Shown here: one piece after another, positions 1 through 64,000 of the stretch | Layout: every line of letters starts with the position of its first letter | Position numbering within the stretch: position 1 is the first letter of the stretch | Assembly (NCBI RefSeq): GCF_044647545.1 | Contig: NZ_CP172818.1 | Strand: one strand, 5' to 3' | Length of the DNA: 64,000 bases | Origin: Escherichia coli | GTDB taxonomy: Bacteria > Pseudomonadota > Gammaproteobacteria > Enterobacterales > Enterobacteriaceae | Position numbers and translations under genes: made by a program | The notes under the pieces: model-generated | The model's input: only the letters and a program-made list of their open reading frames with translations | Database searches by the model: none | Told to the model about the DNA's origin: nothing

Positions 1-1182
1 TTTACCGCCATCGTGCTGTTTACCCTCGGTTCGCTGTTTTGCGCACTTTCCGCCACGTTAAACGAACTGTTGCTTGCTCGCGCGTTACAGGGCGTTGGCG
101 GCGCGATGATGGTGCCGGTCGGCAGGTTAACAGTGATGAAAATTGTTCCGCGTGAGCAATATATGGCGGCGATGACCTTTGTTACGCTGCCCGGTCAGGT
201 CGGCCCACTATTGGGTCCGGCGCTCGGCGGCCTGCTGGTGGAATACGCGTCCTGGCACTGGATCTTTTTGATCAACATACCGGTAGGGATTATCGGTGCG
301 ATTGCCACGCTGATGTTAATGCCAAACTACACCATGCAGACGCGGCGTTTCGATCTCTCCGGTTTTTTGTTGCTGGCGGTCGGCATGGCGGTATTAACGC
401 TGGCGCTGGATGGCAGTAAAGGCACGGGACTTTCACCGCTGGCGATTGCCGGACTGGCAGCGATTGGCGTGGTGGCACTGGTGCTTTATCTGCTGCACGC
501 CAGAAATAACAACCGCGCCCTGTTCAGCCTGAAACTGTTCCGCACCCGTACCTTTTCGCTGGGCCTGGCGGGGAGCTTTGCCGGACGTATCGGCAGTGGC
601 ATGTTGCCCTTTATGACACCGGTTTTCTTACAGATTGGCCTCGGTTTCTCGCCGTTCCATGCCGGACTGATGATGATCCCGATGGTGCTCGGCAGCATGG
701 GAATGAAGCGAATTGTAGTGCAGGTGGTGAATCGCTTTGGCTACCGTCGGGTACTGGTGGCGACCACGCTGGGCCTGTCGCTGGTCACCCTGCTGTTTAT
801 GACTACCGCGCTGCTGGGCTGGTACTATGTTTTGCCGTTCGTCCTGTTTTTACAAGGGATGGTCAACTCGACGCGTTTCTCCTCCATGAACACCCTGACG
901 CTGAAAGATCTCCCGGACAATCTGGCGAGCAGCGGCAACAGCCTGCTATCGATGATTATGCAATTGTCGATGAGTATCGGCGTCACTATCGCCGGGCTGT
1001 TGCTGGGACTTTTTGGTTCACAGCATGTCAGCGTCGACAGCGGCACCACACAAACCGTCTTTATGTACACCTGGCTTAGCATGGCGTTTATCATCGCCCT
1101 TCCGGCGTTCATCTTTGCCAGAGTGTCGAACGATACGCATCAAAATGTCGCTATTTCGCGGCGAAAAAGGAGCGCGCAATGA
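1..1182 (+). CDS. mdtD: MFS efflux transporter MdtD (YegB), 3' portion; 5' end lies outside the window
   Basis: ORF 13..1182 is hydrophobic with multiple TM segments; recognised as MdtD; immediately upstream of baeSR as in the mdtABCD-baeSR operon; stop overlaps baeS start. Confidence 0.85.
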
Positions 1183-2582
1183 AGTTCTGGCGACCCGGTA
1201 TTACCGGCAAACTGTTTCTGGCGATTTTCGCCACCTGCATTGTCTTGCTGATCAGTATGCACTGGGCGGTGCGTATCAGTTTTGAGCGTGGCTTTATTGA
1301 TTACATCAAGCATGGTAATGAACAACGGCTGCAAATGCTCGGCGATGCGCTTGGTGAGCAGTACGCCCAGCACGGGAACTGGCGCTTCCTGCGTAATAAC
1401 GATCGCTTTGTATTTCAGATCCTACGTTCGCTGGAGCATGATAACAACGAAGATAAGCCCGGCCCCGGTATGCCGCCACACGGCTGGCGCACGCAATTCT
1501 GGGTGGTTGATCAAAACAACAAAGTGCTGGTTGGCCCGCGAGCACCGATTCCACCAGACGGCACACGGCGGCCCATTATGGTCAATGGGGCGGAAGTGGG
1601 TGCGGTGATCGCCTCCCCTGTTGAACGACTGACCCGCAATACCGATATCAATTTTGACAGACAACAGAGGCAAACCAGTTGGCTGATTGTCGCTTTATCT
1701 ACCTTGTTAGCGGCGCTGGCGACATTCCCACTGGCGCGCGGTTTGCTGGCTCCGGTCAAACGACTGGTGGACGGTACACACAAACTGGCAGCGGGCGATT
1801 TCACTACTCGCGTGACGCCCACCAGTGAAGATGAATTGGGCAAACTGGCGCAAGACTTCAACCAGCTCGCCAGCACCCTGGAGAAAAACCAACAGATGCG
1901 CCGCGATTTTATGGCCGATATCTCCCACGAGCTGCGCACGCCTTTAGCGGTACTGCGCGGCGAACTGGAAGCTATTCAGGATGGCGTGCGTAAATTCACG
2001 CCGGAGACGGTGGCGTCTTTACAGGCGGAAGTCGGTACACTGACCAAACTGGTTGACGATCTCCATCAGTTGTCGATGTCTGATGAAGGCGCTCTCGCCT
2101 ATCAAAAAGCACCGGTAGATTTGATCCCACTGCTGGAAGTGGCGGGCGGCGCATTTCGCGAACGATTCGCCAGCCGTGGCCTGAAACTGCAATTTTCCCT
2201 GCCAGACAGTATTACCGTATTTGGCGATCGCGACCGTTTAATGCAGTTATTCAATAACTTACTGGAAAACAGCCTGCGCTACACTGACAGCGGCGGTAGC
2301 CTGAAAATCTCTGCCGAGCAGCACGACAAAACGGTGCGCCTGACCTTTGCCGACAGCGCGCCGGGCGTCAGTGACGATCAGCTACAAAAATTGTTTGAAC
2401 GTTTTTATCGCACCGAAGGCTCCCGCAACCGAGCCAGCGGCGGTTCCGGGCTGGGGCTGGCGATTTGCCTGAACATTGTTGAAGCACATAATGGTCGCAT
2501 TATTGCTGCCCATTCGCCTTTTGGCGGGGTAAGCATTACAGTAGAGTTACCGCTGGAACGGGATTTACAGAGAGAAGTATGA
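1179..2582 (+). CDS. baeS: Envelope-stress sensor histidine kinase BaeS
   Basis: 467 aa; N-terminal TM/periplasmic region, HAMP, H-box ([11 protein letters not shown]), HATPase G-boxes (GGSGLGLAI); start overlaps mdtD stop. Confidence 0.93.
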
Positions 2583-3301
2583 CCGAGTTACCAATCGACG
2601 AAAACACGCCACGTATTTTGATCGTGGAAGATGAACCGAAGCTGGGGCAGTTACTCATTGATTATCTGCGTGCTGCGAGCTATGCGCCGACGCTTATCAG
2701 CCACGGCGATCAGGTACTGCCATATGTGCGCCAGACACCACCGGATCTGATCCTGTTGGATCTGATGCTCCCTGGCACCGATGGCCTGACGTTGTGTCGG
2801 GAGATTCGTCGTTTTTCTGACATTCCGATCGTGATGGTGACAGCAAAAATCGAAGAGATCGACCGCCTGCTCGGGCTGGAGATTGGCGCAGATGACTACA
2901 TCTGCAAACCGTACAGCCCACGGGAAGTGGTAGCGCGCGTCAAAACCATTTTGCGCCGTTGCAAACCGCAGCGTGAGTTGCAGCAACAGGATGCTGAAAG
3001 CCCGTTGATTATCGACGAAGGTCGTTTTCAGGCTTCATGGCGCGGAAAAATGCTTGACCTGACGCCTGCGGAATTTCGTCTGCTGAAAACGCTCTCTCAT
3101 GAACCAGGAAAAGTGTTCTCCCGCGAGCAGTTGCTGAACCATCTTTATGACGACTACCGCGTAGTAACCGACCGCACCATCGACAGCCACATTAAAAACC
3201 TGCGCCGCAAGCTGGAATCTCTCGACGCCGAACAGTCATTTATCCGCGCCGTTTACGGCGTCGGTTACCGCTGGGAAGCCGACGCCTGCCGCATCGTTTA
3301 A
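2579..3301 (+). CDS. baeR: OmpR-family response regulator BaeR
   Basis: 240 aa; receiver domain (ILIVEDEP ... [11 protein letters not shown]) plus winged-helix C-terminus; start overlaps baeS stop. Confidence 0.93.
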
Positions 3302-3480
3302 CATTTTTACCTGCCGGAGAAGGCATTCACGCCACATCCGGCAGCATTATCCCGCGCATTGTCGGCTATCTGACATTATCTCTCCGCCCTGGCAAGCACC
3401 TGAAAATCGCTCATACTTTAATCGGCAAACAGTCCTTTTAGATGCTGTTTTCGATACGCAATTTCAATCAAGGAGTCATT

Positions 3481-3813
3481 ATGGCTGGTTGGTTTGAACT
3501 CAGTAAGAGCAGTGATAATCAATTCCGGTTTGTGCTAAAAGCGGGCAATGGTGAGACTATCCTCACCAGCGAGCTGTATACCTCAAAAGCCTCTGCGGAA
3601 AAGGGCATCGCGTCGGTACGTAGCAACAGCCCGCAAGAAGAACGCTATGAGAAAAAAACGGCAAGCAACGGCAAATTCTATTTCAATCTGAAAGCCGCCA
3701 ATCATCAAATTATCGGCTCCAGCCAGATGTACGCCACCGCGCAATCTCGTGAAACCGGAATTGCCTCCGTTAAAGCCAATGGCACAAGCCAGACGGTAAA
3801 AGATAATACGTAA
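3481..3813 (+). CDS. yegP: DUF1508/UPF0339 family protein YegP
   Basis: 110 aa from ATG at 3481, preceded by AGGAG RBS; internally duplicated ~50-aa module; the longer ORF start at 3442 lacks an RBS. Confidence 0.8.
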   Translation: MAGWFELSKSSDNQFRFVLKAGNGETILTSELYTSKASAEKGIASVRSNSPQEERYEKKTASNGKFYFNLKAANHQIIGSSQMYATAQSRETGIASVKANGTSQTVKDNT

Positions 3814-3855
3814 TGACGATGCCGGGCGTGGGTTGTTGGCGTCCGGCTTTATATC

Positions 3856-4550
<695 letters not shown>

Positions 4551-4653
4551 AACCCGCCGATTGCGCTACAATGCCCGCCCTTAAAGTGGGGGCACTCCCC
4601 TAACCGCTTCATCAGGTGAAGCGGATCTGACCTGTCATCAGAACGAGAGAATT

Positions 4654-6015
4654 ATGTTTAAACCGGAACTCCTTTCCCCGGCGGGAACGCTGAAAAATAT
4701 GCGTTACGCTTTCGCTTATGGCGCAGATGCTGTTTATGCGGGCCAGCCGCGTTACTCCCTGCGTGTGCGCAACAACGAATTCAACCACGAAAATCTTCAG
4801 CTCGGCATCAATGAAGCCCACGCGCTGGGGAAAAAGTTTTATGTCGTGGTCAACATTGCACCGCACAACGCCAAGCTGAAAACCTTTATCCGTGACCTGA
4901 AACCGGTGGTGGAGATGGGGCCGGATGCGCTGATTATGTCCGATCCAGGGCTGATTATGCTGGTGCGCGAGCACTTCCCTGAAATGCCGATCCACCTCTC
5001 GGTGCAGGCTAACGCCGTGAACTGGGCGACGGTGAAATTCTGGCAGCAAATGGGACTGACCCGCGTGATCCTCTCTCGCGAGCTGTCGCTGGAAGAGATT
5101 GAAGAGATCCGTAATCAGGTGCCGGATATGGAGATCGAGATCTTCGTTCACGGTGCGCTGTGCATGGCCTACTCCGGTCGCTGCCTGCTCTCTGGCTATA
5201 TCAACAAGCGCGACCCGAACCAGGGCACCTGCACCAACGCCTGCCGCTGGGAGTACAACGTCCAGGAAGGGAAAGAAGATGACGTTGGCAACATCGTGCA
5301 CAAGTACGAGCCGATTCCGGTGCAAAATGTTGAGCCGACGCTGGGCATCGGCGCGCCAACCGACAAAGTGTTTATGATCGAAGAAGCTCAGCGTCCGGGC
5401 GAGTATATGACTGCGTTTGAAGATGAGCACGGCACTTACATCATGAACTCGAAAGATCTGCGCGCTATCGCCCACGTTGAACGCCTGACCAAAATGGGCG
5501 TGCATTCGCTGAAAATCGAAGGTCGTACAAAATCTTTCTACTATTGCGCACGCACCGCGCAGGTTTACCGTAAAGCTATCGATGACGCAGCTGCGGGAAA
5601 ACCATTCGATACCAGCCTGCTGGAAACTCTGGAAGGTCTGGCGCATCGTGGCTATACCGAAGGTTTCCTGCGTCGTCATACTCACGACGATTATCAGAAC
5701 TACGAATACGGTTATTCAGTTTCTGACCGCCAGCAGTTTGTTGGTGAGTTTACCGGTGAGCGCAAGGGCGACCTCGCGGCGGTAGCGGTGAAAAATAAAT
5801 TCTCCGTTGGCGACAGCCTTGAGCTGATGACGCCGCAAGGGAACATTAACTTTACCCTTGAGCATATGGAAAACGCCAAAGGCGAAGCAATGCCGGTCGC
5901 ACCGGGCGATGGTTATACTGTGTGGATCCCGGTCCCGCAGGATCTTGAGCTAAATTACGCGCTGCTGATGCGTAATTTCTCCGGGGAAACCACGCGTAAC
6001 CCCCACGGTAAGTGA
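4654..6015 (+). CDS. yegQ: Peptidase U32-family protein YegQ (TrhP, tRNA ho5U34 hydroxylation)
   Basis: 453 aa; U32 family features including conserved Cys cluster (CMAYSGRCLLSGY ... CTNACRW); recognised as YegQ. Confidence 0.9.
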   Translation: MFKPELLSPAGTLKNMRYAFAYGADAVYAGQPRYSLRVRNNEFNHENLQLGINEAHALGKKFYVVVNIAPHNAKLKTFIRDLKPVVEMGPDALIMSDPGLIMLVREHFPEMPIHLSVQANAVNWATVKFWQQMGLTRVILSRELSLEEIEEIRNQVPDMEIEIFVHGALCMAYSGRCLLSGYINKRDPNQGTCTNACRWEYNVQEGKEDDVGNIVHKYEPIPVQNVEPTLGIGAPTDKVFMIEEAQRPGEYMTAFEDEHGTYIMNSKDLRAIAHVERLTKMGVHSLKIEGRTKSFYYCARTAQVYRKAIDDAAAGKPFDTSLLETLEGLAHRGYTEGFLRRHTHDDYQNYEYGYSVSDRQQFVGEFTGERKGDLAAVAVKNKFSVGDSLELMTPQGNINFTLEHMENAKGEAMPVAPGDGYTVWIPVPQDLELNYALLMRNFSGETTRNPHGK

Positions 6016-6099
6016 TTAATTTCGATTATTTTTCCCGGATGGAAAATTCTTAGAAACCGATCACATACAGCTGCATTTATTAAGGTTATCATCCGTTTC

Positions 6100-6190
6100 G
6101 CTGAAAAACATAACCCATAAAATGCTAGCTGTACCAGGAACCACCTCCTTAGCCTGTGTAATCTCCCTTACACACACGGGCTTATTTTTT
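6100..6190 (+). ncRNA. cyaR: Hfq-dependent, CRP-activated small RNA CyaR (RyeE)
   Basis: Near-exact match to remembered CyaR sequence (GCTGAAAAACATAACCCATAAAATGCTAGCTGTACCAGGAACCACCTCCTTAGCCTGTGTAATCTCCCTTACAC...GGGCTTATTTTTT) ending in hairpin plus U-tract; located just after yegQ as expected. Confidence 0.85.
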
Positions 6191-6348
6191 ATGCATAAGC
6201 CCTATCTCTGGTAACCGTCTTCCATTGACCACATCGATAGAATCCTCCTTCATAGCACGATGCCTTTCACTTATCGGCATCGTGCTCCCACAGGTTCCGG
6301 CTACGCACAGCCAGAACGCGCATGTTTGACGCTTACCAAAAAATATTC

Positions 6349-6666
6349 TCACTCTCCACATTTGAATGTCAGACGAGCGACGCCATGTAATCCTGCACCT
6401 TCTGTCTTCAGGTCAACTATCTGCATTTTTTTTCCCTGAGTAACACAGAAATGAGCTGCATCATTTTTTACTATATTTTCTGCACCAGAAATTCTGCCCC
6501 TGGCTAAAGAAGCTTCGGCTTCGGTGTAGTATTGGTTATCGAGTTTACGCTGAATATTACTTTTATATGCAAGGCCAAATTTACCGATACTTGTCTCATC
6601 ATTATGCACAGCACAACCAGACATAAGAAAAACACTAATTAATGATATAGCAGCTATCTTTTTCAT
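6349..6666 (-). CDS. yegR: Small lipoprotein YegR
   Basis: 105 aa from internal Met (MKKIAAISLISVFLMSGC: signal peptide plus lipobox); ORF-track start at 6726 is a likely over-extension. Confidence 0.75.
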   Translation of the reverse strand: MKKIAAISLISVFLMSGCAVHNDETSIGKFGLAYKSNIQRKLDNQYYTEAEASLARGRISGAENIVKNDAAHFCVTQGKKMQIVDLKTEGAGLHGVARLTFKCGE

Positions 6667-7080
6667 CTTACCTTCCCCCATTAAATACCAACGACACGCT
6701 CTGGTGTTTAAATATAATAATGGCATGATTATTATATTTGAATAGGATTATAATAAATGTTCTGTACAACATTTCCTACATAAGTAGGAATTACAGACAC
6801 GGATGCCCTTCCGGGTAACCCCATGGGGGGGTTAATATATTTTTAATAGTATATTGAAGATGCCACTGTTTAGTTGAATATTAGGTATATGCTCTTTTTT
6901 GAAATTTATCGGTGGCTGCCGTTAGTATTCGCTGTCCCCATTGCAAGCTCCTGGTGGTAACCACTGAATCTTCCATACTTGAACTGACTTTTTATCCTCC
7001 GACTTTCATCCTGTTCTGACTCTACCTTTTCTTTTCTGCTCTACACTATCTACAGACCAATCATAAAGGCACATACGATC

Positions 7081-7980
7081 ATGGCAGAATTTCCCGCCAG
7101 CTTACTGATTCTTAATGGCAAAAGTACTGACAATCTACCCCTGCGCGAAGCAATTATGCTGTTGCGTGAGGAAGGAATGACGATCCATGTGCGGGTCACC
7201 TGGGAGAAAGGCGATGCCGCACGATATGTAGAGGAGGCCCGGAAGTTGGGCGTCGCAACGGTGATTGCCGGTGGTGGCGATGGCACCATTAATGAAGTTT
7301 CTACGGCGTTGATTCAGTGTGAGGGGGATGACATACCCGTGCTGGGAATTTTGCCATTAGGAACCGCCAATGATTTTGCCACCAGTGTAGGGATTCCTGA
7401 GGCACTGGATAAGGCGCTGAAACTGGCAATTGCCGGTAACGCCATTGCGATAGATATAGCGCAGGTCAACAAACAAACCTGTTTTATTAATATGGCGACA
7501 GGCGGATTTGGGACGCGTATTACCACAGAAACGCCGGAAAAATTAAAAGCCGCGCTGGGTGGCGTCTCTTACATCATTCATGGCTTAATGCGCATGGATA
7601 CTCTGCAACCGGACCGTTGTGAAATCCGCGGTGAAAACTTTCACTGGCAAGGTGACGCCCTGGTCATTGGTATTGGTAACGGGCGTCAGGCCGGTGGCGG
7701 TCAACAATTGTGCCCGAACGCGTTAATTAACGATGGCTTGCTGCAACTGCGCATTTTTACCGGCGATGAAATTCTTCCGGCTCTCGTATCAACCTTAAAA
7801 TCTGACGAAGATAACCCGAATATTATCGAAGGCGCTTCGTCGTGGTTTGATATACAAGCCCCACACGAAATCACTTTTAATCTTGATGGCGAACCGTTGA
7901 GCGGACAAAACTTTCATATTGAAATACTTCCGGCGGCGTTGCGTTGTCGATTACCACCGGATTGTCCATTATTGCGTTAA
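7081..7980 (+). CDS. yegS: Lipid kinase YegS (DAG-kinase catalytic-domain family)
   Basis: 299 aa; diacylglycerol-kinase-like motif ([13 protein letters not shown]); recognised as YegS. Confidence 0.9.
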
Positions 7981-8014
7981 TCAAACTATTCTCTCTTGAA
8001 CCAGGGAAAATCCG

Positions 8015-8051
8015 TAATGCCGGATGCGGTGTAAACAACTTATCCGGCATA
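8015..8051. repeat. REP (repetitive extragenic palindromic) element
   Basis: Palindromic GCCGGATGCGGTGTAAACAACTTATCCGGCATAC motif between the convergent yegS and gatR. Confidence 0.6.
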
Positions 8052-8061
8052 CAGAACAATA

Positions 8062-8841
8062 CTACACCGTAATTAATTTCACTCGTGTCTTCTGCAATGC
8101 CAGTTTATCCACCTCTGACACAGCATCGTCGGTAATAATAATGTCAATTTTTTCGATTGGCAGTACCTGATTAAAACCGCGACGATTAAATTTCGATGAA
8201 TCGAGAACGGCAATCACTTTATTTGCGGCTGTGACCATCGCCCCGCTAATCGAATAGCCTTCATTAAAGGTCGTAATACCATTAACCGCATCAATACCAT
8301 CAGCACCGACAAACATTAAATCGGCATTAATATCCTGCAATGAACGCTCAGCAATGGAGCCATGCATCGAGCGCGTTTTATGGCGGACCGTGCCACCGCA
8401 GACGACCAGAGTAATGTCTTTATTTTCGGAAAGGGCAAATGCTGCCGGGAGACTGTTGGTAATCACCGTGATATTTTTGGCGGTCATTAATCCTTCGGCG
8501 ATAAGCATTGTCGTACTTCCGCTGTCGAGAATAACGGTCATCCCTTCGTGGATCATTTTGACTGCCGCCTGCGCTATTCTGTTTTTTGGCGCGCTGGCGA
8601 GCTGAAATCGCTCTTTAAACCCGACTTCCTGGGTCTCGGTTTCACTATTACCGGACATTATTTTCGCCGCACCGCCATGAAAGCGCGTAACCACGCCTTT
8701 TTGTTCGAGAAAGCGCAAATCGGCACGGATTGTCGCTTCCGAGGCAGCAAATACTCCCGCCAGATCCTGAACAAGCACGGTTCCCTGTTCATTCACTAAT
8801 TGGATGATCTTATTCCTTCGCTCGAATGAATTCATCGTCAT
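8062..8841 (-). CDS. gatR: DeoR-family repressor GatR of the galactitol operon, intact
   Basis: 259 aa uninterrupted; N-terminal HTH, C-terminal DeoR sugar-binding domain; directly upstream of gatD on the same strand. Confidence 0.88.
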   Translation of the reverse strand: MTMNSFERRNKIIQLVNEQGTVLVQDLAGVFAASEATIRADLRFLEQKGVVTRFHGGAAKIMSGNSETETQEVGFKERFQLASAPKNRIAQAAVKMIHEGMTVILDSGSTTMLIAEGLMTAKNITVITNSLPAAFALSENKDITLVVCGGTVRHKTRSMHGSIAERSLQDINADLMFVGADGIDAVNGITTFNEGYSISGAMVTAANKVIAVLDSSKFNRRGFNQVLPIEKIDIIITDDAVSEVDKLALQKTRVKLITV

Positions 8842-8940
8842 TTACCCATATTCAATTGTGGCTAGTGTAAACGAAGGGGGACCATTGGTGAATGATCTGT
8901 TTTGCACAATACCGGGCCAGCATCACGCTGGCCCGCGGTT

Positions 8941-9981
8941 TCAGGGAATGAGCAACACTTTGCCCGGCATAGCATTACGAGCGATGTCACGCACCGCCTG
9001 GGCGAAGCTTTCAAAGCTTCCACGGTGAGCGATTAATGGCTCCAGGCTTAACTTACGTTCTGTCAGCAACCGGCTCGCCGTTTCCCACTCCTGCCCCGGC
9101 CAAGGGCTGGAGTAGTTCATCCAACTGCCGATAACCGTCAGCTCTTTACGCAATATTTTGCCAAACGTTGCCGATGTTAAATGCAGATCCTGATGCAACG
9201 TGCCCACCAGCGCCAGCTGGGCATGAGGCCCGGCAATCTCTACCGCCAGTTCGACGGTTTGCGGGACGCCAGCCGTCTCGAGGATAAGCTGATTAAAGCG
9301 CAGCTCGCGTAAAACGCCCTGCATTTGCGGCGCGCTCATTTCAAGGCTGTTAAATGTTTGCATCGCACCGAAAGATTTTGCCAGTGCCAGTTTTTCTGAG
9401 CTAATGTCGATAGCCGTCACACTCTTTGCTCCCAGCGCGACAGCGCACTGAATGGCCAGCAGGCCAATGGTTCCGGCACCAATAATAATAACGTTTTTAT
9501 TCTCACAACCTTGCGCTAAATGAAAAGCATGCAGGCCAACGGTAATCGGTTCAATAAAAGCCCCTTCCTCAATAGGCATATCCGCAGGTAGAGCAAAGAC
9601 ATTTTTCCGCTTAACGACAATATATTCGGCAACCCCACCATCACGCCGTGAGCCAATAAAATCATATTTTGCGCACTGGGAATAAAACCCTTTCAGACAC
9701 TCTGGACAAGTAAAACAGGGTAATAACGGCACACAGGCAACCGCATCGCCAGGATGTAAATCATCAACACCGGATCCCACCGCATCAATATAGCCGCTAA
9801 ATTCATGGCCTAACGTTATTGGATAATAATGTGCACCATTTTTAAATATCCTGGGTAAATCGGAACCACATACGCCCGAGCTGGCAATTTTTACCCGCAC
9901 CTCATCCTGATGATTAATTTCAGGAATGACTCGTTCTTCAACGCGCACGATACCATCAGTATCATTCACCACTGATTTCAT
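8941..9981 (-). CDS. gatD: Galactitol-1-phosphate 5-dehydrogenase (Zn-dependent)
   Basis: 346 aa; MDR/Zn-ADH motifs (GHEFSG, Cys cluster CFTCPEC, Rossmann GAGTIG). Confidence 0.92.
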   Translation of the reverse strand: MKSVVNDTDGIVRVEERVIPEINHQDEVRVKIASSGVCGSDLPRIFKNGAHYYPITLGHEFSGYIDAVGSGVDDLHPGDAVACVPLLPCFTCPECLKGFYSQCAKYDFIGSRRDGGVAEYIVVKRKNVFALPADMPIEEGAFIEPITVGLHAFHLAQGCENKNVIIIGAGTIGLLAIQCAVALGAKSVTAIDISSEKLALAKSFGAMQTFNSLEMSAPQMQGVLRELRFNQLILETAGVPQTVELAVEIAGPHAQLALVGTLHQDLHLTSATFGKILRKELTVIGSWMNYSSPWPGQEWETASRLLTERKLSLEPLIAHRGSFESFAQAVRDIARNAMPGKVLLIP

Positions 9982-10029
9982 AAAAACTCCTGATTGGTTA
10001 AGGGGGATATTCTCCCCCTCAGGTAAAAA

Positions 10030-11385
10030 TTATTCTGCGAGAACGGCTTTCTCTTGTTTGGTAAAGCCGCGCGCTCTACGCCAGGTCATGAAAATACCGG
10101 TGAGATAAATGACGCCGATAATAATGAAACCGGGAATATTTTGCGGGGAGAAAACCTGAATCAGTAACCAGGTAATAGGAGAACCGCCCTGATCCATTGA
10201 AGCCACCATACCCCCGGCTTTTAACGCCCCAGCATTAGCCGCCAGTTGGGTGTGCAAACCAATAGTTTGCGTCGCGATCCACAGGGTGATGCTCATAATG
10301 ATGACACCCGAGATTAAGGTGCGGAACAGATTTCCACGATGCACCGCGACCGCCATCGCCACGAAGAAGCCGATAGTTGCAAGATCGCCAAACGGCAGCA
10401 CCTGATTACCCGGAACACAAACAGCAATTAAAATGGTGAGAGGGATAAAAATCAGGCTTGCCGATACCACCGCCGTATGCCCCAGCAACAACGCCGGATC
10501 AAGGCCAATCAGGAACTCCTGACCGCCGAACTTCGCCTGTAAACGACTACGGGCCTGCTTAGCGATGGGCGTTAAACCATCCATGATAGGTTTAATCACC
10601 CGTGGCATCAGCAGCATAACTGCCGCCGTTTTTACCGCCAGCTGCAATACACCTTTGACATCGTAACCCGCAAGGATGCCGATAATCAGCCCCATCACAA
10701 AACCCACGGTGACCGGTTCGCCAAAAGGGCCAAATTTGCGCTGAATATCATCGGCGCTAAATTTAATTCGGTTAACGCCTGGGATTTTCTCGATGATAGC
10801 ATCGACCAGCACCGCAATCGGCCCCATATACGCCGACGTACCGTGCGGAATAGCAATGCCTTCCAGCTCAAAGAAATTTCGGGTATCGCGGGCAAACCAG
10901 TCGCCGAGCTTATAAACAAACGCCGCGTGAATTACCACACCCGCCATCCCTATCATCCATGAACCGGTTGCCAGATGCAGCAACGCGCCGGTGAAGGTCA
11001 TATGCCAGATATTCCAGATATCAACATTTACCACCCGCGTCATACGGGTCAGTAACATCGCCACGTTAACCAGAATCGCAATCGGAATCGCCACCAGCGC
11101 AATTTGCGACGCCCAGGTCATGGGTGAAGAGCCCGGCCAGCCGACATCGACCACATGCAGATTCAGGTCGAAATTTTCCGCCATCGCTTTCGCCGCCGGA
11201 CCAATGGAATCCAGCATTAAGCCAATCACAAGGCCAATGCCAACAAAGCCAATCCCGATATGCAGACCCGCTTTAAAGCAATCGCCTGCCTTCATGCCTA
11301 ATATTTTAGAAAAAATAATGATGACAATCGGCAGCATCACCGTAGGGCCGAGGTCGAGAATATAACGCATGACTTCTGAAAACAT
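10030..11385 (-). CDS. gatC: PTS galactitol-specific EIIC
   Basis: 451 aa polytopic membrane protein within gat operon order. Confidence 0.92.
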   Translation of the reverse strand: MFSEVMRYILDLGPTVMLPIVIIIFSKILGMKAGDCFKAGLHIGIGFVGIGLVIGLMLDSIGPAAKAMAENFDLNLHVVDVGWPGSSPMTWASQIALVAIPIAILVNVAMLLTRMTRVVNVDIWNIWHMTFTGALLHLATGSWMIGMAGVVIHAAFVYKLGDWFARDTRNFFELEGIAIPHGTSAYMGPIAVLVDAIIEKIPGVNRIKFSADDIQRKFGPFGEPVTVGFVMGLIIGILAGYDVKGVLQLAVKTAAVMLLMPRVIKPIMDGLTPIAKQARSRLQAKFGGQEFLIGLDPALLLGHTAVVSASLIFIPLTILIAVCVPGNQVLPFGDLATIGFFVAMAVAVHRGNLFRTLISGVIIMSITLWIATQTIGLHTQLAANAGALKAGGMVASMDQGGSPITWLLIQVFSPQNIPGFIIIGVIYLTGIFMTWRRARGFTKQEKAVLAE

Positions 11386-11388
11386 AGG

Positions 11389-11673
11389 TCACCCCTGTAA
11401 GATAGTCAGAATTTTATTTTGTAATGCTTCGATACCGACACCAGAAACAAAAGGCATGCCGTGAACTAACGGAATATTGCCAAAACTACGATCCACCCTG
11501 GCAGTGGTGCATATCAAATGCACGCCATCCATATAGGTTTCTATTTCATTAACCCGACACTGGATTAATTCAACCGGAATATTATGACTCTGACACAACT
11601 CTTTAATTTCTTCCGCCGCCATCGTAGAGGTCGCAACCGCACCTCCGCAAGCGACAATAATTTTGCGTTTCAT
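11389..11673 (-). CDS. gatB: PTS galactitol-specific EIIB
   Basis: 94 aa; active-site Cys near N-terminus ([12 protein letters not shown]). Confidence 0.92.
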
Positions 11674-11703
11674 AAATAGTCCTTTTCATTGTTACAGAGG
11701 GAT

Positions 11704-12156
11704 TTATTCGTCTGAATCTAAAACATACTTTGTGAAGTATTCCTTTAACTGGGTTTCAGGAAGAGTGATTAGTGTCTCGACGATATAGGGCTGTTGTAAC
11801 TTGCCAAATAAACAGCGTAAAAGTTTCAATTGCTGCTGCGGATTTTCCACAATCAACGCAATAACCAACGATACCGCCACGTCGTTATCATCATCCGCTT
11901 GCTGAAAATGAACTTTATTTGTTGGCCTTAACAGATAAATGGCTGACGACTTAGCATGAATCGCCTCACAATGCGGTATTGCAATGGCGTGCTGCTCAAG
12001 CATTATCCCGGTAGGGAATTCTGCTTCTCTGGCAATTAATGCCTGTGGCCAGGTATCATGAACCACACCTTTCGCGAGCATCTCATTACCGATATGGGTT
12101 AAAACTTCGCTACGATCGACAAAAGAAATTCCGCTACGAACAAACAGGTTAGTCAT
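11704..12156 (-). CDS. gatA: PTS galactitol-specific EIIA
   Basis: 150 aa; EIIA mannitol/fructose-type fold, operon position. Confidence 0.92.
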   Translation of the reverse strand: MTNLFVRSGISFVDRSEVLTHIGNEMLAKGVVHDTWPQALIAREAEFPTGIMLEQHAIAIPHCEAIHAKSSAIYLLRPTNKVHFQQADDDNDVAVSLVIALIVENPQQQLKLLRCLFGKLQQPYIVETLITLPETQLKEYFTKYVLDSDE

Positions 12157-12165
12157 ATATCGTCC

Positions 12166-14365
<2,200 letters not shown>

Positions 14366-14420
14366 TCAAATGTCGAGATAACGATCACAAAAACGACAAT
14401 GTGAAAATTAATCAGAATGA

Positions 14421-14452
14421 CAGGCAAAAAAAACGGCCTCCCGGGGAAGCCG
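14421..14452 (-). terminator. Rho-independent terminator downstream of fbaB
   Basis: On minus strand: CGGCTTCC-CCGG-GGAGGCCG hairpin followed by T8. Confidence 0.6.
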
Positions 14453-14536
14453 TAACGAAGTGCGCGTGTTTTTATGCCGGATGCAACGTAAACGCCTTTT
14501 CTGTCCTACGGGGTGGTGCTGTTCATATGAGGCGCA

Positions 14537-15589
14537 TCAGGCGATAGTAATTTTGCTATCGAGATAAACGTCCTGTACGGCGTTAATCAGTTTCACGCCG
14601 TCAGCCATCGATTTCTTGAAGGCCTTACGTCCAAGAATCAGCCCCATTCCGCCTGCGCGTTTGTTGATAACCGCAGTACGCACTGCATCGCTGAGGTCAG
14701 TTTCACCGCCTGCAGCACCGCCGGAGTTTATCAACCCGGCCCGGCCCATATAGCAGTTAGCTAACTGATAACGCACCAGGTCAATCGGGTTTTCACTGGT
14801 CAGTTTGCTGTAGACTCGATCGTCGGTATAACCGTAATTAATCGCTTTATAGCCGCCGTTATTTTCCGCCATTTTTTGTTTGACGATATCTGCACCTATG
14901 GTTGCCGCCAGATGGTTCGCCTGACCAGTCAGGTCGGCGGAAACATGGTAATCAACGCCATCTTTCTTAAAGGCGGAGTTACGCAAATAGGCCCACAGCA
15001 CTGTCACCATGCCCAGCTCGTGCGCACGTTCAAAAGCCGCAGAAATTTCTTCAATCTGGCGACGTGACTCTTCCGAGCCAAAATAGATAGTCGCCCCAAC
15101 CGCCACCGCGCCCATATTGAACGCCTGCTCCACGCTGGCATACAGCGTTTGATCGTAGGTATTCGGGTAACTTAGCGTCTCGTTGTGATTAAGTTTGACG
15201 AGGAATGGAATGCGATGCGCGTAACGCCGCGATACCGATGCCAGCACGCCGTAAGTTGACGCCACACAGTTACAGCCCGCTTCGATCGCCAGTTCAACAA
15301 TGTTTTTCGGGTCAAAGTAGAGCGGGTTAGCGGCAAATGAAGCTCCGGCAGAATGCTCAACGCCCTGGTCAACCGGCAGAATAGAAAGATATCCTGTGCC
15401 AGCCAGACGCCCGGTGTTGTACAACGTCTGCATATTACGTAACACCGCTGGCGGGCGATTATTGTCAATCATCACGCGGTCTACGTAGTCATGTCCGGGG
15501 AGATAAAGCTGGTCAGAAGGAATAGTCATACAACGGTGCTGTAAAAGGTTGTCGGCGTCTTTGCCAAGCAACTGCGCAATATCTGTCAT
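14537..15589 (-). CDS. fbaB: Fructose-bisphosphate aldolase class I (FbaB)
   Basis: 350 aa from [16 protein letters not shown]; DhnA-type class I aldolase; ORF-track start (15661) over-extended by 24 codons. Confidence 0.9.
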
Positions 15590-15845
15590 TACTATGCTCC
15601 CGTAAATTCCGATTGGATATCGGCTATGGATTGTCCTGGCCCGCCTTTTGCGGGCAATCATAATCCTGGTCGTTACGGGCGAGTTTTTCCATCTTTTGGA
15701 TGTTTTTTCAGCGTTTTCTGTTGGCTCGATTCATCAGAAAAAATGTTACCGCGGTCAAGTTTTCACCGCAAAGGTATTTGAAAGGTATTATTAAGTGGTA
15801 TTGTCATCGCGTACCTTACATTACCTGTCATGAAGGAATTAAAAG

Positions 15846-17123
15846 ATGAAAACAACAGCAAAGCTGTCGTTCATGATGTTTGTTGAATGGTTTATCTGGG
15901 GCGCGTGGTTTGTGCCATTGTGGTTGTGGTTAAGTAAAAGCGGTTTTAGTGCCGGAGAAATTGGCTGGTCGTATGCCTGTACCGCCATTGCGGCGATCCT
16001 GTCGCCGATTCTGGTTGGCTCCATCACTGACCGCTTTTTCTCGGCACAGAAAGTGCTGGCGGTATTGATGTTCGCTGGTGCGGTGCTGATGTATTTCGCC
16101 GCGCAACAGACCACTTTTGCCGGGTTCTTCCCGTTACTGCTGGCCTACTCGCTAACCTATATGCCGACCATTGCGCTGACTAACAGTATCGCTTTTGCCA
16201 ACGTGCCGGATGTGGAGCGTGATTTCCCACGCATTCGTGTGATGGGGACTATCGGCTGGATTGCCTCTGGTCTGGCATGTGGATTCTTGCCGCAAATGCT
16301 GGGTTATGCCGATATCTCACCGACGAACATCCCGCTGCTGATTACTGCCGGAAGTTCTGCTCTGCTTGGTGTGTTTGCGTTTTTTCTGCCCGACACGCCA
16401 CCAAAAAGCACCGGCAAAATGGATATTAAAGTCATGCTCGGCCTGGATGCGCTGATCCTGCTGCGCGATAAGAACTTCCTCGTATTTTTCTTCTGTTCAT
16501 TCCTGTTTGCGATGCCACTGGCGTTCTATTACATCTTTGCCAACGGTTATCTGACCGAAGTTGGCATGAAAAACGCCACTGGCTGGATGACGCTCGGCCA
16601 GTTCTCTGAAATCTTCTTTATGCTGGCATTGCCGTTTTTCACTAAACGCTTTGGTATCAAAAAGGTATTGTTGCTTGGTCTAGTCACCGCTGCGATCCGC
16701 TATGGCTTCTTTATTTACGGTAGTGCGGATGAATATTTCACCTACGCGTTACTGTTCCTCGGTATTTTGCTGCACGGCGTAAGTTACGATTTTTACTACG
16801 TTACCGCTTACATCTATGTCGATAAAAAAGCTCCCGTGCATATGCGTACCGCCGCGCAGGGGCTGATCACGCTCTGCTGCCAGGGCTTCGGCAGTTTGCT
16901 CGGCTATCGTCTTGGCGGTGTGATGATGGAAAAGATGTTCGCTTATCAGGAACCGGTAAACGGACTGACTTTCAACTGGGCCGGGATGTGGACTTTCGGC
17001 GCGGTGATGATTGCCATTATCGCCGTGCTGTTCATGATTTTTTTCCGCGAATCCGACAACGAAATTACGGCTATCAAGGTCGATGATCGCGATATTGCGT
17101 TGACACAAGGGGAAGTTAAATGA
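15846..17123 (+). CDS. yegT: Nucleoside:H+ symporter-family MFS transporter YegT
   Basis: 425 aa, 12 predicted TM helices, NupG/XapB-like. Confidence 0.88.
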   Translation: MKTTAKLSFMMFVEWFIWGAWFVPLWLWLSKSGFSAGEIGWSYACTAIAAILSPILVGSITDRFFSAQKVLAVLMFAGAVLMYFAAQQTTFAGFFPLLLAYSLTYMPTIALTNSIAFANVPDVERDFPRIRVMGTIGWIASGLACGFLPQMLGYADISPTNIPLLITAGSSALLGVFAFFLPDTPPKSTGKMDIKVMLGLDALILLRDKNFLVFFFCSFLFAMPLAFYYIFANGYLTEVGMKNATGWMTLGQFSEIFFMLALPFFTKRFGIKKVLLLGLVTAAIRYGFFIYGSADEYFTYALLFLGILLHGVSYDFYYVTAYIYVDKKAPVHMRTAAQGLITLCCQGFGSLLGYRLGGVMMEKMFAYQEPVNGLTFNWAGMWTFGAVMIAIIAVLFMIFFRESDNEITAIKVDDRDIALTQGEVK

Positions 17124-18124
17124 AAACAGAACGTATTCTCGGTGCTCTTTATGGGCAGGCGTTAGGGGATGCGATGGGGATGCCCTCCGAGCTTTGGCCA
17201 CGCAGCCGCGTTAAAGCACACTTTGGCTGGATTGATCATTTTCTGCCTGGACCAAAGGAGAATAACGCGGCCTGTTATTTTAACCGCGCCGAATTCACCG
17301 ACGATACCTCGATGGCGCTGTGTCTGGCGGATGCGTTACTGGAACGTAAAGGCAAGATCGATCCGGATCTGATTGGGCGTAATATTCTCGACTGGGCGCT
17401 GCGTTTCGACGCCTTTAACAAAAACGTACTAGGTCCGACCTCGAAGATTGCGCTTAACGCCATTCGCGACGGTAAACCCGTTGCTGAACTGGAAAATAAC
17501 GGCGTGACCAACGGCGCAGCGATGCGCGTCTCGCCATTAGGTTGTTTGCTTCCGGCGCACGATATTGACTCTTTTATTGATGATGTGGCGCTGGCCTCCA
17601 GCCCGACACATAAATCCGATCTGGCGGTTGCGGGGGCGGTAGTCATCGCATGGGCGATTTCTCGTGCCATTGACGGAGAAAGCTGGTCAGCGATTGTTGA
17701 TTCACTGCCTTCAATTGCGCGACATGCTCAACAAAAACGCATCACTACCTTCAGCGCCTCACTGGCAGCACGTCTGGAGATTGCGCTGAAAATTGTGCGC
17801 AATGCCGATGGCACCGAATCCGCCAGCGAACAGCTTTACCAGGTCGTTGGCGCAGGTACCAGCACTATTGAGTCCGTTCCGTGCGCCATTGCGCTGGTTG
17901 AACTGGCACAAACCGACCCGAACCGTTGCGCCGTCCTGTGCGCTAACCTTGGCGGCGACACAGACACCATCGGTGCTATGGCGACGGCAATTTGTGGCGC
18001 GTTGCATGGCGTTAACGCTATCGATCCTGCGTTAAAGGCGGAACTGGATGCAGTAAATCAGCTTGATTTCAACCGCTATGCCACGGCGCTGGCGAAGTAT
18101 CGCCAACAACGGGAGGCGATATGA
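17120..18124 (+). CDS. yegU: ADP-ribosylglycohydrolase-family protein YegU
   Basis: 334 aa; ARH family N-terminal signature (GALYGQALGDAMGMP ... DDTSMAL); start overlaps yegT stop (ATGA). Confidence 0.88.
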   Translation: MKTERILGALYGQALGDAMGMPSELWPRSRVKAHFGWIDHFLPGPKENNAACYFNRAEFTDDTSMALCLADALLERKGKIDPDLIGRNILDWALRFDAFNKNVLGPTSKIALNAIRDGKPVAELENNGVTNGAAMRVSPLGCLLPAHDIDSFIDDVALASSPTHKSDLAVAGAVVIAWAISRAIDGESWSAIVDSLPSIARHAQQKRITTFSASLAARLEIALKIVRNADGTESASEQLYQVVGAGTSTIESVPCAIALVELAQTDPNRCAVLCANLGGDTDTIGAMATAICGALHGVNAIDPALKAELDAVNQLDFNRYATALAKYRQQREAI

Positions 18125-19086
18125 GCGGCGCTCGATTACACACGCTGCTGCCTGAATTAGCCACGCGTCAGCCGGTGATGGTCGTCGGCGCGGCGGTCAT
18201 TGATGTGATCGCCGACGCTTATGCCCTCCCCTGGCGTGGGTGCGATATCGAACTGAAACAGCAGAGCGTTAACGTTGGCGGCTGTGCACTGAATATTGCC
18301 GTGGCATTAAAGCGCCTCGGCATCGAAGCGGGTAATGCCTTGCCGCTCGGTCAGGGGGTGTGGGCGGAGATTATTCGCAACCGGATGGCAAAAGAGGACT
18401 TAATCAGCCTGATCGATAACGCCGAAGGTGATAACGGCTGGTGTCTGGCGCTGGTTGAGCCGGATGGCGAACGCACTTTTATGTCATTCAGCGGTGTGGA
18501 AAATCAGTGGAATCGCCAGTGGCTGGCGCGATTAACCGTTGCGCCTGGCAGCCTGCTCTATTTTTCCGGTTATCAACTGGCCTCGCCCTGCGGCGAATTG
18601 TTAGTGGAATGGCTGGAAGAGCTGCAAGACGTGACGCCATTTATCGATTTTGGCCCACGTATTGGCGATATCCCGGATGCATTACTGGCGCGGATCATGG
18701 CCTGTCGACCTTTAGTGTCACTCAATCGTCAGGAGGCTGAGATTGCCGCCGAACGTTTTGCTTTATCCGCAGAGATAACAACACTAGGCAAGCAATGGCA
18801 GGAGAAATTTGCTGCGCCGTTGATCGTTCGTCTCGATAAAGAGGGCGCATGGTATTTCAGCAACGACGCTTCTGGCTGCATTCCGGCATTTCCAACGCAA
18901 GTTGTAGACACCATTGGGGCGGGCGACAGTCATGCCGGCGGCGTACTTGCCGGGCTGGCCTCTGGTCTGCCACTGGCGGATGCCGTATTACTGGGCAATG
19001 CAGTGGCGTCGTGGGTTGTCGGGCATCGGGGCGGTGATTGTGCGCCAACGCGCGAGGAACTACTCCTCGCACACAAAAACGTATAG
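18121..19086 (+). CDS. yegV: PfkB/ribokinase-family sugar or nucleoside kinase YegV
   Basis: 321 aa; PfkB C-terminal motif (DTIGAGDSHAGG); start overlaps yegU stop (ATGA). Confidence 0.88.
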   Translation: MSGARLHTLLPELATRQPVMVVGAAVIDVIADAYALPWRGCDIELKQQSVNVGGCALNIAVALKRLGIEAGNALPLGQGVWAEIIRNRMAKEDLISLIDNAEGDNGWCLALVEPDGERTFMSFSGVENQWNRQWLARLTVAPGSLLYFSGYQLASPCGELLVEWLEELQDVTPFIDFGPRIGDIPDALLARIMACRPLVSLNRQEAEIAAERFALSAEITTLGKQWQEKFAAPLIVRLDKEGAWYFSNDASGCIPAFPTQVVDTIGAGDSHAGGVLAGLASGLPLADAVLLGNAVASWVVGHRGGDCAPTREELLLAHKNV

Positions 19087-19806
19087 ATCGCTGCGACAGT
19101 GGCTGATGCTGTACTCAATAGGCCGTTGCTGTTGGTCAAGCGCCACTTGCTTGATCACCAGCACCGGTACTTTGCTATCTAACTGAATATGTGACTGAAA
19201 CTCGGCATCCGGCATCCGGGCGCTAACGCGGGAACGCGTACGTTGTGGGTAAATGTGCTGGCTGCGGAAGTAGTCATAAAGAGAAATTCCGATGGCATCA
19301 ACATCATGAATTAAATGCGCCGGAACCCACGATTCCTCAATCGATACCGCTTCTTCATCGACATAGCGAATACGCTTAAGCAAAAAGACATCACTTCCCG
19401 CTTCGACCGCCAGCTGCTGCGCAACTTCTTCGGGACATTTCACGACACGCTTGTTAACCCATAGCGTATCGGGCTTTTTCCCGCGCAATACCACCTGCTG
19501 AGAAAAACCTCGCGCTTCTTTCAACGAGTATTCGAAGATGTTGTTGATCTGCGTACCGTAACCACGCGAACGCGTCACCACGCCCTCTTCTTCCAGCGCC
19601 TGCATCGCCTTGCGCACCGTAATGCGCGAAACGCCGGTTAACTGACTTAAATCACGCTCACCGGGCAAAATATTGCCATGCTCCAGCACCCCGCTGCGCA
19701 CGGCATTTTTTACCGTTTCGGCAAACTTAATATAAAGCGGCGTGTTATCCGCCGCTAAAATACGTTCGTTCAGTTGGGCAATCAGCTGGGTATGCGCTTG
19801 TTCCAT
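19060..19806 (-). CDS. yegW: GntR/HutC-family transcriptional regulator YegW
   Basis: 248 aa; N-terminal GntR wHTH (PGERDLSQLTGVSRITVRKAM), C-terminal UTRA domain; convergent with, and overlapping, yegV 3' end. Confidence 0.88.
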   Translation of the reverse strand: MEQAHTQLIAQLNERILAADNTPLYIKFAETVKNAVRSGVLEHGNILPGERDLSQLTGVSRITVRKAMQALEEEGVVTRSRGYGTQINNIFEYSLKEARGFSQQVVLRGKKPDTLWVNKRVVKCPEEVAQQLAVEAGSDVFLLKRIRYVDEEAVSIEESWVPAHLIHDVDAIGISLYDYFRSQHIYPQRTRSRVSARMPDAEFQSHIQLDSKVPVLVIKQVALDQQQRPIEYSISHCRSDLYVFVCEE

Positions 19807-19857
19807 TTGTCTTTTTCCTGCCGGGGAGTCTGGTGGGAGTATATCACTGCTTCTTAT

Positions 19858-20685
19858 TTAAGGCGTTTCTTTAATCCCATCAACGAATCCCTGCAACTCC
19901 TCCTCTGTGCCATTAAACACATTAAAATCCACCGGACCATTAATGCCATCTACCTGCCCACGGTCGGAATGCTGCCAGAAGCGCCAGGCCATGCCGTCAT
20001 TGTCCGGACGACGTTGATAGTAGTGAGCCACCCACCACGGATATTCATTGAAATAGCCCGCCAGATTCGTGTGATAAAAAACGGCTCCTGAGTAAATAAT
20101 CGGCTTTTTCCCCGTACTTTTTTCGACCATTTTTAGCCACTGACTTACCCGCTTGCGTAATTCTTTTGCCGATAATTTTCCCCGTTCTTCTACGTCCAGC
20201 ACGGCAGGGAAATCGCCTTGTGAGAAATCCACCGTTTGCAGAAATAATCTCGCCTGAACTGAAGCGGATACCGACGGGGAAAAATAATGATACGCCCCGC
20301 GCAGCAGGCCATTTTCGCGGCTTAGTTGCCAGTTACGCGAAAAATAGGGGTCCACCAGCTTTTCGCCTTCCGTCGCCTTAATAAAAGCAAACTGTAAGCG
20401 GATACCGTTGTCGCGCATTTTTGCCACCCGCTGCCAGTCGATCCGCTCCTGCCAGCGCGAAACATCTATTCCGTGAATGGTGTAACTGGCAGGAATGCGA
20501 ATAGCAAAAGATTTGACTGGACGATAACCGTAGAAGTGGATGTAGTCTTTAATCTGAATTGCTGTCGAGTAGAAAAAATTCACCGTCTGACGCGGATAAA
20601 TTGCAACGATGGAAATTAGCCCAAGAGCGCATAATAAAGCGGTGAATTTTTTTCGACTGGTGATTCTCAGCTGCATTGGTTTCAT
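19858..20685 (-). CDS. yegX: Glycoside hydrolase family 25 (lysozyme-like) protein YegX with N-terminal membrane anchor/signal
   Basis: 275 aa; hydrophobic N-terminus (FTALLCALGLISIVAIY) then GH25 catalytic region (GIDVSRWQ ... FAFIKATEG). Confidence 0.85.
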   Translation of the reverse strand: MKPMQLRITSRKKFTALLCALGLISIVAIYPRQTVNFFYSTAIQIKDYIHFYGYRPVKSFAIRIPASYTIHGIDVSRWQERIDWQRVAKMRDNGIRLQFAFIKATEGEKLVDPYFSRNWQLSRENGLLRGAYHYFSPSVSASVQARLFLQTVDFSQGDFPAVLDVEERGKLSAKELRKRVSQWLKMVEKSTGKKPIIYSGAVFYHTNLAGYFNEYPWWVAHYYQRRPDNDGMAWRFWQHSDRGQVDGINGPVDFNVFNGTEEELQGFVDGIKETP

Positions 20686-20740
20686 CCCTGAATGTCAGCG
20701 CCAAAGGCTGACAATAACCAAAGCAGCTATAGTACGGTGC

Positions 20741-21541
20741 TCACCACCAGGCGTGGAAGTGGTGAACCGGACCAATACCGTGACCAACTTCCAGCGTGTC
20801 GGCCTGGGCTAACGCCGATGAAAGCCAGCTTTTTGCCTCCTGTACGGTGTCAGCCCAGTTTGTATGGCGCGGGCGCAGTGCAGCCAACGCCGCAGAGAGC
20901 GTACAACCAGTGCCGTGAGTGTTTTTGGTCATAATGCGCGGTGCGGTAAACCGTTGTTCCCCCTCACGAGTAAACAGCCAGTCCGGGCTTTGCCCATCAT
21001 CCAGATGACCACCTTTCATTAGCACTGCGCCACAGCCCATCGCCAACAGCGATCGCCCTTGTTCCAGCATTTCCTGTTCGGTGCGCGCGTGTGGCGCGTC
21101 GAGCAAGGCGGCTGCTTCGGGCAAGTTTGGCGTTATTAATGAAACCTGTGGCAATAATCGACTGCGCAGCGTAGCAACCGCCGAAGGTGAAAGCAGCGGG
21201 TCGCCGCTTTTTGCCAGCATAACGGTGTCGAGTACCACGTTTTGGATCTGATAACGTTGCAACCGTTCTGCCACCGCTTCAACAATATCGGTTTCCGCCA
21301 ACATACCGATTTTAGTGGTGTCGATTCGCACATCACTGAACACCGAATCGAGCTGGGCGGCGACAAAATCAGGCTCAATGCGATACACCGACTGTACGCC
21401 ACGGGTATTTTGCGCCACCAGTGCAGTAATAACTGAGCAACCATAAGCGCCAAGTGCCGAGAAGGTTTTAAGATCGGCCTGAATCCCCGCACCACCACTC
21501 GGATCAGTACCGGCAATCGTCAGAGCGTTAATTCGTTTCAT
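20741..21541 (-). CDS. thiD: Hydroxymethylpyrimidine/phosphomethylpyrimidine kinase ThiD
   Basis: 266 aa; recognised ThiD; start overlaps thiM stop. Confidence 0.93.
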
Positions 21542-22326
21542 GCCTGCACCTCCTGCGTCAATTGCCAGAGCGCATCAAGGAAATGTGGAACAAAACTGCC
21601 TGGCCCCTCGCTTCTGGCAACTGCGCGTTCTCCGGCTTGTTTCATCCAGTGACAGGCAGATGCGATATTTTCCAACGTATCGCCTGGTAGCGCACAACAG
21701 GCAGCGACAACCGCCGATAATGCACAGCCAGTTCCTACCACTTTGGTCATTAGCGGATCGCCACCGTGAATGCCAACGATACGATGTCCATCGGTAACAT
21801 AATCCACCTCGCCAGTGACCACGACGATTGCGCCAGTTTCCCGTGCCAGTGTTTGTGCAGCAGGTATCGCGTTAGCTGCGGCATCAGTGGTATCCACTCC
21901 CCGTCCGCCATTAGCAACGCCAGCTAATGCCATGATTTCCGAAGCATTACCACGTATGGCGGTTGGCTTATGAGACAGAAGTTCCAGACAAAAACGGCGG
22001 CGATAATCGAGTGCACCCACCGCTACTGGATCAAGCGTCCAGGGTGTTTGAGAGCGTTTTGCCTGTTCAACGGCGGCACGCATCGCCTGTGCGCGTGGCT
22101 GCGTCAGCGTGCCAACGTTAATCAGCAACGCACTGGCGATTGCCGCAAACTGACTGGCCTCTTCGGTTTCGATGACCATCGCTGGCGATGCACCGAGCGC
22201 CAGTAAGGTATTGGCAGTAAAGGTTTGCACCACATCATTGGTCATACAGTGCACAAGGGGGGAATGTTTGTGAAAAAGATGTAACGCGTGCGCAGATTGC
22301 GCGGAACTCAGCAGGTCGACTTGCAT
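21538..22326 (-). CDS. thiM: Hydroxyethylthiazole kinase ThiM
   Basis: 262 aa; recognised ThiM; preceded by TPP riboswitch. Confidence 0.93.
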
Positions 22327-22334
22327 AGTTTGCT

Positions 22335-22455
22335 CCTGCCATAACGTGAAGAAGCAATGACCTGGTGGTCCGTGACTTCCCTACGCTGGCATTATCCAGA
22401 TCAGGTGATACGGGTATTTCTCAGCCTTCACGCAGAAGGGCACCCCGAGTCGTTT
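22335..22455 (-). promoter_or_regulatory. TPP (THI-box) riboswitch in thiMD 5' UTR
   Basis: Minus-strand sequence GGGGTGCCCTTCTGCGTGAAGGCTGAGAAATACCCGTATCACCTGATCTGGATAATGCCAGCGTAGGGAAGTCACGG matches the remembered E. coli thiM aptamer, including the CUGAGA motif. Confidence 0.85.
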
Positions 22456-22548
22456 GGTTGCGATAATAAATCGCAGAGGAGGATGGTAATGTCCAGCGCA
22501 CGCGTTGTAAACGGGGAAAAACGGCGGTATTACAATAACGTTGTGAAA

Positions 22549-22821
22549 TTATTTGATATAAGAATCCAGCACCTTCAGAACGACATCCAGATCTTCTTCA
22601 CGTTTTAGCTCATCCCCCTGGTGAACGATGTGTTCCGTCAGATGGCCTTTAATCACTTCCCGCATCAGACCGTTTACCGCGCCACGGATAGCAGCAATCT
22701 GTTGTAAAACTGCAGCGCATTCGTGCGGCTCGTCGAGCATTTTCTTGAGCGCCACGACCTGGCCCTGAATCTTACTGGCACGCGCTTTCAGTTTCTGTTT
22801 ATCACGGATGGTATGAGACAT
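22549..22821 (-). CDS. rcnR: Ni/Co-responsive repressor RcnR (CsoR/RcnR family)
   Basis: 90 aa; divergent from rcnA; recognised RcnR. Confidence 0.92.
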
Positions 22822-22869
22822 GGCAACACCTGGTTAACAAGAATATGAAAAATCATAGCACTATTAATC

Positions 22870-22904
22870 TACTGGGGGGTAGTATCAGGTACTGGGGGGG
22901 AGTA
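22870..22904. promoter_or_regulatory. Two RcnR operator sites (TACT-G6/7-N-AGTA) in rcnR-rcnA divergent promoter region
   Basis: Direct reading: TACTGGGGGGTAGTA (22870-22884) and TACTGGGGGGGAGTA (22890-22904), matching the remembered RcnR G-tract operator pattern. Confidence 0.8.
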
Positions 22905-22941
22905 GAATCAGATTGCCGAATTAATACTAAGAATTATTATC

Positions 22942-23745
22942 ATGACCGAATTTACCACTCTTCTTCAGCAAGGAAATGCCTGGTTCTTCATCCCCAGCGC
23001 CATCTTACTTGGTGCGCTTCATGGCCTGGAACCAGGGCACTCAAAAACGATGATGGCGGCGTTTATCATCGCCATCAAAGGCACCATTAAACAGGCGGTG
23101 ATGCTCGGACTGGCAGCAACCATTTCGCATACCGCGGTGGTCTGGTTGATTGCCTTTGGCGGGATGGTAATCAGCAAACGTTTTACTGCTCAATCTGCAG
23201 AACCGTGGCTCCAGTTGATTTCCGCGGTGATCATTATTGGCACCGCGTTCTGGATGTTCTGGCGTACCTGGCGCGGCGAACGCAACTGGCTGGAGAATAT
23301 GCACGAGCACGAGCACGAGCACGAGCATGATCATGAGCATCATCACCATCACGAACATGGCGAGTATCAGGATGCCCATGCACGAGCCCATTCCAATGAC
23401 ATTAAAAGACGATTTGATGGTAGAGAGGTCACCAACTGGCAAATTTTGTTATTTGGCTTAACCGGTGGCCTTATCCCCTGCCCGGCAGCAATTACCGTGC
23501 TGTTGATTTGCATTCAGTTGAAAGCCCTGACACTGGGCGCAACACTGGTCGTCAGTTTTAGCATTGGCCTGGCGTTAACGCTTGTCACCGTAGGCGTTGG
23601 CGCAGCAATCAGCGTTCAGCAGGTCGCAAAACGCTGGAGCGGATTTAACACTCTCGCTAAACGCGCCCCCTATTTTTCCAGTCTGTTGATTGGCTTAGTT
23701 GGTGTGTATATGGGCGTACATGGCTTCATGGGCATAATGCGATAA
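22942..23745 (+). CDS. rcnA: Nickel/cobalt efflux protein RcnA with His-rich cytoplasmic loop
   Basis: 267 aa; TM helices plus HEHEHEHEHDHEHHHHHEH loop encoded by hexanucleotide repeat. Confidence 0.92.
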   Translation: MTEFTTLLQQGNAWFFIPSAILLGALHGLEPGHSKTMMAAFIIAIKGTIKQAVMLGLAATISHTAVVWLIAFGGMVISKRFTAQSAEPWLQLISAVIIIGTAFWMFWRTWRGERNWLENMHEHEHEHEHDHEHHHHHEHGEYQDAHARAHSNDIKRRFDGREVTNWQILLFGLTGGLIPCPAAITVLLICIQLKALTLGATLVVSFSIGLALTLVTVGVGAAISVQQVAKRWSGFNTLAKRAPYFSSLLIGLVGVYMGVHGFMGIMR

Positions 23746-23963
23746 CTCAATCCTTTAGGCTTGCATGTTATCTTCAGCCCAGGATGATTCTTAAATCAGC
23801 TATTTCCGCTGACTCTCTGCTCGCTAAGGATGCTTTTAGAGCATCCTTTCATTTACACTTTTTACGAAATCATGGGATCACTAACAAAATATCGCTTGTC
23901 AGTTATATTGTATGGCAGGAAAGATATGCGACTGATATTACAGATCCCCAAAGTGGAGAGTTT

Positions 23964-24302
23964 ATGACCATTAAAAATAAGATGTTGCTGGGTGCGCTTT
24001 TGCTGGTTACCAGTGCCGCCTGGGCCGCACCAGCCACCGCGGGTTCGACCAATACCTCGGGAATTTCTAAGTATGAGTTAAGCAGTTTCATTGCTGACTT
24101 TAAGCATTTCAAACCAGGCGATACCGTCCCAGAGATGTACCGCACCGATGAGTACAACATTAAGCAGTGGCAGTTACGTAACCTGCCCGCGCCTGATGCC
24201 GGGACGCACTGGACCTATATGGGTGGCGCGTACGTGTTGATCAGCGACACCGACGGTAAAATCATTAAAGCCTACGACGGTGAGATTTTTTATCATCGCT
24301 AA
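23964..24302 (+). CDS. rcnB: Periplasmic Ni/Co homeostasis protein RcnB (YohN)
   Basis: 112 aa from MTIKNKMLLGALLLVTSAAWA (signal peptide); ORF-track start at 23784 over-extended. Confidence 0.85.
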   Translation: MTIKNKMLLGALLLVTSAAWAAPATAGSTNTSGISKYELSSFIADFKHFKPGDTVPEMYRTDEYNIKQWQLRNLPAPDAGTHWTYMGGAYVLISDTDGKIIKAYDGEIFYHR

Positions 24303-24335
24303 AAAAAAGCCCCCTCGAAGAGAGGGGGGAATGCA
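24303..24335. terminator. Hairpin terminator between convergent rcnB and yehA
   Basis: AAAAAAAAGCCCCCTCGAAGAGAGGGGGGAA: GC stem flanked by A-run upstream and T-rich sequence downstream; could function in both directions. Confidence 0.6.
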
Positions 24336-24383
24336 GACACCTTAATATTTTTATTATTAGCCACTTGCTCGTCTTGCTTGTTA

Positions 24384-25418
24384 TTAGTCGTATTTCACGT
24401 TGATTAATGCGGTTGCCTCCAGTGCGCCAGATTTAACTTTGTTTGTATCGTAGACGTAGTAACTGGCTGTTATCGGAATTGAAACCGTTGTATCTGTAAG
24501 TTTTGACTTCGCCGCAACTTCCTTTAAATTTGTATATCCTTTACTGCTGTTAGTGATATTTAAAAGTGTGACTGGCGAACCATTACTTTCAAGAATAAAT
24601 CCTACGCCATTATCTTCCGCACCTTTCAGTATTGTGTTGCTGTTGGTTAACAAGTCAGAACTTGATAAATACACCTGCATTTTCCGTGATGTTTGATTTT
24701 GTTGACCTAATAAATTTTTACAACGCAGAATAATATCCCCTTGTTTACTATTTATTGTTGCTTTGTTACCTGTGGCTGGTAATTGTGAAACGGGAATACT
24801 GTCTAAAGTAATTAATAAATCGTCCGGTTTGCAGGTTGTGGTTATCGGGTTGTATGACAATGTCAGATTAAAGGAATAGACACCTGCATTTTGTGCCAAT
24901 GCATTTCTGTAGCTATTTACACATGCATCCCATGACTTGCCACCTAATAAACACAGTAGAAATTGTACTGCGGCACTCCCGCGTGTCGATGATGAAGCAC
25001 TGGATAATGTCGCAACACCATTAATCATCACTGAACCGCCGCCCCCCGCAGAAACATTCACTTTTGCATTACTGGCCGCAGGTGTCACCGTAACTGAATA
25101 ACCACTGGTGAAACTGGTCTGATTATTTGACAACGTGATGTTGTTTTTATTGGTCCATTCAAAATGTAAATTTAATTTTATGGTATCGTTATAAAGTCCA
25201 ACAATAATATCCGACGGGCTCATAGGGGTGATAGTATTTGTACTTACGCATGACGAATCATTAAAATTATGCTCATATGTCGCCATTTGTGTTTGAGTAA
25301 GTGCAAAATCCCCCTGAACAACCAAGTTGTGCTGAACAGATAACTCACTATAACATGCCGCATAGCTCACAGGCATAACCATCATCATTAATATAAATAG
25401 CATTATGCGAATTTCCAT
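24384..25418 (-). CDS. yehA: Fimbrial adhesin-like protein YehA (chaperone-usher pathway)
   Basis: 344 aa; signal peptide; last gene of yehDCBA. Confidence 0.85.
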   Translation of the reverse strand: MEIRIMLFILMMMVMPVSYAACYSELSVQHNLVVQGDFALTQTQMATYEHNFNDSSCVSTNTITPMSPSDIIVGLYNDTIKLNLHFEWTNKNNITLSNNQTSFTSGYSVTVTPAASNAKVNVSAGGGGSVMINGVATLSSASSSTRGSAAVQFLLCLLGGKSWDACVNSYRNALAQNAGVYSFNLTLSYNPITTTCKPDDLLITLDSIPVSQLPATGNKATINSKQGDIILRCKNLLGQQNQTSRKMQVYLSSSDLLTNSNTILKGAEDNGVGFILESNGSPVTLLNITNSSKGYTNLKEVAAKSKLTDTTVSIPITASYYVYDTNKVKSGALEATALINVKYD

Positions 25419-25433
25419 AGAACCACCTGACTA

Positions 25434-27928
25434 TTACTGGCAAATATAATTTCTACTTTCATCAATCTCTTTACCGAAGGTGATTGTGCATGAAAGTCCT
25501 TGTTGCTTATCAATTGCTACATTAACCGATGGCGGTACTTCATTGGTGCGAATAAATAACTGGCTTCCCTGGCCGACAACACCAATATTATGACCATGGA
25601 TATCATTGACTTCATAACCAAACGTTAATGGTTGCCCATCCGCTCTTAACGCTTTTATAAACCATGGCTTGCGCTGATCGGTATCAAAATTAACCAGTAC
25701 AACCGCGCCGCGATAAGGGGCGGCAATTTTCCGGTTGCCACGTAATTCTGCTTCGCTATCGCTTTGCGACACATCCAGCATCAGGTGATTTTCCCGATAA
25801 GGTGTCATTCCGTCGTATACCACCACTCCATTACGGTTTGTTGTGCGATATTTTTGCCCATTGACATAAGCATCTTTAATTCCTGGCGCATTCATTACAG
25901 CAAACGTTTCGGAAAGACGGTTCGCCAGATTAACGCCACCCGACCAGGCGACAATGCCCCCTGAAACACTGGCTCCAGCCTGTCGATAAGTACTCGACTG
26001 ACTATAACTGCCATTCACCGTTGCCACCGGCGCGTTCCAGGTTAAATTAGCTCCAGCTGTCGTTTCATTTCCCTGATGCTGATGACTCAGGTTGACCCCA
26101 TAGTTAAATTGATCCCGGCTTCCAACGGTTCCCGATAATCCCGTATTATTTGAGGCAAAACCCTGATCATCAAACGTCGTTGAGTTAGACATATATATTT
26201 GCCGACGAGGCGTCGTAGCGTCATCACCCCAATCAAAGGGAATCGATATAAAAATATTAAAACGTTTCTCTTCATGATGATTCTCGTCATAAGCCTGGCT
26301 TGCCGCGAGGGTATAGCTTATCCGTCGCAGGTTGTTGGAATAACTCAACTGATAATCCTTACTGCTGCCGCTACGCCCCCAGTAATCTCGCCATAACGTA
26401 CTTAAGGACACAGAACCCCAGCCTTCTGGCAATGACTGGCTCATATTGGCAGAAAAGCTATTTTTACGGCCAAAATCGTTCTGGTAATAATCGGCAATGT
26501 CATAGATATCGTTTTCATCACGGCGATATTTATCTTTATTGTTTGCCCAAACGTGATCGTTAAATGTCCGGTAATCACGCGACGAATAACGCCAGGCCGC
26601 CAGACCAAAACGCGTCGACGTTTGGCTCACAAATTTGTTGTAGGCAATTTGATAACTTTGCCCGTCAAACACATCGCCGTTGTCTTGTTTACTATGCGAC
26701 TTCGTGGCATCGACGGAAATGGCACCAATGCGTGTATTCCAGCCAGTCCCCAAAGTGAACGCGTAATAATTATTCGCGACCATCGATCCGCCATACAGCG
26801 TCAATAAGTTATTAAAACCATACTGATAACCCGCCTGAACAAAATCACTTTGTTTGCTCGCCCCTTCAATATGGCTACGACCTGCCGCAAAATCATATTT
26901 CGACACGCCGGGTTGCAGCATATTCGGCACCGCTGCATAAGGCACCAGATAGGTGGTTACCGAACCGTCCGCCTCTTTCACGCTGACATCAAGATCTGCT
27001 CCACCACCGGCCAACTGCAAATCTGTAATCGCAAACGGGCCAGGAGGAACCTCTTTCTGATAAACCACAAAACCGTTCTGTTCAATAGTTACCAGCGCGT
27101 TACTCTGAGCAATCCCCTGCACCCGTGGAGTAAAATTTTGTTTCGAGTTAGGCAACATCTGCATATCACGAAACAACCGCACACCGCTGAAGCGAACAGA
27201 ATCAAAAATATCGCTTGATGTGTACATATCACCCACGCGAAGCGTGCCGAGAAGTTGGGCAAATCCACGTTCCAGATACAGGGTATTGCTTTTCCACACC
27301 CCTGGATTGCTATTTGTTTTACTGAAACTGGCATCAGAATGCAGTTGCCACCCCAGTAAGTTTAACCCGCTGTTAAAACGTACATATGTACTCTTGCTAT
27401 TACCCGACGCTTTATAGTCGCTGTAATACTGACTCACATAATAAGAGGTATAAAACGCATTAATACCCCGCTCCCAGTTTTCCGGTGGAACATAGCCACT
27501 TTCCAGTTCTTCCACCCACGCCTGCGGGACACTGAAATCGAGACGAAAAACTCCGATATCCCAGGTATAGCTCCCCCCTGAACAAGTTGCTCAAATGTTA
27601 AACATTGCTTACCGCTGGCAAAGTTATCGGTATTAATGCCTAACCGCTTGATAATTTCCCTTGATATACATGTTTCTTGCAGGTTGTCTTTAACAATAAT
27701 CTCATATTTCCCGCGCCATTGCTTATTGACATAAATATCGATGTCATACTGCCCCGGCAAGGGTTGATTATCATCAAGACGAATATTTGCAACCTGCTGG
27801 TCTTTCATTCCACCTATCATAAAATGGGTATCAAAGGTTTCTTCAGCTGCATAAGCTTCAATGCCGAGCAATAACGCTACGATTGCTGATGCAAGTGGGG
27901 TCATTCTCAACATAGGCAGCTCCTGCAA
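25434..27928 (-). pseudogene. yehB: Outer-membrane fimbrial usher YehB, disrupted by a single-base frameshift in a homopolymer (or sequencing error)
   Basis: Two ORFs in different frames (27434..27928 N-terminal fragment, 25434..27515 remainder); frame switches at C6 run 27573-27578 (minus-strand G6); restoring one G gives continuous ...FEQLVQGG-SYTWDIGVFRLDFSVPQAWVEELESGY... Confidence 0.8.
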
Positions 27929-28603
27929 TTAAATTTTGTCACTAATATAGTTGCCATGGTCATCGATAATGGTCAGATGCCAGTTATTCGCATTATTACT
28001 TTTGACATTAATACTCTGACTTTCTAAGGGGGCAATCATAATAGTTTCATAATTGACTTTGACATTATTAGCTTTGACATCCGAAATCGTCACCCAATTT
28101 GCTGAGTCATTTTTTATCACCAATCCATTGCCACTGCGATTTACCAGTAACTTTTTAAATGTCGCTTTATTTACCGGTGCAATACCCGCAGGCCGGTAAA
28201 ACAATTTGATTCTGTTTTGCATTGCAAATTTCAGTGCATTCTTGCCCTCTTGCTCTGGACTATTTGGTGGAATATCCAGAACATTCAGATAAAAAATGCT
28301 CTCTTTATTAGTGGGCAGTTTATTCGGCATAATTTTGATTTTTACTTGCTGCCCGGAATTTGCCCCTATTTTTGCCACTGGTGGCGTTAACATGAAAGGA
28401 ACCTGAATTTTTTCTGGTGGTAACGACGTATCGCCATCATCAATCCACGCCTGCAGCAGCGAAGAACGGTTTCCCTGGTTCATCAACTGCACCATCACTT
28501 CTTTATTTTCTGCCGGGTAAATAATGCGCGTCCCATAGATAACAATTCCGGCATGCGCAGGAAGGACCATAGAAGAAATGAGTAAAGCTAATAATCCTTT
28601 CAT
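27929..28603 (-). CDS. yehC: Periplasmic fimbrial chaperone YehC (PapD-like)
   Basis: 224 aa; signal peptide; PapD-like chaperone. Confidence 0.88.
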   Translation of the reverse strand: MKGLLALLISSMVLPAHAGIVIYGTRIIYPAENKEVMVQLMNQGNRSSLLQAWIDDGDTSLPPEKIQVPFMLTPPVAKIGANSGQQVKIKIMPNKLPTNKESIFYLNVLDIPPNSPEQEGKNALKFAMQNRIKLFYRPAGIAPVNKATFKKLLVNRSGNGLVIKNDSANWVTISDVKANNVKVNYETIMIAPLESQSINVKSNNANNWHLTIIDDHGNYISDKI

Positions 28604-28683
28604 CTTAATGCCTCTTAAATTAAAAGGCCGCCATGGGGATAGCGGCCATGTTTATTACCTGGAGAAACTTGAAATTTTATTTA

Positions 28684-29226
28684 TTAATCCTGCGCCACAC
28701 GCATAACCAGAGAAGATAACACATCACCTGATTGCACTGAATTATCTGTCAGCTTCAGGTATTTTGCTTTAAACGGAATAGCATATTGACCTTCCGCTGT
28801 TTTATAACTCTCAATGTTAAAAGGTGCAGAAACATCCAGGACATCGCTGTTATCACCTAAATAGAGATAGTACCCCACGGTATCGTTGCTACTGGCTATC
28901 GCCTTATCGTTTCCGGTTATTTTCTCGTTGGTAATCAACGAGAGTTTTACACCAGCAACTTCTTTCGGACAGCTAATTTTTAACATGCTGCTGGTTACAC
29001 CGACTGCATCATCATAGGTCGAGTATTTAGCTTTACCTTCAAAGACAGTGGTTGGTACAGTTGGCATATTAATACTTACTGAATCGCCACCCGCTTCGAA
29101 TTTACACGGAGATTCTGCAATATTCCCTTTAATGGTTAATGTTCCGGTATCAACGTCTGCGGCAAATACCCCAGCGCTCATAAAAAAAGAAGAAAAGACA
29201 GCGGCAGCAATAATTGAACGTTTCAT
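28684..29226 (-). CDS. yehD: Fimbrial major subunit-like protein YehD
   Basis: 180 aa; signal peptide (MKRSIIAAAVFSSFFMSAGVFA), pilin fold with conserved Cys pair. Confidence 0.88.
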   Translation of the reverse strand: MKRSIIAAAVFSSFFMSAGVFAADVDTGTLTIKGNIAESPCKFEAGGDSVSINMPTVPTTVFEGKAKYSTYDDAVGVTSSMLKISCPKEVAGVKLSLITNEKITGNDKAIASSNDTVGYYLYLGDNSDVLDVSAPFNIESYKTAEGQYAIPFKAKYLKLTDNSVQSGDVLSSLVMRVAQD

Positions 29227-29521
29227 AATATGTTCCTTAATAAAATTTATTTTTTGGTTGTTAAGAGTCTGTATCTCTTGGAAACAAATTTCTCACATCA
29301 AAAAAGTTGCCGCAATGTAAACATATTGTTTTATTGATTTAAAACAAATTAACTATTGCAATATAAATACAACAAATACTTAAGCATATTAAATATTTAT
29401 CACATCTATTAATTAATGCAGATTTTTGTAAATGATATTATTGATATCAATAAAAAAGCTGAAATCATTCACACGAATGATTTCAGCTTTCTAAATCCGA
29501 TTAAAAAACCAGGGTGGCAAA

Positions 29522-29803
29522 TTAATCGTAGCGATTTAACACGATTCGACGTTTGCTATCGCTACCTGCAACAACCACTTCTGTCGTTACACCTTTGACT
29601 GGCGAAGAAACCTGATGACGGGTATCAACATCATACGTTAACTGACCACAATGCTGTTGAGGTTGTCCATTAACCATAGCCATACTGCATGTTGGGGGAC
29701 TGATCCTGCCATTAATCGTTAATGTGGCAGTCTGTGAAGAGAACGCGGGAGAAGCCATTCCATAGGCAAGAAAAATAATTCCTGACAGCCAGTACTTATT
29801 CAT
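29522..29803 (-). CDS. yehE: Small secreted protein YehE (DUF2574)
   Basis: 93 aa; signal peptide; upstream of yehD in AT-rich region; hairpin terminator at ~29458-29490. Confidence 0.75.
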   Translation of the reverse strand: MNKYWLSGIIFLAYGMASPAFSSQTATLTINGRISPPTCSMAMVNGQPQQHCGQLTYDVDTRHQVSSPVKGVTTEVVVAGSDSKRRIVLNRYD

Positions 29804-30065
29804 TGAACGTTATCCCTGTAGTAAAGGTTATGCCTGGATAGAATGAGTGCATAACAAACTATAGCTGTACATCCACTACACAGCCACGAAGGATGATAAT
29901 GAAGCATTGCCTGTACGATCAATCGACTTTATAGAGTTTCGGACGAAGGTCCGCAGAATATTTGCAGCATTAAATAAGTGTTCATTAATGCGGCAAAAAC
30001 AAATACACCGCATCAATGTAACATCTCTGCGGTGTATGAAAAGCAACCAAAAAGGTTAATACGCG

Positions 30066-31175
30066 TTAGACCGCGCGGAAGGAAATCTCGCCAGGAATGA
30101 CTTCTCCCTGCCAATAAAGCTGGGCTGCAACGCGGTCAGCCAGCTGGCGGTAGATAGCGGTAAATTCGCTCTCCGGACGGCTGATAACCGTTGGCGTGCC
30201 TTTATCGAGATCTTCACGTAAGGAGATGTGTAACGGCATCTGCCCCAGCAACTGCGTGTGGTATTTCTCGGCCAGTTTCTCTGCACCACCGGTACCGAAA
30301 ATCGGTTCATGGTGACCACAGTTACTGCAAATATGCACACTCATGTTCTCGACAATACCGAGCACCGGAACCTCGACTTTCTCGAACATCACAATGCCTT
30401 TTTTCGCATCGATCAACGCAATGTCCTGCGGGGTGGTGACCACTACCGCGCCAGTTACTGGAATGTTTTGTGCCAGTGTCAATTGAATGTCACCAGTGCC
30501 TGGCGGCATATCAAGCACCAGATAGTCGAGATCCGGCCACAAGGTTTCCTGCAACATTTGCATTAACGCCTTGCTCGCCATCGGACCACGCCACACCATC
30601 GCATTGTCGTCAGTGACCAGATAACCAATTGAATTGGTTGCAAGGCCATGAGACATAATCGGTGCCATGTGGGTACCGTCCGGCGAAGTTGGACGCTGAT
30701 TTTCTGCACCCAGCATGGTGGGTATTGATGGGCCGTAGATATCGGCGTCCAGAATGCCGACTTTCGCCCCTTCCGCCGCGAGTGCCAACGCCAGGTTTAC
30801 CGCCGTGGAAGATTTACCCACGCCGCCTTTACCGGAACTGACCGCAATGATGTTCTTCACGCCATTAATACCCGGCTGATTCTTCACGCGTTTTAAGGTG
30901 GCGATATTGTGCGACAGTTTCCAGTCGATAGCTTTCGCCCCGGTGATACGAAGCAGTTCGGCGCTACATTGCTCTTTTAACTCTTCGAACGCGCTATGCC
31001 AGACGAATGGCATAACCAGTTCCACATGCAACGTGTCGTCCATCCAGGCGACATGGTGCAACGCTTTCAGCGTGGTGAGGTTATGCTTCAGGGTTGGGTG
31101 CTGAAAATTGGCCAGTGTCCCGGCGACCATTGCGCGCAAGGCTTCTGGTGATTTGGCCTGGGATTGTTCGTTCAT
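30066..31175 (-). CDS. mrp: Fe-S cluster carrier ATPase Mrp/ApbC
   Basis: 369 aa from MNEQSQAKSPEALRAM; deviant Walker A (SGKGGVGKSS), C-terminal CxxC; divergent from metG. Confidence 0.92.
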   Translation of the reverse strand: MNEQSQAKSPEALRAMVAGTLANFQHPTLKHNLTTLKALHHVAWMDDTLHVELVMPFVWHSAFEELKEQCSAELLRITGAKAIDWKLSHNIATLKRVKNQPGINGVKNIIAVSSGKGGVGKSSTAVNLALALAAEGAKVGILDADIYGPSIPTMLGAENQRPTSPDGTHMAPIMSHGLATNSIGYLVTDDNAMVWRGPMASKALMQMLQETLWPDLDYLVLDMPPGTGDIQLTLAQNIPVTGAVVVTTPQDIALIDAKKGIVMFEKVEVPVLGIVENMSVHICSNCGHHEPIFGTGGAEKLAEKYHTQLLGQMPLHISLREDLDKGTPTVISRPESEFTAIYRQLADRVAAQLYWQGEVIPGEISFRAV

Positions 31176-31306
31176 CCCGACTCCTTTTTTGTATAGATAA
31201 ACCATCAGCTGATAGTTTACCTGAAGAATATAGAGAAGTACTTACTTAACATTTTCCCATTTGGTACTATCTAACCCCTTTTCACTATTAAGAAGTAATG
31301 CCTACT

Positions 31307-33340
31307 ATGACTCAAGTCGCGAAGAAAATTCTGGTGACGTGCGCACTGCCGTACGCTAACGGCTCAATCCACCTCGGCCATATGCTGGAGCACATCCAGG
31401 CTGATGTCTGGGTCCGTTACCAGCGAATGCGCGGCCACGAGGTCAACTTCATCTGCGCCGACGATGCCCACGGTACACCGATCATGCTGAAAGCTCAGCA
31501 GCTCGGTATCACCCCGGAGCAGATGATTGGCGAAATGAGTCAGGAGCATCAGACTGATTTCGCAGGCTTTAACATCAGCTATGACAACTATCACTCGACG
31601 CACAGTGAAGAGAACCGCCAGTTGTCAGAACTTATCTACTCTCGCCTGAAAGAAAACGGTTTTATTAAAAACCGCACTATTTCTCAGCTGTACGATCCGG
31701 AAAAAGGCATGTTCCTGCCGGACCGTTTTGTGAAAGGCACCTGCCCGAAATGTAAATCCCCGGATCAATACGGCGATAACTGCGAAGTCTGCGGCGCGAC
31801 CTACAGCCCGACTGAATTGATCGAGCCGAAATCGGTGGTTTCTGGCGCTACGCCGGTAATGCGTGATTCTGAACACTTCTTCTTTGATCTGCCCTCTTTC
31901 AGCGAAATGTTGCAGGCATGGACCCGCAGCGGTGCGTTGCAGGAGCAGGTGGCAAATAAAATGCAGGAGTGGTTTGAATCCGGCCTGCAACAGTGGGATA
32001 TCTCCCGCGACGCGCCGTACTTCGGTTTTGAAATTCCGAACGCGCCGGGTAAATATTTCTACGTCTGGCTGGATGCGCCGATTGGCTATATGGGTTCTTT
32101 CAAGAATCTGTGCGACAAGCGCGGCGACAGCGTAAGCTTCGATGAATACTGGAAGAAAGACTCCACCGCCGAGCTGTACCACTTCATCGGTAAAGATATT
32201 GTTTACTTCCACAGCCTGTTCTGGCCAGCAATGCTGGAAGGCAGCAACTTCCGCAAGCCGACCAACCTGTTTGTTCATGGCTATGTGACGGTGAACGGCG
32301 CGAAGATGTCTAAGTCTCGCGGTACCTTTATTAAGGCCAGCACCTGGCTGAATCATTTTGACGCCGACAGCCTGCGTTACTACTACACTGCGAAACTCTC
32401 TTCGCGCATTGATGATATCGATCTCAACCTGGAAGATTTCGTTCAGCGCGTGAATGCCGATATCGTTAACAAAGTGGTTAACCTGGCCTCTCGTAATGCG
32501 GGCTTTATCAACAAGCGTTTTGACGGCGTGCTGGCAAGCGAACTGGCTGACCCGCAGTTGTACAAAACCTTCACTGATGCCGCTGAAGTGATTGGTGAAG
32601 CGTGGGAAAGCCGCGAATTTGGTAAAGCAGTACGCGAAATCATGGCGCTGGCTGATCTGGCTAACCGCTATGTCGATGAACAGGCTCCGTGGGTGGTGGC
32701 AAAACAGGAAGGCCGCGATGCCGACCTGCAGGCAATTTGCTCAATGGGCATAAACCTGTTCCGCGTGCTGATGACTTACCTGAAGCCGGTACTGCCGAAA
32801 CTGACCGAGCGCGCAGAAGCATTCCTCAATACAGAACTGACCTGGGATGGTATCCAGCAACCGCTGCTGGGCCACAAAGTGAATCCGTTCAAAGCGCTGT
32901 ATAACCGCATCGATATGAAGCAGGTTGAAGCACTGGTGGAAGCGTCTAAAGAAGAAGTGAAAGCAGCTGCCGCGCCAATTACTGGCCCACTGGCAGATGA
33001 TCCGATTCAGGAAACCATCACCTTTGACGACTTCGCCAAAGTTGACCTGCGCGTGGCGCTGATCGAAAACGCAGAGTTTGTTGAAGGTTCTGACAAACTG
33101 CTGCGCCTGACGCTGGATCTCGGCGGTGAAAAACGCAATGTCTTCTCCGGCATTCGTTCTGCTTACCCGGATCCGCAGGCACTGATTGGTCGTCACACCA
33201 TTATGGTGGCTAACCTGGCACCACGTAAAATGCGCTTCGGTATCTCCGAAGGCATGGTGATGGCTGCCGGTCCTGGCGGGAAAGATATCTTCCTGCTAAG
33301 CCCGGATGCTGGTGCTAAACCGGGTCATCAGGTGAAATAA
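31307..33340 (+). CDS. metG: Methionyl-tRNA synthetase
   Basis: 677 aa from [28 protein letters not shown] (HIGH motif), KMSKS present, Zn knuckle CPKC...CEVC, C-terminal tRNA-binding domain. Confidence 0.95.
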
Positions 33341-33348
33341 TCCCCCTT

Positions 33349-33380
33349 CAAGGCGCTGCATCGACAGCGCCTTTTCTTTA
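33349..33380 (+). terminator. Rho-independent terminator of metG
   Basis: AAGGCGCTG-CATCGAC-AGCGCCTT hairpin followed by TTCTTTA. Confidence 0.7.
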
Positions 33381-33480
33381 TAAATTCCTAAAGTTGTTTT
33401 CTTGCGATTTTGTCTCTCTCTAACCCGCATAAATACTGGTAGCATCAGCATTCAACTGGATAAAATTACAGGGATGCAGA

Positions 33481-36400
33481 ATGAAACACTTTATCTATCA
33501 GGACGAAAAATCACATAAATTCTGGGCGGTGGAGCAGCAGGGAAACGAGTTGCATATCTGTTGGGGAAAAGTTGGCACCAAAGGGCAAAACCAGGTAAAA
33601 AGTTTTGCGGATGCTGCGGCGGCGGAAAAAGCGGAGCTGAAGCTGATTGCGGAGAAGGTGAAGAAGGGATATGTGGAGCAAGCGAAGGATAATTCTTTGC
33701 AACCTTCCCAAACGGTAACGGACTCTCTCAAGGTAGCGGACTTATCCACCATTATTCAGGAACAACCCTCTTTCGTAGCAGAAACCCGTGCGGCTGACAA
33801 AAATACAGACGTTATTTTACCGTGGCTGGCAAAAGATATTGCTGTCGTTTTTCCGCTTGAAGTCGTACCCACCACCTTAAGCCATCGCCGCTTTCCCGGA
33901 GATCCTGTTACACCTGTAGATAAATTAACCCAGTTACGTCGCTTAGCCTGTGGCGTGTCGCAACGGGATAACAAAACAGCTACATTTGACTTCAGCGCCT
34001 GTACTTTAGAGTGGCAAAACTTCATCGCTCAGGCGATCGATCTGATTAACAGCCCGAAAACGACAAAATTACCATCACCGGTAATGGCTGTACTCGCGGC
34101 ACTTGAACTGCACTGTACGAGATATAAAGAGCGTGAGGATGTTATGGATCAGATTATTCAGGAAGGCGGTCTGGAATATGCTACTGATGTAATAATACAT
34201 CTTCAACAAATATCTATTGAATGGGATTATGTCAACAATAATATTGTTTTCCTGTCGTCTGGCATTTCACCTGATTACTTGCAGCAATATTCCAGCTTTG
34301 AATTACGCCTACGTAAACATTTATCACTGGCGGAAGAGTCTCTCTGGCAAAAATGTGCACAAAAACTTATTGCCGCAGTTCCACATATTCCAGAATGGCG
34401 GCAACCATTAATTGCTTTGTTATTACCCGAAAAACCAGAAATTGCACATGAAATTGCCCAGCGTCTACTGGGGCAAAAGAAATTACCCTCGCTTGAGTGG
34501 CTAAAAATAGTGGCGACTGATGAGCACATTCTTGCCTCATTAGAAAAATATCACGAGCCATATGCCATTTTTGATGATTACTATTGTGGTGCGATATGGT
34601 CAGCCACCGTATTACAGGAGCAAGGTGTTGCAGCCCTGCCCCGATTTGCACCCTATGTCGCAAGTGACTACTGCGCCGATGTGTTGAGTCATATCAATCA
34701 TCCGTTCGCATTAACACTGCTTATACGTGTAGCCGGGCATACTAAACGCTGTCACGATCGAATGACGAAAGCCTGCGCTGCGTTCCCACACGCAGCACTG
34801 GCAGCACTGGCGGAACTTCTAGTGCAAAAAGAAGAGAATAGTTGGCGCATTATGCTAATGACGATGCTTATCTCGCAACCTACACTAGCAGAACAGGTCA
34901 TTCCCTGGCTTTCGACACCCGCAGTTGCAGTGCTGAAATCATGCCAGCAACAACTGAAACAGCCCTCAAACCATGCCAGTGCCGATCTACTGCCGGCCAT
35001 AGTAGTCTCCCCACCATGGCTTTCGAAAAAGAAAAAATCGCCGATTCCGGTGCTTGATTTAGCACCGCTCAACCTCGAATCCATATGCACAATAACCGAC
35101 ACAGAAGCTAAAGAGTTTCAAACTCATTGGGACTGGGAACCGCATAAGCCAGGTGAAGGTGCTAAAGATTTCCTTTACTCGCTGGGGTATCGCCGCTGGG
35201 ATTTTGACACATATAAATATATCGGCGCTTCTGACTCGGCAATTGACGCATGGGAACGTGAGGACTTCGCTACACTCATCCAAATGTTTAAAGCCCACCA
35301 TGCACCGTATCAGGGGGAGTGGCATCTCAACTCACTTCCCTTTTTACCTATGCAAAAAGCGATTAAACTATGGGAATTTCTCAGCAAAGAGCCGCATACC
35401 GCGGTAAAACCTGTCATGCTTTATTTGCGACTGGCAGGTATGAGTGGTTTTCTACACTCGTTTTCACGCTACCCTCAAGAAGGTTTTGCGGTTGCTAATT
35501 ATTTTGCCGCAACGGAACTGGCTCCTGCCGTCGCCCGCGCCTTTAACAAACTCAAAACTCTACGACAAGACGCCCGCACCTGGCTGCTGAAATATCCGGA
35601 ACATGCCATTACCGGCCTGTTGCCTGCGGCACTCGGCAAAGCCGGTGAATCCCAGGATAACGCCCGTGCCGCTTTACGTATGTTGATTGAAAATGGTTAT
35701 CCGTCATTACTGCAAGAAATCGCCCAGCGTTATAACCAGCCGGAAGTAACCGATGCGGTGAACGCTCTACTTGCGCTCGATCCCTTAGATAATCACCCGA
35801 CTAAAATCCCGACACTTCCGGCCTTTTATCAGCCATCGCTCTGGACGCGCCCGGTATTAAAAGCAAACGCCCAATCACTGCCAGATAGCGCCCTCTTCCA
35901 CCTCGGTGAAATGCTCCGCTTCCCTCAGGAAGATACGCTGTATCCGGGGTTATTACAGGTGAAAGACGCCTGTACTGCCGACTCACTGGCTGAGTTTGCC
36001 TGGGATCTGTTTACCGCCTGGCAGACCGCTGGCGTGCCGTCGAAAGAGAGCTGGGCGTTCACTGCATTAGGTGTTCTTGGCAACGGTGACACCGCCCGCA
36101 AACTGACGCCATTAATCCGCGCCTGGCCTGGCGAATCTCAGCATAAACGTGCCACCGTTGGGTTGGATATTCTCGCTGCTATCGGCAGCGATATCGCCCT
36201 GATGCAGCTTAACGGCATCGCCCAGAAACTGAAATTCAAAGCCTTACAGGAGCGGGCGAAAGAAAAAATTGCCGACATTGCCGAAAGTCGCGAACTCACA
36301 GTGGCAGAACTTGAAGATCGGTTAGCACCGGATCTCGGTCTGGATGATAACGGTTCGCTGCTGCTGGATTTCGGGCCACGGCAGTTCACCGTCAGCTTTG

Positions 36401-37269
36401 ATGAAACCTTAAAACCGTTTGTGCGTGATGCTTCCGGCAGCCGCCTGAAAGACTTGCCTAAACCGAACAAAAGCGATGATGAAACCCAAGCGAACGATGC
36501 AGTTAACCGCTACAAACTGTTGAAAAAAGATGCGCGTACCGTTGCCGCCCAGCAGGTAGCAAGGCTGGAATCCGCCATGTGCCTACGCCGCCACTGGTCG
36601 CCGGAAAACTTCCAGCTATTCCTGGTTGAGCATCCGCTGGTTCGCCACTTAACCCGCCGTCTGATTTGGGGCGTTTATAGCACCGAAAACGAGCTACTGG
36701 CCTGTTTCCGGGTGGCAGAAGATAACAGCTACAGCACCGCTGACGATGATCTTTTCACCCTGCCGGAAGGCGATATCTCTATTGGTATTCCTCACGTTCT
36801 GGAAATATCACCGACGGATGCCGCCGCCTTTGGTCAGCTTTTTGCCGACTACGAACTTTTACCGCCGTTCCGTCAGCTCGACCGCAACAGTTATGCCCTG
36901 ACTGAAGTCGAACGCAACGCCAGCGAACTAACCCGCTGGGCAGGCAGAAAATGCCCGAGCGGTCGGGTTATGGGGCTGTCGAATAAAGGCTGGGTGCGTG
37001 GTGAACCGCAGGACGGTGGCTGGATCGGCTGGATGATCAAACCTCTGGGCCGCTGGTCATTAATCATGGAAATCGATGAAGGATTTGCAGTTGGTATGTC
37101 GCCAGCCGAACTCAGTGCCGAGCAACTCTTAAGCAAGCTGTGGCTATGGGAAGGCAAAGCAGAAAGCTATGGCTGGGGGAGTCATTCAACACAGGAAGCG
37201 CAGTTCTCCGCACTCGATGACATCACCGCCAGCGAGTTGATTAACGATATTGAAGCCCTGTTTGAATAA
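33481..37269 (+). CDS. molR: Giant WGR-domain + DUF4132 protein MolR (intact form of the K-12 molR/yehG-yehH pseudogene)
   Basis: 1262 aa single ORF; N-terminal WGR-like segment (HKFWAVEQQGNELHICWGKVGTKGQ); remainder collinear with yehI. Confidence 0.85.
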   Translation: MKHFIYQDEKSHKFWAVEQQGNELHICWGKVGTKGQNQVKSFADAAAAEKAELKLIAEKVKKGYVEQAKDNSLQPSQTVTDSLKVADLSTIIQEQPSFVAETRAADKNTDVILPWLAKDIAVVFPLEVVPTTLSHRRFPGDPVTPVDKLTQLRRLACGVSQRDNKTATFDFSACTLEWQNFIAQAIDLINSPKTTKLPSPVMAVLAALELHCTRYKEREDVMDQIIQEGGLEYATDVIIHLQQISIEWDYVNNNIVFLSSGISPDYLQQYSSFELRLRKHLSLAEESLWQKCAQKLIAAVPHIPEWRQPLIALLLPEKPEIAHEIAQRLLGQKKLPSLEWLKIVATDEHILASLEKYHEPYAIFDDYYCGAIWSATVLQEQGVAALPRFAPYVASDYCADVLSHINHPFALTLLIRVAGHTKRCHDRMTKACAAFPHAALAALAELLVQKEENSWRIMLMTMLISQPTLAEQVIPWLSTPAVAVLKSCQQQLKQPSNHASADLLPAIVVSPPWLSKKKKSPIPVLDLAPLNLESICTITDTEAKEFQTHWDWEPHKPGEGAKDFLYSLGYRRWDFDTYKYIGASDSAIDAWEREDFATLIQMFKAHHAPYQGEWHLNSLPFLPMQKAIKLWEFLSKEPHTAVKPVMLYLRLAGMSGFLHSFSRYPQEGFAVANYFAATELAPAVARAFNKLKTLRQDARTWLLKYPEHAITGLLPAALGKAGESQDNARAALRMLIENGYPSLLQEIAQRYNQPEVTDAVNALLALDPLDNHPTKIPTLPAFYQPSLWTRPVLKANAQSLPDSALFHLGEMLRFPQEDTLYPGLLQVKDACTADSLAEFAWDLFTAWQTAGVPSKESWAFTALGVLGNGDTARKLTPLIRAWPGESQHKRATVGLDILAAIGSDIALMQLNGIAQKLKFKALQERAKEKIADIAESRELTVAELEDRLAPDLGLDDNGSLLLDFGPRQFTVSFDETLKPFVRDASGSRLKDLPKPNKSDDETQANDAVNRYKLLKKDARTVAAQQVARLESAMCLRRHWSPENFQLFLVEHPLVRHLTRRLIWGVYSTENELLACFRVAEDNSYSTADDDLFTLPEGDISIGIPHVLEISPTDAAAFGQLFADYELLPPFRQLDRNSYALTEVERNASELTRWAGRKCPSGRVMGLSNKGWVRGEPQDGGWIGWMIKPLGRWSLIMEIDEGFAVGMSPAELSAEQLLSKLWLWEGKAESYGWGSHSTQEAQFSALDDITASELINDIEALFE

Positions 37270-37278
37270 GGAAAGAAC

Positions 37279-40200
37279 ATGGACAAGGAATTACCGTGGC
37301 TGGCGGATAACGCCCAACTGGAACTGAAATATAAAAAAGGCAAAACACCACTCAGCCATCGCAATTGGCCGGGCGAACCGGTGCCTGTTATCACTGAAAA
37401 CCTCATCCAGACACTGGGTGATAAATTGCTACACATTGCTGAGAAGAAAAAAAACATTGTCTGGCGTTATGAAAATTTTTCACTGGAATGGCAGTCCGCC
37501 ATCACGCAGGCCATCAACTTGATCGGCGAGCACAAACCCTCAATTCCGGCCCGGACAATGGCGGCGCTAGCCTGTATCGCGCAAAATGATAGCCAACAGT
37601 TACTCGACGAAATCGTCCAACAAGAGGGACTGGAATATGCGACTGAAGTGGTGATTGCACGCCAGTTTATTGTACGGTGTTATGAGAGTGATCCTCTGGT
37701 AGTAACATTGCAGTATCAGAAGGAGGACTATGGCTATGGCTATGGCTATGGTTATCGCTCAGAAACCTATAACGAATTCGATCTCCGACTGCGTAAGCAT
37801 CTCTCTCTGGCAGAGGAAAGCTGCTGGCAGCGTTGCGCCGACAAACTCATTGCCGCACTGCCAGGACTACCCCAAGTTCGCCGTCCTTTTATTGCACTCA
37901 TCCTCCCGGAAAAACCAGAAATCGCCAATGAGTTGGTAGGCCTTGAATGCCCGTGGACTCATTTTCATTCTAAGGAGTGGTTAAAAGTTGTTGCTACTGA
38001 CCACAGGGCAGTGGGAAAACTCGAACGCTACTGGAGCCAGGATATATTTAGCGATCGCGAAGCCAGCTACATGTCGCATGAAAACCACTTCGGCTACGCG
38101 GCCTGCGCCGCCCTTTTGCGCGAACAAGGAATTGCAGCCGTTCCACGCCTCGCGATGTATGCCCATAAAGAAGATTGCGGTAGCCTGCTGGTAAAAATTA
38201 ACCATCCGCAGGTCATCCGCACCCTGCTGTTAGTTGCTGATAAAAACAAACCCAGCCTGCAACGTGTGGCTAAATACAGTAAAAACTTCCCCCATGCGAC
38301 GCTTGCCGCACTGGCAGAGCTTCTGGCGTTAAAAGAACCGCCTGCACGCCCTGGTTATCCAATCATCGAAGACAAAAAGCTGCCTGCACAGCAAAAAGCT
38401 CGAGATGAATACTGGCGTACGCTGTTACAAACGCTGATGGCATCGCAGCCACAACTGGCAGAAGAGGTGATGCCGTGGTTAAGTACTCAAGCCCAGGCAG
38501 TGCTGGATAGTTATTTATCGGCACCGCCCAAAACGGTTATTGATAGCACCGATAACATCCAAATGCCTGAAATCCTCGTTTCACCACCGTGGCGTAGTAA
38601 GAAAAAAATGACAGTTCCACGTCTTGATTTGGCACCGTTCGAATTAACGCCGCAAGTTTACTGGCAACCAGGCGAACGAGAGAGGCTTGCCGCCACTGAG
38701 TCTGCCCGTTATTTCAGCACGGAATCTCTTGCGGAACGCATGGAACAAAAAAGTGGACGAGTTGTATTACAGGAGCTGGGTTTTGGAGATGATGTATGGC
38801 TGTTTTTGAATTATATACTCCCCGGAAAACTGGATGCTGCACGCAATTCACTCATTGTTCAGTGGCATTACTACCCAGGGCGGGTTGAAGAGATCATGAA
38901 TGGCTGGAGCTCCCCGGAAGCTCAATTAGCAGAACAGGCGCTTCGCAACGGTCACGTAGAAGTGTTAATTAACATATGGGAAAATGACAGCTACTCACGC
39001 TATCGTCGGGAAAAGAGTATCTGGAACCTGTATTTATTGGCGCAGTTGCCGCGTGAGATGGCTTTGACTTTCTGGCTACGTATCAATGAGAAAAAGCATC
39101 TGTCTGCGGGAGAGGACTATTTTCTCAGTATCTTCGGATTGGATGCTCTACCAGGTCTGCTGTTGGCTTTTTCACATCGTCCAAAAGAAACATTTCCATT
39201 AATTTTAAATTTCGGCGCAACAGAACTGGCCCTGCCCGTTGCCCGCGTCTGGCGACGTTTCGCGGCGCAGCGTGATCTGGCTCGCCAGTGGATTTTACAT
39301 TGGTCGGAACATACAGCTACTGCACTTATCCCTCTTGTCTTCACCAAATCCAGCGATAATAGCGAAGCTGCATTACTTGCCCTGCGTTTACTTTACGAAC
39401 AGGGACATGGCGAGTTACTGCAAACCGTGGCAAACCGCTGGCAGCGTACAGATGTATGGCCTGCCCTGGAGCAATTACTTAAACAGAGTCCAATAGAGAT
39501 TTACCCGACACGCATTCCAAAAGCCCCTGATTTCTGGCAGCCGGCAATGTGGTCCAGACCGAGACTTATCACGAATAATCAACCTGTTACTGATGATGCT
39601 CTGGAAATTATCGGCGAAATGCTGCGCTTTACCCAGGGCGGACGTTTTTATTGTGGGCTGGAACAACTGAAAACGTTCTGCCAGCCACAAACGCTGGCCG
39701 CTTTTGCCTGGGATCTCTTTACCGCGTGGCAACAAGTTGGCGCCCCCGCAAAAGACAACTGGGCATTTCTGGCGTTAAGTCTCTTCGGTGACGAAAGCAC
39801 GGCTCGGGATCTGACAACACAGATCCTCGCCTGGCCACAGGAAGGCAAATCTGCCCGTGCCGTCAGTGGCCTGAACATACTTACCCTGATGAATAATGAT
39901 ATGGCGCTGATACAGCTGCATCATATATCGCAACGGGCGAAATCCCGTCCCTTACGTGATAACGCGGCGGAATTTCTTCAGGTGGTCGCAGAAAATCGTG
40001 GACTAAGCCAGGAAGAGTTAGCGGACAGATTAGTCCCAACACTGGGCCTGGATGATCCGCAGGCGTTGATATTTGATTTTGGTCCCCGGCAGTTTACCGT
40101 TCGCTTCGATGAAAACCTCAACCCGGTTATCTTTGATCAGCAAAACGTTCGCCAGAAAAGCATTCCCCGGTTGCGCGCCGATGACGATCAGCTGAAAGCG

Positions 40201-40923
40201 CCCGAGGCTCTGGCCCGACTTAAAGGGCTAAAAAAAGATGCCACTCAGGTGAGCAAAAACCTGCTCCCGCGTCTTGAAACAGCCCTACGCACCACCCGAC
40301 GCTGGTCGCTGGCAGATTTTCATTCTCTGTTTGTTAATCATCCCTTTACCCGTCTGGTTACCCAGCGATTAATATGGGCGGTTTATCCAGCAAATGAACC
40401 GCGTCGTTTACTCAACGCCTTTCGTGTGGCCGCAGAGGGGGAATTCTGCAACGCACAAGATGAGCCAATTGACCTGCCTGCCGATGCCCTGATTGGCATT
40501 GCCCACCCGTTAGAAATGACAGCAGAAATGCGCAGTGAATTTGCACAGCTTTTTGCCGATTACGAAATTATGCCGCCTTTTCGCCAGTTGACGCGGCGCA
40601 CAGTGCTGCTCACGCCTGACGAGTCAGCCAGTAATAGTTTGAATCGCTGGGAAGGTAAATCTGCTACCGTTGGGCAACTTATGGGAATGCGATACAAAGG
40701 CTGGGAGTCAGGCTATGAGAACGCATTTGTCTATGACCTGGGCGAGTACCGGCTGGTCCTTAAGTTTTCATCCGGTTTTAACCACTACAATGTTGATAGC
40801 AAAGCGCTAATGAGCTTCCGTTCTCTTCATGTATACCGTGACAATAAATCTGTCACTTTTGCCGAACTTGATGTGTTTGATTTGAGTGAAGCGTTAAGCG
40901 CACCCGACGTCATTTTCCATTAA
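37279..40923 (+). CDS. yehI: Giant DUF4132 protein YehI, tandem paralog of MolR lacking the WGR domain
   Basis: 1214 aa; long collinear similarity to MolR (DLRLRKHLSLAEES.WQ.CA.KLIAA.P ... FPHA.LAALAELL ... FGPRQFTV.FDE); internal GYGYGYGY repeat. Confidence 0.85.
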   Translation: MDKELPWLADNAQLELKYKKGKTPLSHRNWPGEPVPVITENLIQTLGDKLLHIAEKKKNIVWRYENFSLEWQSAITQAINLIGEHKPSIPARTMAALACIAQNDSQQLLDEIVQQEGLEYATEVVIARQFIVRCYESDPLVVTLQYQKEDYGYGYGYGYRSETYNEFDLRLRKHLSLAEESCWQRCADKLIAALPGLPQVRRPFIALILPEKPEIANELVGLECPWTHFHSKEWLKVVATDHRAVGKLERYWSQDIFSDREASYMSHENHFGYAACAALLREQGIAAVPRLAMYAHKEDCGSLLVKINHPQVIRTLLLVADKNKPSLQRVAKYSKNFPHATLAALAELLALKEPPARPGYPIIEDKKLPAQQKARDEYWRTLLQTLMASQPQLAEEVMPWLSTQAQAVLDSYLSAPPKTVIDSTDNIQMPEILVSPPWRSKKKMTVPRLDLAPFELTPQVYWQPGERERLAATESARYFSTESLAERMEQKSGRVVLQELGFGDDVWLFLNYILPGKLDAARNSLIVQWHYYPGRVEEIMNGWSSPEAQLAEQALRNGHVEVLINIWENDSYSRYRREKSIWNLYLLAQLPREMALTFWLRINEKKHLSAGEDYFLSIFGLDALPGLLLAFSHRPKETFPLILNFGATELALPVARVWRRFAAQRDLARQWILHWSEHTATALIPLVFTKSSDNSEAALLALRLLYEQGHGELLQTVANRWQRTDVWPALEQLLKQSPIEIYPTRIPKAPDFWQPAMWSRPRLITNNQPVTDDALEIIGEMLRFTQGGRFYCGLEQLKTFCQPQTLAAFAWDLFTAWQQVGAPAKDNWAFLALSLFGDESTARDLTTQILAWPQEGKSARAVSGLNILTLMNNDMALIQLHHISQRAKSRPLRDNAAEFLQVVAENRGLSQEELADRLVPTLGLDDPQALIFDFGPRQFTVRFDENLNPVIFDQQNVRQKSIPRLRADDDQLKAPEALARLKGLKKDATQVSKNLLPRLETALRTTRRWSLADFHSLFVNHPFTRLVTQRLIWAVYPANEPRRLLNAFRVAAEGEFCNAQDEPIDLPADALIGIAHPLEMTAEMRSEFAQLFADYEIMPPFRQLTRRTVLLTPDESASNSLNRWEGKSATVGQLMGMRYKGWESGYENAFVYDLGEYRLVLKFSSGFNHYNVDSKALMSFRSLHVYRDNKSVTFAELDVFDLSEALSAPDVIFH

Positions 40924-40983
40924 AACACAGCGGGCAGTGATGCGACTGCCCGTTATTAACACGACCTGCCACCGGGGGAAGCG

Positions 40984-41304
40984 ATGATCGTGCAAAAAGA
41001 GCTGGTCACTATTTACGATTATGAGGCCCCTGTACCTGAAGAGCCGTTTTCCTTCAGACTTGAGATCCATAAATGCTCTGAATTATTTACAGGTTCCATC
41101 TACCGGCTGGAGCGATTCCGGCTACATCCAACATTTCATCAACGTGATCGAGAGGATATCGACCCGCTAATAAATGATGCGTTGATTTATATAAGAGATG
41201 AGTTTATTGATGAGCGAAAATTACGGGGCGAATCACCAGAAACGGTAATAGCCATTTTTAATCGTGAACTACAGAATATATTCAACCAAGAAATAGAAAA
41301 ATAG
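40984..41304 (+). CDS. yehK: Small uncharacterized protein YehK
   Basis: 106 aa; no recognisable domain; AT-rich codon usage unlike neighbours; hairpin terminator immediately downstream (~41309-41336). Confidence 0.7.
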   Translation: MIVQKELVTIYDYEAPVPEEPFSFRLEIHKCSELFTGSIYRLERFRLHPTFHQRDREDIDPLINDALIYIRDEFIDERKLRGESPETVIAIFNRELQNIFNQEIEK

Positions 41305-41469
41305 CTTTATTAAAGGGGGAAACGGTATTCCCCTTTAGATGTGTTTTATTTTCCCGTTACTCAAAAAAATAAATAAACCGAAAAAAAGCCACTAATAGCT
41401 CCAGTACGGAAATAAGCAGGGTTAATTTTTTGTCAGTGTGTCCATCCCTTCTCTTTATAAAGGAGGGCA

Positions 41470-41560
41470 ACACCACTTTTTACCTACCCCCCCCTTTATT
41501 TTTTTTATTCGAACCATTTCCCCCCCGAAGGCCCCCCCCCCCCCCCCCCAACCCTTGAAA
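41470..41560. other. Anomalous low-complexity stretch with poly-C (17 nt), poly-T and C-rich runs; probable sequencing/assembly artefact
   Basis: Direct reading: ...tacctacccccccctttattttttttattcgaaccatttcccccccgaaggcccccccccccccccccaaccc...; same character as the 3856-4550 anomaly. Confidence 0.55.
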
Positions 41561-41704
41561 TGGGTTCGATCCGGCGCAACGTCCCAACAGTCAGGATTAT
41601 AAATCTCATTATCTTAATTGCAACGGGGTCCACCGATGGTTATAATTCGTTCGTTGGAACACGATGTTGCACAGGCCGTGGTGTTAGGCCTGAAAGTAGT
41701 AAAT

Positions 41705-41738
41705 AAAAGAACCTGCCTCACCAGCAGGTTTTTTTATT
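41705..41738 (+). terminator. Rho-independent terminator-like hairpin upstream of yehL
   Basis: AACCTGC-CTCACCA-GCAGGTT followed by T7; ~110 bp upstream of yehL start. Confidence 0.55.
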
Positions 41739-41846
41739 TACTGTGATCTGTTTCCCAGATATTTTCCGCTCAAACAACTAATGCGCCAAACATTTATTGC
41801 GCGTAAAATATCGTTTATTTCATTAATACATTTCAGGGATGAATAT

Positions 41847-42935
41847 ATGTCACCGCAGAATAATCATCTGCAGCGTCCGCCTGTCGCTGTGTTATACGCC
41901 GATGAACTGGCAAAATTAAAACAAAATGATCACGCACCTTGCCCGCCCGGTTGGCAGTTAAGTTTGCCTGCGGCCCGTGCTTTTATCCTTGGCGATAGCG
42001 CGCAAAATATTAGCCGTAAAGTGGTGATTAGTCCCTCCGCTGTCGAACGCATGTTAGTCACTCTTGCCACCGGGCGCGGTTTGATGTTGGTGGGGGAACC
42101 TGGCACCGCAAAATCTCTCCTGTCTGAATTACTGGCAACCGCTATTAGCGGCGATGCCGGGTTAACCATCCAGGGCGGCGCATCTACCACTGAAGATCAA
42201 ATCAAGTACGGCTGGAACTACGCTCTGCTTATCAACCATGGTCCGTCAACGGAAGCACTGGTCCCTGCCCCGCTTTACCAGGGAATGCGCGACGGCAAAA
42301 TCGTCCGTTTTGAAGAGATAACGCGTACACCGCTGGAAGTACAAGACTGTCTGTTAGGTATGCTTTCTGACAGGGTAATGACGGTGCCGGAACTCACTGG
42401 TGAAGCCAGTCAGCTCTATGCGCGAGAAGGCTTTAATATTATTGCCACTGCCAATACCCGCGATCGCGGCGTCAATGAAATGAGCGCTGCGCTAAAGCGT
42501 CGATTCGATTTTGAAACGGTCTTTCCGATTATGGATTTCGCCCAGGAACTGGAACTGGTCGCCAGTGCTTCGGCGCGTTTATTGGCCCATAGTGGCATTC
42601 CGCATAAAGTGCCTGACGCGGTACTGGAGTTACTGGTACGCACCTTCCGCGATCTGCGTGCCAACGGCGAAAAGAAAACGTCAATGGATACACTGACAGC
42701 GATTATGTCCACCGCTGAAGCCGTGAACGTAGCCCACGCTGTGGGTGTCCGCGCCTGGTTTTTAGCGAATCGCGCAGGTGAGCCAGCCGATCTGGTGGAC
42801 TGTATTGCCGGAACCATCGTTAAAGATAACGAAGAAGATCGCGCTCGTCTGCGCCGTTACTTCGAACAGCGTGTCGCCACACATAAAGAAGCTCACTGGC
42901 AGGCTTATTATCAAGCCCGCCACCGCCTGCCGTGA
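41847..42935 (+). CDS. yehL: MoxR-family AAA+ ATPase YehL
   Basis: 362 aa from MSPQNNHLQRPP; Walker A LVGEPGTAKS; Walker B region IVRFEEITRTPLEVQDCLLGML; MoxR-like C-terminal helical region. Confidence 0.88.
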   Translation: MSPQNNHLQRPPVAVLYADELAKLKQNDHAPCPPGWQLSLPAARAFILGDSAQNISRKVVISPSAVERMLVTLATGRGLMLVGEPGTAKSLLSELLATAISGDAGLTIQGGASTTEDQIKYGWNYALLINHGPSTEALVPAPLYQGMRDGKIVRFEEITRTPLEVQDCLLGMLSDRVMTVPELTGEASQLYAREGFNIIATANTRDRGVNEMSAALKRRFDFETVFPIMDFAQELELVASASARLLAHSGIPHKVPDAVLELLVRTFRDLRANGEKKTSMDTLTAIMSTAEAVNVAHAVGVRAWFLANRAGEPADLVDCIAGTIVKDNEEDRARLRRYFEQRVATHKEAHWQAYYQARHRLP

Positions 42936-42945
42936 GGAAAGATGC

Positions 42946-45225
42946 ATGAGCGAGCCGTTAATTGTCGGCATCCGGCATCATAGCCCGGCCTGCGCCCGGC
43001 TGGTGAAATCGTTAATCGAAAGCCAGCGGCCACGATACGTGTTGATTGAAGGCCCGGCTGATTATAATGACCGGGTAGACGAACTGTTTTTAGCCCACCA
43101 GCTTCCGGTAGCTATTTACAGTTATTGCCAGTATCAGGACGGTGCAGCCCCCGGGCGTGGTGCCTGGACGCCATTTGCTGAATTTTCGCCGGAGTGGCAG
43201 GCGCTACAAGCCGCTCGTCGTATTCAGGCACAAACTTACTTCATCGATTTGCCTTGCTGGGCGCAGAGTGAAGAAGAGGACGATTCGCCTGATACGCATG
43301 AGGAAAGCCAGACCTTGCTGCTGCATGCCACCCGCATGGATAACAGCGACACCCTGTGGGATCACTTGTTCGAAGATGAAAGCCAGCAAACTGCATTACC
43401 CTCTGCACTGGCGCACTATTTTGCCCAACTGCGGGGCGACTCCCCCGGAGATGCTCTCAATCGTCAGCGCGAAGCCTTTATGGCCCGCTGGATTGCATGG
43501 GCGATGCAGCAAAATAATGGCGACGTGTTAGTTGTCTGCGGTGGCTGGCACGCTCCGGCACTGGCAAAAATGTGGCGCGAATGCCCGCAAGAAATTAACA
43601 AGCCAGAATTGCCGTCGCTGGCAGATGCCGTTACAGGTTGCTATCTCACGCCATACAGTGAAAAGCGCCTTGATGTGCTGTCAGGATACCTTTCAGGAAT
43701 GCCTGCCCCGGTCTGGCAAAACTGGTGCTGGCGGTGGGGCTTGCAGCAGGCAGGTGAACAACTACTGAAAACGGTTCTTACCCGTTTGCGCCAGCACCAC
43801 TTGCCTGCTTCAACAGCGGATATGGCTGCCGCTCATCTGCATGCGATGGCACTGGCACAGTTGCGCGGTCATACACTACCGTTACGCACTGACTGGCTGG
43901 ATGCTATAGCCGGCTCGCTGATCAAAGAAGCCCTGAACGCGCCGTTGCCGTGGAGCTATCGCGGCGTTATTCATCCCGATACCGATCCGATTCTGCTAAC
44001 GTTGATAGACACATTAGCGGGTGACGGATTCGGTAAACTTGCCCCCTCGACGCCACAGCCACCTCTGCCAAAAGATGTCACCTGCGAACTGGAACGTACC
44101 GGAATCTCTTTTCCGGCGGAGCTTACCTTAAATCGCTTTACCCCCGATGGACTGGCGCAAAGTCAGGTGTTACATCGGCTGGTAATACTGGAGATCCCAG
44201 GGGTTGTGCGCCAGCAGGGAAGTACACTGACACTTGCAGGCAACGGTGAAGAACGCTGGAAATTAACCCGCCCGCTTAGCCAACATGCGGCATTAATTGA
44301 GGCCGCCTGCTTTGGTGCCACACTCCAGGAAGCCGCACGCCATAAATTAGAAGCCGATATGCTGGACGCGGGTGGAATCGGCAGTATCACCACATGTCTT
44401 AGCCAGGCGGCGTTAGCGGGTCTGGCGTCCTTCAGTCAACAATTACTGGAGCAACTTACATTATTAATCGCCCAGGAAAATCAGTTTGCCGAAATGGGCC
44501 AGGCGCTGGAAGTGCTATACGCCTTATGGCGGCTGGATGAAATTAGCGGTATGCAAGGCGCGCAGATATTACAGACGACGTTATGCGCAGCTATCGATCG
44601 CACACTCTGGCTGTGTGAATCCAACGGCAGACCGGATGAAAAGGAGTTTCACGCTCACCTGCATAGCTGGCAAGCGCTTTGCCATATCCTGCGCGATCTA
44701 CATAGCGGCGTTAATTTACCCGGCGTTTCGCTTTCTGCGGCGGTAGCCTTACTGGAGCGCCGCAGTCAGGCGATTCATGCCCCGGCGCTGGATCGCGGCG
44801 CGGCTCTTGGCGCACTAATGCGTCTGGAACATCCCAACGCCAGTGCCGAAGCGGCGCTGACGATGCTGGCGCAGTTATCCCCGGCACAATCCGGCGAGGC
44901 GCTGCACGGTTTGCTGGCATTAGCCCGTCATCAACTGGCCTGTCAGCCGGCATTTATCGCCGGTTTCAGTAGTCATTTAAATCAACTGAGTGACGACGAT
45001 TTTATTAACGCCCTGCCCGATTTACGCGCGGCGATGGCCTGGCTACCACCACGAGAACGCGGGACGCTGGCGCATCAGGTGCTTGAGCATTACCAGCTCG
45101 CACAGCTTCCCATTTCAGCGCTGCAAATGCCGTTGCATTGTCCACCGCAAGCCATTGCACATCATCAACAACTCGAACAGCAGGCACTGGCATCGCTGCA
45201 ACACTGGGGAGTTTTCCATGTCTGA
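42946..45225 (+). CDS. yehM: Large uncharacterized protein YehM
   Basis: 759 aa from MSEPLIVGIRHHSPA (ATG at 42946, 10 bp after yehL stop); no domain I can assign; stop overlaps yehP start. Confidence 0.8.
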   Translation: MSEPLIVGIRHHSPACARLVKSLIESQRPRYVLIEGPADYNDRVDELFLAHQLPVAIYSYCQYQDGAAPGRGAWTPFAEFSPEWQALQAARRIQAQTYFIDLPCWAQSEEEDDSPDTHEESQTLLLHATRMDNSDTLWDHLFEDESQQTALPSALAHYFAQLRGDSPGDALNRQREAFMARWIAWAMQQNNGDVLVVCGGWHAPALAKMWRECPQEINKPELPSLADAVTGCYLTPYSEKRLDVLSGYLSGMPAPVWQNWCWRWGLQQAGEQLLKTVLTRLRQHHLPASTADMAAAHLHAMALAQLRGHTLPLRTDWLDAIAGSLIKEALNAPLPWSYRGVIHPDTDPILLTLIDTLAGDGFGKLAPSTPQPPLPKDVTCELERTGISFPAELTLNRFTPDGLAQSQVLHRLVILEIPGVVRQQGSTLTLAGNGEERWKLTRPLSQHAALIEAACFGATLQEAARHKLEADMLDAGGIGSITTCLSQAALAGLASFSQQLLEQLTLLIAQENQFAEMGQALEVLYALWRLDEISGMQGAQILQTTLCAAIDRTLWLCESNGRPDEKEFHAHLHSWQALCHILRDLHSGVNLPGVSLSAAVALLERRSQAIHAPALDRGAALGALMRLEHPNASAEAALTMLAQLSPAQSGEALHGLLALARHQLACQPAFIAGFSSHLNQLSDDDFINALPDLRAAMAWLPPRERGTLAHQVLEHYQLAQLPISALQMPLHCPPQAIAHHQQLEQQALASLQHWGVFHV

Positions 45226-46354
45226 ACTGAACGATCTTCTGACCACCCGTGAGCTACAACGCTGGCGATTAATTCTTGGCGAAGCGGCAGAAACGACGCT
45301 TTGTGGGCTGGATGACAACGCCCGGCAGATAGACCACGCGCTGGAGTGGCTGTACGGGCGCGATCCTGAACGGCTCCAGCGTGGTGAACGCTCCGGTGGA
45401 TTAGGTGGCTCAAATCTCACCACCCCTGAGTGGATCAACAGTATTCACACGCTGTTTCCGCAACAGGTGATTGAACGGCTGGAAAGCGATGCCGTACTGC
45501 GCTACGGCATTGAAGATGTGGTGACAAATCTCGACGTGCTGGAACGTATGCAGCCTTCGGAAAGCCTGCTACGCGCCGTTTTGCACACCAAACATCTGAT
45601 GAATCCCGAAGTACTGGCTGCCGCCCGCCGGATAGTACGCCAGGTTGTGGAAGAAATTATGGCGCGACTGGCAAAGGAAGTTCGTCAGGCTTTTTCTGGT
45701 GTCCGCGATCGCCGTCGCCGCTCATTTATTCCACTGGCGCGAAACTTTGATTTCAAAAGTACTCTGCGCGCCAACCTGCAACACTGGCACCCGCAACACG
45801 GCAAGTTGTATATCGAATCCCCCCGCTTTAACAGCCGCATTAAACGCCAAAGCGAACAATGGCAACTGGTCTTACTGGTTGATCAAAGCGGATCAATGGT
45901 GGACTCGGTGATCCACTCAGCGGTGATGGCGGCCTGTTTATGGCAGTTACCCGGTATTCGTACCCATCTGGTGGCGTTTGACACCAGCGTGGTTGATCTC
46001 ACGGCAGACGTTGCCGATCCGGTAGAGTTATTAATGAAAGTGCAATTAGGCGGCGGAACCAATATCGCCAGTGCCATGGAATATGGTCGGCAACTTATTG
46101 AACAACCAGCGAAAAGCGTCATCATCCTCGTGAGCGATTTTTACGAAGGGGGTTCATCATCATTACTGACGCATCAGGTGAAAAAGTGTGTCCAGAGCGG
46201 CATCAAAGTGCTGGGACTGGCGGCGCTCGATAGCACCGCAACACCTTGCTATGACCACGATACGGCCCAGGCGCTAGTTAATGTCGGCGCACAAATAGCC
46301 GCCATGACACCGGGCGAGCTGGCGGCCTGGCTTGCGGAGAATCTTCAGTCATGA
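45218..46354 (+). CDS. yehP: von Willebrand factor A (VWA) domain protein YehP
   Basis: 378 aa; C-terminal VWA with MIDAS DxSxS (LVLLVDQSGSM), further ...GGGTN... and ILVSDFYEGG; start ATG overlaps yehM stop (ATGTCTGA). Confidence 0.88.
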   Translation: MSELNDLLTTRELQRWRLILGEAAETTLCGLDDNARQIDHALEWLYGRDPERLQRGERSGGLGGSNLTTPEWINSIHTLFPQQVIERLESDAVLRYGIEDVVTNLDVLERMQPSESLLRAVLHTKHLMNPEVLAAARRIVRQVVEEIMARLAKEVRQAFSGVRDRRRRSFIPLARNFDFKSTLRANLQHWHPQHGKLYIESPRFNSRIKRQSEQWQLVLLVDQSGSMVDSVIHSAVMAACLWQLPGIRTHLVAFDTSVVDLTADVADPVELLMKVQLGGGTNIASAMEYGRQLIEQPAKSVIILVSDFYEGGSSSLLTHQVKKCVQSGIKVLGLAALDSTATPCYDHDTAQALVNVGAQIAAMTPGELAAWLAENLQS

Positions 46355-48351
46355 ATTCACTACGTCCGGAATTATTAGAACTGACGCCGCAGGCCCTGAC
46401 GGCGTTAAGCAATGCCGGTTTTGTTAAACGCAGTCTTAAGGAACTGGAAAATGGCAACGTCCCGGAAATCAGCCATAAGAACGGCGCTTTAATCGCCACC
46501 TTCAGTGACGGTGTCCGTACCCAGCTGGCGAACGGTCAGGCACTGAAAGAGGCTCAATGCAGCTGCGGGGCCAGCGGCATGTGCCGCCATCGCGTGATGC
46601 TGGTTTTAAGTTATCAGCGACTTTGCGCCACCACCCAGCCTACGGAAAAAGAAGAAGAGTGGGATCCGGCAATCTGGCTAGAAGAACTGGCTACCCTTCC
46701 CGATGCCACCCGCAAACGCGCGCAGGCGCTGGTCGCTAAAGGCATCACCATTGAGTTGTTCTGTACGCCGGGCGAAATTCCCTCTGCCCGCTTACCGATG
46801 AGCGATGTACGTTTTTATTCCCGCAGCAGCATTCGTTTCGCACGCTGTGATTGTATTGAAGGAACACTTTGCGAACATGTTGTGCTGGCAGTACAGGCCT
46901 TTGTCCAGGCCAAAGCGCAGCAAGCAGAATTTAACCATTTAATCTGGCAGATGCGCAGCGAACACGTCACATCATCTGACGATCCGTTTGCCAGCGAAGA
47001 GGGCAACGCGTGTCGTCAATATGTTCAGCAACTAAGCCAGGCATTATGGCTGAGCGGCATCAGCCAGCCGCTTATTCATTACGAGGCCGCTTTCAGCCGC
47101 GCGCAGCAAGCGGCGGAACGCTGCAACTGGCGCTGGGTAAGTGAATCACTACGACAGCTACGGGCAAGCGTTGATGCCTTCCACGCCCGCGCCAGTCACT
47201 ATCATGCCGGAGAATGCTTACGTCAGCTTGCGGCATTAAACAGTCGATTAAATTGCGCACAAGAGATGGCGCGGCGCGACAGTGTTGGTGAAGTTCCTCC
47301 TGTGCCGTGGCGCACGGTCGTTGGCGCTGGCATTGCCGGAGAAGCAAAGCTTGATCATCTGCGGCTGGTGTCTTTAGGTATGCGTTGCTGGCAGGATATT
47401 GAGCAGTATGGTTTACGCATCTGGTTCACCGATCCCGACACCGGCAGTATTTTGCATCTTTCGCGTAGTTGGCCGAGAAGCGAACAGGAAAATTCACCGG
47501 CAGCGACGCGTCGGCTGTTTAGTTTTCTGGCTGGCGCACTGGCAGGTGGGCAAATTGTTTCACAAGCAGCAAAACGCAGTGCCGATGGCGAACTGCTATT
47601 AGCTACCCGCAACCGCTTGAGTAGTGTTGTGCCGCTGTCGCCAGACGCCTGGCAAATGTTGAGCGCGCCATTGCGCCAGCCGGGCATTGTGGCTTTGCGG
47701 GAATATTTACGCCAGCGTCCCCCCGCCTGCATACGGCCTCTTAATCAGGTGGATAACTTATTTATTCTGCCAGTCGCTGAGTGTATTTCACTCGGTTGGG
47801 ATAGCAGCCGCCAGACACTGGATGCGCAGGTAATCAGCGGCGAAGGTGAAGATAACGTGCTGACATTATCCCTACCAGCCTCTGCCTGTTCGCCCTTTGC
47901 TGTTGAACGCATGGCGGCGCTTTTGCAACAAACAGACGACCCCGTGAGTCTGGTTTCTGGCTTTGTCAGCTTTGTAGAGGGGCAATTGACACTGGAACCA
48001 CGGGTGATGATGACAAAAAACCGCGCCTGGGCGCTGGACGCAGAAACTGCGCCTGTGGCACCGCTACCTTCTGCCAGCGTTTTGCCTGTGCCGTCTACCG
48101 CTCATCAGTTGCTGATGCGCTGCCAGGCGTTACTTATTCAACTGCTCCATAACGGCTGGCGCTATCAGGAACAGAGTGCTATTGGTCAGGCAGAGTTGCT
48201 GGCGAATGACCTCACCGCGGTGGGTTTTTATCGGCTGGCACATGTGTTGGCACAATTTCGTAATACAGAAAGCGAGGCACGGGTAGAAGCAATGAATAAC
48301 GGTGTTTTGATTTGCGAACAATTATTCCCCATGCTTCAGCAACAAGGATGA
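46351..48351 (+). CDS. yehQ: SWIM zinc-finger domain protein YehQ
   Basis: 666 aa as ORF; two CxC...CxH SWIM-like motifs (CSCGASGMCRHRVM and CDCIEGTLCEHVVLAV); start overlaps yehP stop (ATGA). Confidence 0.85.
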   Translation: MNSLRPELLELTPQALTALSNAGFVKRSLKELENGNVPEISHKNGALIATFSDGVRTQLANGQALKEAQCSCGASGMCRHRVMLVLSYQRLCATTQPTEKEEEWDPAIWLEELATLPDATRKRAQALVAKGITIELFCTPGEIPSARLPMSDVRFYSRSSIRFARCDCIEGTLCEHVVLAVQAFVQAKAQQAEFNHLIWQMRSEHVTSSDDPFASEEGNACRQYVQQLSQALWLSGISQPLIHYEAAFSRAQQAAERCNWRWVSESLRQLRASVDAFHARASHYHAGECLRQLAALNSRLNCAQEMARRDSVGEVPPVPWRTVVGAGIAGEAKLDHLRLVSLGMRCWQDIEQYGLRIWFTDPDTGSILHLSRSWPRSEQENSPAATRRLFSFLAGALAGGQIVSQAAKRSADGELLLATRNRLSSVVPLSPDAWQMLSAPLRQPGIVALREYLRQRPPACIRPLNQVDNLFILPVAECISLGWDSSRQTLDAQVISGEGEDNVLTLSLPASACSPFAVERMAALLQQTDDPVSLVSGFVSFVEGQLTLEPRVMMTKNRAWALDAETAPVAPLPSASVLPVPSTAHQLLMRCQALLIQLLHNGWRYQEQSAIGQAELLANDLTAVGFYRLAHVLAQFRNTESEARVEAMNNGVLICEQLFPMLQQQG

Positions 48352-48475
48352 AATAGTGCTTTTTACTAAGAGTTCTACTCCAGTTCCGGACTGCTCACGC
48401 CACAGTATTAGGCATATCCTATATAGCCCCTGGTGAGAGTCACCAGTTCCTTGATTAAATAAAATGGAGTTTTAC

Positions 48476-48937
48476 ATGAAGGCTTTCAATAAGCTGTTTT
48501 CCCTTGTTGTTGCATCTGTTCTGGTTTTCTCTCTTGCTGGCTGCGGTGACAAAGAAGAATCAAAGAAATTCAGCGCCAATCTGAACGGCACTGAAATTGC
48601 CATTACCTATGTCTACAAAGGTGACAAGGTGCTTAAGCAATCTTCTGAAACCAAAATTCAATTTGCCTCCATTGGTGCAACCACCAAAGAAGATGCCGCC
48701 AGGACACTTGAGCCGTTAAGCGCCAAATACAAAAACATCGCGGGTGTTGAAGAAAAATTAACCTATACCGATACCTACGCGCAGGAAAACGTGACTATTG
48801 ATATGGAAAAAGTGGATTTTAAAGCCCTGCAGGGTATTTCAGGAATCAACGTTTCTGCTGAAGATGCCAAAAAAGGTATCACTATGGCGCAAATGGAACT
48901 GGTGATGAAAGCCGCTGGTTTTAAAGAAGTGAAATAA
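48476..48937 (+). CDS. yehR: Lipoprotein YehR (DUF1307)
   Basis: 153 aa from MKAFNKLFSLVVASVLVFSLAGC (lipobox LAGC). Confidence 0.85.
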   Translation: MKAFNKLFSLVVASVLVFSLAGCGDKEESKKFSANLNGTEIAITYVYKGDKVLKQSSETKIQFASIGATTKEDAARTLEPLSAKYKNIAGVEEKLTYTDTYAQENVTIDMEKVDFKALQGISGINVSAEDAKKGITMAQMELVMKAAGFKEVK

Positions 48938-48941
48938 TCTG

Positions 48942-48972
48942 TCGGCGGCCATGTTTCGCATGGCCGCCATAC
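48942..48972. terminator. Bidirectional hairpin terminator between convergent yehR and yehS
   Basis: GGCGGCCATG-TTTCG-CATGGCCGCC perfect 10-bp stem. Confidence 0.65.
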
Positions 48973-48977
48973 CCGTC

Positions 48978-49448
48978 TTAGCTTTTCTTCACATGCTGGC
49001 GCGCTGCCAGTCCACGCAGAAAATAACGTAAAAATTGATCGCCGCATTCGCGGAAGTTTTTATGATCCGGTGCACGCATCATCGCCGTAATTTCCGGCAT
49101 CGAAACGCGGAACTGCTGTTCGGTGAGGATTGCCAGAATGTCATCGGTTTTAAGCGAAAACGCGATGCGTAATTTTTTCAGCACGATGTTGTTATTAATG
49201 CGACGTTCCGGCTCCAGTGCCGGAGCAGACTCATCCTTGCCGCGTTTTTCATAAATCAGGCCATTGAGGAATGACGACAAAACAATGTCCGGACAACGCT
49301 GAAAACCCTCTTCGTCTTCTTTACGTAGCCAGACGGCGATCTGTTCCGCGGTGGCTTCGACATTACCCAGCGCCAGAATACGCACCAGGTCATTATTATT
49401 GGCTTTCAAAATGTAGCGCACGCTGCGCAGAATATCGTTACTTAGCAT
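48978..49448 (-). CDS. yehS: DUF1456 protein YehS
   Basis: 156 aa from MLSNDILRSVRYIL; duplicated DUF1456 module. Confidence 0.82.
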   Translation of the reverse strand: MLSNDILRSVRYILKANNNDLVRILALGNVEATAEQIAVWLRKEDEEGFQRCPDIVLSSFLNGLIYEKRGKDESAPALEPERRINNNIVLKKLRIAFSLKTDDILAILTEQQFRVSMPEITAMMRAPDHKNFRECGDQFLRYFLRGLAARQHVKKS

Positions 49449-49494
49449 GAGGCCTTCAGGTGTTGATGAGGCAAAAAGCCATTTTAGCAGTCTT

Positions 49495-50214
49495 TTACAG
49501 GCCAATCGCCTCTTTTAAGCTTTTCAGATAACGGCGGCTGACCGGCACGGTTAAGCCATTACGCAAAATCAACTCGGCCTGGCCGTTATCTTCCAGACGA
49601 ATCTCCTGTAAATGCGCGAGGTTAACCAGATACTGACGATGGCAGCGCAGTAATGGTGTACGACTTTCCAGGGTACGTAATGTCAGTTCGGTAAAGCCCT
49701 CTTTCCCTTCGTGACTGGTAACGTAGACACCGCTCATCCGACTGCTGACAAATGCCACATCTTTCATTTGCAGCAAATAAATCCGACTATGCCCCGTACA
49801 AGGGATAAATTTCAGCGCCTGTTGATTTTCCGGTAACAGCGAAACATCCTGCTTGCTGCGCTCCTGACGCAATCGCGCCAGCGTTTTCTCCAGTCGCACT
49901 TCATCAATTGGCTTCAGCAGATAATCAAAGGCATGTTCTTCAAAGGCTTTAATGGCGTATTCGTCAAACGCGGTGAGAAAAACAATATACGGGCGATGTT
50001 CCGGGTCGAGCATCCCCACCATTTCCAGACCACTGATGCGCGGCATCTGGATATCGAGAAACAGCACATCCGGGCGCAGTTTATGCACCGCGCCGATCCC
50101 TTCTACGGCGTTTGAACACTCTCCAACGATTTCAATATCGCTCTGCTCCTGCAAAAATACGCGCAGGTTCTCCCGTGCTAACGGTTCATCATCGACAATT
50201 AAGACTTTAATCAT
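49495..50214 (-). CDS. btsR: LytTR-family response regulator BtsR (YehT)
   Basis: 239 aa from [16 protein letters not shown]; receiver plus LytTR DNA-binding domain; start overlaps btsS stop. Confidence 0.92.
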
Positions 50215-51896
50215 GCCTCGTCCCTCCATGGTAGTCGTAACGTTATTCGGGTGTAACTATCAGGCTCACAGGCGACGCTTATCCCATAGTCATCGCCAAA
50301 CCGTTCACGTAAACGCTTATCCACCAGATTCATCCCCAGCCCACTGGCATTGGTTACCGGTTGATACAAACCGGCATTGTCTTCGATCTCCAGCATCAAA
50401 TGTTGCCCCTCACGTCGGGCGCTGATTGCCACTCGCCCTGTATCCAGCAGTTGTGATGTCCCATGTTTAATGGCGTTTTCCACTATCGGTTGCAGGGTAA
50501 ACGCGGGCAATTGCTGCTGGGATAATTCTTGCGGAATAGCAATGTTGACCTGCAACCGCGACTGGAAGCGCGCCTTTTCAATTTGCAGATAAGCGTTCAC
50601 ATGTTCAATTTCGTCGGCGAGAGTAACAAACTCCGAAGGCCGCTTTAAGTTTTTGCGGAAAAAAGTGGAAAGATACTGCACCAGCTGGCTGGCCTGTTCG
50701 CTGTCGCGGCGGATCACCGCTTTAATGGTGTTAAGCGCATTAAACAAAAAATGGGGATTCACCTGGGCGTGAAGCAGTTTGATCTCTGACTGGGTGAGCA
50801 TCGCTTTTTGCCGCTCATATTGCCCGGCGAGGATCTGCGCCGAAAGCAGTTGCGCAATCCCCTCGCCCAGCGTGCGGTTGATTGAACTGAATAAACGGTT
50901 TTTGGCTTCATACAATTTGATGGTACCCATCACTCGCTGATTTTCACCACGCAACGGAATGACCAGCGTCGACCCCAGTTTGCATTGCGGATGCAAAGAG
51001 CAACGGTAAGGCACTTCGTTGCCATCAGCGTAGACCACTTCACCGGTTTCAATCGCTTTTAAGGTATAAGTTGAAGAAATCGGTTTGCCGGGTAAATGGT
51101 GGTCGTCACCAATTCCGGTAAAGGCCAGCAATTTCTCTCGATCGGTAATCGCGACTGCACCAATATCCAGCTCCTGATACAGCACCTGTGCCACTTTCAT
51201 GCTGTTCTCTTCGTTAAACCCCTGGCGCAAAATGCCTTCCGTCGAGGCCGCCACTTTCAGCGCAGTGGCAGAAAAAGCCGAAGTGTATTTTTCAAACATC
51301 GCGCGTTTATCGAGCAATATACGCATAAACAGTGCCGCGCCGACGGTATTGGTGACCATCATTGGCGCAGCAATATTACTCACCAGACGCACCGCATCTT
51401 CATAAGGTCGGGCGATCGCCAGGATGATCAACATTTGCACCATTTCAGCGACGAACGTGACGGCACCGGCGGTAATGGGGTTAAAGACTTTATCAGTGCG
51501 CCCGCGACGGATCAGGATGCTGTGTACCAGGCCGCCGAGCAATCCTTCAACGATGGTCGAGATCATGCAACTTAGCGCGGTCATGCCCCCCATCGAATAT
51601 CGATGTAACCCGCCGGTCAGACCAACCAGCCCACCGACGACCGGACCGCCGAGTAAGCCGCCCATTACCGCGCCTATCGCACGGGTATTGGCAATAGAAT
51701 CGTCAATGTGCAACCCAAACCAGGTGCCCATGATGCAGAAGATGGAAAAGACGATGTAGCAGAGAAATTTATGCGGCAGACGAACCGTGACCTGCATTAG
51801 CGGTATGAATAATGGCGTTTTACTCATTAACCACGCAATGACTAAAAAAACGCACATCTGCTGAAGCAGCAGCAACACCAGATTAAAATCGTACAT
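50211..51896 (-). CDS. btsS: LytS-type sensor histidine kinase BtsS (YehU), pyruvate sensing
   Basis: 561 aa; 5TM-LytS N-terminus, GAF, His kinase core. Confidence 0.92.
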
Positions 51897-52117
51897 ACCC
51901 GCAAACCACACTTCCCTTTAAAACGCGTAACATACATTGCTTGCGTTTAACTTTCTTTGAACTCTTGCAGAAAAATGAGAATTCGTGAGTACGATCACTC
52001 AAAATCGCCTGGCAAAAATAAAATCACCCTATAGATGCACAAAAAACGGGCAAAACTACCTGGTTCGCAAAACTGCGTCTAAAGTTAAACCGGGACCTCG
52101 CGAGCAAGGGTGAGACG

Positions 52118-52849
52118 ATGGCGCTTTACACAATTGGTGAAGTGGCGTTGCTTTGTGATATTAACCCTGTCACGTTACGCGCGTGGCAGAGGCGTTACGG
52201 ATTGCTGAAACCGCAACGGACAGACGGCGGTCATCGGCTGTTCAATGATGCCGATATTGACCGTATCCGCGAGATCAAACGCTGGATCGACAACGGCGTG
52301 CAGGTCAGCAAAGTTAAAATGCTGCTCAGTAATGAAAATGTTGATGTGCAGAACGGCTGGCGCGATCAGCAAGAAACATTACTGACTTACCTGCAAAGCG
52401 GCAATCTGCATAGCCTGCGAACGTGGATCAAAGAGCGCGGTCAGGATTACCCCGCCCAGACACTCACCACGCACCTGTTTATTCCTCTGCGCCGACGACT
52501 TCAGTGCCAACAACCGACTCTCCAGGCGCTGCTGGCGATTCTCGACGGCGTACTGATCAACTACATCGCCATTTGCCTGGCTTCGGCACGTAAAAAACAG
52601 GGTAAAGATGCGCTGGTGGTTGGCTGGAATATTCACGATACCACCCGTCTGTGGCTGGAGGGCTGGATTGCCAGTCAACAAGGATGGCGCATTGATGTCC
52701 TCGCCCACTCGCTCAATCAACTACGCCCTGAACTGTTCGAAGGCCGTACATTGCTGGTGTGGTGCGGTGAAAATCGAACCTCTGCCCAACAGCAGCAACT
52801 CACCAGTTGGCAGGAACAAGGCCATGATATTTTCCCACTCGGCATTTAA
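52118..52849 (+). CDS. mlrA: MerR-family transcriptional regulator MlrA (YehV), curli/csgD activator
   Basis: 243 aa; N-terminal MerR HTH (YTIGEVALLCDINPVTLRAWQRRYGLL). Confidence 0.9.
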   Translation: MALYTIGEVALLCDINPVTLRAWQRRYGLLKPQRTDGGHRLFNDADIDRIREIKRWIDNGVQVSKVKMLLSNENVDVQNGWRDQQETLLTYLQSGNLHSLRTWIKERGQDYPAQTLTTHLFIPLRRRLQCQQPTLQALLAILDGVLINYIAICLASARKKQGKDALVVGWNIHDTTRLWLEGWIASQQGWRIDVLAHSLNQLRPELFEGRTLLVWCGENRTSAQQQQLTSWQEQGHDIFPLGI

Positions 52850-52908
52850 TGATTCGTTAACAAATGCGCTTTACTGTACAATCCTTTCGTTAACATAAGG
52901 AGTGCATT

Positions 52909-53016
52909 ATGCGCATAGCTAAAATTGGGGTCATCGCCCTGTTCCTGTTTATGGCGTTAGGTGGAATTGGTGGCGTCATGCTCGCAGGTTATACCTTTAT
53001 TTTGCGTGCTGGCTAA
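52909..53016 (+). CDS. yohO: Small membrane protein YohO (35 aa)
   Basis: ATG at 52909 with RBS TAAGGAG 8 nt upstream; encodes [35 protein letters not shown]; 3' end overlaps yehW 3' end on opposite strand by 20 bp; not in supplied ORF track (below length cutoff). Confidence 0.75.
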
Positions 53017-53728
53017 GTGCCTGCACCAGCCTTTCAAACAGGCGGTCTGCGATGATCGCCGCCAGTGCCACCAGTAACGCCCCCTGGATCACATACGCGG
53101 TATTAAATCCGCTAAGCCCGATGATGATCGGCGTACCCAGCGTGCTGGCCCCTACCGTTGAGGCGATCGTCGCCGTACCAATGTTGATAATCACCGAAGT
53201 TCGCACGCCCGCCAGAATCACCGGAGCCGCCAGCGGTAGCTCGACCTTACGCAGTCGCTGACCACGACTCATTCCCATACCTTTCGCAACTTCTGTCACG
53301 CTGGCATCAATCGCTCCCAGCCCGGCAAGTGTCGCCTGCAGGACGGGCAGCACGCCGTAAAGGATCAAGGCGATAATCGCGGGTTGCAGACCAAAGCCGA
53401 TCACCGGAACGGCAATCGCCAGCACTGCAACGGGCGGAAAAGTCTGCCCAACGGCGGCAATAGTTTCCACCAGTGGGCGAAATTCCGCGCCCCACGGGCG
53501 AGTGACCGCAATTCCGGCACCAGTACCAATGATCACCGCAAACAAACTCGAAATTCCCACCAGCCAGAAATGAGCCAGTGCCAGAGCTGCAAAACTCTCT
53601 TGCTGATAAACGGGTCGTGGCAGTTGTGGGAACAAGGCAGCAAACAGCGGCTGGCTGTAAGGTAGCCAGAAAATCAGCACCACAAACAGAGCAATCAGCC
53701 AGAACAGCGGATCGCGCAACATCTTCAT
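52997..53728 (-). CDS. yehW: Glycine betaine ABC transporter permease YehW
   Basis: 243 aa; ABC permease; operon osmF-yehYXW. Confidence 0.9.
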
Positions 53729-53732
53729 ACGC

Positions 53733-54659
53733 TTACGCCTCCTCCAGCAGATCCTGAAAATGCAGCGTGCCGCAAGGCTGGCCCTGCGTGTTCACCACCG
53801 GCAGCACCTCGCATCCCCGCGCGACAAACAGAGAAAGCGCATCGCGTAGCGTCATCTCTTCTGCCAGTGCCTCACCTTCTGCCCGTTCTTCGCGACGCAC
53901 GTAATCCGCCACACTACGTAACGAAAGCAGGCGCACACCCAGTTCACTACGTCCAAAAAACTGGCGGACAAAATCATTCACCGGACGAGTCAGCATCGTC
54001 AGCGGATTACCCTGCTGCACCACTTCACCGTGATCCATCAATACAAGATGTTCTGCCAGCCGTAGCGCCTCATCAATATCATGAGTGACCAGCACAATAG
54101 TACGCCCCAGCAAACGGTGAATGCGCGTCATCTCTTGTTGCAACGCACCGCGCGTTACCGGGTCCAGTGCGCCAAAAGGTTCATCCATCAGTAAGACTTG
54201 CGGATCGGCAGCCAGTGCGCGCGCCACTCCCACACGTTGCTGCTGACCACCGGAAAGCTGATGCGGATAACGCTCACGTAAATTTGACTCCAGCCCCAGT
54301 AGCGCCATTAATTCGTCGATACGATCGTCAATCCTCGCCCGCGACCATTTTTGTAATTGCGGCACGGTAGCGATGTTTTGCGCCACGCTCCAGTGGGGGA
54401 ACAGGCCAATAGATTGAATGGCATAGCCCATCCGGCGGCGCAACTCCAGTACTGGCAGCGAGCGAATTTCTTCTCCGGCAAAGCGGATCACGCCGCTGTC
54501 ATGCTCCACCAGGCGGTTAATCATTTTCAGGGTGGTGGATTTGCCGGAGCCAGATGTGCCAATCAGCACCGAAAAACTCCCTTCCTGAAAATTGAGATTG
54601 AGATCGTTAACGGCTTTTTGTGCGCCGAACAGTTTGCTGACATGGCTAAATTCAATCAT
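53733..54659 (-). CDS. yehX: Glycine betaine ABC transporter ATP-binding protein YehX
   Basis: 308 aa; Walker [13 protein letters not shown] signature LSGGQQQR, Walker B LLMDEP. Confidence 0.92.
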
Positions 54660-55809
54660 TACGTTTCACCTTCAGCAGTGCGATAAGCAAATCGAACAGC
54701 GCGTCGGTAAGCACCGCCAGAACAATTACCGGGATCACCCCCAGCAACACTAAATCAATGGCACTGCTTAGCAGCCCCTGGAAAACCAGCGCACCAAAAC
54801 CGCCTGCACCGATTAACGCCGCAATCACCGCCATACCTACAGTTTGCACCATCACCACCCGCAGGCTGCGCAGAAATACCGGTAACGCCAGCGGTAACTG
54901 AACATGCAGGAATCGCTGCGCCCCGCTCATCCCCATCGCTCTGGCGCTCTCCAGCACATCGCGCGGGATCTGGTTCAAGCCGACTACCACGCCGCGCACC
55001 AGCGGCAGCAAGGCATAGAGCACCAGCGCAATCAGTGCGGGTGTCATTCCGGTTCCTGCTATGCCCAGCTTACCCAGCCACGGAAAGGCCGTAACCAGCG
55101 CGGCAAGCGGCGCAATCAACAGGCCAAAGAGCGCCACCGAAGGCACGGTCTGAATGACATTGAGTAGCGAAAAAATCGCCCCCTGCCGCGCAGTGGAAAA
55201 GTAGCACCAGACGCCCAGCGGCACACCAATCACTAACGCAGGCAGCACCGCACCAAACAGCAACGTCAGATGTTGTGCCAGCGCGTCATCAAACACATCC
55301 TGACGGTTGGCGTATTCTTTCATTAGCGAGAGATCGTTAAGCGCGCCGGAATACAGCAACCACAGCGGAATGATGGCAATCTGCATATGCAACAACCAGC
55401 GCCACAGCGGATGCGTGGAGATTCGTCGGATGGCATCGCTACAGGCAAGCAATGCCAGCGCCGCAGCCAGCCAGAAACCACTGCCGAGGCTGGTACGCGC
55501 CAGCGCACTGCCATTTTGCGCCAGTTGGGTCGCCGCTTTTCCCGCTCCCCACACCAGCAATACGAAGACGAGTTGCGCCAGGATGAGTGCAAAAATGCTG
55601 CCTTTTTTAGCGGGAATAAAACAGGCTGTCAGCCAGGCGCAACATACGCCCACCAGCATCCAGATCGTTTGCGGCCACAGCTGCCAGAGATGACGCCCCT
55701 CACCCGAAACTAAACGATTAGGCGCGTAACTGATAAACGGCAGCGCCGCTGCGATTGCCGTCAGCAACAGCAGCAGCGCCAGAACAGGATTAATACGTAG
55801 ATAAGTCAC
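54652..55809 (-). CDS. yehY: Glycine betaine ABC transporter permease YehY
   Basis: 385 aa; polytopic permease; overlaps yehX start. Confidence 0.9.
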
Positions 55810-55815
55810 GGGAAA

Positions 55816-56733
55816 TTACTTCGTCCACCCTTTTTGTTTCAGGTAGTCGGCAGCCACTTTTTTGGCATCCAGTCCTTCAACTGCAATGCTGGCATTCAGT
55901 TGCTGCAATGTTTTTTCATCGAGGCTGGCGAAGACTGGCTGTAGCCACTGTGCCATTTGCGGATACTCCTTCAACACCGATTCACGAACCACTGGTGCAG
56001 GCGCGTAGATAGGTTGCACGCCTTGCGGATCGCTTAAGGTTTGCAACCCCAGTGCCGCGACCGGACCGTCAGTGCCGTAAGCCATTGCGGCATTAACGCC
56101 AGAAGTTTGCTGGGCAGCGGCTTTAATCGTCACCGCCGTGTCGCCACCAGCCAGTGACAGTAACTGATCCTGATCGAGTTTAAAGTCGTAGGCTTTTTCA
56201 AACGCGGGTAACGCATCGGCGCGTTCGATAAACTCTGCCGAGGCTGCCAGTTTGAAGGTGCCGCCCTCTTTCAGATAACGACTCAGGTCAGCAAGCGAAG
56301 TGAGTTTGTTTTTCTCTACCACATCCTGACGCACGGCGATGGTCCAGGTGTTATTTGCAGGCGCGGGCGTCAGCCAGATTAACTTGTTTTGCTCTGCATC
56401 GAGTTTTTTGACTTTCTCATAGCCTTGCTGCGCGTTTTTCCATGCCGTATCGTTTTCATCTTTAAAGAAAAACGCGCCATTGCCAGTATATTCCGGATAG
56501 ATATCCAGCTCACCAGAAGTGATCGCCCCGCGCACTACGGGAGTCGTTCCCAATTGCACTTTATTTACCGTAGGAACGCCGTGACTTTCCAGCACCTGCA
56601 AAATGATATTGCCGAGCAGCGCGCCTTCGGTATCGATTTTTGAACCGACTTTAACGGGGGAAGCCGCCTGTAGCGGCAGGCTCACGGCTGCCAACAAAAC
56701 CAGTGAACCTGCCCAGACCTTTGAGAGTGGCAT
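55816..56733 (-). CDS. osmF: Periplasmic glycine betaine-binding protein OsmF (YehZ)
   Basis: 305 aa; signal peptide; OpuAC-like substrate-binding protein. Confidence 0.9.
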   Translation of the reverse strand: MPLSKVWAGSLVLLAAVSLPLQAASPVKVGSKIDTEGALLGNIILQVLESHGVPTVNKVQLGTTPVVRGAITSGELDIYPEYTGNGAFFFKDENDTAWKNAQQGYEKVKKLDAEQNKLIWLTPAPANNTWTIAVRQDVVEKNKLTSLADLSRYLKEGGTFKLAASAEFIERADALPAFEKAYDFKLDQDQLLSLAGGDTAVTIKAAAQQTSGVNAAMAYGTDGPVAALGLQTLSDPQGVQPIYAPAPVVRESVLKEYPQMAQWLQPVFASLDEKTLQQLNASIAVEGLDAKKVAADYLKQKGWTK

Positions 56734-56869
56734 GATGCTTTCCTCATTCTTTTACTGTTGTTTTCAGCGAATTAAGAGAAAAGCATAGTTGATAATGGCG
56801 GGGTTAGCCTGAGCGGAAGGATTCAGTTGCAGAATCAGATAAATACTTAAAGGGCATATTTTGCCCGGC

Positions 56870-56980
<111 letters not shown>

Positions 56981-57005
56981 CAAACATCGCGCCCTGACTA
57001 AAGTA

Positions 57006-59303
57006 TTACAGCAATTCAAACTCGCCTTTCTTAACGCGTGCGGAATCAGTGCCGATAAAGACATTGAACTTGCCAGGCTCGGCGTCATATTTCATCTGTT
57101 GATTCCAGAACTTCAGCGCCTCGATATCAATCGGGAAGCTGACGGTCTGGGTTTCGCCCGGTTTCAGGGTGATTTTCTCAAAGCCTTTCAGCTGTTTTAC
57201 CGGGCGACTCATGGAAGCCGTCACATCCTGCAGGTACATCTGAACTACCGTCGCCCCTTCGCGCTTACCGGTGTTCGTCACCTGCACGCTGGCGGTCACT
57301 TTGCCGTCACGCTTCATGGTCGGCGCAGAAAGTTTCACATCAGAGACGGTGAAAGTGGTATAGCTCAGACCATAGCCGAACGGATAAAGCGCCCCGTTAG
57401 CTTCATCAAAATAACGCGAAGTGTATTTGTTCGGCTTGTCGGCATTATACGGGCGACCGGTATTCAGATGACTGTAGTACACCGGGATCTGCCCGACAGA
57501 ACGCGGGAAGGACATCGGCAGCTTGCCGGACGGGTTGTAATCGCCAAACAATACATCGGCAATTGCATTACCGCCTTCAGTCCCCGCAAACCAGGTTTCC
57601 AGAATCGCATCCGCCTGCTGATCTTCTTTCACCAGCGCCAGCGGACGCCCGTTCATCAGCACCAGCACCAGCGGTTTACCGGTGGCTTTCAGCGCCGCAA
57701 TCAAGTCACGTTGGCTTTGCGGAATAGTGATATCGGTACGGCTGGAGGCCTCGTGCGCCATCCCCTGAGCTTCACCGACCACAGCCACCACCACATCAGA
57801 TTGCTTCGCGGTTTGCACCGCTTCATCAATCATCTCTTGCGGCGAGCGCGGGTCGACTTTGACCGCCTCTTCATACTGATTCAGGAAATCGATAATGCCT
57901 TTGTCACTGGTGACGTTCGCCCCTTTGGCGTACAACACTTTACCGTTTTCACCGACGGCATTTTTAATCCCGGTCAGTACGGTCACGGATTGATCGGCAA
58001 CACCGGCTGCGGACCAGCTGCCCATCACGTCACGTTTGCTGTCCGCCAATGGCCCAACCACCGCAATGGTGGCTGATTTTTTCAGCGGTAACGTTTCGAG
58101 ACGGTTTTTCAGCAACACCAGGCTTTCGCGTGCCACTTCACGCGCTTCTTTGCGGTGCAGGCGGCTTTCGGCATTGGTATCCACCGGGGCAGACTCTTTC
58201 GGACCGAGATGGCTGTACGGGTCGTTAAACAACCCCATATCATATTTAACGTTCAGTACATGACGGGCAGCGTCATCCAGCTCTTCCATCGTCACTTTGC
58301 CGGATTTGATCAACCCAGGCAGATACTTCGAGTAATACTCGTCGCTCATACTCATGTTGATGCCGGATTTCAGCGCCACGCGCACCGCATCTTCCGGGTC
58401 TGCCGCTGTGCCATGTTTAATCAGCTCTTTGATTGCGCCGTGATCGGAAACGGTGATGCCTTTAAAGCCCCACTGGTCGCGCAGGACATCTTTCAGCAGC
58501 CAGGAATCGGAGGTGGCTGGCGTGCCGTTCAGCGAGTTCAGCGCCACCATCACCGCGCCGCTGCCTGCGTCCAGCCCCGCTTTGTACGGCGGCATATAAT
58601 CATTAAACAGGCGCTGCGGACTCATATCGACGGTGTTGTACTCTTTACCGCCTTCTACCGCGCCGTAAGCGGCAAAGTGTTTGACGCTGGTCATCACCGA
58701 GTAGCGATCTGCCGGACTTTTACCCTGCATCGCTTGCACCATGGTTTTACCCATTATTGAGGTGAGATACGTATCTTCGCCAAAACCTTCGGAAGCACGT
58801 CCCCAGCGCGGATCGCGCGAGACATCGACCATCGGTGCCCAGGTCATATTCAGGCCATCATCTGCCGCTTCATAAGCAGAGACACGCCCGACTGTTTTCA
58901 CTGCATCGAGGTTAAAAGACGAGGCCAGACCGAGACTAATCGGGAACACCGTGCGCTGACCGTGCAGCACGTCGTAAGCAAAGAAAAGAGGAATTTTCAG
59001 GCGGCTTAATTCCATCACCTGATCCTGCATGGCGCGGATATCCTGACGGGTTACGGTGTTGAAAATCGCCCCAACCTGACCGTCTTTGATCATCTCGCGG
59101 ATCGCCTCTTTCGGGTTATCCGGGCCGACGCTGATTAAGCGCAGCTGACCAATTTTCTCATCAACTGTCATTTTCTTAAGCAGTTCGGTGACGAACGCAT
59201 CCCGCGCTTCGGGCGTTAATGGATGGTTGCCGAATAAATCATCCGCCAGTGCTGGCTGCAGGGCCAGACTCACCGCGATTCCTACTGAACATAGCCATTT
59301 CAT
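57006..59303 (-). CDS. bglX: Periplasmic beta-glucosidase BglX (GH3)
   Basis: 765 aa from MKWLCSVGIAVSLALQPALA (signal peptide); GH3 N- and C-terminal domains. Confidence 0.93.
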   Translation of the reverse strand: MKWLCSVGIAVSLALQPALADDLFGNHPLTPEARDAFVTELLKKMTVDEKIGQLRLISVGPDNPKEAIREMIKDGQVGAIFNTVTRQDIRAMQDQVMELSRLKIPLFFAYDVLHGQRTVFPISLGLASSFNLDAVKTVGRVSAYEAADDGLNMTWAPMVDVSRDPRWGRASEGFGEDTYLTSIMGKTMVQAMQGKSPADRYSVMTSVKHFAAYGAVEGGKEYNTVDMSPQRLFNDYMPPYKAGLDAGSGAVMVALNSLNGTPATSDSWLLKDVLRDQWGFKGITVSDHGAIKELIKHGTAADPEDAVRVALKSGINMSMSDEYYSKYLPGLIKSGKVTMEELDDAARHVLNVKYDMGLFNDPYSHLGPKESAPVDTNAESRLHRKEAREVARESLVLLKNRLETLPLKKSATIAVVGPLADSKRDVMGSWSAAGVADQSVTVLTGIKNAVGENGKVLYAKGANVTSDKGIIDFLNQYEEAVKVDPRSPQEMIDEAVQTAKQSDVVVAVVGEAQGMAHEASSRTDITIPQSQRDLIAALKATGKPLVLVLMNGRPLALVKEDQQADAILETWFAGTEGGNAIADVLFGDYNPSGKLPMSFPRSVGQIPVYYSHLNTGRPYNADKPNKYTSRYFDEANGALYPFGYGLSYTTFTVSDVKLSAPTMKRDGKVTASVQVTNTGKREGATVVQMYLQDVTASMSRPVKQLKGFEKITLKPGETQTVSFPIDIEALKFWNQQMKYDAEPGKFNVFIGTDSARVKKGEFELL

Positions 59304-59498
59304 ATGGATTTTTCTTCCTTTGTTGCCCGACGTGGCAGCGAAAATGGTGCAAAAACCGTAGTTTGCCATAAGCATGATGGAGAGAGAAAAAGAATGCTCA
59401 GTTTATTGTCTGAATTTTCAAAATATTCACTCGCTGAATTGTCATACAAGGCGCTATTCTAGTTTGTGATATTTTTTCGCCACCACAAGGAGTGGAAA

Positions 59499-61214
59499 AT
59501 GTCTTCCATGACAACAACTGATAATAAAGCCTTTTTGAATGAACTTGCCCGTCTGGTCGGTCATTCACACCTGCTCACCGATCCCGCAAAAACGGCCCGC
59601 TATCGCAAGGGCTTCCGTTCTGGTCAGGGCGACGCGCTGGCTGTCGTTTTCCCTGGCTCACTACTGGAATTGTGGCGGGTGCTGAAAGCCTGCGTCACCG
59701 CCGACAAAATTATTCTGATGCAGGCCGCCAATACAGGTCTGACCGAAGGCTCGACGCCAAACGGTAACGACTATGATCGCGATATCGTGATCATCAGCAC
59801 CCTGCGTCTCGATAAGTTGCACGTTCTCGGCAAGGGCGAACAAGTGCTGGCCTATCCGGGCACCACGCTTTATTCGCTGGAAAAAGCACTCAAACCGCTG
59901 GGACGCGAACCGCACTCGGTGATTGGATCATCGTGTATAGGCGCATCGGTCATCGGCGGTATTTGTAACAACTCCGGCGGCTCGCTGGTGCAGCGTGGCC
60001 CGGCGTATACCGAAATGTCGTTATTCGCGCGTATAAATGAAGACGGCAAACTGACGCTGGTGAACCATCTCGGGATTGATCTGGGCGAAACGCCGGAGCA
60101 GATCCTTAGCAAGCTGGATGACGATCGCATCAAAGATGACGATGTGCGTCACGATGGCCGTCACGCCCACGATTATGACTATGTCCACCGCGTTCGTGAT
60201 ATTGAAGCCGACACGCCCGCACGTTATAACGCCGATCCGGATCGGTTATTTGAATCTTCTGGTTGCGCCGGGAAGCTGGCCGTCTTTGCGGTACGTCTTG
60301 ATACCTTCGAAGCGGAAAAAAATCAGCAGGTGTTTTATATCGGCACCAACCAGCCGGAAGTACTGACCGAAATCCGCCGTCATATTCTGGCTAATTTCGA
60401 AAATCTGCCGGTTGCCGGGGAATATATGCACCGGGATATCTACGATATTGCGGAAAAATACGGCAAAGACACCTTCCTGATGATTGATAAGTTAGGCACC
60501 GACAAGATGCCATTCTTCTTTAATCTCAAGGGGCGCACCGATGCGATGCTGGAGAAAGTGAAATTCTTCCGTCCCCATTTTACCGACCGTGCGATGCAAA
60601 AATTCGGTCACCTGTTCCCCAGCCATTTACCGCCGCGCATGAAAAACTGGCGCGATAAATACGAACATCATCTGCTGTTAAAAATGGCGGGCGATGGCGT
60701 CGGTGAAGCCAAATCGTGGCTGGTGGATTATTTCAAACAGGCCGAAGGCGATTTCTTTGTCTGTACGCCGGAGGAAGGTAGCAAAGCGTTTTTACACCGT
60801 TTCGCCGCTGCGGGCGCAGCAATTCGTTATCAGGCGGTGCATTCCGATGAAGTCGAAGACATTCTGGCACTGGATATCGCTCTGCGGCGTAACGACACCG
60901 AGTGGTATGAGCATTTACCGCCGGAGATCGACAACCAACTGGTGCACAAGCTCTATTACGGCCATTTTATGTGCTATGTCTTCCATCAGGATTACATCGT
61001 TAAAAAAGGCGTGGATGTGCATGCGTTGAAAGAACAGATGCTGGAACTGCTGCAGCAGCGTGGCGCGCAATACCCTGCCGAGCATAACGTCGGTCATTTG
61101 TATAAAGCACCGGAGACGTTGCAGAAGTTCTATCGCGAGAACGATCCGACCAACAGTATGAATCCGGGGATCGGTAAAACCAGTAAGCGGAAAAACTGGC
61201 AGGAAGTGGAGTAA
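59499..61214 (+). CDS. dld: FAD-dependent D-lactate dehydrogenase Dld
   Basis: 571 aa from MSSMTTTDNKAFLNEL; RBS AAGGAG upstream. Confidence 0.93.
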   Translation: MSSMTTTDNKAFLNELARLVGHSHLLTDPAKTARYRKGFRSGQGDALAVVFPGSLLELWRVLKACVTADKIILMQAANTGLTEGSTPNGNDYDRDIVIISTLRLDKLHVLGKGEQVLAYPGTTLYSLEKALKPLGREPHSVIGSSCIGASVIGGICNNSGGSLVQRGPAYTEMSLFARINEDGKLTLVNHLGIDLGETPEQILSKLDDDRIKDDDVRHDGRHAHDYDYVHRVRDIEADTPARYNADPDRLFESSGCAGKLAVFAVRLDTFEAEKNQQVFYIGTNQPEVLTEIRRHILANFENLPVAGEYMHRDIYDIAEKYGKDTFLMIDKLGTDKMPFFFNLKGRTDAMLEKVKFFRPHFTDRAMQKFGHLFPSHLPPRMKNWRDKYEHHLLLKMAGDGVGEAKSWLVDYFKQAEGDFFVCTPEEGSKAFLHRFAAAGAAIRYQAVHSDEVEDILALDIALRRNDTEWYEHLPPEIDNQLVHKLYYGHFMCYVFHQDYIVKKGVDVHALKEQMLELLQQRGAQYPAEHNVGHLYKAPETLQKFYRENDPTNSMNPGIGKTSKRKNWQEVE

Positions 61215-61252
61215 AAATTACGGATGGCAGAGTATCGCCATCCGTACTTCAC

Positions 61253-62185
61253 TTAATCGTTCTGCGCCGTCTGCCCCGCCGCCGCCATCTGGGCGGCTTT
61301 TTGTTTTTTATAGCTCAACGCTGCTGCCGGAACAGGCATCACTTTACCGGTCTCAATCCAGGTACGCAGGCGGCTGGCATCGGCAAAATGGGTATATTTG
61401 CCAAACGCGTCCATTACTACCAGCGCCACCGGTTTATTATTGATAACCGTACGCATCACCAGACAATGGCCCGCCGCATTGGTAAAGCCGGTTTTGGTTA
61501 ACTGAATATTCCAGTTATCGCGATACACCAGATGGTTAGTATTGCGGAACGGCAGCGTATACGTCGGGTTAGAGAAGGTTGCCATATCTTCCCGGGTGGT
61601 ACTTAACTGCCCGATCAACGGATATTGTTTGCTGGCAATGAGCAGTTTGGTTAAGTCACGGGCAGTTGAAACGTTATGCACCGACAATCCGGTAGGTTCA
61701 ACAAAGCGCGTGTTGTTCATTCCGAGCGATTTCGCTTTCGCATTCATTGCCTTAATAAAGGCTTTGTAACCACCGGGATAATGGTGCGCAAGGCTTGCCG
61801 CCGCGCGGTTTTCTGAAGACATCAGCGCCAGCAACAGCATATCTTTACGGCTGATTTCGCTGTTCAGTCGTACGCGCGAATAGACCCCTTTCATCTCCGG
61901 CGTCTGGCTGATATCCACTTTTAGTTTTTCATCCAGCGGCAGTCGTGCATCCAGCACAACCATCGCGGTCATTAATTTGCTGATAGACGCAATCGGACGC
62001 ACCAGATCCGGGTGGTTCGAATAGATCACTTTGTTGGTATTCAGATCAACAATCATCGCGCTACCGGAGGCAATTTCCGGCTGTGAAGCGGTGGTAGCGG
62101 CTGCCGTTTTCGCAACGGCCTGCGGTGCCAAAGGCACAGCCAGCATCAGGGCCAGGCTAAATAAAGAAACTCGAAATTTCGGCAT
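61253..62185 (-). CDS. pbpG: D-alanyl-D-alanine endopeptidase PBP7 (PbpG)
   Basis: 310 aa; signal peptide; SxxK motif ([10 protein letters not shown]), SxN and KTG motifs. Confidence 0.92.
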
Positions 62186-62358
62186 GATGAGCATTCAGAT
62201 AGTGGTTCACGCGCACGGGTTGCGCACCGCCGGAGTAAGGATTTACTGAGGCTAGCGACGCCATCATAACGAGCAAAAAGTGCGATCGTCAAAGGAGAAT
62301 CGTGAGGAAATGCTGCATTGCTGACATTTACGCCAGCAATGCAACTCAAAAGAACTTT

Positions 62359-62946
62359 CTAGAACAAACGATAACCGTAGCCCCATAGTATAACGGTAAG
62401 GGCGAGCAGCACTTCCAGCACCAGCACGCCTATCGCCAGCGTCGAACTGGAGAAGCTAAGTCCTTCCTCTTTGTTGATATTCAGGAAGCTCGGAATACCG
62501 AGATACAGCAGGTAGCCGGTGTAAAACAGCGCCACCGTGCCGACCAGCGCACACAACCAGACCAGCGGGTAAAGCGCCACCAGACCGCTTAAAAACAGCG
62601 GAGTTGCAACGTAGCCCGCGAAGACCATGCAGTGCGCAAGTGACGGACGCTGCGGGTAATTGCGCGCCATCCACCAGATGACCCGCCCCATCACCGCGAC
62701 CCCAGCCAGCATAACGCCATAAAACAAGACAGCCAGCGCCAGTCCGGTAAACCAGGATAACTTCAGGATAGTGCCATCGCCAAAATTCCAGCCAATCTGT
62801 GTAGTGCCAATGAAGGCGCAAATCACCGGAATCGCCGCCATCAGCAAAACGTGGTGGGTGTAGTGATGAGAAATCGTTTCGTTTTCGCGATTAATCACCT
62901 GCATTTCACGATCGGGATGGGAAAACAGTCCCCAGACATGGCTCAT
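62359..62946 (-). CDS. yohC: Inner-membrane protein YohC (Yip1 family)
   Basis: 195 aa from MSHVWGLFSHPD; five predicted TM helices. Confidence 0.85.
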   Translation of the reverse strand: MSHVWGLFSHPDREMQVINRENETISHHYTHHVLLMAAIPVICAFIGTTQIGWNFGDGTILKLSWFTGLALAVLFYGVMLAGVAVMGRVIWWMARNYPQRPSLAHCMVFAGYVATPLFLSGLVALYPLVWLCALVGTVALFYTGYLLYLGIPSFLNINKEEGLSFSSSTLAIGVLVLEVLLALTVILWGYGYRLF

Positions 62947-63115
62947 ACCGCCCCCTTGTTGTGAGTTCATGAACCTGACAGTTCAAGTATAAGTCAGCTT
63001 GTGATTATTTTTTGTTCGCTCATGTAATTTGCACCGTCTGATGTACGTCCTTTTTCAGCGTGAATGATTCACAGGGTGTATGCTTACAGGCAAGCAAAGG
63101 GAGACAGACTGTCCT

Positions 63116-63694
63116 ATGGATCTCAATACACTCATCTCACAATATGGTTATGCCGCGCTGGTTATCGGTAGCCTGGCGGAAGGTGAAACCGTGACTTTGC
63201 TGGGAGGCGTTGCGGCACATCAGGGGCTATTAAAGTTCCCGCTGGTGGTACTTTCTGTGGCGCTTGGCGGCATGATTGGCGACCAGGTGCTTTATCTGTG
63301 CGGGCGGCGGTTTGGCGGCAAGCTGTTACGCCGTTTCTCGAAACATCAGGATAAAATTGAGCGGGCGCAGAAACTTATCCAACGCCATCCGTATCTGTTT
63401 GTCATTGGTACGCGTTTTATGTATGGCTTTCGGGTCATTGGCCCGACGCTGATTGGTGCCAGCCAGCTGCCGCCGAAAATCTTTCTGCCGCTGAATATTC
63501 TCGGCGCATTTGCCTGGGCGCTGATTTTTACCACTATCGGTTACGCTGGTGGGCAGGTGATTGCGCCGTGGTTGCACAATCTCGACCAGCATTTGAAGCA
63601 CTGGGTCTGGTTGATTCTGGTCGTGGTTCTGGTGGTAGGCGTGCGCTGGTGGCTGAAACGGCGCGGGAAGAAAAAGCCGGATCATCAGGCGTAA
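63116..63694 (+). CDS. yohD: DedA-family inner-membrane protein YohD
   Basis: 192 aa from MDLNTLISQYGYAALVIGSLAEGE; DedA/SNARE-associated motif. Confidence 0.85.
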   Translation: MDLNTLISQYGYAALVIGSLAEGETVTLLGGVAAHQGLLKFPLVVLSVALGGMIGDQVLYLCGRRFGGKLLRRFSKHQDKIERAQKLIQRHPYLFVIGTRFMYGFRVIGPTLIGASQLPPKIFLPLNILGAFAWALIFTTIGYAGGQVIAPWLHNLDQHLKHWVWLILVVVLVVGVRWWLKRRGKKKPDHQA

Positions 63695-63745
63695 AGCAGT
63701 TGCCACAGATAAGCATTCACGCCACATCCGGCACCGGATGTTCCA

Positions 63746-63782
63746 TGCCTGATGCGACGCTGGCGTGTCTTATCTGGCCTAA
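63746..63782. repeat. REP element
   Basis: GCCTGATGCGACGCTGGCGTGTCTTATCTGGCCTAAC canonical REP palindrome. Confidence 0.7.
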
Positions 63783-63812
63783 CCCATTGAAATAACCACG
63801 CGCCTCACTGCG

Positions 63813-64000
63813 CTATTCTGGGTTGAACTGCGGATTCGCCAACATAAAGCCGCCATCCACTATCAACGACTGCCCGGTGGTGTAATTTGCGCCCTCCGAA
63901 CAAAGCCATACCACCAGGCTGGCAATCTCATGCGTTGTGCCAAAACGTCGCAAGGGAATCGAAGGCTCCGCGTCAGGCTTCACGTCGCCGCCATCCATGC
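63813..64000 (-). CDS. yohF: Short-chain dehydrogenase/reductase YohF, C-terminal end; rest lies beyond window
   Basis: C-terminal SDR sequence (...PLRRFGTTHEIASLVVWLCSEGANYTTGQSLIVDGGFMLANPQF); ORF open to window edge. Confidence 0.75.
   Translation of the reverse strand, partial: MDGGDVKPDAEPSIPLRRFGTTHEIASLVVWLCSEGANYTTGQSLIVDGGFMLANPQFNPE

Follow-up and report, generated by a model that had tools for sequence, protein, structure and literature searches.

The DNA analysed here, referred to as the window, is a 64,000-nucleotide stretch of Escherichia coli contig NZ_CP172818.1 (assembly GCF_044647545.1). The gene of the small RNA CyaR (RyeE) is found between yegQ/trhP and yegR, and yegS lies beyond yegR (Table 1). 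Scanning of the whole window against Rfam identified a plus strand match to family RF00112 (CyaR_RyeE) at 6098-6187, which covers model positions 1-85 with a score of 86.8 bits (gathering score 47). The gene and its promoter region have the sequence found in K-12 and in JBEHAAB-19-0176, the strain with the closest complete genome, apart from an insertion of 4 bp that makes CyaR 91 nt long in the window vs 87 nt in K-12. The ~85 bp located 5' of cyaR match K-12 fully. A CyaR seed scan carried out on one genome per species returned 96 loci, and the synteny of yegQ/trhP and cyaR is kept in 96 species. The other Rfam matches of the window are ordinary ones, namely a TPP riboswitch at 22361-22457 (-) with 71.2 bits and a Peptidase-S11 RNA motif at 62190-62270 (-) with 72.8 bits.

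Table 1. Features of the cyaR region, in window coordinates.
Feature	Position	Strand	Remarks
yegQ/trhP	4654-6015	+	ORF of 453 aa; upstream neighbour of cyaR; so annotated in all matching E. coli genomes
cyaR (CyaR/RyeE small RNA gene)	6100-6190	+	Identified by K-12 identity; starts GCTGAAAAAC and ends with the T-run at 6190
Putative P2-type attB core	6160-6190	+	Reads AATCTCCCTTACACACACGGGCTTATTTTTT, equivalent to the P2 attP core AATCTCCCTTACACGGGCTTATTTTTT plus 4 extra bases
(AC)4 tract	6170-6177	+	Two extra AC units (4 bp) in mid-core, in the 3' arm of the terminator
cyaR-yegR spacer	6191-6348		158 bp, without phage coding sequence
P2 P-arm-like motif TATCTCTGGTAACCGTCTTCCATTGACCACATCGA	6203-6237	+	Resembles the Int arm-binding repeats of P2 attP
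Inverted repeat	6254-6286		Perfect, 11 bp, with an 11-nt loop and no T-run; 62 nt 3' of the yegR stop codon
yegR	6349-6666	-	Stop codon 6349-6351, start 6666; from the ORF and the RefSeq names of matching genomes
Degenerate second core AATCTTCCATACTTGAACTGACTTTTTAT	6967-6995	+	Right boundary of the segment absent in sister species
yegS	7081-7980	+	ORF; ancestral downstream neighbour of cyaR

The yegR gene is intact in the window and codes for a predicted lipoprotein of 105 aa with the lipobox LMSGC. Its counterpart in JBEHAAB-19-0176 carries an inserted IS1 (3546-4639 of the locus extracted from that strain). The yegR transcript may end at the inverted repeat in the spacer, and the P2 annotation has the ogr terminator at the equivalent position of attP. 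In BEN2908, SCU-116 and many other strains, ~170 bp more separate the spacer from the yegR stop codon (at window position 6343/6344; 1044-1213 in locus L002). This extra segment, which features a possible minus-strand ORF of 41 codons, is without counterpart in the window and in K-12. A terminator-like hairpin, TAACCCCATGGGGGGGTTA, with a T-run is found at 6816-6844 (+) in the yegR-yegS intergenic region, where no plus-strand gene ends.

The 3' end of cyaR is the attachment site of phage P2. The P2 record delimits a 27-bp attP core, AATCTCCCTTACACGGGCTTATTTTTT, flanked by IHF, Cox and Int arm sites, and other strains have exactly this core at the 3' end of their cyaR. All 27 P2 bases are present in the window, in the same order, but split by 4 extra bases, and a gapped pattern search found this single match in the window, where 0 were expected by chance. 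The core spans the loop, the 3' arm and the U-tail of the CyaR terminator. With 31 bp vs 27 bp, it does not have exact identity with the attP core. The version of the site in the window is therefore termed a putative attB. In the P2 literature, the cyaR site is designated 'locI'. The search for a P2 attB core in 6150-6350, which was suggested in the initial annotation made from the sequence alone, thus yields a core, though an imperfect one interrupted by a 4-bp ACAC insertion.

The last 27 bp of cyaR serve as attB for P2 and its relatives, and P2 integrase recombines the cyaR core with the identical attP core. The prophage consequently enters directly 3' of a cyaR that stays intact, as the phage brings a replacement copy of the core. 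P2-like attL sequences (IHF site and P-arm) lie directly 3' of the cyaR T-run in E. albertii, Citrobacter and Enterobacter species, which indicates that the cyaR terminator is a family-wide P2-type attachment site. The terminator stem shows compensatory changes across genera.

Two E. coli strains illustrate occupied versions of the site. The annotation of MG1655 places cyaR at 2167114-2167200 and the 629-bp cryptic prophage PR-X, which holds ogrK (b2082) and the pseudogene yegZ (b2083), at 2167183-2167811, between cyaR and yegR (b2085); as annotated, the PR-X/ogrK/yegZ region begins 18 nt inside cyaR. In a K-12-type genome, cyaR ends with AATCTCCCTTACACGGGCTTATTTTTT and is followed by the P-arm, the ogr terminator, ogrK, a 3' fragment of gene D and a partial second core, ACACGGGCTTATTTTTTT, beyond which the genome continues with precisely what lies 3' of cyaR in the window. 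Over ogr, D and attP, the K-12 insert shares 96.7% identity with phage P2. K-12 keeps the left end of a P2-type prophage, namely attL, ogrK and the 3' gene D fragment (yegZ). The O157:H7 strain JEONG-1266 carries a complete P2-like prophage at the cyaR core, whose integrase gene adjoins the core on the yegR side. The prophage junctions of both strains fall at the cyaR core, and the spacer sequence of the window is also found directly 3' of the second core copy of K-12 and of the attR core of O157. PR-X and the window thus share the same core and identical flanks on both sides. They differ in that the window has none of the attL arm, ogr terminator, ogrK, D' fragment and partial second core, i.e., not the arrangement of ogrK and D' between two core copies that characterizes a K-12-type PR-X.

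Coding remnants of P2 Int, Ogr and D were searched by tblastn in 6100-7100, where only noise was obtained (E > 0.3), and in the longer BEN2908 variant of the interval, again with noise only. A hidden ogrK-like sequence after cyaR was considered and rejected on the same ground. The tblastn noise together with the K-12 comparison shows that the window is without the K-12 remnant and without a recent prophage. This bears out the initial annotation, which had described CyaR, ~160 bp of spacer and then yegR, with no phage genes. Its statement that K-12 carries an ogrK/yegZ remnant between cyaR and yegR proves correct as well, being the PR-X of the MG1655 annotation: in the cyaR-yegR alignment with MG1655, K-12 has phage genes, the window has none, and no ogrK-like sequence had been missed. 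The reading as an empty P2-type site accordingly stands with respect to a recent prophage or a K-12-type remnant, but the statement that no remnant is present holds for phage genes only, as developed below.

To quantify the use of the site within the species, 5,426 complete E. coli genomes were searched with three queries, each specific to one junction. The uninterrupted site, represented by 101 bp spanning the core, was found in 4,144 genomes (~76%), the P2-type junction joining the int side, the core and the flank (attR) in 817 (15%) and the K-12-type junction of D', core and flank in 356 (6.6%). About 2% of the genomes are in other states, as exemplified by the closest strain with its IS1 in yegR. 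We are confident that 6100-6348 shows the cyaR locus unoccupied, as it commonly is. That state is the majority one, ordinary and already known. The census puts numbers on the use of the cyaR terminator as a phage landing pad. It also settles three expectations of the initial annotation. A comparison across genomes does reveal insertions at this place. The utility foreseen for strain typing is low, because the majority of genomes are empty and the cyaR site is therefore poor at telling strains apart. The prediction of an integration hotspot agrees with the P2-like prophages found at the site, although it is not new, the site being listed in a table of PMC3032704.

An empty site could also be a secondary state, reached if the lineage formerly carried a P2-like prophage or remnant that was lost through precise excision mediated by Int and Cox. 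The presence of P2-type prophages at this site in other strains and the interleaving of occupied and empty states among strains, which implies frequent gain and loss, are in line with such a history. We regard it nonetheless as improbable for the window: precise excision is traceless, so that the sequence gives it no specific support and a never-occupied site looks identical, and the closest strain, JBEHAAB-19-0176, is empty too.

The 4-bp insertion sets the window apart from the other unoccupied sites. Its core reads TTACACACACGGG vs the standard TTACACGGG, and the other E. coli genomes and the 96 other species have (AC)2 or an equivalent at the tract. The ACAC variant was found in 0 of the 5,426 complete E. 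coli genomes, where the best identity to the 101-bp query is 96.0% (97/101), the difference being a 4-nt gap. It is likewise absent from the 96 other species, and the exact 31-mer core gave 0 matches in metagenome contigs. The terminator segment measures 33 nt in the window, compared with 29 nt at 94 of the 96 loci from other species. When 4545-6468 of the window is compared with JBEHAAB-19-0176, the 4 ACAC bases are the only difference.

The insertion would affect both functions of the sequence in which it lies. The hairpin predicted for the window has a 9-bp stem and a 14-nt loop (-12.2 kcal/mol) vs an 11-bp stem and a 6-nt loop (-15.9 kcal/mol) in K-12, while the U-tail of CyaR is intact. 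A canonical Rho-independent terminator of CyaR has a stem of about 10-11 bp, a 6-nt loop and a U-tail. A simple terminator scan detected the hairpin in JBEHAAB-19-0176 and left it undetected in the window. Judged from the fold energies, the insertion is predicted to weaken the CyaR terminator. It would also lengthen the middle portion of the core. Since other tyrosine recombinases lead one to expect strand exchange in that portion, the window core would probably make a poor P2 attB, impaired for P2 integrase. If real, the insertion would have arisen by slippage, ACAC becoming ACACACAC.

Two patches of corrupted sequence are found elsewhere in the window. Between yegP and yegQ, the sequence at 3906-4545 decays gradually into poly-G and poly-A runs of up to 28 nt and then returns abruptly to normal; this patch looks like corrupted sequence and not like biology. 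Its equivalent in JBEHAAB-19-0176 codes for a parD/parE toxin-antitoxin pair. The second patch, at ~41440-41555, features an 18-nt poly-C run and falls on a type I toxin gene of the zorO type together with its leader, adjoining the OrzO-P antitoxin RNA at 41660-41735 (98.9 bits). That toxin genes are hit by both patches is unlikely to be a coincidence.

Because the window holds these two patches, which decay into homopolymers, the ACAC insertion may itself be an error. We lean slightly towards considering it an artefact of sequencing, assembly or data processing, in which case the real strain would have a standard empty attB. The absence of the variant from the complete genomes, the other species and the metagenome contigs that were searched argues in the same direction, as does its absence from the near-identical JBEHAAB-19-0176. 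The corrupted patches are, however, long, graded and homopolymeric, whereas ACAC adds a clean 4-bp unit to a dinucleotide repeat, as replication slippage would also do, and the 1.9 kb around it are otherwise error-free compared with JBEHAAB-19-0176. If ACAC is real, it would provide a natural test of the spacer change that is tolerated by P2 integrase and by an Hfq-dependent terminator.

The sequence that follows the core has its own restricted distribution. The segment 6191-6995 (805 bp), composed of the spacer, yegR and the region upstream of yegR, has no counterpart in sister species of Escherichia or in other genera. Three sister species, namely 'E. coli' E69 (L029; a separate GTDB species), E. 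whittamii (L050) and Escherichia sp. E1V33 (L052), have just 6 nt between the cyaR T-run and CGACTTTCATCC of the yegS promoter region, with neither spacer nor yegR. The yegR gene follows cyaR in 0 of the 96 other-species loci, and at roughly half of these loci the start of yegS lies 67-140 bp 3' of cyaR. Since the segment is lacking in the sister species and in other genera, 6191-6995 is extra in E. coli. Homologues of YegR are almost confined to E. coli and Shigella.

Both ends of this segment show similarity to the P2 attachment region. On the left side, the P-arm-like motif has a local alignment score of 38 vs 15.6 +/- 2.3 for shuffled sequences, 0 of 2000 shuffles reaching it, and the 'Int P arm' annotation of P2 falls at the position aligned with the motif. 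The consensus of the P2 arm repeats is tgTGGaCa (PMC3448106). On the right side, the degenerate second core ties for the best match to the core, self excluded, across the 64-kb window, where 4 sites score at least 11 when both strands are taken together. It lies exactly at the junction defined by the E69, E. whittamii and E1V33 loci and is kept in K-12, BEN2908 and O157. The sequence 6938-6979 agrees at 32/42 positions with the P'-side and core of P2, a score that 11 of 2000 shuffles reached.

On balance, and with modest confidence, these similarities suggest that everything between the core and 6995 descends from an old P2-type element, now decayed, with yegR as its surviving cargo, a reading that complements that of the empty site. 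The apparent bacterial flank would then be older DNA of phage or island origin. It would account for a segment that starts right after the core and ends with a degenerate copy of it, at a place where the three sister species have cyaR directly next to the yegS promoter. In addition, the attL-like sequence is longer at locus L028 and there comprises a stretch resembling an IHF site. The rare YegR homologues found elsewhere have IS-flanked or variable contexts. Against such an origin, no phage gene remnant is present inside 6191-6995, the similarity at the right end is modest and the core copy there is only a ~60% match. No extant phage with yegR was found either, the matches in the phage database and in PHROG being host flank within prophage records. 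The segment could alternatively have been lost from the three sister species through recombination between similar sequences, but its absence from other genera favours a gain in E. coli.

Phage records were searched for the segment and its product. A distant DNA search with 6191-6995 and a tblastn search with YegR, run against 50,697 phage records, gave two matches each. The matches vB_EcoM-720R8 and 'Phage TP' were rejected as evidence for yegR being a phage gene, for they represent flanking host DNA or the K-12 remnant submitted under a phage name; PHROG 21109, probably of the same origin, was rejected too. A Pfam search of YegR with a local library gave nothing significant. The distant YegR homologues are not found beside a P2 integrase or cyaR but are IS-flanked or in unrelated chromosomal contexts, which speaks neither for nor against the relic reading.

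A more far-reaching reading, slightly less likely than not, is that the ~805-bp segment with the species-wide gene yegR entered at the P2 att core in an ancestor of E. coli, its P-arm-like motif and degenerate second core being retained, and that ACAC, if real, would be a natural allele that inactivates attB and also weakens the terminator. If the interval is indeed a relic, K-12 holds two generations of P2-type remnants in tandem, yegR, a 'core' gene of E. coli, is the domesticated passenger of an ancient integration, and repeated use of the att site layers remnants beside a conserved regulatory RNA.

The original mapping of P2 attB to the 3' end of cyaR is reportedly that of Barreiro & Haggard-Ljungquist 1992, in J Bacteriol 174:4086. 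The literature found on cyaR together with P2 consists of the table of Archer et al. 2011 (PMC3032704), which gives 'cyaR RNA' as the P2 insertion site. The states of the site reported in that table are Wphi2 in W, ogr-D' in K-12 and P2*B in B, the site being empty in Crooks (PMC3032704). The known P2 attB at cyaR is similar to that of the window in its position, from yegQ/trhP to yegR, in its 27-bp core and in its empty state in Crooks; it differs in being without the 4-bp ACAC insertion that the window core carries. Integration of phages and islands at the 3' ends of tRNA, tmRNA and small-RNA genes is a known pattern, with examples such as P2-like phages at rybB, Fels-2 and SopE-phi at ssrA, and phages at sdsR (PMC3032704, PMC3448106, PMC3333887). 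In such cases the att core and the terminator of a conserved RNA gene share sequence, and the integrating phage restores the 3' end of that gene. The same organization is found at cyaR, which shows no difference in principle and is one more instance of it.

Follow-up and report, generated by a model that had tools for sequence, protein, structure and literature searches.

The window, a stretch of 64,000 nucleotides of Escherichia coli DNA, contains a complete gatYZABCD-gatR locus, whose features are collected in Table 1. The gatR gene lies directly downstream of gatD, between yegS and gatD as in MG1655, HS and NCM3722, and it forms the 3' end of the gat cluster on the same strand as gatYZABCD. 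The list of open reading frames of the window contains a single ATG-start frame at this place, 259 aa long and without an internal stop; the end coordinate of the frame counts the stop codon. The translation of this maximal frame opens with MTMNSF, and its N-terminus reads MTMNSFERRNKIIQLVNEQ. A second ATG, at 8835, is the RefSeq start in identical genes and gives a protein of 257 aa (WP_001295426.1), which is the annotation in five complete genomes (FDAARGOS_497, strain 746, HS, ECONIH1 and NCM3722). A Shine-Dalgarno-like GGGT motif is found about 8 nt 5' of the second ATG and is too near the first. Public databases hold both the 257-aa and the 259-aa forms of GatR under the name "DeoR family galactitol utilization operon repressor", and a public database protein match placed the exact protein on at least 1000 contigs.

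Table 1. Features of the gat locus and its surroundings, in positions of the window.
Feature	Position	Strand	Description
CyaR/RyeE sRNA	6098-6187	plus	
gatR coding sequence	8062-8841	minus	maximal ORF, 259 codons plus stop
DeoRC domain of GatR	8128-8589	minus	C-terminal sensor/effector domain; PF00455, residues 85-238, E=2.5e-51
GTC triplet	8537-8539	none	target of IS3E in K-12; codons 101/102, in the sensor domain; duplicated in K-12, single here
HTH_DeoR domain of GatR	8662-8820	minus	N-terminal; PF08220, residues 8-60, E=1.3e-16
gatD-gatR intergenic region	8842-8940	minus	hairpin, possible weak promoter, candidate operator
Possible weak gatR promoter	8892-8887 and 8869-8864		predicted; TTCACC, 17-nt spacer, TACACT
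Candidate gatR operator	8888-8906		predicted; overlaps the -35
Candidate operator box TGATCTGTTTTGCA	8893-8906		overlaps the -35 of the possible weak gatR promoter
GC-rich hairpin	8913-8935		9 bp, after the gatD stop
gatD	8941-9981	minus	galactitol-1-phosphate 5-dehydrogenase, 346 aa, intact, F117V
gatC	10030-11385	minus	PTS galactitol IIC, 451 aa, intact
gatB	11389-11673	minus	PTS IIB, 94 aa
gatA	11704-12156	minus	PTS IIA, 150 aa
gatZ	12166-13428	minus	tagatose-bisphosphate aldolase subunit, 420 aa
gatY	13457-14311	minus	tagatose-bisphosphate aldolase, 284 aa from the annotated start
gatY promoter/operator region	14312-14420	minus	presumed GatR target; putative function
Candidate operator, second TTTGTTTTC copy	14327-14335		
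Candidate operator TGATTTGTTTTCAA	14356-14369	plus	
Candidate operator TGATTAATTTTCAC	14401-14414	minus	inverted partner of TGATTTGTTTTCAA

The protein has the two domains of the DeoR/GlpR family. The N-terminal HTH_DeoR domain scores 60.5 bits against a Pfam cut-off of 21 and the C-terminal DeoRC domain 174.2 bits against a cut-off of 31.8; these domain scores put the ORF far above chance. The sole PDB relative by sequence is the C-terminal domain of E. coli DeoR (7L6L, E=1.9e-11). The preliminary description of this DNA had presented gatR as an intact DeoR-family gene of 259 aa, and the one unbroken ORF with both DeoR domains bears this out. The gene is real and ordinary: it is the uninterrupted repressor gene of the E. 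coli galactitol operon, already known.

All six structural genes of the operon are full length, have no internal stops and differ little or not at all from their counterparts in close relatives. The MG1655 reference record, besides gatR::IS3E, also marks gatC as a pseudogene (4922-6279 of the MG1655 stretch compared); the gatC of the window is intact. The one residue that stands out is at position 117 of GatD (codon 117, window 9631-9633, minus strand), which is V in the window and F in MG1655, HS, NCM3722, FDAARGOS_497 and strain 746. This position falls within a DGGFAEY stretch that is otherwise identical in the five E. coli strains compared. Since an exact 61-mer carrying the F117V codon is common to 11 complete genomes, ECONIH1 among them, the substitution is, judged from these matches, a real clade marker.

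We then compare the gene with its disrupted counterpart. The annotation of MG1655 treats gatR (b4498) as a pseudogene, split into two fragments by IS3E, with insE5 and insF5. Direct reading of the junctions in a K-12 derivative revealed an IS3 of 1258 bp, flanked on either side by a duplicated GTC, with the ends TGATCTTACCCAGCAA... and ...TTACGTGGGTAGGATCA. The annotation and the junctions together confirm the statement of the preliminary description that gatR of K-12 is disrupted by an insertion sequence. Across the same point the window runs from ...AATAACGGTC straight into ATCCCTTCG..., with the target triplet in single copy and no IS; the site reads AATAACGGTCATCCCTTCG, with GTC once. When the IS and one copy of GTC are removed from the K-12 gene, the encoded GatR is identical to that of the window in 259 of 259 aa. 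The nucleotide sequences differ at 16 of 780 positions, all of them third codon positions and all synonymous, and this 16:0 ratio of synonymous to replacement changes indicates purifying selection. Thus, the alignment with K-12 gatR that had been proposed as a check yielded no amino acid difference and so no inactivating mutation. The same holds for the other sequences in the comparison: a search for an inactivating point mutation found 0 amino acid differences from the ancestral K-12 protein and from those of HS, NCM3722, FDAARGOS_497, strain 746 and ECONIH1. MG1655 and the window therefore share the yegS-gatR-gatD locus, the protein that remains after IS excision (259/259) and 141 identical nt upstream, whereas MG1655 carries the 1258-bp IS3E in codons 101/102 together with a gatC pseudogene, and the gatR of the window is uninterrupted and differs by the 16 synonymous changes.

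We asked how common each state of the gene is, using a 961-nt query spanning gatR against 5426 complete E. coli genomes. The query was matched in 5109 of them, and in 4756 the locus was uninterrupted, which we scored as one match at a single site over 80% or more of the query length. A second query of 120 nt across the gatR/IS3 junction was fully covered in 345 of the 5426 genomes; the three junction-bearing genomes among the matches listed, ER1709, K1508 and TOP10, are laboratory K-12 derivatives. The remaining genomes gave either some other partial match to the gatR query (about 8) or none (317). Since 4756 of 5426 genomes have an uninterrupted locus as against 345 with the K-12 junction, intact gatR is the norm of the species, found in about nine in ten sequenced E. 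coli, and the disruption in K-12 is a lesion of that lineage.

The preliminary description had concluded from the intact gatR that the strain is not a K-12 derivative. The conclusion stands on other evidence: the window is 96.6-97.5% identical to MG1655 over about 12.7 kb of the locus (2.5-3.4% diverged), and it lacks the ogrK/P2 remnant of K-12. The gap between yegQ and yegR (6016-6348) measures 333 nt in the window and contains only CyaR, whereas that of K-12 measures 959 nt and contains ogrK and a P2 late-control-D remnant. The sequence is essentially that of ECONIH1, whose complete genome matches window positions 4545-19661 without a mismatch, the only differences being two small indels that lie outside gatR. 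An intact gatR does not by itself carry the conclusion. NCM3722, a K-12 strain, also has an uninterrupted gene for this protein (WP_001295426.1), in agreement with PMC3045373, so that an intact gene is insufficient as evidence, and we rejected it as proof, of non-K-12 origin. NCM3722 differs from the window in having the K-12 nucleotide allele of gatR and the ogrK/P2 remnant between yegQ and yegR. The gatR::IS3E junction, none of which was found in the window, is likewise a marker of K-12 of the MG1655/W3110 type and not of all K-12.

The consequences of the K-12 lesion are documented. The insertion in gatR results in constitutive gat expression (PMC10878103; PMC4072538), and gat expression is higher in MG1655 than in NCM3722 because gatR is disrupted in MG1655 only (PMC3045373). 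The earlier statement that K-12 expresses gat constitutively is made in these three papers, in PMC5850726 and in a 2026 bioRxiv preprint, which calls the K-12 element IS3E (bioRxiv 10.64898/2026.01.05.697630). The allele most informative for the window is that of E. coli HS. Sousa et al. put the gatR sequence of HS in place of the pseudogene of MG1655, and the resulting strain regulated its gat operon (PMC5850726). In mice, constitutive mutants arose from MG1655 carrying HS gatR by fresh insertions of IS elements into the gene, and constitutive K-12 lost gat function (PMC5850726). In the wild strains LF82 and CFT073, CRISPRi silencing of gatR gave a strong signal, which the authors read as gatR holding the operon repressed there, and it was beneficial to both strains in the gnotobiotic gut (bioRxiv 10.64898/2026.01.05.697630). 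In a direct comparison, the GatR proteins of the window and of HS are identical in 257 of 257 aa and have the same accession, WP_001295426.1; the genes differ by 16 synonymous nucleotides. Since it is identical to HS GatR, which was validated in MG1655, the GatR of the window matches a protein shown to repress. The likeness stops upstream of gatY, where HS has a 78-bp REP-like insert and several SNPs in the promoter region relative to the window. A more distant parallel is GatR of Salmonella Typhimurium, which represses gat promoters and requires its helix-turn-helix to do so (PMC7972205 and its reference 29); it belongs to another species with another locus organisation, and it is likened to the GatR of the window by description. 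We can soundly infer that galactitol catabolism in the source strain would be repressible, because the allele is identical in protein to that of HS, the six structural genes are full length and the regulatory regions have no private change.

The two regulatory regions of the locus differ in how much they vary. Upstream of gatR, a segment of 141 nt that runs from the last part of gatD across the intergenic region into gatR (8820-8960) does not differ between the window, HS and MG1655 (100% identity). This invariance, in spite of differences of 2-3% in the coding sequence and the flanking genes, contrasts with the variable gatY promoter region (14312-14440). When the 129 nt upstream of gatY in the window were compared with other genomes, 94 were at least 99% identical and 3688 only 90-95%. 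In an alignment of ten E. coli alleles, there is good conservation of the promoter core, from AATTTTCA up to the ATG, and each minority base of the window also occurs in other natural strains; strains sharing the core variants of the window include NC101, 95JB1, K99B and O157 TR01. Relative to K-12 and HS the core has four substitutions, two of them within a candidate operator. Between fbaB and the gatY promoter, K-12 and HS have a 78-nt REP-like element that the window lacks (14480-14490); its insertion site lies upstream of the fbaB terminator, outside the core of the gatY promoter.

Within the gatY region there are a CRP-like TGTGA-N6-TCTCG and two sigma-70-like hexamer pairs scoring 9/12, and the candidate operators overlap both pairs. 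The possible gatR promoter scores 8/12, under the threshold of the scan. A degenerate 14-mer motif has three of its four matches in the whole window within the gat promoters (about 230 bp); since these two regions also supplied the motif, the enrichment is circular and the motif is a candidate only. A looser 16-mer common to both promoter regions showed no enrichment across the window (4 matches, with 2.84 expected). The sequence TTTGTTTTC occurs twice in the window, both times in the gatY promoter, and 28 of 100 shuffles also reach two matches. A sigma-70 scan of the region found sites at a level not above that of shuffled sequence (9 found, 10.1 expected), and the sigma-70 and terminator scans together gave nothing over the shuffle expectation save a clear fbaB terminator. 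The stem of this terminator has a 1-nt deletion in a C-run at 14443 relative to ECONIH1 and FDAARGOS_497. We infer the positions of the operators and promoters, and the identity of the inducer, with these results in mind; the operator and promoter assignments are weak, since the motif is circular, the looser motif is not enriched and the promoter scan is at the level of shuffles.

With these candidate sites the locus would work as follows. In the absence of galactitol, GatR would bind AT-rich operators in the gatY promoter (candidates at about 14327-14414), and this binding would hold gatYZABCD off. GatR probably also binds the candidate operator overlapping its own weak promoter (about 8888-8906), which would amount to autoregulation. 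Once galactitol is taken up by the GatABC PTS, a phosphorylated intermediate of the pathway would bind the sensor domain and the repressor would be released; that the effector is such an intermediate is presumed by analogy with other DeoR-family regulators.

It could be that galactitol regulation is altered in spite of an intact gatR, being leaky, constitutive or non-inducible, through lineage-specific polymorphisms of the gatY promoter/operator region or through GatD F117V. The unusual variability of the gatY promoter region (94 genomes at 99% or more, 3688 at 90-95%) speaks for such a change, as do the four core substitutions relative to K-12 and HS, with two in a candidate operator, and the confinement of F117V to 11 complete genomes. 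If F117V impaired the dehydrogenase, the galactitol phenotype would be altered independently of GatR. Against this, all variant bases of the promoter core are found in other natural strains, GatR and its own upstream region are invariant, and the change from F to V is conservative, the allele persisting in a clade whose members come from clinical and environmental sources. We consider altered regulation improbable. Its more specific form, in which the minority gatY allele and GatD F117V of the ECONIH1-like clade would shift the set-point of induction or the handling of galactitol-1-phosphate while GatR remains canonical, is an equally long shot; if true, this would be natural variation in the regulation of a locus on which selection in the gut is known to be strong and fluctuating.

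An assembly error that collapsed or skipped an IS in gatR would produce the same uninterrupted sequence, and the window does contain faulty stretches: compared with close relatives, those at about 3905-4545 and about 41335-41555 have broken down into junk rich in homopolymers, so that the window is not equally reliable throughout. Around gatR, the picture is different. Positions 4545-19661 correspond to ECONIH1 with 0 mismatches, the two small indels lying outside the gene; gatR is identical to those of FDAARGOS_497 and strain 746 in 780 of 780 nt; and at the target there is one copy of GTC and no IS end sequence. On the strength of the match to ECONIH1 we rejected a hidden IS, for which there is hardly any chance left.

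The degraded stretches merit a description of their own. The first, between yegP and yegQ, starts as a recognisable parD with growing errors, passes into runs of poly-G, poly-A and poly-C (G27, A28, A18 and others) and returns to a perfect match at about 4545; strain 746, FDAARGOS_497 and ECONIH1 have an intact ParD/ParE type II toxin-antitoxin pair at this place. It looks like corrupted or low-quality sequence and not biology. The second, between yehK and yehL, has scattered errors, runs of poly-C (C18) and poly-T, and is about 31 nt shorter than its counterpart in FDAARGOS_497. It lies next to a clean OrzO-P antitoxin RNA (41660-41735), on the side where the zorO toxin would be expected in a locus built like known zor-orz loci. 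Both stretches fall on toxin-antitoxin loci, and the gat region is unaffected. A smaller difference lies in the 3' terminator stem of CyaR, where the window has a 4-nt ACAC insertion at 6170-6173 relative to ECONIH1 (CCTTACACACACGGGC versus CCTTACACGGGC). The comparison with FDAARGOS_497 has a 4-nt offset that matches it in size. The insertion is slippage in an AC repeat, either a real variant or an error.

That the ORF is another DeoR-family paralogue, of the AgaR or SrlR type, is almost certainly wrong: these two are the best NCBIfam models for the protein and no GatR-specific model is in the list, but both scores are under the curated cut-offs (232.9 bits against 260 for the AgaR equivalog NF040755, 226.3 bits against 350 for the SrlR equivalog NF007753), the protein is identical to K-12 b4498 GatR and the gene lies within the gat locus, and we rejected the assignment on the cut-offs and synteny. 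AgaR and SrlR, which are DeoR-family repressors of sugar-alcohol or amino-sugar genes in E. coli, share the two-domain architecture with GatR, and their models align over the full length; with scores under the equivalog cut-offs, they are paralogues of the GatR of the window and different regulators.

By its domains, its identity to b4498, its locus and its identity to a validated allele, the gene belongs to the DeoR/GlpR family and is GatR. We put at roughly 0.93 the probability that 8062-8841 holds the uninterrupted wild-type gatR gene of an E. coli outside K-12, with essentially the sequence of ECONIH1, encoding a repressor of this family that has a helix-turn-helix at its N-terminus and a sugar-phosphate sensor domain at its C-terminus. 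The K-12 reference is atypical at gatR, and departures from K-12 are not to be taken as special features of another strain. The strain of the window carries the ancestral, regulated galactitol configuration, as most E. coli do, which is of little significance in itself; the gatR state of a strain is useful background for colonisation experiments.

Follow-up and report, generated by a model that had tools for sequence, protein, structure and literature searches.

The 64-kb stretch of Escherichia coli chromosome analysed here (the window) carries four open reading frames in a compact arrangement: yegT (15846–17123, plus strand, 425 aa), encoding an MFS transporter that belongs to the NHS (nucleoside:H+ symporter) family; yegU (17120–18124, plus strand, 334 aa), for a putative metal-dependent glycohydrolase of the ARH fold (ADP-ribosylglycohydrolase family); yegV (18121–19086, plus strand, 321 aa), for a PfkB-family kinase predicted to be a riboside 5'-kinase; and yegW, or ggaR (19060–19806, minus strand, 248 aa), for a GntR/HutC-family repressor of yegTUV (PMC10819704). 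All four agree exactly with how RefSeq annotates an identical E. coli chromosome. The layout drawn in a preliminary description was confirmed to the base: ATGA start/stop overlaps join yegT to yegU (17120–17123) and yegU to yegV (18121–18124), and the convergent yegW overlaps the 3' end of yegV, the two coding ends sharing 27 nt (19060–19086). SD-like purine runs (GAAGGAA, AAGGGGA and GGGAGG) precede the three yegTUV starts, and a sequence scan found no terminator-like sites between these genes, which overlap by 4 nt. Co-transcription, as supposed in the same description, is already on record, since a Northern blot gave one 3.3-kb band with a yegT probe and with a yegV probe alike (Saito et al. 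2024, PMC10819704). Among 5426 complete E. coli genomes, 5419 carry the 4.3-kb block (at least 80% coverage), and the yegTUV-yegW locus is part of the E. coli core genome. The yegV-yegW overlap measures exactly 27 nt in 18 Enterobacteriaceae and Pectobacterium loci and is absent from the loci compared in Budvicia, Gilliamella, Hafnia, Rahnella and Vibrio; the pair is included in an RNA-seq list of 'excludon' pairs (PMC12288877).

YegW falls into the HutC subfamily by its GntR (residues 29–87, E 7e-16) and UTRA (residues 108–242, E 2.7e-36) matches. Renamed GgaR, it is a single-target repressor of the 3.3-kb yegTUV mRNA, with DNA binding and repression shown by ChIP-chip, gel shift, Northern blot and RT-qPCR; the single ChIP-chip peak was found to comprise two neighbouring binding sites, and yegW deletion derepressed yegTUV ~30-fold (Saito et al. 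2024, PMC10819704). Upstream of yegT, a consensus scan alone gave a candidate sigma-70 promoter for the operon (15762–15791, plus strand), matching the consensus at 9 of 12 positions, with −35 TTCACC (15762–15767), an 18-nt spacer and −10 TATTAT (15786–15791). It is preceded in the fbaB/yegT spacer by a CRP-like palindrome, TGTTA-N6-TCAAG (15744–15759), recovered by palindrome search and upstream conservation, the TGTTA-N6-(G)TCA core being shared by the upstream regions from Enterobacteriaceae and Pectobacterium; a CRP genomic-SELEX site has been reported in this spacer, whose promoters are divergent (PMC3105977). Direct and inverted repeats, together with a phylogenetic footprint of 24 gamma-proteobacterial yegT upstream regions, delineate a predicted GgaR operator array (15771–15826), made up of three GGTA cores (15773, 15784 and 15797) and two TACC cores in inverted orientation (15812 and 15822). 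The cores at 15773 and 15784 constitute a tandem AAGGTATT repeat, 11 bp apart, lying over the −10 element, and we predict from this pattern that tandem GGTAT repeats so spaced over the −10 are the GgaR operator. The 190-bp fragment shifted by GgaR contains the array (PMC10819704), and GGTATN6GGTAT occurs twice in the window against 0.09 expected. The second copy, inside yegT (16653–16668, plus strand), may be a low-affinity GgaR site; it is contained in the published GgaR-bound probe 5 (yegT ORF nt 571–869, window 16416–16714; PMC10819704), and both GGTAT units are retained in only ~10 of 24 orthologues.

Profile searches bore out the gene families that the preliminary description had assigned. 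YegT matches the nucleoside permease model TIGR00889 over its full length (653 bits, cutoff 446), which places it in the NHS family (TC 2.A.1.10), and its sequence is identical to PDB 8zoj. The TM10 protonation motif GxxxD, described with the published crystal structure (PMC11979927), is present as G311-V-S-Y-D315. Although YegT shares this motif, the family and 12 transmembrane helices with NupG and XapB, it is ~27% identical to NupG (178 bits), the NupG uridine contacts F143, Y318, F322 and N228 are not conserved, and neither binding nor uptake of canonical nucleosides was seen: isothermal titration calorimetry (ITC) gave no signal with uridine, adenosine, cytidine or guanosine (PMC11979927), and published uptake assays were negative for uridine, cytidine, xanthosine and gemcitabine. 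On this basis, canonical nucleosides are largely excluded as YegT substrates.

YegU matches Pfam ADP_ribosyl_GH (PF03747; E 1.9e-66) over residues 8–302 and model positions 1–285 of 287, and its E24, T60-D61-D62 and D280/D282/T283 align with E41, T76-D77-D78 and D314/D316/T317 of ARH3. The TDD and DxDT triads are metal ligands in ARH structures. Glu41 of ARH3 is essential according to published ARH work, and among 40 YegU-family members E24 is kept in 30, while D61 and D282 are invariant and the other metal-centre positions are at least 90% conserved. In contrast, the adenine-stacking F143 and Y149 of ARH3 align with N126 and V129 of YegU, in a region where the alignment is somewhat uncertain near a 3-residue gap; 22 of the 40 members have Lys or Arg at position 126, and the family shows no conserved aromatic residue. 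As judged from these alignments, YegU keeps the ARH metal centre and appears to have lost the adenine-stacking residues, and with them the signature of adenine recognition. The conserved loops GP[ST][ST] and TNGAAMR, together with H164, may be phosphate-binding in the light of the ARH3 and DraG structures. YegU scores below the equivalog cutoffs for DraG (81 vs 337 bits) and Tri1 (70 vs 490), a PADLOC search returned no match to it, and among solved structures its nearest relative is MJ1187 (PDB 1t5j, E 1.6e-29), itself uncharacterised. Although YegU has its Pfam family, its fold, the catalytic Glu and both the TDD and the DxDT motif in common with ARH3, ARH1 and DraG, and metal-assisted hydrolysis at ribose C1 is likely the same, it differs from them in these scores, in the adenine-stacking residues and in a gene context of uptake and catabolism, not protein modification. 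Ordinary nucleosides are beta-linked. In published ARH work, ARH1 and ARH3 act selectively on ribose in alpha linkage, and the substrate ribose of characterised ARH enzymes bears a 5''-phosphate, the metals binding its 2'',3''-diol. The alpha preference implies either an alpha-riboside substrate or a changed specificity of the YegU clade.

YegV matches Pfam PfkB (PF00294, E 1.5e-55), and its G53-G54, N202/E205 (NxxE) and G266-A267-G268-D269, conserved in the family, assign it to the PfkB/ribokinase superfamily. The best-scoring characterised relatives are ribokinases, but YegV reaches only 81 bits against the 299.65-bit cutoff of the ribokinase equivalog TIGR02152. In 58 YegV-family sequences, the equivalents of D16, G41, G42, N46 and D255 (E. 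coli ribokinase numbering) are invariant, whereas the N14 position is hydrophobic in all (V/F/I/M/L) and the K43 position is Cys in 47; the E143 equivalent is variable, not uniformly lost. In the 1RKD structure of RbsK, N14 and K43 reportedly contact the free ribose. By this residue pattern YegV retains the catalytic base (Asp) and the clamp for the 2',3'-diol and has lost anomeric-side contacts to free ribose, and neither its score nor its N14 and K43 equivalents are those of a ribokinase proper.

A scan of representative genomes from 100,044 species recovered 79 loci with a YegU homologue, and in 56 of the 71 where the ORF caller found that homologue a PfkB kinase lies at most four genes away. 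Well over half of the loci have a YegW-like regulator nearby, and the genes that recur around the pair included none noted as coding for an ADP-ribosyltransferase. The partner transporter belongs to NHS in Enterobacterales, Vibrio and Gilliamella, to NCS1 in Aeromonas, Bacillaceae, Lactobacillaceae, Negativicutes, Streptomyces and Chloroflexi, and to the PnuC family in Lachnospiraceae and other Clostridia (TIGR01528, 96 bits vs cutoff 42; PF04973, E 4e-35); genes for ABC permeases and ECF-type sets were seen as well. Carriers of the PnuC type work by facilitated diffusion, the transported riboside being trapped by phosphorylation (PnuC/NadR). Twelve of 13 long YegU-family proteins bear a PfkB domain as well, fused in both orders (seven by BLASTP, three of the other five by NCBIfam, and P0193 and P0208 presumed so from a similar architecture); the thirteenth, P0158, is an ARH-ARH duplication. 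Fusions and gene adjacency are compatible with either order of the YegU and YegV steps. The hydrolase-kinase pair, mostly accompanied by a HutC-type regulator, recurs across phyla with interchangeable transporters; this is new in the present analysis, as are the two-order fusions, the readings of the YegV and YegU pockets and the GgaR operator prediction.

Cumulatively, we lean towards the view that yegTUV and yegW form a repressor-controlled module for the uptake and breakdown (or salvage) of a non-canonical riboside in which the kinase acts before the hydrolase. The riboside would be brought in by the proton-coupled NHS transporter YegT, its ribose 5'-OH would be phosphorylated by the PfkB kinase YegV, and the C1' bond would then be cut by the ARH-fold, two-metal YegU to give ribose-5-phosphate and the free aglycone; GgaR on the tandem GGTAT repeats over the −10 would keep yegTUV off until freed by a pathway-related ligand. 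We infer the operator motif, the enzyme order and a substrate that is a small-molecule riboside, not a macromolecule bearing ADP-ribose. The proposed module is supported by the recurrence of the enzyme pair with varying carriers, by the fusions, by a YegV that has the diol clamp and not the two free-ribose contacts, by a YegU metal centre devoid of adenine stacking, by the 5''-phosphorylated ribose of characterised ARH substrates, by the phosphorylation trapping known for PnuC-type carriers, and by the published repression data and the predicted operator. Precedents for kinase-then-glycosidase are E. coli PsuK/PsuG acting on pseudouridine (PMC9247573) and the analogous Salmonella operon STM4065-4066-4067. 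Of the scheme first put forward for this locus, the general logic of uptake, a kinase and glycosidic cleavage of a ribose compound stands, while a canonical nucleoside is largely excluded by the YegT assays and a true ADP-ribosyl substrate is unlikely given the YegU pocket. The literature searched also agrees with its statement that no substrate is established: YegV was still termed an uncharacterised sugar kinase in 2025 (G3 2025), and the function of yegTUV awaits study according to Saito et al. 2024 (PMC10819704). With operon and regulator already published, this is a known locus.

The preliminary description had placed cleavage before phosphorylation, which the pockets of YegV and YegU and the precedents make less likely than the reverse. 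In such a pathway YegT would import the riboside, YegU would release free ribose and aglycone, and YegV would be a dedicated ribokinase yielding ribose-5-phosphate. We consider this unlikely, if still a serious competitor: it accords with ribokinases being the top-scoring characterised relatives of YegV, with the E. coli gene order T-U-V and with published Bacteroidetes ribose-utilisation loci that pair ribokinases with nucleoside-cleaving enzymes, including ARH-family ones, and it is equally compatible with fusions and adjacency, but YegV lies far under the ribokinase cutoff (81 vs 300 bits), ribokinase N14 and K43 are lost throughout its family, and 5''-phosphorylated ribose is the substrate of characterised ARH enzymes. 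Moreover, E. coli already has RbsK, yet a dedicated kinase is near-obligatory, and sometimes fused, beside YegU homologues.

ADP-glucose, the sole reported GgaR effector, is not an obvious intermediate of the kinase-first route. It has been proposed that yegTUV acts on or supplies ADP-glucose, which GgaR senses to tune glycogen accumulation, as 10–100 µM ADP-glucose, but neither glucose nor ADP, detaches GgaR in vitro from the fragment carrying the operator, cells deleted for ggaR have about twice the early glycogen and grow more slowly in M9 glucose, and a yegV deletion is listed among glycogen-reduced mutants (PMC10819704). This seems improbable to us. Three compounds in all were tried as effectors, and higher glucose induces yegTUV ~3-fold in the wild type vs ~30-fold on ggaR deletion (PMC10819704), so that the physiological inducer seems to be absent under those conditions. 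Further, ADP-glucose has no ribosyl glycosidic bond for ARH cleavage, YegU is missing the adenine-stacking residues, and the pair is linked elsewhere to PnuC, NCS1 and ECF carriers, of riboside, nucleobase or vitamin type. The glycogen change could be indirect, for example through the adenylate pool, AMP being the main GlgC inhibitor (published). That YegU is a true (ADP-ribosyl)hydrolase acting on protein or nucleic acid in signalling, toxin reversal or defence, its neighbours being incidental, would suit its Pfam family and intact catalytic and metal centre but is highly improbable, as an ADP-ribosyl substrate is unlikely for an enzyme that has lost the ARH3 adenine-stacking residues, lies far under the DraG and Tri1 cutoffs, has no PADLOC match or ADP-ribosyltransferase gene noted among its recurrent neighbours, and has its translation coupled to that of a transporter and a kinase in a cross-phylum pairing that includes fusions.

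Returning to the kinase-first riboside module, the ARH preference for alpha linkages and the riboside/vitamin-type carriers (PnuC, NCS1, ECF) attached to the pair point to several possible substrate classes. One is an alpha-riboside, for instance a cobamide lower-ligand riboside or a (poly)ADP-ribose breakdown product; another is a pyridine riboside, which might make YegU the missing NMN-type nucleosidase; an imidazole riboside and a modified nucleoside from RNA are likewise conceivable. We suggest more tentatively that yegUV and relatives represent a widespread pathway in which an ARH-fold small-molecule 5-phosphoribosyl glycohydrolase works downstream of a dedicated riboside kinase. If true, the ARH family, known only for reversing ADP-ribosylation, would gain a small-molecule role.

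Several known systems resemble this proposal in part. The E. coli psuK (yeiC)/psuG (yeiN)/psuT (yeiM) system also combines a nucleoside-type transporter, a PfkB 5'-kinase for a non-canonical riboside and a glycosidase yielding ribose-5-phosphate and base; however, PsuG, of a fold unrelated to YegU, breaks a C-C glycosidic bond, the pseudouridine kinase model gives YegV only 18.6 bits (cutoff 540), and PsuT is of the CNT family whereas YegT is NHS. The Salmonella operon STM4065-4066-4067 resembles yegTUV-yegW in having a permease, a PfkB kinase, an ARH-family protein and a GntR-type repressor, presumably STM4068. It is nevertheless a paralogue or an analogue and not orthologous to yegTUV; a separate YegU (~83% identity) exists in Salmonella, and the STM4066 structure is absent from the YegV PDB matches (E up to 1e-5). 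In published work, the PfkB enzyme STM4066, whose gene adjoins the ARH-family gene, has aminoimidazole riboside 5'-kinase activity, and mutation of STM4067 causes attenuation in the pig gut. The Bacteroidetes Rus system is SusC/SusD-based and ribose-induced, with kinases acting on free ribose, and the yegTUV-yegW locus has no SusC/SusD; what the two share is the combination of ribokinase-type kinases and a transporter with ribose-releasing enzymes, which in Rus are variable and include ARH-family members.

ORF calling on the window places yegT (15846-17123), yegU (17120-18124) and yegV (18121-19086) on the plus strand and yegW (19060-19806) on the minus strand, exactly at the coordinates of the preliminary description, and the sequence bears out its two ATGA overlaps between stop and start codons (17120 and 18121) as well as the convergence of yegW with yegV, the coding ends of which share 27 nt. 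The three plus-strand starts are each preceded by a purine-rich ribosome-binding site. At the same coordinates, RefSeq annotates a ‘nucleoside permease’ (yegT), an ‘ADP-ribosylglycohydrolase family protein’ (yegU), a ‘carbohydrate kinase family protein’ (yegV) and a ‘GntR family transcriptional regulator’ (yegW), with fbaB as the neighbour at one end and yegX, thiD and thiM at the other. Several E. coli chromosomes carry the 4.3-kb block with 100% identity, and of 5426 complete E. coli genomes 5419 contain it with at least 80% coverage; it therefore belongs to the E. coli core genome. Co-transcription of yegTUV, which the preliminary description had assumed, is substantiated by a single 3.3-kb mRNA that yegT and yegV probes both detect, only in a yegW deletion (Saito et al. 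2024; PMC10819704), and the literature searched defines no unrelated role for any of these genes. Earlier publications already cover the locus, its co-transcription and its regulator; what we add is the cross-phylum core with its swapped transporters, the fusions, an active-site argument for phosphorylation first and an operator prediction.

The convergent yegV/yegW overlap is exactly 27 nt in 18 Enterobacteriaceae and Pectobacterium loci and is absent from more distant relatives. A published list of overlapping convergent pairs from RNA-seq includes yegV-yegW, and a sequence scan found no intrinsic terminator between or after the convergent genes. We infer that read-through from derepressed yegTUV could lower yegW expression. 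On the minus strand, yegW begins 51 nt downstream of yegX, which encodes a GH25 lysozyme-like protein, and since a consensus scan of the gap (19807-19857) revealed no promoter-like site, both genes may share one transcript. The level of the YegW protein, now named GgaR, was constant and very low in published work. At the opposite end, the mechanical fbaB ORF (14537-15661) begins at an upstream ATG and comprises 374 aa, while the RefSeq protein of 350 aa starts at 15589, so that the fbaB/yegT spacer is truly 256 bp.

The fold membership of the proteins is already settled by sequence profiles. YegT, the protein in PDB entry 8zoj, scores 653 bits against the curated NHS model (cutoff 446), YegU matches Pfam ADP_ribosyl_GH over its full length (E 1.9e-66), YegV is a PfkB kinase (E 1.5e-55), and YegW carries GntR and UTRA domains and therefore falls into the HutC subfamily. 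YegU scores far below the equivalog cutoffs of both DraG and Tri1; its closest solved relative is the uncharacterised archaeal protein MJ1187 (E 1.6e-29), followed by ARH3 (about 1e-15). The best characterised relatives of YegV are ribokinases, yet it reaches only 81 bits against a cutoff of 300, and a 2025 survey still counts it among uncharacterised sugar kinases. No paper in the literature searched gives a substrate for YegU, YegV or ARH-PfkB modules.

A search of 1.84 billion representative proteins returned 236 clusters (E below 1e-30). A further scan, covering representative genomes from 100,044 species, yielded 79 loci; these and neighbourhood look-ups were analysed by our own ORF calling and clustering. 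A PfkB kinase lies at most four genes from the YegU-type hydrolase in 56 of the 71 loci in which the hydrolase ORF was called, with a YegW-like GntR/UTRA regulator near the hydrolase in well over half of loci. The transporter varies. Enterobacterales, Vibrio and Gilliamella have NHS proteins (YegT); Aeromonas, Bacillaceae, Lactobacillaceae, Dialister, Mitsuokella, Streptomyces, Thermogemmatispora and others carry an NCS1 permease gene between those of both enzymes; in Lachnospiraceae, other Clostridia and Epulopiscium, the kinase is followed by a PnuC-family carrier (TIGR01528, 96 bits vs. a cutoff of 42; PF04973, E 4e-35); and a few loci have ECF-type sets and ABC permease genes. Moreover, 12 of the 13 long YegU-family proteins examined also contain a PfkB domain, in both orders (seven by BLASTP, three by NCBIfam, and P0193 and P0208 inferred from like architecture), the thirteenth having its ARH part duplicated in tandem. 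What is conserved as a functional unit is thus the hydrolase together with the kinase, in most cases accompanied by a HutC-type repressor and fed by the lineage's own riboside-, nucleobase- or vitamin-type carrier, and this argues strongly that the pair serves a small-molecule pathway.

Several loci depart from this layout. Edwardsiella hoshinae and E. ictaluri keep yegU and yegW, adjacent yegT and yegV being absent from the ORF calls, which looks like partial loss of the module. Metagenomic contigs with extra hydrolase copies (loci L012-L013, at 957-2913 and 3221-9008, and L009-L010) were also seen; some contigs carry two adjacent hydrolase-kinase pairs, of which one follows ABC permease genes and the other is accompanied by an ECF transporter, and another has a second, longer ARH paralogue (464 aa) divergent from a regulator-kinase-hydrolase cluster. 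In three loci that have no adjacent PfkB gene (L078, L080 and L093), a protein of about 270 aa (cluster 56) with an N-terminal AIR-synthase-related domain of the PurM/ThiL/SelD superfamily (PF00586, E 6e-08) lies beside ECF genes and the YegU homologue, and may stand in for the kinase without being homologous to it. In L080 and L093 (Marinimicrobia and Melioribacter), two copies each of a 628-739-aa protein (cluster 34), resembling TonB-dependent outer-membrane receptors by eye only, follow the YegU homologue. The galK/galT and ABC-F genes beside some Lachnospiraceae copies look incidental.

In ribokinase, D16 and N46 grip the 2',3'-diol of the sugar and D255 activates O5', with N14 and K43 facing free ribose from its anomeric/ring-oxygen side. 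When 58 YegV-family sequences were aligned with E. coli ribokinase, with the register anchored by pairwise alignment to PDB 1gqt, no variation was seen at the positions of D16, G41, G42, N46 and the catalytic D255, the N14 position was hydrophobic in all 58, and the K43 and A98 positions were Cys in 47 and 45 sequences, respectively. In YegV itself these are Cys55 (18283-18285) and Cys108 (18442-18444), which line the predicted sugar pocket. As judged from this alignment, YegV fits a kinase taking a ribofuranose with a substituent at C1. In YegU, E24, T60-D61-D62 and D280/D282/T283 align with E41, T76-D77-D78 and D314/D316/T317 of ARH3, the TDD and DxDT triads presumably being metal ligands; the adenine-stacking F143 and Y149 of ARH3 align with N126 and V129, and 22 of 40 family members have Lys or Arg at position 126. 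In characterised ARH enzymes the substrate ribose bears a 5''-phosphate, and the metals bind its 2'',3''-diol, with alpha-1'' linkages selected. With PnuC-type carriers, a riboside that has been taken up is trapped by being phosphorylated, as established for PnuC/NadR.

Taking both pockets, ARH chemistry, PnuC trapping and the precedents of known systems together, we favour a route in which YegT would import a riboside, YegV would phosphorylate it at the 5' position before cleavage, and YegU would hydrolyse the product to ribose-5-phosphate and aglycone. This is the best-supported route and appears reasonably probable. The preliminary description had reasoned from uptake, a kinase and glycosidic cleavage, a combination that remains sound, but had placed cleavage before phosphorylation, an order that the same considerations make less favoured and that we regard as rather unlikely.

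Upstream of yegT, a consensus scan detects promoter-like -35 (TTCACC) and -10 (TATTAT) elements at 15762-15791, preceded by a conserved CRP-like site (TGTTA-N6-TCAAG, 15744-15759) that agrees with a CRP SELEX site reported for the spacer. GGTA cores also lie in the spacer, both in direct orientation (15773, 15784 and 15797) and inverted, as TACC (15812 and 15822); the first two direct cores form AAGGTATT repeats 11 bp apart, the second overlapping the -10 element. Across 24 gamma-proteobacterial yegT upstream regions the pattern AAAGGTATTT-AAAGGTATTA-N5-6-TGGTA-N~10-GTACC is kept as the flanks drift, with variants of the repeat in Vibrio, Budvicia, Hafnia and Rahnella. By ChIP-chip, YegW gives one peak genome-wide, at the fbaB/yegT spacer, which proved to consist of two sites, the stronger within the 190 bp that precede yegT and the weaker inside the gene at nt 571-869 (PMC10819704). 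The 64-kb window contains exactly two copies of GGTATN6GGTAT (15773-15788 and 16653-16668; expected 0.09), each within one of these two bound fragments. The main text of that paper defines no GgaR motif, and we therefore offer the tandem GGTAT array as a new, testable prediction of the GgaR operator, from which the repressor would act by occluding the -10 element. Only about 10 of 24 orthologues retain the intragenic copy, with drift at wobble positions, and it was rejected as a conserved element; such partial conservation is consistent with lower GgaR affinity. Nor does the GGTAT operator reach into other phyla, Firmicute and actinobacterial loci showing other palindromes of the TTGT...ACAA type.

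In gel shifts, 10-100 uM ADP-glucose released YegW from DNA, which glucose or ADP did not, and yegW deletion, besides derepressing the operon about 30-fold, gave more glycogen and slower growth, whence the name GgaR (PMC10819704). A role specific to ADP-glucose is nevertheless argued against by the hydrolase-kinase unit with its interchangeable carriers, by the trial of only three compounds as effectors, and by the about 3-fold rise of yegTUV mRNA with more glucose, compared with about 30-fold on repressor deletion; the true inducer was therefore probably absent from those cultures, and ADP-glucose may be an analogue of a ribotide-like ligand. Considering that AMP is the main GlgC inhibitor (PMC10819704), the glycogen phenotype could be indirect, arising via the adenylate pool when kinase and hydrolase are overproduced. 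The same conserved unit with interchangeable carriers also speaks against YegU, its ARH fold aside, being a protein de-ADP-ribosylase. A defence-system reading was rejected, as PADLOC matched none of YegT, YegU, YegV and YegW.

As for the substrate of the proposed riboside route, canonical nucleosides are largely excluded for YegT. In the work reporting the 3.1-Å YegT structure, the residues of NupG that contact uridine are not conserved in YegT, and ITC with uridine, adenosine, cytidine and guanosine gave no signal (Xiao et al. 2025; PMC11979927); a separate study detected no import of uridine, cytidine, xanthosine or gemcitabine by YegT (PMC11241209). Clustering of about 1,100 neighbour ORFs revealed no recurrent aglycone-processing gene beyond transporters and regulators, which suggests that the aglycone is a common metabolite or has no further use, and Rfam at gathering thresholds found no riboswitch upstream of any yegU-yegV-type operon in 33 non-enteric loci. 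Four classes are candidates: pyridine ribosides, because PnuC and the yeast NCS1 member Nrt1 are nicotinamide riboside carriers; alpha-ribosides, such as cobamide lower-ligand ribosides or (poly)ADP-ribose breakdown products, which would fit ARH alpha selectivity; imidazole ribosides, by analogy with the Salmonella kinase STM4066; and modified RNA nucleosides. Thiamine genes or TPP riboswitches lie a few kb from the module in three unrelated lineages, namely E. coli (thiD at 20741-21541, with thiM and a TPP riboswitch beyond it), a Lactobacillales locus with tenA (L007, 12315-12405), and Leuconostoc (L066, 16135-16235). The other 31 scanned loci have none, and the association was treated as coincidence, probably due to chance.

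yegTUV is among the remaining E. coli core operons without an assigned substrate, and its enzyme pair is common to gut Enterobacteriaceae, Lachnospiraceae, lactobacilli and Negativicutes, also occurring in Vibrio, Streptomyces and Chloroflexi. Our analysis reduces the field of candidates to non-canonical ribosides and their 5'-phosphates and provides an operator motif open to testing. Once identified, the substrate would give a large branch of the ARH superfamily its first metabolic, non-signalling function, explain the disturbance of glycogen and growth on derepression, and define an extra nutrient or salvage route bearing on gut colonisation. While yegTUV looks like an ordinary repressor-controlled catabolic operon, YegU may put the ARH fold to a metabolic use that is as yet uncharacterised. 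Known systems offer two parallels: for pseudouridine, the kinase PsuK acts before the glycosidase PsuG, and in an analogous Salmonella module STM4066, a proven riboside 5'-kinase with activity on aminoimidazole riboside, adjoins the ARH gene STM4067, mutation of which attenuates the bacterium in the pig intestine, an effect on persistence there.

Follow-up and report, generated by a model that had tools for sequence, protein, structure and literature searches.

In most descriptions, Escherichia coli cleaves the glycan strands of its wall by means of lytic transglycosylases. One of these enzymes, MltG, is an inner-membrane-anchored endolytic lytic transglycosylase with a YceG fold, which produces anhydro ends; it is conserved widely and its role has been demonstrated. 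DigH (YddW) is an E. coli hydrolase of denuded glycans; it is an outer-membrane lipoprotein that is recruited to the septum and is non-essential. Membrane-held muramidases are also encoded by phages. The SAR endolysins, such as P1 Lyz and phage 21 R, are Sec-exported muramidases of a T4-lysozyme-like family with an N-terminal membrane-embedded segment, and this Gly/Ala-rich SAR segment is part of the catalytic domain. In glycoside hydrolase family 25 (GH25), every characterised enzyme known to us is a muramidase, and E. coli peptidoglycan is a good substrate for enzymes of this family. GH25 proteins include Cellosyl (Streptomyces coelicolor, 1JFX) and BaGH25c (Bacillus anthracis, 2WAG), which are secreted, soluble Gram-positive enzymes, and the phage endolysins Psm (phiSM101, 4KRU/4KRT), PlyB (2NW0), CTP1L (5A6S) and the TP-84 endolysin, which are modular, carry C-terminal cell-wall-binding domains, are encoded in lysis cassettes and belong to phages of Gram-positive hosts.

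The yegX gene of E. coli lies in a stretch of 64,000 nucleotides that was analysed as a whole (the window), and its product was compared with each of these systems. The predicted structure of YegX has the GH25 barrel of Cellosyl and BaGH25c (TM score, 0.81 to 0.85; rmsd, 2.0 to 2.5 Å), with 32 to 33% identity to these proteins and the same catalytic Asp and D-x-E motif; YegX differs from them in a predicted location in a Gram-negative periplasm and in the addition of a tail, a putative transmembrane helix and a 40-residue module. The catalytic domain is also that of the GH25 phage endolysins, but YegX has no binding domain, its gene has no lysis neighbours and its identity to phage records is at most 41%. 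In contrast to the SAR endolysins, YegX has an ordinary helix that is followed by a spacer and then a GH25 domain, and its gene lies outside any phage. MltG resembles the predicted YegX protein in having a single N-terminal anchor and a periplasmic glycan-cleaving domain near the membrane and could be the best functional analogy for the site of action of YegX; the two proteins differ in fold, and YegX would, by its family, be hydrolytic. DigH and YegX are both non-essential in E. coli and are of unrelated families. Taking the lines of evidence described below together, we consider it probable that YegX is an inner-membrane-tethered periplasmic N-acetylmuramidase, which is non-essential, is vertically inherited and is transcribed largely by read-through from thiMD.

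A 275-codon open reading frame (ORF) was present on the minus strand at positions 19858 to 20685 in the ORF list of the window. In a RefSeq genome identical (100%) to this DNA, yegX starts at the second ATG, at position 20676, giving a protein of 272 amino acids, and the K-12 annotation does likewise. A GGGA Shine-Dalgarno-like element was found 8 nt upstream of this ATG, while the ATG at 20685, three codons upstream and in frame, directly abuts the purine run. The homologues of YegX all aligned from M4 of the 275-aa ORF, which corresponds to the ATG at 20676. The RefSeq start, the Shine-Dalgarno spacing and the homologue alignments indicated that 20676 is the likelier start, a correction of 9 nt that places the coding sequence at 19858 to 20676; residue numbers given here are those of the 275-aa ORF. 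The gene order in the window was the gat operon, fbaB, yegTUV, yegW, yegX, thiD, thiM, rcnR, rcnA, rcnB and the yeh fimbrial genes, and yegX was the sole annotated GH25 gene. A first-pass annotation, made from the sequence alone, had described a GH25 lysozyme-like ORF with a hydrophobic N-terminal segment between a regulator gene and thiD; the ORF is real, its neighbours are yegW, which encodes a GntR/UTRA regulator, and thiD, and the hydrophobic segment was found. This description is correct and mostly ordinary. The gene is a long-annotated and already known E. coli core gene, with a GH25 assignment in every E. coli annotation (the RefSeq product name is 'glycoside hydrolase family 25 protein'), and the description made here repeats what databases already state correctly. 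An NCBIfam profile search with YegX gave no match. In the searchable literature, no enzymatic, localisation or phenotype data on YegX were found, and mentions of the gene were confined to lists of screen or transcriptome results; in the literature searched, YegX belongs to the E. coli genes without an experimental function. What is added here to the annotation is the firm exclusion of a phage origin, the family-wide anchored architecture, the combination of selection and dispensability, and a lead on thiamine.

The catalytic domain was located at residues 73 to 248 (positions 19942 to 20469, minus strand) by Pfam, by sequence matches to the PDB and by Foldseek. The PF01183 (Glyco_hydro_25) profile was matched over all of its 180 positions (E = 1e-54; score, 186 bits; cut-off, 27), which is far above chance. 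The PDB entries nearest in sequence were the B. anthracis GH25 protein 2WAG (E = 8e-34), the Psm endolysin 4KRU and Cellosyl 1JFX (E = 1.5e-26). An AlphaFold2 model of YegX, built on 59 homologues, had a pLDDT of 89.1 and a pTM of 0.80. When this model was compared with the PDB by Foldseek, the best 18 matches were all GH25 structures; 2WAG and 1JFX each matched the model with an E value of 2.6e-18 (TM scores of 0.85 and 0.81, respectively), with an rmsd of 2.0 Å to 2WAG.

The putative first catalytic Asp, Asp74, is encoded by a GAT codon at 20464 to 20466 within the GIDVS motif, and the GH25 D-x-E motif is present as Asp164-Val-Glu166 (GAC GTA GAA; 20188 to 20196), both read on the minus strand of the window and confirmed by alignment. 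Profile alignment paired D74, D164 and E166 with D9, D98 and E100 of Cellosyl (1JFX), which we take, from the literature on this structure, to be its catalytic residues. The first-pass annotation had proposed that conservation of the catalytic Asp and Glu residues be checked; no loss was seen, as all three residues were invariant across the alignment of 59 homologues. Every computable feature of GH25 membership, namely the profile, the barrel fold and the catalytic acids, was found in YegX. GH25 enzymes are given as muramidases in one published account (PMC7954357). The GH25 (Chalaropsis-type lysozyme) domain of YegX would most likely hydrolyse the MurNAc-β-1,4-GlcNAc bond by means of Asp74 and Asp164-x-Glu166, and the products would be reducing MurNAc ends, unlike the 1,6-anhydro ends generated by lytic transglycosylases. 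If active, YegX would add a hydrolytic muramidase to a toolkit thought to be reliant on lytic transglycosylases.

Upstream of the catalytic domain, YegX has a tail, a hydrophobic helix and a spacer. The tail, MQLRITSRKK (positions 20647 to 20676, minus strand), is basic and is predicted from its charge bias to be cytoplasmic. A single hydrophobic helix, FTALLCALGLISIVAIY (residues 14 to 30; positions 20596 to 20646, minus strand), is predicted by Kyte-Doolittle (KD) hydropathy and the AlphaFold model to be a signal-anchor. The hydrophobic segment covered residues 13 to 31, its best 19-mer had a mean KD value of 1.84, and it was the only hydrophobic stretch in the protein; in the model, the N-terminal helix was placed at residues 11 to 29. 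Basic residues (R, R, K and K) precede the helix, and the net charge was +4 before the helix versus +2 after it. The spacer (residues 31 to 70; positions 20476 to 20595, minus strand) was delimited by conservation, length constraint and the model, in which it formed a predicted helix (31 to 50) and a beta hairpin (54 to 65); positions Y54, F60, I62, I64 and P65 were invariant or nearly so in the homologue alignment.

This organisation was a property of the family. One hydrophobic 19-mer with a KD value of at least 1.73 was detected in 59 of 59 homologues (42 to 99% identity), preceded by N-terminal tails of up to 69 aa (median, 33). Measured over 15 residues on each side of the helix, the family median net charge was +7 on the N-terminal side and +2 on the C-terminal side, and the distance from the helix to HGIDVS was 31 to 43 residues in the homologues and 39 in YegX. 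A HMMER search of 1.84 billion representatives detected 24,108 GH25 relatives, with 1,126 clusters (50% identity) at E values of ≤1e-30, and the helix layout was shared by 100 of 115 further single-domain top representatives, in which the median spacer was 32 residues. A chromosomal homologue from Acinetobacter had the same order of tail, helix, linker and GH25 domain, with a shorter linker. Judged by sequence, some 1,100 protein clusters, most of them from Bacteroidota, have the anchored layout, and YegX, if active, would represent a Gram-negative family of membrane-anchored lysozymes with roughly a thousand sequence clusters.

These features suggested an uncleaved N-in/C-out (type II) anchor with a periplasmic GH25 domain, a topology that we infer at the level of the family since the long basic tails of the homologues are incompatible with signal peptides. 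YegX would be a bitopic protein that crosses the inner membrane once, its short basic tail left in the cytoplasm and its GH25 domain held in the periplasm behind a spacer of some 40 residues, and the periplasmic, membrane-anchored placement proposed in the first-pass annotation gains support from the predicted anchor and the positive-inside charge bias. A cleaved form is possible for the E. coli protein itself, as its tail is short and I26-V27-A28, which is followed by I, is compatible with the −3/−1 rule of signal peptidase; the hydrophobic core of about 11 to 17 residues would also suit a Sec signal peptide cut after Ala28, which would release YegX as a soluble periplasmic lysozyme able to reach the sacculus. 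Relatives at 45 to 57% identity have tails (median, 33 residues; up to 69) that are unlike classical signal peptides and cores of about 19 residues, and the spacer is conserved and constrained in length, all of which argues for an anchor and makes a free enzyme the less likely form. A lipoprotein was ruled out by a test for the lipobox [LVI][ASTVI][GAS]C, as Cys19 is preceded by A-L-L and Leu is unfit at position −1.

With the tethered form preferred, action would be expected near the membrane because the tether is short and fixed in length; the likelier substrates would then be glycan strands that are nascent or un-cross-linked, or soluble fragments from turnover, and not the mature sacculus. 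Since E. coli peptidoglycan is a good substrate for the family, an active periplasmic GH25 enzyme should be dangerous to the cell and would have to be tightly controlled, weakly expressed or restricted in its substrate.

A muramidase with an N-terminal anchor recalls the SAR endolysins P1 Lyz and phage 21 R, and YegX could in principle be a domesticated or decaying SAR endolysin from a prophage lysis cassette, inactive in the membrane and freed on depolarisation. GH25 is indeed a common endolysin domain, as the first-pass annotation had noted: PHROGs endolysin families matched YegX at an E value of 8e-47 and matches were found in phage sequences. That part of the statement stood, while the closest relatives of YegX proved to be chromosomal membrane-anchored enzymes, at least hundreds in number. 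A tblastn search of YegX against 50,697 phage records gave nothing above 41% identity, and the best two full-length matches were chromosomal DNA filed as phage. One of these was a human-gut contig with prmA and Bacteroidales-like outer-membrane proteins; the other was an 'Acinetobacter phage' contig with yicG, yoaE, dinP and creBCD, on which the YegX-like protein had an N-terminal helix and the motifs GFDVS and IDLE. A PHROG of unknown function matched residues 153 to 272 with an E value of 1e-82, which is most simply explained as a fragment of yegX itself caught in a prophage prediction.

The location outside any prophage held on examination of the surrounding DNA. No phage genes were annotated in positions 1 to 49,947 of the window in the identical RefSeq genome; by the same annotation no holin, spanin, integrase, tail or capsid gene lay within tens of kilobases of yegX, and a PADLOC search with YegX and YegW gave no match. 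Neither was a recurring lysis-gene neighbour present beside yegX-like genes in 78 Bacteroidota loci. SAR segments and ordinary anchors cannot be told apart by mean hydrophobicity alone, and so the two were judged by Gly/Ala content and the spacer: Gly and Ala made up 21% of the YegX helix (family median, 11%), so that the helix is not Gly/Ala-rich, and 39 residues separate it from the catalytic domain. Together with the fixed chromosomal position and the divergence values given below, and with relatives in unrelated chromosomal contexts, these findings largely refuted an origin from a SAR endolysin, which we regard as very improbable. These results indicated that yegX is a chromosomal gene and is neither a phage remnant nor a phage endolysin.

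The 2.6-kb yegW-yegX-thiD segment was found in 5,424 of 5,426 complete E. coli genomes, almost always in a single copy, and the context was kept in 5,417 genomes (coverage of ≥80%). Values of dN/dS (Nei-Gojobori) were 0.08 to 0.10 for yegX, 0.06 to 0.12 for thiM and 0.02 to 0.05 for thiD and yegW. Comparisons with Salmonella and E. fergusonii were saturated at synonymous sites (dS > 1), and the analysis was limited to the ratios and to comparisons between closer relatives. In the comparison with E. albertii, dS was 0.87 for yegX and 0.72 to 0.83 for the flanking thi genes; in that with a divergent Escherichia lineage, it was 0.39 for yegX and 0.39 to 0.50 for the thi genes. As the dS of yegX matches that of thiD and thiM, the gene has aged together with its neighbours. 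Overall, these analyses indicated that yegX is old, vertically inherited and under purifying selection. Recent transfer had been considered from the GC content, which was about 0.48 in yegX compared to 0.52 to 0.55 in the neighbours; this difference was too mild and was contradicted by the dS values.

Homologues were detected beyond E. coli and Shigella with an uneven distribution. A Salmonella homologue had 68% identity, and the named members of its cluster were mainly from subsp. indica, with salamae and some enterica; the E. fergusonii cluster (78% identity) was very small. A homologue with 55% identity was present in an uncultured betaproteobacterium whose HemN was about 75% identical to Chromobacteriaceae sequences. 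Sphingobacteriales and Chitinophagales contributed at least hundreds of homologues, with 41 to 57% identity over nearly full-length alignments. In a species survey that covered 600 genome stretches among the matches listed, the anchored GH25 family was dense in Bacteroidota and patchy in Proteobacteria, a pattern that is compatible with an old transfer into an ancestor of Escherichia and Salmonella and subsequent losses; with this coverage, no absence from other Enterobacterales is read from the survey.

Neighbourhood clustering of 78 Bacteroidota loci detected no universally conserved partner gene. In about 22 to 31 of these loci, the GH25 gene was flanked by genes for a dipeptide epimerase and an M20 dipeptidase. 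The dipeptidase matched NCBIfam NF006053 above the cut-off, and the epimerase belongs to the enolase superfamily, with best PDB matches to 3Q45 and to the L-Ala-D/L-Glu epimerase YkfB (1JPM). This adjacency hints at a role in peptidoglycan turnover; it was largely confined to Pedobacter-like genomes and hence may reflect shared ancestry, not function. These neighbours would also suit a catabolic or recycling role, in which a protein of GH25 fold acts on another substrate, such as a HexNAc envelope glycan or imported fragments, or serves for binding only. The dispensability of the gene and the distinct conserved N-terminal module of the subfamily would fit such a role, but the catalytic triad and many other residues in the active-site region are invariant in the 59 homologues, and YegX resembles biochemically proven muramidases at 32 to 33% identity and an rmsd of 2.0 to 2.5 Å. 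A different substrate or a binding role is therefore improbable, and muramidase activity is the preferred reading.

The first-pass annotation had also suggested a housekeeping or stress-linked function for this hydrolase. The Keio yegX deletion mutant is viable and has been included in screens (PMC11502571, PMC12457515), and only mild sensitivities were reported for Keio yegX mutants in screens with boron compounds. Among complete E. coli genomes, one had a yegX gene split by two IS elements and another had a frameshift, and truncated Shigella/E. coli YegX products were common among the database clusters. The existence of these disrupted and frameshifted alleles indicated that yegX is dispensable, which fits an accessory rather than a housekeeping role. 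An important housekeeping function, as this part of the proposal would have it, is made doubtful by the inactivated alleles and by the patchy occurrence of the gene in Salmonella and E. fergusonii. For a link to stress, the single lead is the co-repression of yegX with thiamine genes.

The thiM and thiD genes lie upstream of yegX (positions 20741 to 22457, minus strand, by annotation), with a TPP riboswitch at 22361 to 22457, and are separated from yegX by a spacer of 64 nt (20677 to 20740, minus strand). [quoted passage not shown] The log2 fold changes were −3.75, −6.42 and −3.80 for yegX and −3.74, −5.56 and −4.09 for thiD, so that the repression of yegX followed that of thiD, and of thiCEFGH, strain by strain; yegW was missing from the differential-expression lists of the three strains (PMC6729007). 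A scan for promoters and terminators detected no site on the coding strand in the thiD-yegX or yegX-yegW spacers and nothing above shuffled expectation. Co-repression with thiD and the lack of a terminator-like site between the genes suggested read-through from thiM and thiD into yegX. Transcription of yegX by read-through from the riboswitch-controlled thiMD operon, a reading that draws on one expression study, thus seems fairly probable. Databases give yegX as a separate transcription unit, and a genomic SELEX study put an RNA polymerase site in the thiD-yegX spacer; membership of yegX in an iModulon was not found in the iModulon supplementary tables.

The co-repression, and the fact that yegX adjoins thiMD in E. 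coli, E. albertii, an E. fergusonii-like strain and Salmonella, would be in keeping with a function in thiamine salvage, in which YegX processes an external precursor for ThiM and ThiD. GH25 chemistry is, however, unrelated to thiazole or HMP. The side on which yegX adjoins thiMD varies: in Salmonella, rcnB is followed by yegX-thiM-thiD-yegW, with yegX on the other side of thiMD and upstream of the riboswitch gap, so that control would not be shared, and on the E. fergusonii-like contig, yegX follows thiD and yegW is replaced. No thi genes adjoin the relatives in Neisseriales, Acinetobacter and Bacteroidota. A role in thiamine salvage is hence scarcely credible, and the location of the Salmonella copy and of these relatives indicated that the link between yegX and the thi genes is probably positional rather than functional.

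A broader proposal, which we hold as tentative and at low confidence, is that E. coli keeps a tethered hydrolytic lysozyme that trims nascent or un-cross-linked strands, is coupled to the thiM riboswitch and represents a module widespread in Bacteroidota and scattered Proteobacteria. If this were true, the reducing MurNAc ends would escape recycling through the anhydro-muropeptide route, expression would be tied to thiamine limitation and the anchored GH25 module would be a widespread enzyme of peptidoglycan turnover in these groups. The apparent riboswitch coupling provides a regulatory lead that is cheap to test.

A hairpin, TGTCAGC-N7-GCTGACA, was present in the thiD-yegX spacer at 20693 to 20713 and was not followed by a U-tract. 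No regulatory RNA is claimed for this spacer since its predicted fold was not significantly more stable than that of shuffled sequences (z = −1.9), despite one compensatory change of G-C to T-A in the stem. Across Escherichia species, the spacer had a column identity of 91%.

The yegX gene may be an unannotated third member of the TPP-riboswitch-controlled thiMD operon (window 20677-22457, minus strand). No terminator-like site was detected on the minus strand in the thiD-yegX interval, and in three enterohemorrhagic E. coli strains the changes in yegX mRNA followed those of thiD and other thi genes (PMC6729007). The spacer between thiD and yegX exhibited 91% conservation across E. coli, E. 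albertii and one E. fergusonii-like strain and contained a minus-strand hairpin, TGTCAGC-N7-GCTGACA (window 20693-20713), whose stem had one compensatory change, from G-C to T-A, in the same comparison. No U-tract followed the stem of this hairpin.

The position of yegX was examined in other enterobacteria. A homologue with 68% identity was present in Salmonella enterica (L002 6001-8714), where it was located between rcnB and the riboswitch gap and hence upstream of thiM, whereas the Escherichia gene is downstream of thiD. Named members of the Salmonella cluster were chiefly from subsp. indica, with others from salamae and some from enterica. On the E. fergusonii-like contig (L001 2631-8574), yegW was replaced after yegX by genes for two large proteins of the DUF6493/DUF7824/DUF7825 type together with one SWIM-domain protein. 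In the window, a DUF4132/SWIM/VWA cluster (yehH-yehQ) was observed at 33477-48380.

Two records from a phage collection, MT838172.1 and CAKLQH020000037.1, each had a YegX-like gene. One of the pair carried prmA and outer-membrane proteins and the other yicG, yoaE, dinP and creBCD, and both records look like bacterial chromosome fragments. A further match was obtained with phrog_23704, an entry of 134 positions with no assigned function, which aligned with the C-terminal residues 153 to 272 of YegX (window 19858-20226; E = 1e-82). This entry is probably a piece of yegX caught in a prophage prediction and not a phage family.

In approximately 22 to 31 of the 78 Bacteroidota loci with an anchored GH25 gene, this gene was flanked on both sides: upstream, in the same orientation, by a gene for an M20 dipeptidase and downstream, on the opposite strand, by one for a dipeptide epimerase of the enolase superfamily with a relationship to L-Ala-D/L-Glu epimerase (for example, L017 and L037, around 8001-8800). 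These loci may represent a neighborhood for catabolism of peptidoglycan peptides.

Natural yegX knockouts were detected among E. coli loci (L086 1829-4778 and L085 2501-3323), the gene being interrupted by two IS5-family elements in strain FLI21 and frameshifted in strain WCHEC035123. Elsewhere in the window, the convergent yegV (plus strand) and yegW (minus strand) genes had a 27-bp overlap of their 3' ends (19060-19086), and an annotated ParD/ParE-type toxin-antitoxin pair was present in the yegP-yegQ interval of the source strain (3960-4554).

Follow-up and report, generated by a model that had tools for sequence, protein, structure and literature searches.

Among the tandem repeats described in rcnA (yohM), the one closest to the present locus is VNTR-19 of Escherichia coli O157, also named O157-19 or TR7, which has a 6-bp unit and gave five alleles in 15 isolates with a diversity index of 0.65 (PMC3768571). 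Clades of O157 typically carry 5-7 copies of the unit (PMC10062581). In Salmonella, the locus STTR5 (Sal16) is a CACGAC repeat in yohM/rcnA with 7-26 copies and one of the five standard loci for MLVA of S. Typhimurium; its copy number was seen to change in in-vitro passage, within 50 generations, and a 54-nt deletion corresponding to (HD)9 was found after in-vivo passage (PMC5183578, PMC1781188, PMC3391293, PMC6760104). MLVA locus 27 of Klebsiella pneumoniae is likewise a 6-bp repeat within rcnA, present in 0-19 copies (PMC3948817), and in-frame His/Asp insertions have been reported in RcnA of Klebsiella clinical isolates (PMC11445613). The polymorphism of the rcnA loop is already known, and the site has been in use as a VNTR typing locus for about two decades.

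Resistance to nickel and cobalt by efflux has been credited to RcnA of E. coli K-12 (Rodrigue et al. 2005, as cited in PMC5183578 and PMC11445613). The central loop of the protein comprises 67 aa with 17 histidines in E. coli and 100-123 aa with 33-53 histidines in cable bacteria (PMC11247825). That the loop affects metal handling has been put forward in print as speculation (PMC3391293, PMC5183578, PMC11445613, PMC11247825). Here, we describe a perfect hexanucleotide array in the loop of a 267-aa RcnA from E. coli, reconstruct how this allele is related to the common 274-aa form, and compare the array with the typing loci above.

Results

The window, by which we mean the whole 64-kb stretch of E. 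coli DNA analysed, contains rcnA at 22942-23745 on the plus strand, encoding a nickel/cobalt efflux protein of 267 aa according to its open reading frame, family profiles and an annotated identical copy. The protein scored 540.1 bits over its full length against NCBIfam NF007454 (cut-off 195) and 226.1 bits against Pfam PF03824, NicO (cut-off 27.7), exceeding the curated cut-offs for membership in the RcnA / NicO family, and DNA 100% identical to the gene is annotated as rcnA (WP_022645861.1) in strain FDAARGOS_497. The neighbourhood shows the rcnR-rcnA-rcnB arrangement. The gene of the Ni/Co-responsive repressor, rcnR, lies divergently at 22549-22821 on the minus strand (NF011613, 197 bits), while rcnB, encoding the periplasmic accessory subunit of the efflux system, is located at 23964-24302 on the plus strand, as annotated in an identical locus. 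The divergent intergenic region between rcnR and rcnA carries two RcnR operators, TACTGGGGGGTAGTA at 22870-22884 and TACTGGGGGGGAGTA at 22890-22904, both recognized by their match to the published consensus TACT-G6-N-AGTA (PMC7055735); they have the form TACT-G6/7-N-AGTA, with homopolymer tracts of G6 and G7. Judging from the family match, the 267-aa allele is predicted to be a Ni/Co exporter.

The operator/promoter region of rcnA was invariant in the nine sequences compared, namely the window and eight other alleles. By contrast with these stable G tracts in the operators, the repeat in the coding sequence 400 nt downstream is hypervariable. We found rcnA in 5,365 of 5,426 complete E. coli genomes, leaving 61 genomes with no match. 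In ZF31 (NZ_CP047455.1), just the first 111 nt of the gene are left beside yehA, a remnant that indicates occasional loss of rcnA.

The repeat region at 23299-23358 reads ATG (CACGAG)x4 CAT GAT CAT GAG CAT CAT CAC CAT CAC GAA CAT and translates into MHEHEHEHEHDHEHHHHHEH. Its copy-number-variable part is the perfect (CACGAG)x4 array at 23302-23325 on the plus strand, four head-to-tail units encoding (His-Glu)x4. The array is embedded in the hypervariable core of the His-rich loop, which we delimited by allele comparison as M120-E141 (MHEHEHEHEHDHEHHHHHEHGE, 23299-23364, plus strand) and which holds 12 histidines. A first-pass annotation had assigned the array to the His-rich loop of RcnA, an assignment borne out by the sequence, its translation and both profile scores. 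Tandem Repeats Finder called the repeat at 23301-23339 with a period of 6, 6.5 copies, 90% matches and a score of 57.

The CACGAG repeat is beyond chance. The window contains two perfect hexamer x4 arrays, whereas 200 random sequences drawn from a first-order Markov model of matching composition contained none. Furthermore, writing HEHEHEHE with four CAC and four GAG codons has a probability of about 3e-4 under the codon usage of the window (CAC 0.43, GAG 0.30). Because such uniform codons are improbable by codon usage, the CACGAG units are DNA-level copies of each other rather than independently picked codons. On the minus strand, an antisense ORF of 133 aa at 23041-23442 reads LVLVLVLV opposite the His-Glu codons. 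We rejected it as a gene, since it most likely arises simply from reading the His/Glu codons of the repeat in reverse complement.

The second perfect hexamer array of the window, (CTATGG)x4 at 37728-37751, lies in yehI (ORF 37279-40923, plus strand), where it is read in the frame TAT GGC and gives YGYGYGYGY in the DUF4132 protein YehI. The corresponding stretch is 281 nt long in the window, but almost all other E. coli have 269 nt, two units fewer; 58 genomes match the stretch of the window at 99% or more and 24 at 95-99%. The yehI repeat appears to be expanded in a lineage-specific manner and is possibly variable.

Across 5,363 complete genomes of E. coli, rcnA spans 786-858 nt, the 786-nt allele being that of strain MS16-3. 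An even-step sample of 60 matches contained spans of 804, 810, 822, 825, 831, 840, 852 and 858 nt, with the K-12 length of 825 nt (274 aa) in 49 of its 59 full-length rows. When eleven alleles were aligned, all indels fell between NWLEN and YQDAHARAH, barring one C-terminal codon absent in CRE78. The comparison of 21 alleles located the variation in the same place: the 5' coding part was always 357 nt long and the 3' part 381 nt in 20 of them, the exception again being CRE78, which lacks one codon at the C-terminal end of this part. Among the 21 alleles, we counted 14 different loop sequences in 11 lengths, each divisible by 3, and outside the loop RcnA is 97-99% identical. In the 116 of 120 database cluster representatives where it could be delimited, the loop core was 18-55 aa long. 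RcnA lengths of 280-306 aa among database clusters, which we had considered as candidates for very long loops, proved to result from alternative calls of the start codon, the loop being an ordinary one of 29 aa.

These comparisons bear on the expectation of the first-pass annotation that the loop would be length-polymorphic. The alignment of alleles across E. coli indeed gave differing loop lengths, with n = 1, 2, 3, 4, 5 and 7 units, and the lengths that it gave, 267 aa for this ORF and 274 aa for K-12, agree with the ORF of the window and the 825-nt K-12 allele. The difference between these two maps inside the loop and nowhere else. The polymorphism that had been offered as a prediction is thus real and sits in the loop, but it was already an established typing marker.

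Histidines alternating with acidic residues are a common feature of the loop in every allele. The histidine count of the core is 9 for the n=1 allele, 12 for the window, 15 for n=7, 17 for K-12 and 21 for O157 F8797. The major loop classes, which are the K-12 type, the common MHEHDHE type and the O157 type, differ by substitutions together with larger duplications and deletions, and their spread may be due to recombination instead of unit slippage. The locus does not behave as a phase-variable contingency locus, given that the ORF was intact and in frame in 21 of 21 alleles and the promoter/operator region was invariant. With a 6-nt unit and no allele breaking the frame, there is no on/off switch by phase variation.

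For the copy-number series of the CACGAG array, we used as queries the amplicon of the window (23224-23484) and synthetic versions of it with two or eight units. Identity-band counts from BLAST are approximate, and two-piece alignments skipping the loop can inflate the bands; we relied on one-piece, full-coverage rows and on the bands at 99% or more of allele-specific queries. A single CACGAG unit is present in at least one genome (MS16-3), two units in three genomes (WP4-S18-ESBL-09, 4973 and ChlosBP-23-1), three units in 13 genomes (including CUVET20-PYO4, CE10 and IAI39), four units in about 82 genomes (including strains named ST648, MS6198 and ECONIH1), five units in 40 genomes and seven units in two genomes (AF14 and AF10), while n=6 did not occur among the 60 best-ranked rows. 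Codon prints of the n=1, 2, 3, 4, 5 and 7 alleles differed by whole units alone, the loop being otherwise identical. Altogether, the loop type of the window is found in about 141 genomes, or roughly 2.6%. Genomes with n=4 came from humans, dogs, pigs, poultry, a dolphin and wastewater.

The flanks of several alleles are informative about the age of the changes. WP4-S18-ESBL-09 and 4973 (both n=2) and CUVET20-PYO4 (n=3) show 0-1 SNP relative to the window over 5 kb left of the amplicon and match it completely for 983 nt on the right, so that whole-unit differences occur here between conserved flanks. Such near-identical flanks argue that the changes to n=2 and n=3 were recent and took place within the lineage of the window; slippage predicts them, whereas the import of an allele does not. 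From these alignments, we infer slippage as the mechanism of the unit changes. Since about 82 genomes keep n=4 and a handful have n=2 or n=3, the array would be weakly mutable, unlike the hypermutable STTR5 of Salmonella.

In the n=5 strain 2016C-3878, similarity to the window starts just 845 nt before the amplicon. The thiM-thiD-yegX-yegW segment to the left of the TPP riboswitch by rcnR is replaced in this strain (L018 193-4072) by genes for a tyrosine recombinase/integrase, an HNH endonuclease, a helix-turn-helix protein and a recombinase-family gene, which suggests an integrated element left of the riboswitch.

The difference between 267 and 274 aa had been taken in the first-pass annotation as consistent with variation in repeat number. 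This part of the annotation did not hold, and its suggestion that such variation could tune metal binding is a speculation already in print for Salmonella and Klebsiella (PMC3391293, PMC5183578, PMC11445613). The K-12 loop, MHGHDYEHHHHDHEHHHDHGHHHHHEHGE, is written in mixed codons and contains no CACGAG array, and a difference of 21 nt is not divisible by 6, so it cannot be a change in copy number; a 39-nt deletion together with a gain of three units accounts for it instead. The common 274-aa loop, MHEHDHEHHHHDHEDHHDHGHHHHHEHGE, found in AR_0162 and NGF1, contains two 9-nt direct repeats, CATCATCAC, 39 nt apart. Removing in silico the 39 nt between the CATCATCAC repeats of AR_0162 and NGF1 yielded the loop of MS16-3 base for base, that is, a loop with one CACGAG unit in a protein of 261 aa. 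Adding three CACGAG units to the MS16-3-type loop in turn yielded exactly the loop of the window, in agreement with the arithmetic of the protein lengths (274 - 13 + 6 = 267). The lone copy of CATCATCAC at 23338-23346 on the plus strand marks the junction where these 39 nt of the common 274-aa allele were lost in frame.

We located the VNTR-19 typing site using the primer sequences in Table 2 of PMC8461963. In the window, the forward primer site is at 23224-23259 on the plus strand and the reverse primer site at 23456-23484 on the minus strand, each with three mismatches, and the in-silico amplicon covers 23224-23484 (261 bp). At the O157:H7 rcnA loci (L008-L010), the forward primer matched exactly at 583-618; the reverse primer had one mismatch at 869-897 of L009, from O157:H7 F8797, where the amplicon of 315 bp falls inside the published range of 283-357 (PMC8461963). 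The primers thus bracket a repeat in the O157 loci as well as in the window. The array scored in O157 is a different one: O157 carries (GACCAC)5-6 in the middle of the loop, and the window (CACGAG)4 at the start of the loop. Two O157:H7 strains differ by one GACCAC unit alone. At 99% or more, 133 genomes matched the O157-type (GACCAC)5 amplicon and 64 the (GACCAC)6 amplicon. The generic E. coli MLVA locus CVN014 had also been suspected to be the rcnA site, but its published description gives no gene or sequence and we do not claim identity.

The loop, residues 110-166 of the RcnA encoded in the window, is the sole long hydrophilic segment of the protein and contains seven Lys/Arg. By the positive-inside rule, these seven residues place the central His-rich loop probably in the cytoplasm, and the published prediction agrees (PMC11247825). 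An AlphaFold2 model of RcnA, built from an Escherichia-only alignment of 38 sequences, reached a mean pLDDT of 42.5 and a pTM of 0.20, values too poor to address disorder or topology of the loop. A sequence search of the PDB returned no solved NicO/RcnA structure, the matches being His-rich tails of unrelated proteins.

Another variable site lies near rcnA. A divergent stretch at 24468-25440 lies in a yehA-like fimbrial adhesin gene (24384-25418, minus strand), and 660 of 1035 positions differ between this gene and the WP_022645862.1 allele. The latter allele is present in WP4-S18-ESBL-09, 4973 and CUVET20-PYO4, which have identical or near-identical flanks, and FDAARGOS_497 has it annotated as well. 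Among the complete genomes of the collection, none carried the rcnA and the yehA alleles of the window together at 99% or more over the full length; the highest identity of a full-length match was 98.2%. The adhesin allele looks like one that was replaced by recombination.

Discussion

Our results point to an in-frame (CACGAG)4 microsatellite in the His-rich loop of RcnA that arose by slippage, at a known VNTR locus, in an allele descended from a 274-aa form in two steps, and we would put the probability of this reading at roughly 0.9. A 39-nt deletion between the CATCATCAC direct repeats would first have produced the 261-aa allele with one CACGAG, and the single unit would then have expanded to four, giving 267 aa. 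Replication slippage would have given birth to the array and would still add and remove whole units, each unit bringing one more His and one more Glu into a low-complexity metal-binding loop with the frame kept. In chemical terms, every unit would contribute one imidazole and one carboxylate ligand. We picture the loop as slippage-prone and compositionally constrained, but otherwise loosely constrained, so that its length could drift within a tolerated range, and we infer that unit number is near-neutral within the observed range.

The number of His-X units could instead be under selection as an adaptive tuning knob, by which the binding, buffering or efflux of Ni/Co by RcnA would be adjusted to local metal exposure, making the repeat an evolvability device. 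Several authors have speculated about selection by metals (PMC3391293, PMC11445613), and STTR5 of Salmonella prefers mid-range copy numbers (PMC5183578). Moreover, the loop is the sole hypervariable part of an otherwise conserved protein, His-X hexamer arrays have independent origins in a number of lineages and genera, and the counted alleles range from 9 to 21 histidines. However, the recurrence of arrays requires no selection because low-complexity, CAY-rich DNA is intrinsically slippage-prone, the mid-range bias in Salmonella is also explicable by length-dependent mutation, and n=4 is nearly fixed in the lineage of the window across very different hosts. We consider such tuning unlikely. 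If it were true, the arrays of His-Glu in phylogroup-F-like strains, Asp-His in O157-type strains, His-Asp in Salmonella and yet another in Klebsiella would allow fast adjustment to Ni/Co, and the 12-His allele of the window should have a measurably different metal phenotype from K-12 with 17 and O157 with 21 histidines.

Homologous recombination could have exchanged whole rcnA alleles between lineages, as the obvious allelic replacement in the neighbouring yehA might lead one to expect, and the major loop classes are indeed many substitutions apart and co-vary with flanking SNPs such as G100/S100 and S152/A152. Exchange is nevertheless improbable as the source of the length polymorphism, as the n=2, 3 and 4 alleles lie in flanks that are identical or one SNP apart over 5 kb and differ by whole CACGAG units alone, just as the O157:H7 strains differ by a single GACCAC. 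Selection for HEHEHEHE at the protein level, with no repeat dynamics in the DNA, would fit the widespread His/acidic alternation in the loop of all alleles; it has very little to recommend it when all four units are spelled alike, in CAC and GAG, both minority codons (P of about 3e-4), while neighbouring His codons of the loop mix CAT and CAC, and when a series of unit numbers exists. Some of the records are long-read assemblies, which are able to miscount repeats, but we give almost no credence to sequencing or assembly artefacts as the origin of the copy-number differences: these are all exact multiples of 6 nt, independent assemblies from different countries share the variants (n=2 occurs both in Japan and in the USA, n=3 in 13 genomes and n=5 in 40), and PCR fragment sizing has shown polymorphism at the locus since 2003 (PMC3768571).

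Slippage of CACGAG units after the 39-nt deletion does not cover every length difference in RcnA. Unit slippage, losses between short direct repeats and larger duplications all contribute to the differences between strains, and protein length by itself is for this reason a poor proxy for copy number. As the site is already a standard strain-typing marker, a variable repeat in rcnA is a correct but ordinary finding, and its importance is small beyond bookkeeping, with established markers in E. coli O157, Salmonella and Klebsiella.

The array of the window shares with O157 VNTR-19 the gene, the His-rich loop, the PCR amplicon, a 6-bp in-frame unit and copy numbers that vary between strains. However, the (GACCAC)n array of O157 encodes Asp-His in the middle of a longer loop, whereas (CACGAG)n encodes His-Glu right after Met120; the two arrays are non-homologous, and the loop of the window has lost 39 nt. 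The occurrence of different arrays in one and the same loop implies that His-X hexamer arrays arose there repeatedly. It also follows from the difference between the ST648-like/phylogroup-F-like (CACGAG)n and the array scored in O157 that VNTR-19 sizes of non-O157 strains are not comparable in repeat units. STTR5 of Salmonella resembles the array of the window in being an in-frame hexanucleotide repeat in the orthologous gene and loop, with a unit encoding His-Asp, but it has far more copies and changes on the scale of passages, whereas the four-unit array appears to be stable in its lineage. Locus 27 of K. pneumoniae is likewise a 6-bp repeat in rcnA, albeit in another genus and with a unit reported as CATGGT.

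Cable bacteria present the same family and the same central loop, predicted to be cytoplasmic, with length and His count dependent on the taxon. There, a large expansion is fixed and separates distant taxa, in contrast to the strain-level variation by units described here. Cation-diffusion-facilitator transporters such as plant MTP1 possess a disordered His-rich cytosolic loop between transmembrane helices of a metal exporter, and deletions in such loops reportedly alter transport kinetics or selectivity. We know of no comparable loop-deletion experiment for RcnA. Although they belong to an unrelated family, these transporters offer the best analogy for how a change in the length of the RcnA loop could matter.

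Follow-up and report, generated by a model that had tools for sequence, protein, structure and literature searches.

Gene content and base composition of the Yeh locus

The window, that is the whole 64-kb stretch of Escherichia coli DNA analysed here, carries the Yeh locus, the gamma4 chaperone-usher cluster of E. coli whose Salmonella equivalent is Stc. The gene order is apbC, yehE-D-C-B-A, rcnB and the position is as in K-12 (Table 1). Pfam matches to a Fimbrial domain (major pilin), PapD_N/C, PapC_N/Usher/PapC_C and a second Fimbrial domain at the C terminus of YehA make the cluster complete for a gamma4 Yeh/Stc system. Together with the RefSeq annotation, they bear out the gene identities of the original prediction, an earlier reading of this DNA. 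The four-gene yehDCBA architecture and its position are shared with the Yeh loci of K-12 and UPEC, and segments compared with K-12 have 92-100% nucleotide identity. The window differs from these loci by a frameshifted usher and by a K-12-type adhesin allele set in a non-K-12 background. Indeed, its yehA is 100% identical to that of the K-12 lineage, while the genome closest by flanking sequence has a different yehA allele.

Table 1. Features of the Yeh locus and of its borders, in window positions
Feature	Position	Strand	Evidence or remark
GC-rich hairpin and T8 after yehA	24310..24328	-	Terminator scan; -14.1 kcal/mol, z = -3.4; ends yehDCBA between convergent rcnB and yehA
yehA, two-domain tip adhesin, 344 aa (YehD in UTI89 nomenclature)	24384..25418	-	Pfam Fimbrial, residues 184-344; NCBIfam PRK15252, 689 bits
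yehB, usher	25434..27913	-	Split ORFs; aligned to intact 826-aa yehB; 1-nt deletion in G7 tract
yehC, periplasmic chaperone	27929..28603	-	Pfam PapD_N, PapD_C
GC-rich 9-bp stem-loop then UUUUAAUUU, between yehD and yehC	28626..28647	-	Terminator scan; -15.7 kcal/mol
yehD, major pilin	28684..29226	-	Pfam Fimbrial; NCBIfam YehD model matches below its curated cut-off
AT-rich yehD-yehE spacer	29227..29521	.	24.4% GC; matches K-12 H-NS-bound "promoter island"
Conserved module 5' of yehD, presumed promoter and leader	29227..29371	-	Identity comparison with Salmonella and Citrobacter
Putative intrinsic terminator of yehE	29449..29492	-	16-bp perfect stem (18 bp in RNA), 4-nt loop, then UUUUUUAUU; covariation in 13 sequences
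yehE, 93-aa secreted DUF2574 protein	29522..29803	-	Pfam, E = 1.4e-51
Candidate yehE promoter	29893..29922	-	TTGATC-N18-TATCAT; conserved in Salmonella and Citrobacter
apbC terminator hairpin and U-run	29995..30037 (hairpin near 30003-30037)	-	Folding; stem covaries across genera; divides apbC from yehE

The GC calculation confirms that the locus is AT-rich compared with its flanks: the region 24384-29803 has 41.8% GC against 51.2% in the remaining window and is the GC minimum among the 5.4-kb stretches of the 64 kb. The mean of the non-overlapping windows is 51.2% GC (sd 2.1), and the lowest of them has 46.8%. By gene, the GC content is 38.7% for yehA, 45.7% for yehB, 39.6% for yehC, 41.4% for yehD, 44.3% for yehE and 53.0% for apbC, and GC3 is 35-40% within the island versus 58-62% for rcnA, apbC and metG. 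The spacer between yehD and yehE is the most extreme part, and just one further 295-bp stretch of the window, in low-complexity junk at about 4040-4560, has 30% GC or less. The interval 29227-29521, described in the original prediction as covering also the spacer upstream of yehE, is AT-rich as claimed; it comprises the yehD-yehE spacer only, the yehE-upstream spacer being 29804-30065 with 40.1% GC.

The yehB frame, which had been flagged for correction, is broken by one missing base when aligned to intact yehB, with six G residues where other genomes have seven (C-run 27573-27578 on the plus strand). This allele occurs in 1 of 5262 E. coli genomes, annotated there as frameshifted, so phase variation at the G-tract was rejected. 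Provided that the sequence is correct, the broken usher frame means that the pilus cannot be assembled. On the other hand, the frameshift may be a sequencing error, since the junk sequence at about 4040-4560 of the same window is homopolymeric. Calling the Yeh fimbriae of this strain "non-functional" thus hinges on one homopolymer base in an assembly that has homopolymer junk elsewhere.

The locus is nearly universal in E. coli (5423 of 5426 genomes). Furthermore, it lies between apbC and rcnB, with the same gene order and equally AT-rich, in E. albertii, other Escherichia, Salmonella arizonae and Citrobacter. This shared position and composition in three genera argue for an ancient island whose AT-richness predates the Escherichia/Salmonella/Citrobacter split and thus gives no evidence of recent transfer. 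The horizontal acquisition that the original prediction had read from base composition is, as a recent event, contradicted by these data, by the finding of no tRNA, integrase or flanking repeats at the island, and by Wurpel et al., who describe Yeh as core-associated and ancestral (PMC3559732).

H-NS silencing, proposed as well, has been documented in K-12. Panyukov and Ozoline (2013; PMC3661553, Table 1) list the yehD/yehE spacer, as entry 2190229_357, among 78 H-NS-bound "promoter islands" and give H-NS binding for it from the data sets of Kahramanoglou and Oshima. The yehDCBA genes belong to the H-NS regulon and rise 3.6-fold under SlyA overexpression (PMC5797941), and the K-12 Yeh locus is within a static protein-occupancy domain (bioRxiv 2024.06.20.599902). 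These data pertain to K-12, whose spacer is 92% identical to that of the window. While the model of Panyukov and Ozoline ties promoter islands to foreign genes, the Yeh locus is here ancestral to three genera. Matches to the high-affinity H-NS motif TCGATAAATT with up to two mismatches are not enriched in the island (10 of the 85 window matches within 8.5% of the sequence), an uninformative result.

The hairpin downstream of yehE

The original prediction had reported a perfect 12-bp inverted repeat followed by a T-run 3' of yehE. The repeat and the T-run are there, and the arms are longer, with a perfect 16 bp (29455-29470 and 29475-29490) around a 4-nt loop that reads GUGU in RNA. In the sense orientation the hairpin starts 31 nt past the yehE stop codon (TAA), and it is likewise placed 3' of yehE in 12 other sequences. 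It ranks first among inverted repeats across the window. The fold of the minus-strand RNA has an energy of -23.1 kcal/mol (z = -8.0), a value that none of 200 shuffles equals.

Comparison of 13 distinct sequences from Escherichia, Salmonella and Citrobacter indicates that pairing is kept through compensatory changes, with 96.2% of cells paired versus 32-50% when partners are slid. Five hairpin pairs are changed on both sides (19 cells), the observed score is reached by 0 of 500 shuffles, and 12 G-U cells are consistent with an RNA of the yehE sense strand. Furthermore, two related loci (L024 and L025) have an unrelated or partly unrelated hairpin 3' of their DUF2574 gene. Judged by this covariation, the pairing is preserved by selection and the hairpin is a genuine terminator-type structure.

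As in canonical enterobacterial Rho-independent terminators, a very stable stem-loop near the stop codon is preceded by an A-tract and followed at once by a U-run; the yehE stem differs from these in being unusually long (16-18 bp) and AT-rich. Only 5 of the 16 perfect pairs are G-C pairs, two of them (G-C and C-G) near the base and flanked by A-U, and three of the six U's of the U-run are able to pair with an upstream AAA; for these reasons termination efficiency is possibly below 100%. The consensus terminator scan, which looks for a short GC-rich stem, did not report this hairpin because maximal extension of the stem absorbs part of the U-run, and direct folding was used instead. The supplementary tables of two published E. 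coli Term-seq studies contain no entries for yehE or yehD, probably owing to poor expression of the locus, and searching 23000-31500 against Rfam, with a permissive E-value, gave zero matches, which places the hairpin and the yehD leader outside known RNA families. The sequence and placement of the hairpin fit best with a Rho-independent terminator for yehE, ordinary but well conserved.

Transcription units of the locus

The minus strand comprises three successive units, apbC, monocistronic yehE and yehDCBA, each closed by a hairpin. The terminator candidate 3' of yehE, which the original prediction had placed inside the fimbrial operon, thus ends a separate unit; the stem-loop internal to the operon is the one between yehD and yehC, which had gone unlisted.

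The yehD module, 145 bp long, has 74-78% identity to Salmonella and Citrobacter versus 57% for yehD itself; it is the best-conserved part of the island, above any gene, with strong purifying selection on the spacer's proximal half. It holds an invariant repeat, TTGTTTTA-N6-TAAAACAA, at 29326-29347 and GTTTACATTGCGGCAAC at 29306-29322. By eye, we found no clear sigma-70 -10 element in the module and nothing convincing in the conserved leader for sigma-70, sigma-E, CRP, FNR, CpxR or mar-box patterns. A tiny upstream ORF in the leader (MFTLRQLF) was rejected since conservation does not extend to its start codon. In O157 Sakai, the Yeh-like (yhl) operon is without a DUF2574 gene, and its upstream region is without similarity to the module.

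These features most probably reflect an ancestral Yeh/Stc locus made of a separate yehE unit with its own terminator and of an H-NS-silenced yehDCBA operon transcribed from its own promoter. In this model, transcription of the 282-nt yehE would begin at its conserved promoter, which sigma-S polymerase binds in K-12; the 16-18-bp hairpin would then form and release would take place at the U-run, largely insulating the silenced fimbrial operon from upstream transcription. The yehDCBA genes would start at their own promoter within the proximal, conserved 145 bp of the spacer. According to the literature, H-NS coats the spacer and the operon remains cryptic unless H-NS is antagonised, for instance by SlyA.

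The original prediction took the opposite view, in which yehEDCBA is one operon and the hairpin an internal attenuator; such an attenuator would set high YehE over low YehDCBA or act as a gate into yehD. This organization is in keeping with the adjacency and common orientation of yehE and yehD in Escherichia, Salmonella and Citrobacter, and with the label "yehEDCBA operon" used in a preprint (bioRxiv 2024.06.20.599902). Furthermore, a Ptet::yehE-yehDCBA construct, with Ptet upstream of yehE, produces fimbriae only upon induction (PMC7098969), which implies that some polymerase reads through the hairpin. However, the 222-nt spacer that follows the terminator holds the yehD module, more conserved than the genes of the island. 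GCA_032071645.1 has a divergent DUF2574 gene, at another place in the chromosome, and still retains the module as well as a hairpin belonging to that gene; the gene is likewise divergent from the Yeh-like operon in loci L025 and L026. Elsewhere too, yehE has its own promoter and terminator, and the operon is defined as the four genes yehDCBA in the SlyA transcriptome (PMC5797941) and in the structural literature (PMC12778044). A single five-gene operon is, on balance, unlikely.

It is far less probable that the palindrome works mainly as DNA, bound by a dimeric regulator or by an antagonist of H-NS (SlyA, for example), rather than by terminating transcription as RNA. Across genera, the upper stem, ATCATT / AATGAT, hardly varies, and TTAGAAAGCTGA, at the 5' base of the hairpin, is a candidate SlyA site that matches 10 of the 12 positions of the consensus TTAGCAAGCTAA (PMC5797941); the rise of yehDCBA under SlyA overexpression also fits this function. 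On the other hand, the lower stem varies freely in sequence while its pairing is kept, including through G-U pairs that are A-C mismatches on the other strand, and the U-run is conserved. In L024 and L025, moreover, the hairpins differ in sequence and occupy the same position. Finally, a functionless chance palindrome, conceivable in a low-complexity spacer of 24% GC where short AT palindromes are common, is already refuted by its first rank among the inverted repeats of the 64 kb, its folding (z -8; 0/200 shuffles) and its covariation across three genera, and has virtually no credence left.

The original observation has little significance beyond annotation: the locus was known, as were its AT-richness and silencing by H-NS. 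What re-examination adds, besides the age of the AT-richness and the doubt over the usher frameshift, is the probable division into separate units, with yehE, and its covariation-supported terminator, outside the fimbrial operon.

Within yehDCBA, attention turns to the stem-loop that follows the major pilin gene. Stem-loops 3' of major-subunit genes are known from chaperone-usher operons, where they serve differential expression of the pap/fim type. At the like position, a GC-rich hairpin separates yehD from yehC in each of the 9 related loci compared. Sequences are unrelated between loci and the T-run is often absent, which sets these hairpins apart from the pap/fim type in that the T-run belongs to some lineages only. 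The yehD-yehC hairpin may thus be an mRNA stabiliser or a partial terminator and, as in other fimbrial operons, would probably raise the major pilin relative to chaperone, usher and adhesin.

YehE and its association with Yeh-type operons

The yehE gene keeps a length of 93 codons in three genera, with differences concentrated at third codon positions. A sigma-S RNA polymerase ChIP-seq peak assigned to yehE covers the candidate promoter (PMC4447067). The N-terminal 42 residues of YehE are homologous to the N terminus of YehD (hhalign, 92% probability). A profile search of PDB sequences with YehE returned chance-level matches only, and the AlphaFold2 model, built on a 14-sequence alignment, has a mean pLDDT of 48. 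The YehE variant P0027, considered as a second locus, was rejected as such because it sits at the same apbC locus.

YehE has a signal peptide, a donor-strand-like N terminus and an invariant C terminus (IVLNRYD), and lacks most of the pilin fold. These features would suit a pilin-derived "mini-subunit" that, separately controlled by sigma-S, might modulate Yeh pilus assembly, for instance by titrating the chaperone or by capping or terminating a growing fibre; we put this forward as a speculative and quite improbable role. If it were true, the conserved terminator would serve to uncouple the modulator from the structural genes. The conserved region upstream of yehD and the lasting linkage of yehE to the pilus genes provide modest leads on how Yeh and Stc are switched on. 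Indeed, yehE adjoins Yeh-type operons in three different arrangements, each time with its own promoter and terminator.

A terminator-like hairpin downstream of yehE

The top-ranked inverted repeat of the entire window begins 31 nt after the stop codon of yehE, and the corresponding minus-strand RNA folds into an 18-bp stem (-23.1 kcal/mol, z = -8.0), behind which comes UUUUUUAUU. The hairpin was missed by a consensus terminator scan because the extension of the stem uses up part of the U-run, and no Rfam family matched it. At its 5' base, TTAGAAAGCTGA (29481-29492, minus strand) agrees at 10 of 12 positions with the SlyA consensus TTAGCAAGCTAA.

The hairpin position was gathered from five E. 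coli lineages and from nine further loci recovered by a YehE profile scan with one genome per species (Escherichia clades, E. albertii, E. whittamii, Salmonella enterica subsp. arizonae and two Citrobacter). Within the ungapped alignment of the 13 distinct sequences, standard pairs occupy 96.2% of cells, versus 32-50% after the partner has been shifted by 1-3 columns. Two-sided changes occur at five stem positions (19 cells), such as CTG/CAG, CCG/CGG, CCA/TGG, CTT/AAG and CCTCT/AGAGG, and the observed covariation was matched by none of 500 shuffles. Furthermore, 12 cells hold G-U pairs, of which one Citrobacter version is mostly composed; these would be A-C mismatches on the opposite strand and point to an RNA of the yehE sense strand. 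Downstream of two distant DUF2574 (YehE family) genes, one locus carries a hairpin of unrelated sequence with a U-run (L024) and the other a hairpin whose tail, UUUCU, is weaker (L025). We conclude that the yehE hairpin is most probably the Rho-independent terminator of yehE, to all appearances an intrinsic terminator of the ordinary kind, for which the comparative support is unusually good.

The gene yehE itself is real, with a length of 93 codons in three genera and differences falling mostly at the third codon position (for instance 10, 13 and 38 at positions 1, 2 and 3 relative to E. albertii). Only a tiny family surrounds YehE, with 30 representative clusters in a set of 1.84 billion proteins. 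Residues 1-42, comprising the signal peptide and TATLTINGRISPPTC, align to the N-terminus of YehD (profile-profile, 92% probability, E = 7e-7), the C-terminal IVLNRYD is invariant, and the structure model was of too poor a quality for use. That DUF2574 genes accompany Yeh-type operons in three different arrangements hints at a connection in function, as yet speculative.

A probable transcription-unit boundary between yehE and yehDCBA

The original prediction took the hairpin for an internal terminator of the fimbrial operon, possibly attenuating transcription into yehD. The hairpin itself holds, but five findings indicate that it marks a boundary between transcription units rather than an internal position. 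Upstream, apbC has its own terminator and yehE a candidate promoter (see table), whose -10 element reads TACCAT, TACAAT or TATAAT in Salmonella and Citrobacter and which is covered by the sigma-S RNA polymerase ChIP-seq peak assigned to yehE by Peano et al. (PMC4447067). Downstream, no part of the island is better conserved across Escherichia, Salmonella and Citrobacter than the 145 nt preceding the yehD start codon (29227-29371): their 74-78% identity between the window and Salmonella or Citrobacter exceeds that of yehD (57%), yehE (62-66%) and yehC (64-72%) and approaches that of the core gene apbC (82-83%). Neither a known regulator nor a clear sigma-70 promoter could be assigned to this module. 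In GCA_032071645.1, a Yeh-like four-gene operon sits elsewhere in the chromosome with a DUF2574 gene divergent from it; this gene retains a terminator-like hairpin of its own, and the upstream module is preserved at the pilin gene. Finally, the operon is taken as yehDCBA in publications (PMC5797941; PMC12778044). Read-through past the hairpin is possible; Yeh fimbriae were obtained from a Ptet fusion in front of yehE, only when induced (PMC7098969).

Features of the yeh locus by window position
Feature	Position	Strand	Remarks
Inverted repeat of the yehE hairpin	29455-29470 / 29475-29490	minus	perfect 16 bp, 4-nt loop
apbC terminator hairpin	30003-30037		covarying; own terminator of apbC
Promoter-like TTGATC-N18-TATCAT upstream of yehE	29893-29922		conserved in Salmonella and Citrobacter
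Invariant 8-bp inverted repeat TTGTTTTA-N6-TAAAACAA	29326-29347		in the yehD upstream module
GTTTACATTGCGGCAAC	29306-29322		in the yehD upstream module
GC-rich hairpin between yehD and yehC	28626-28647		-15.7 kcal/mol, followed by UUUUAAUUU
Hairpin with T8	24310-24328		closes the operon against convergent rcnB

The stem-loop that does lie inside the operon is the GC-rich one between yehD and yehC. A GC-rich hairpin occupies the yehD-yehC position in all nine related loci (L007-L015, three genera), with unrelated sequences and with a T-run in some lineages only, several lacking it. In fimbrial operons, the gene for the major subunit is usually followed by a stem-loop that favours the pilin over the assembly proteins, and the placement of this hairpin would fit that arrangement.

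In E. coli strain 11202 (L006, locus 2657-3990), the yehD-yehE spacer carries an IS5 insertion, which parts the region of the yehE terminator from the module ahead of yehD. In GCA_032071645.1 (L025/L026, ~6330-6420), a long (CTGCTT)n hexanucleotide tandem repeat directly follows the DUF2574 terminator hairpin and is broken by an assembly gap in L025.

Composition and age of the island

The window is a piece of E. coli chromosome. In near-identical genomes, the RefSeq gene order is thiM, rcnR, rcnA, rcnB, yehA-yehB-yehC-yehD-yehE-apbC (minus strand), metG, and Pfam identifies a two-domain adhesin (YehA), a PapC-type usher (YehB), a PapD-type chaperone (YehC), a pilin (YehD), a DUF2574 protein (YehE) and a ParA-type protein (ApbC). 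The gene names and coordinates first proposed are correct. The predicted AT-richness relative to the flanks is likewise borne out, with 41.8% GC in 24384-29803 versus 51.2% in the remaining window. This is the lowest-GC 5.4-kb stretch of the 64 kb (other windows: mean 51.2%, sd 2.1, minimum 46.8%), and at third codon positions the yeh genes have 35-40% GC versus 58-62% in rcnA, apbC and metG. The yehD-yehE spacer (29227-29521) falls to 24.4%, a value approached elsewhere in the window only by an artefactual low-complexity block near 4040-4560; the spacer 5' of yehE (29804-30065) has 40.1%.

The observation as such is confirmed; its interpretation, horizontal acquisition and H-NS silencing included, is supported in part. 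The yeh locus and its silencing are already known, with H-NS binding and silencing on record for K-12: the yehD/yehE spacer is among 78 H-NS-bound 'promoter islands' in K-12 (PMC3661553), SlyA overproduction raised yehDCBA 3.6-fold in a study that lists it as bound by H-NS and refers to Korea et al. 2010 for its H-NS repression (PMC5797941), and the locus falls in a static extended protein-occupancy domain (bioRxiv 2024.06.20.599902). Matches to the high-affinity H-NS motif (up to 2 mismatches) are not enriched in the island, which makes up 8.5% of the sequence and holds 10 of the 85 matches in the window, a result that says little either way. Recent acquisition is contradicted by the presence of the island in 5423 of 5426 complete E. 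coli genomes, by its apbC-rcnB position in every recovered Escherichia, Salmonella arizonae and Citrobacter locus, and by the lack of a tRNA or bordering repeats at the island. In each of these loci its GC is 41-43% versus 52-55% for apbC and metG; its AT-richness is a maintained property and no trace of recent arrival. Wurpel et al. likewise concluded that the island is not recent (PMC3559732).

The yehB frameshift and the yehA allele

Intact yehB carries a G7 run (CAG GGG GGG AGC), reduced in the window to G6, which splits the usher after ~113 codons. The G6 allele occurs in one of 5262 genomes matching an 80-bp probe, where the gene is annotated as frameshifted, and this rarity argues against phase variation at the tract. 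Over 25500-31100, the G-tract base and one SNP are all that separates the window from WP5-S18-ESBL-08, its closest relative. The 4040-4560 block, with a G-run of ~30, several A-runs of 20-30 and one T-run, has the look of an artefact of assembly or sequencing and makes other homopolymer lengths in the window less trustworthy; at its position WP5-S18-ESBL-08, as the closest complete genome, carries the toxin-antitoxin genes parD and parE, flanked by yegP and yegQ. For these reasons, a sequencing error in yehB is a serious possibility. Loss of yehB recurs independently in other lineages: one E. coli draft genome (L018) has an usher broken elsewhere in the gene (products of 169 and 649 aa), and in another (L017) no usher gene was called.

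Over 23300-31100, the window is identical to WP5-S18-ESBL-08 except for the G-tract base, one SNP and a cassette at 24348-25517 (yehA and the 3' end of yehB), which carries ~590 differences and is 100% identical to K-12-type yehA. The two adhesin alleles share 47% amino-acid identity, confined to the C-terminal pilin domain. This pattern suggests that the adhesin allele was replaced by recombination, with putative breakpoints in the rcnB-yehA spacer and at the end of yehB. Such replacement may account for one study's finding of the adhesin in about half of genomes despite a nearly universal operon (PMC12778044).
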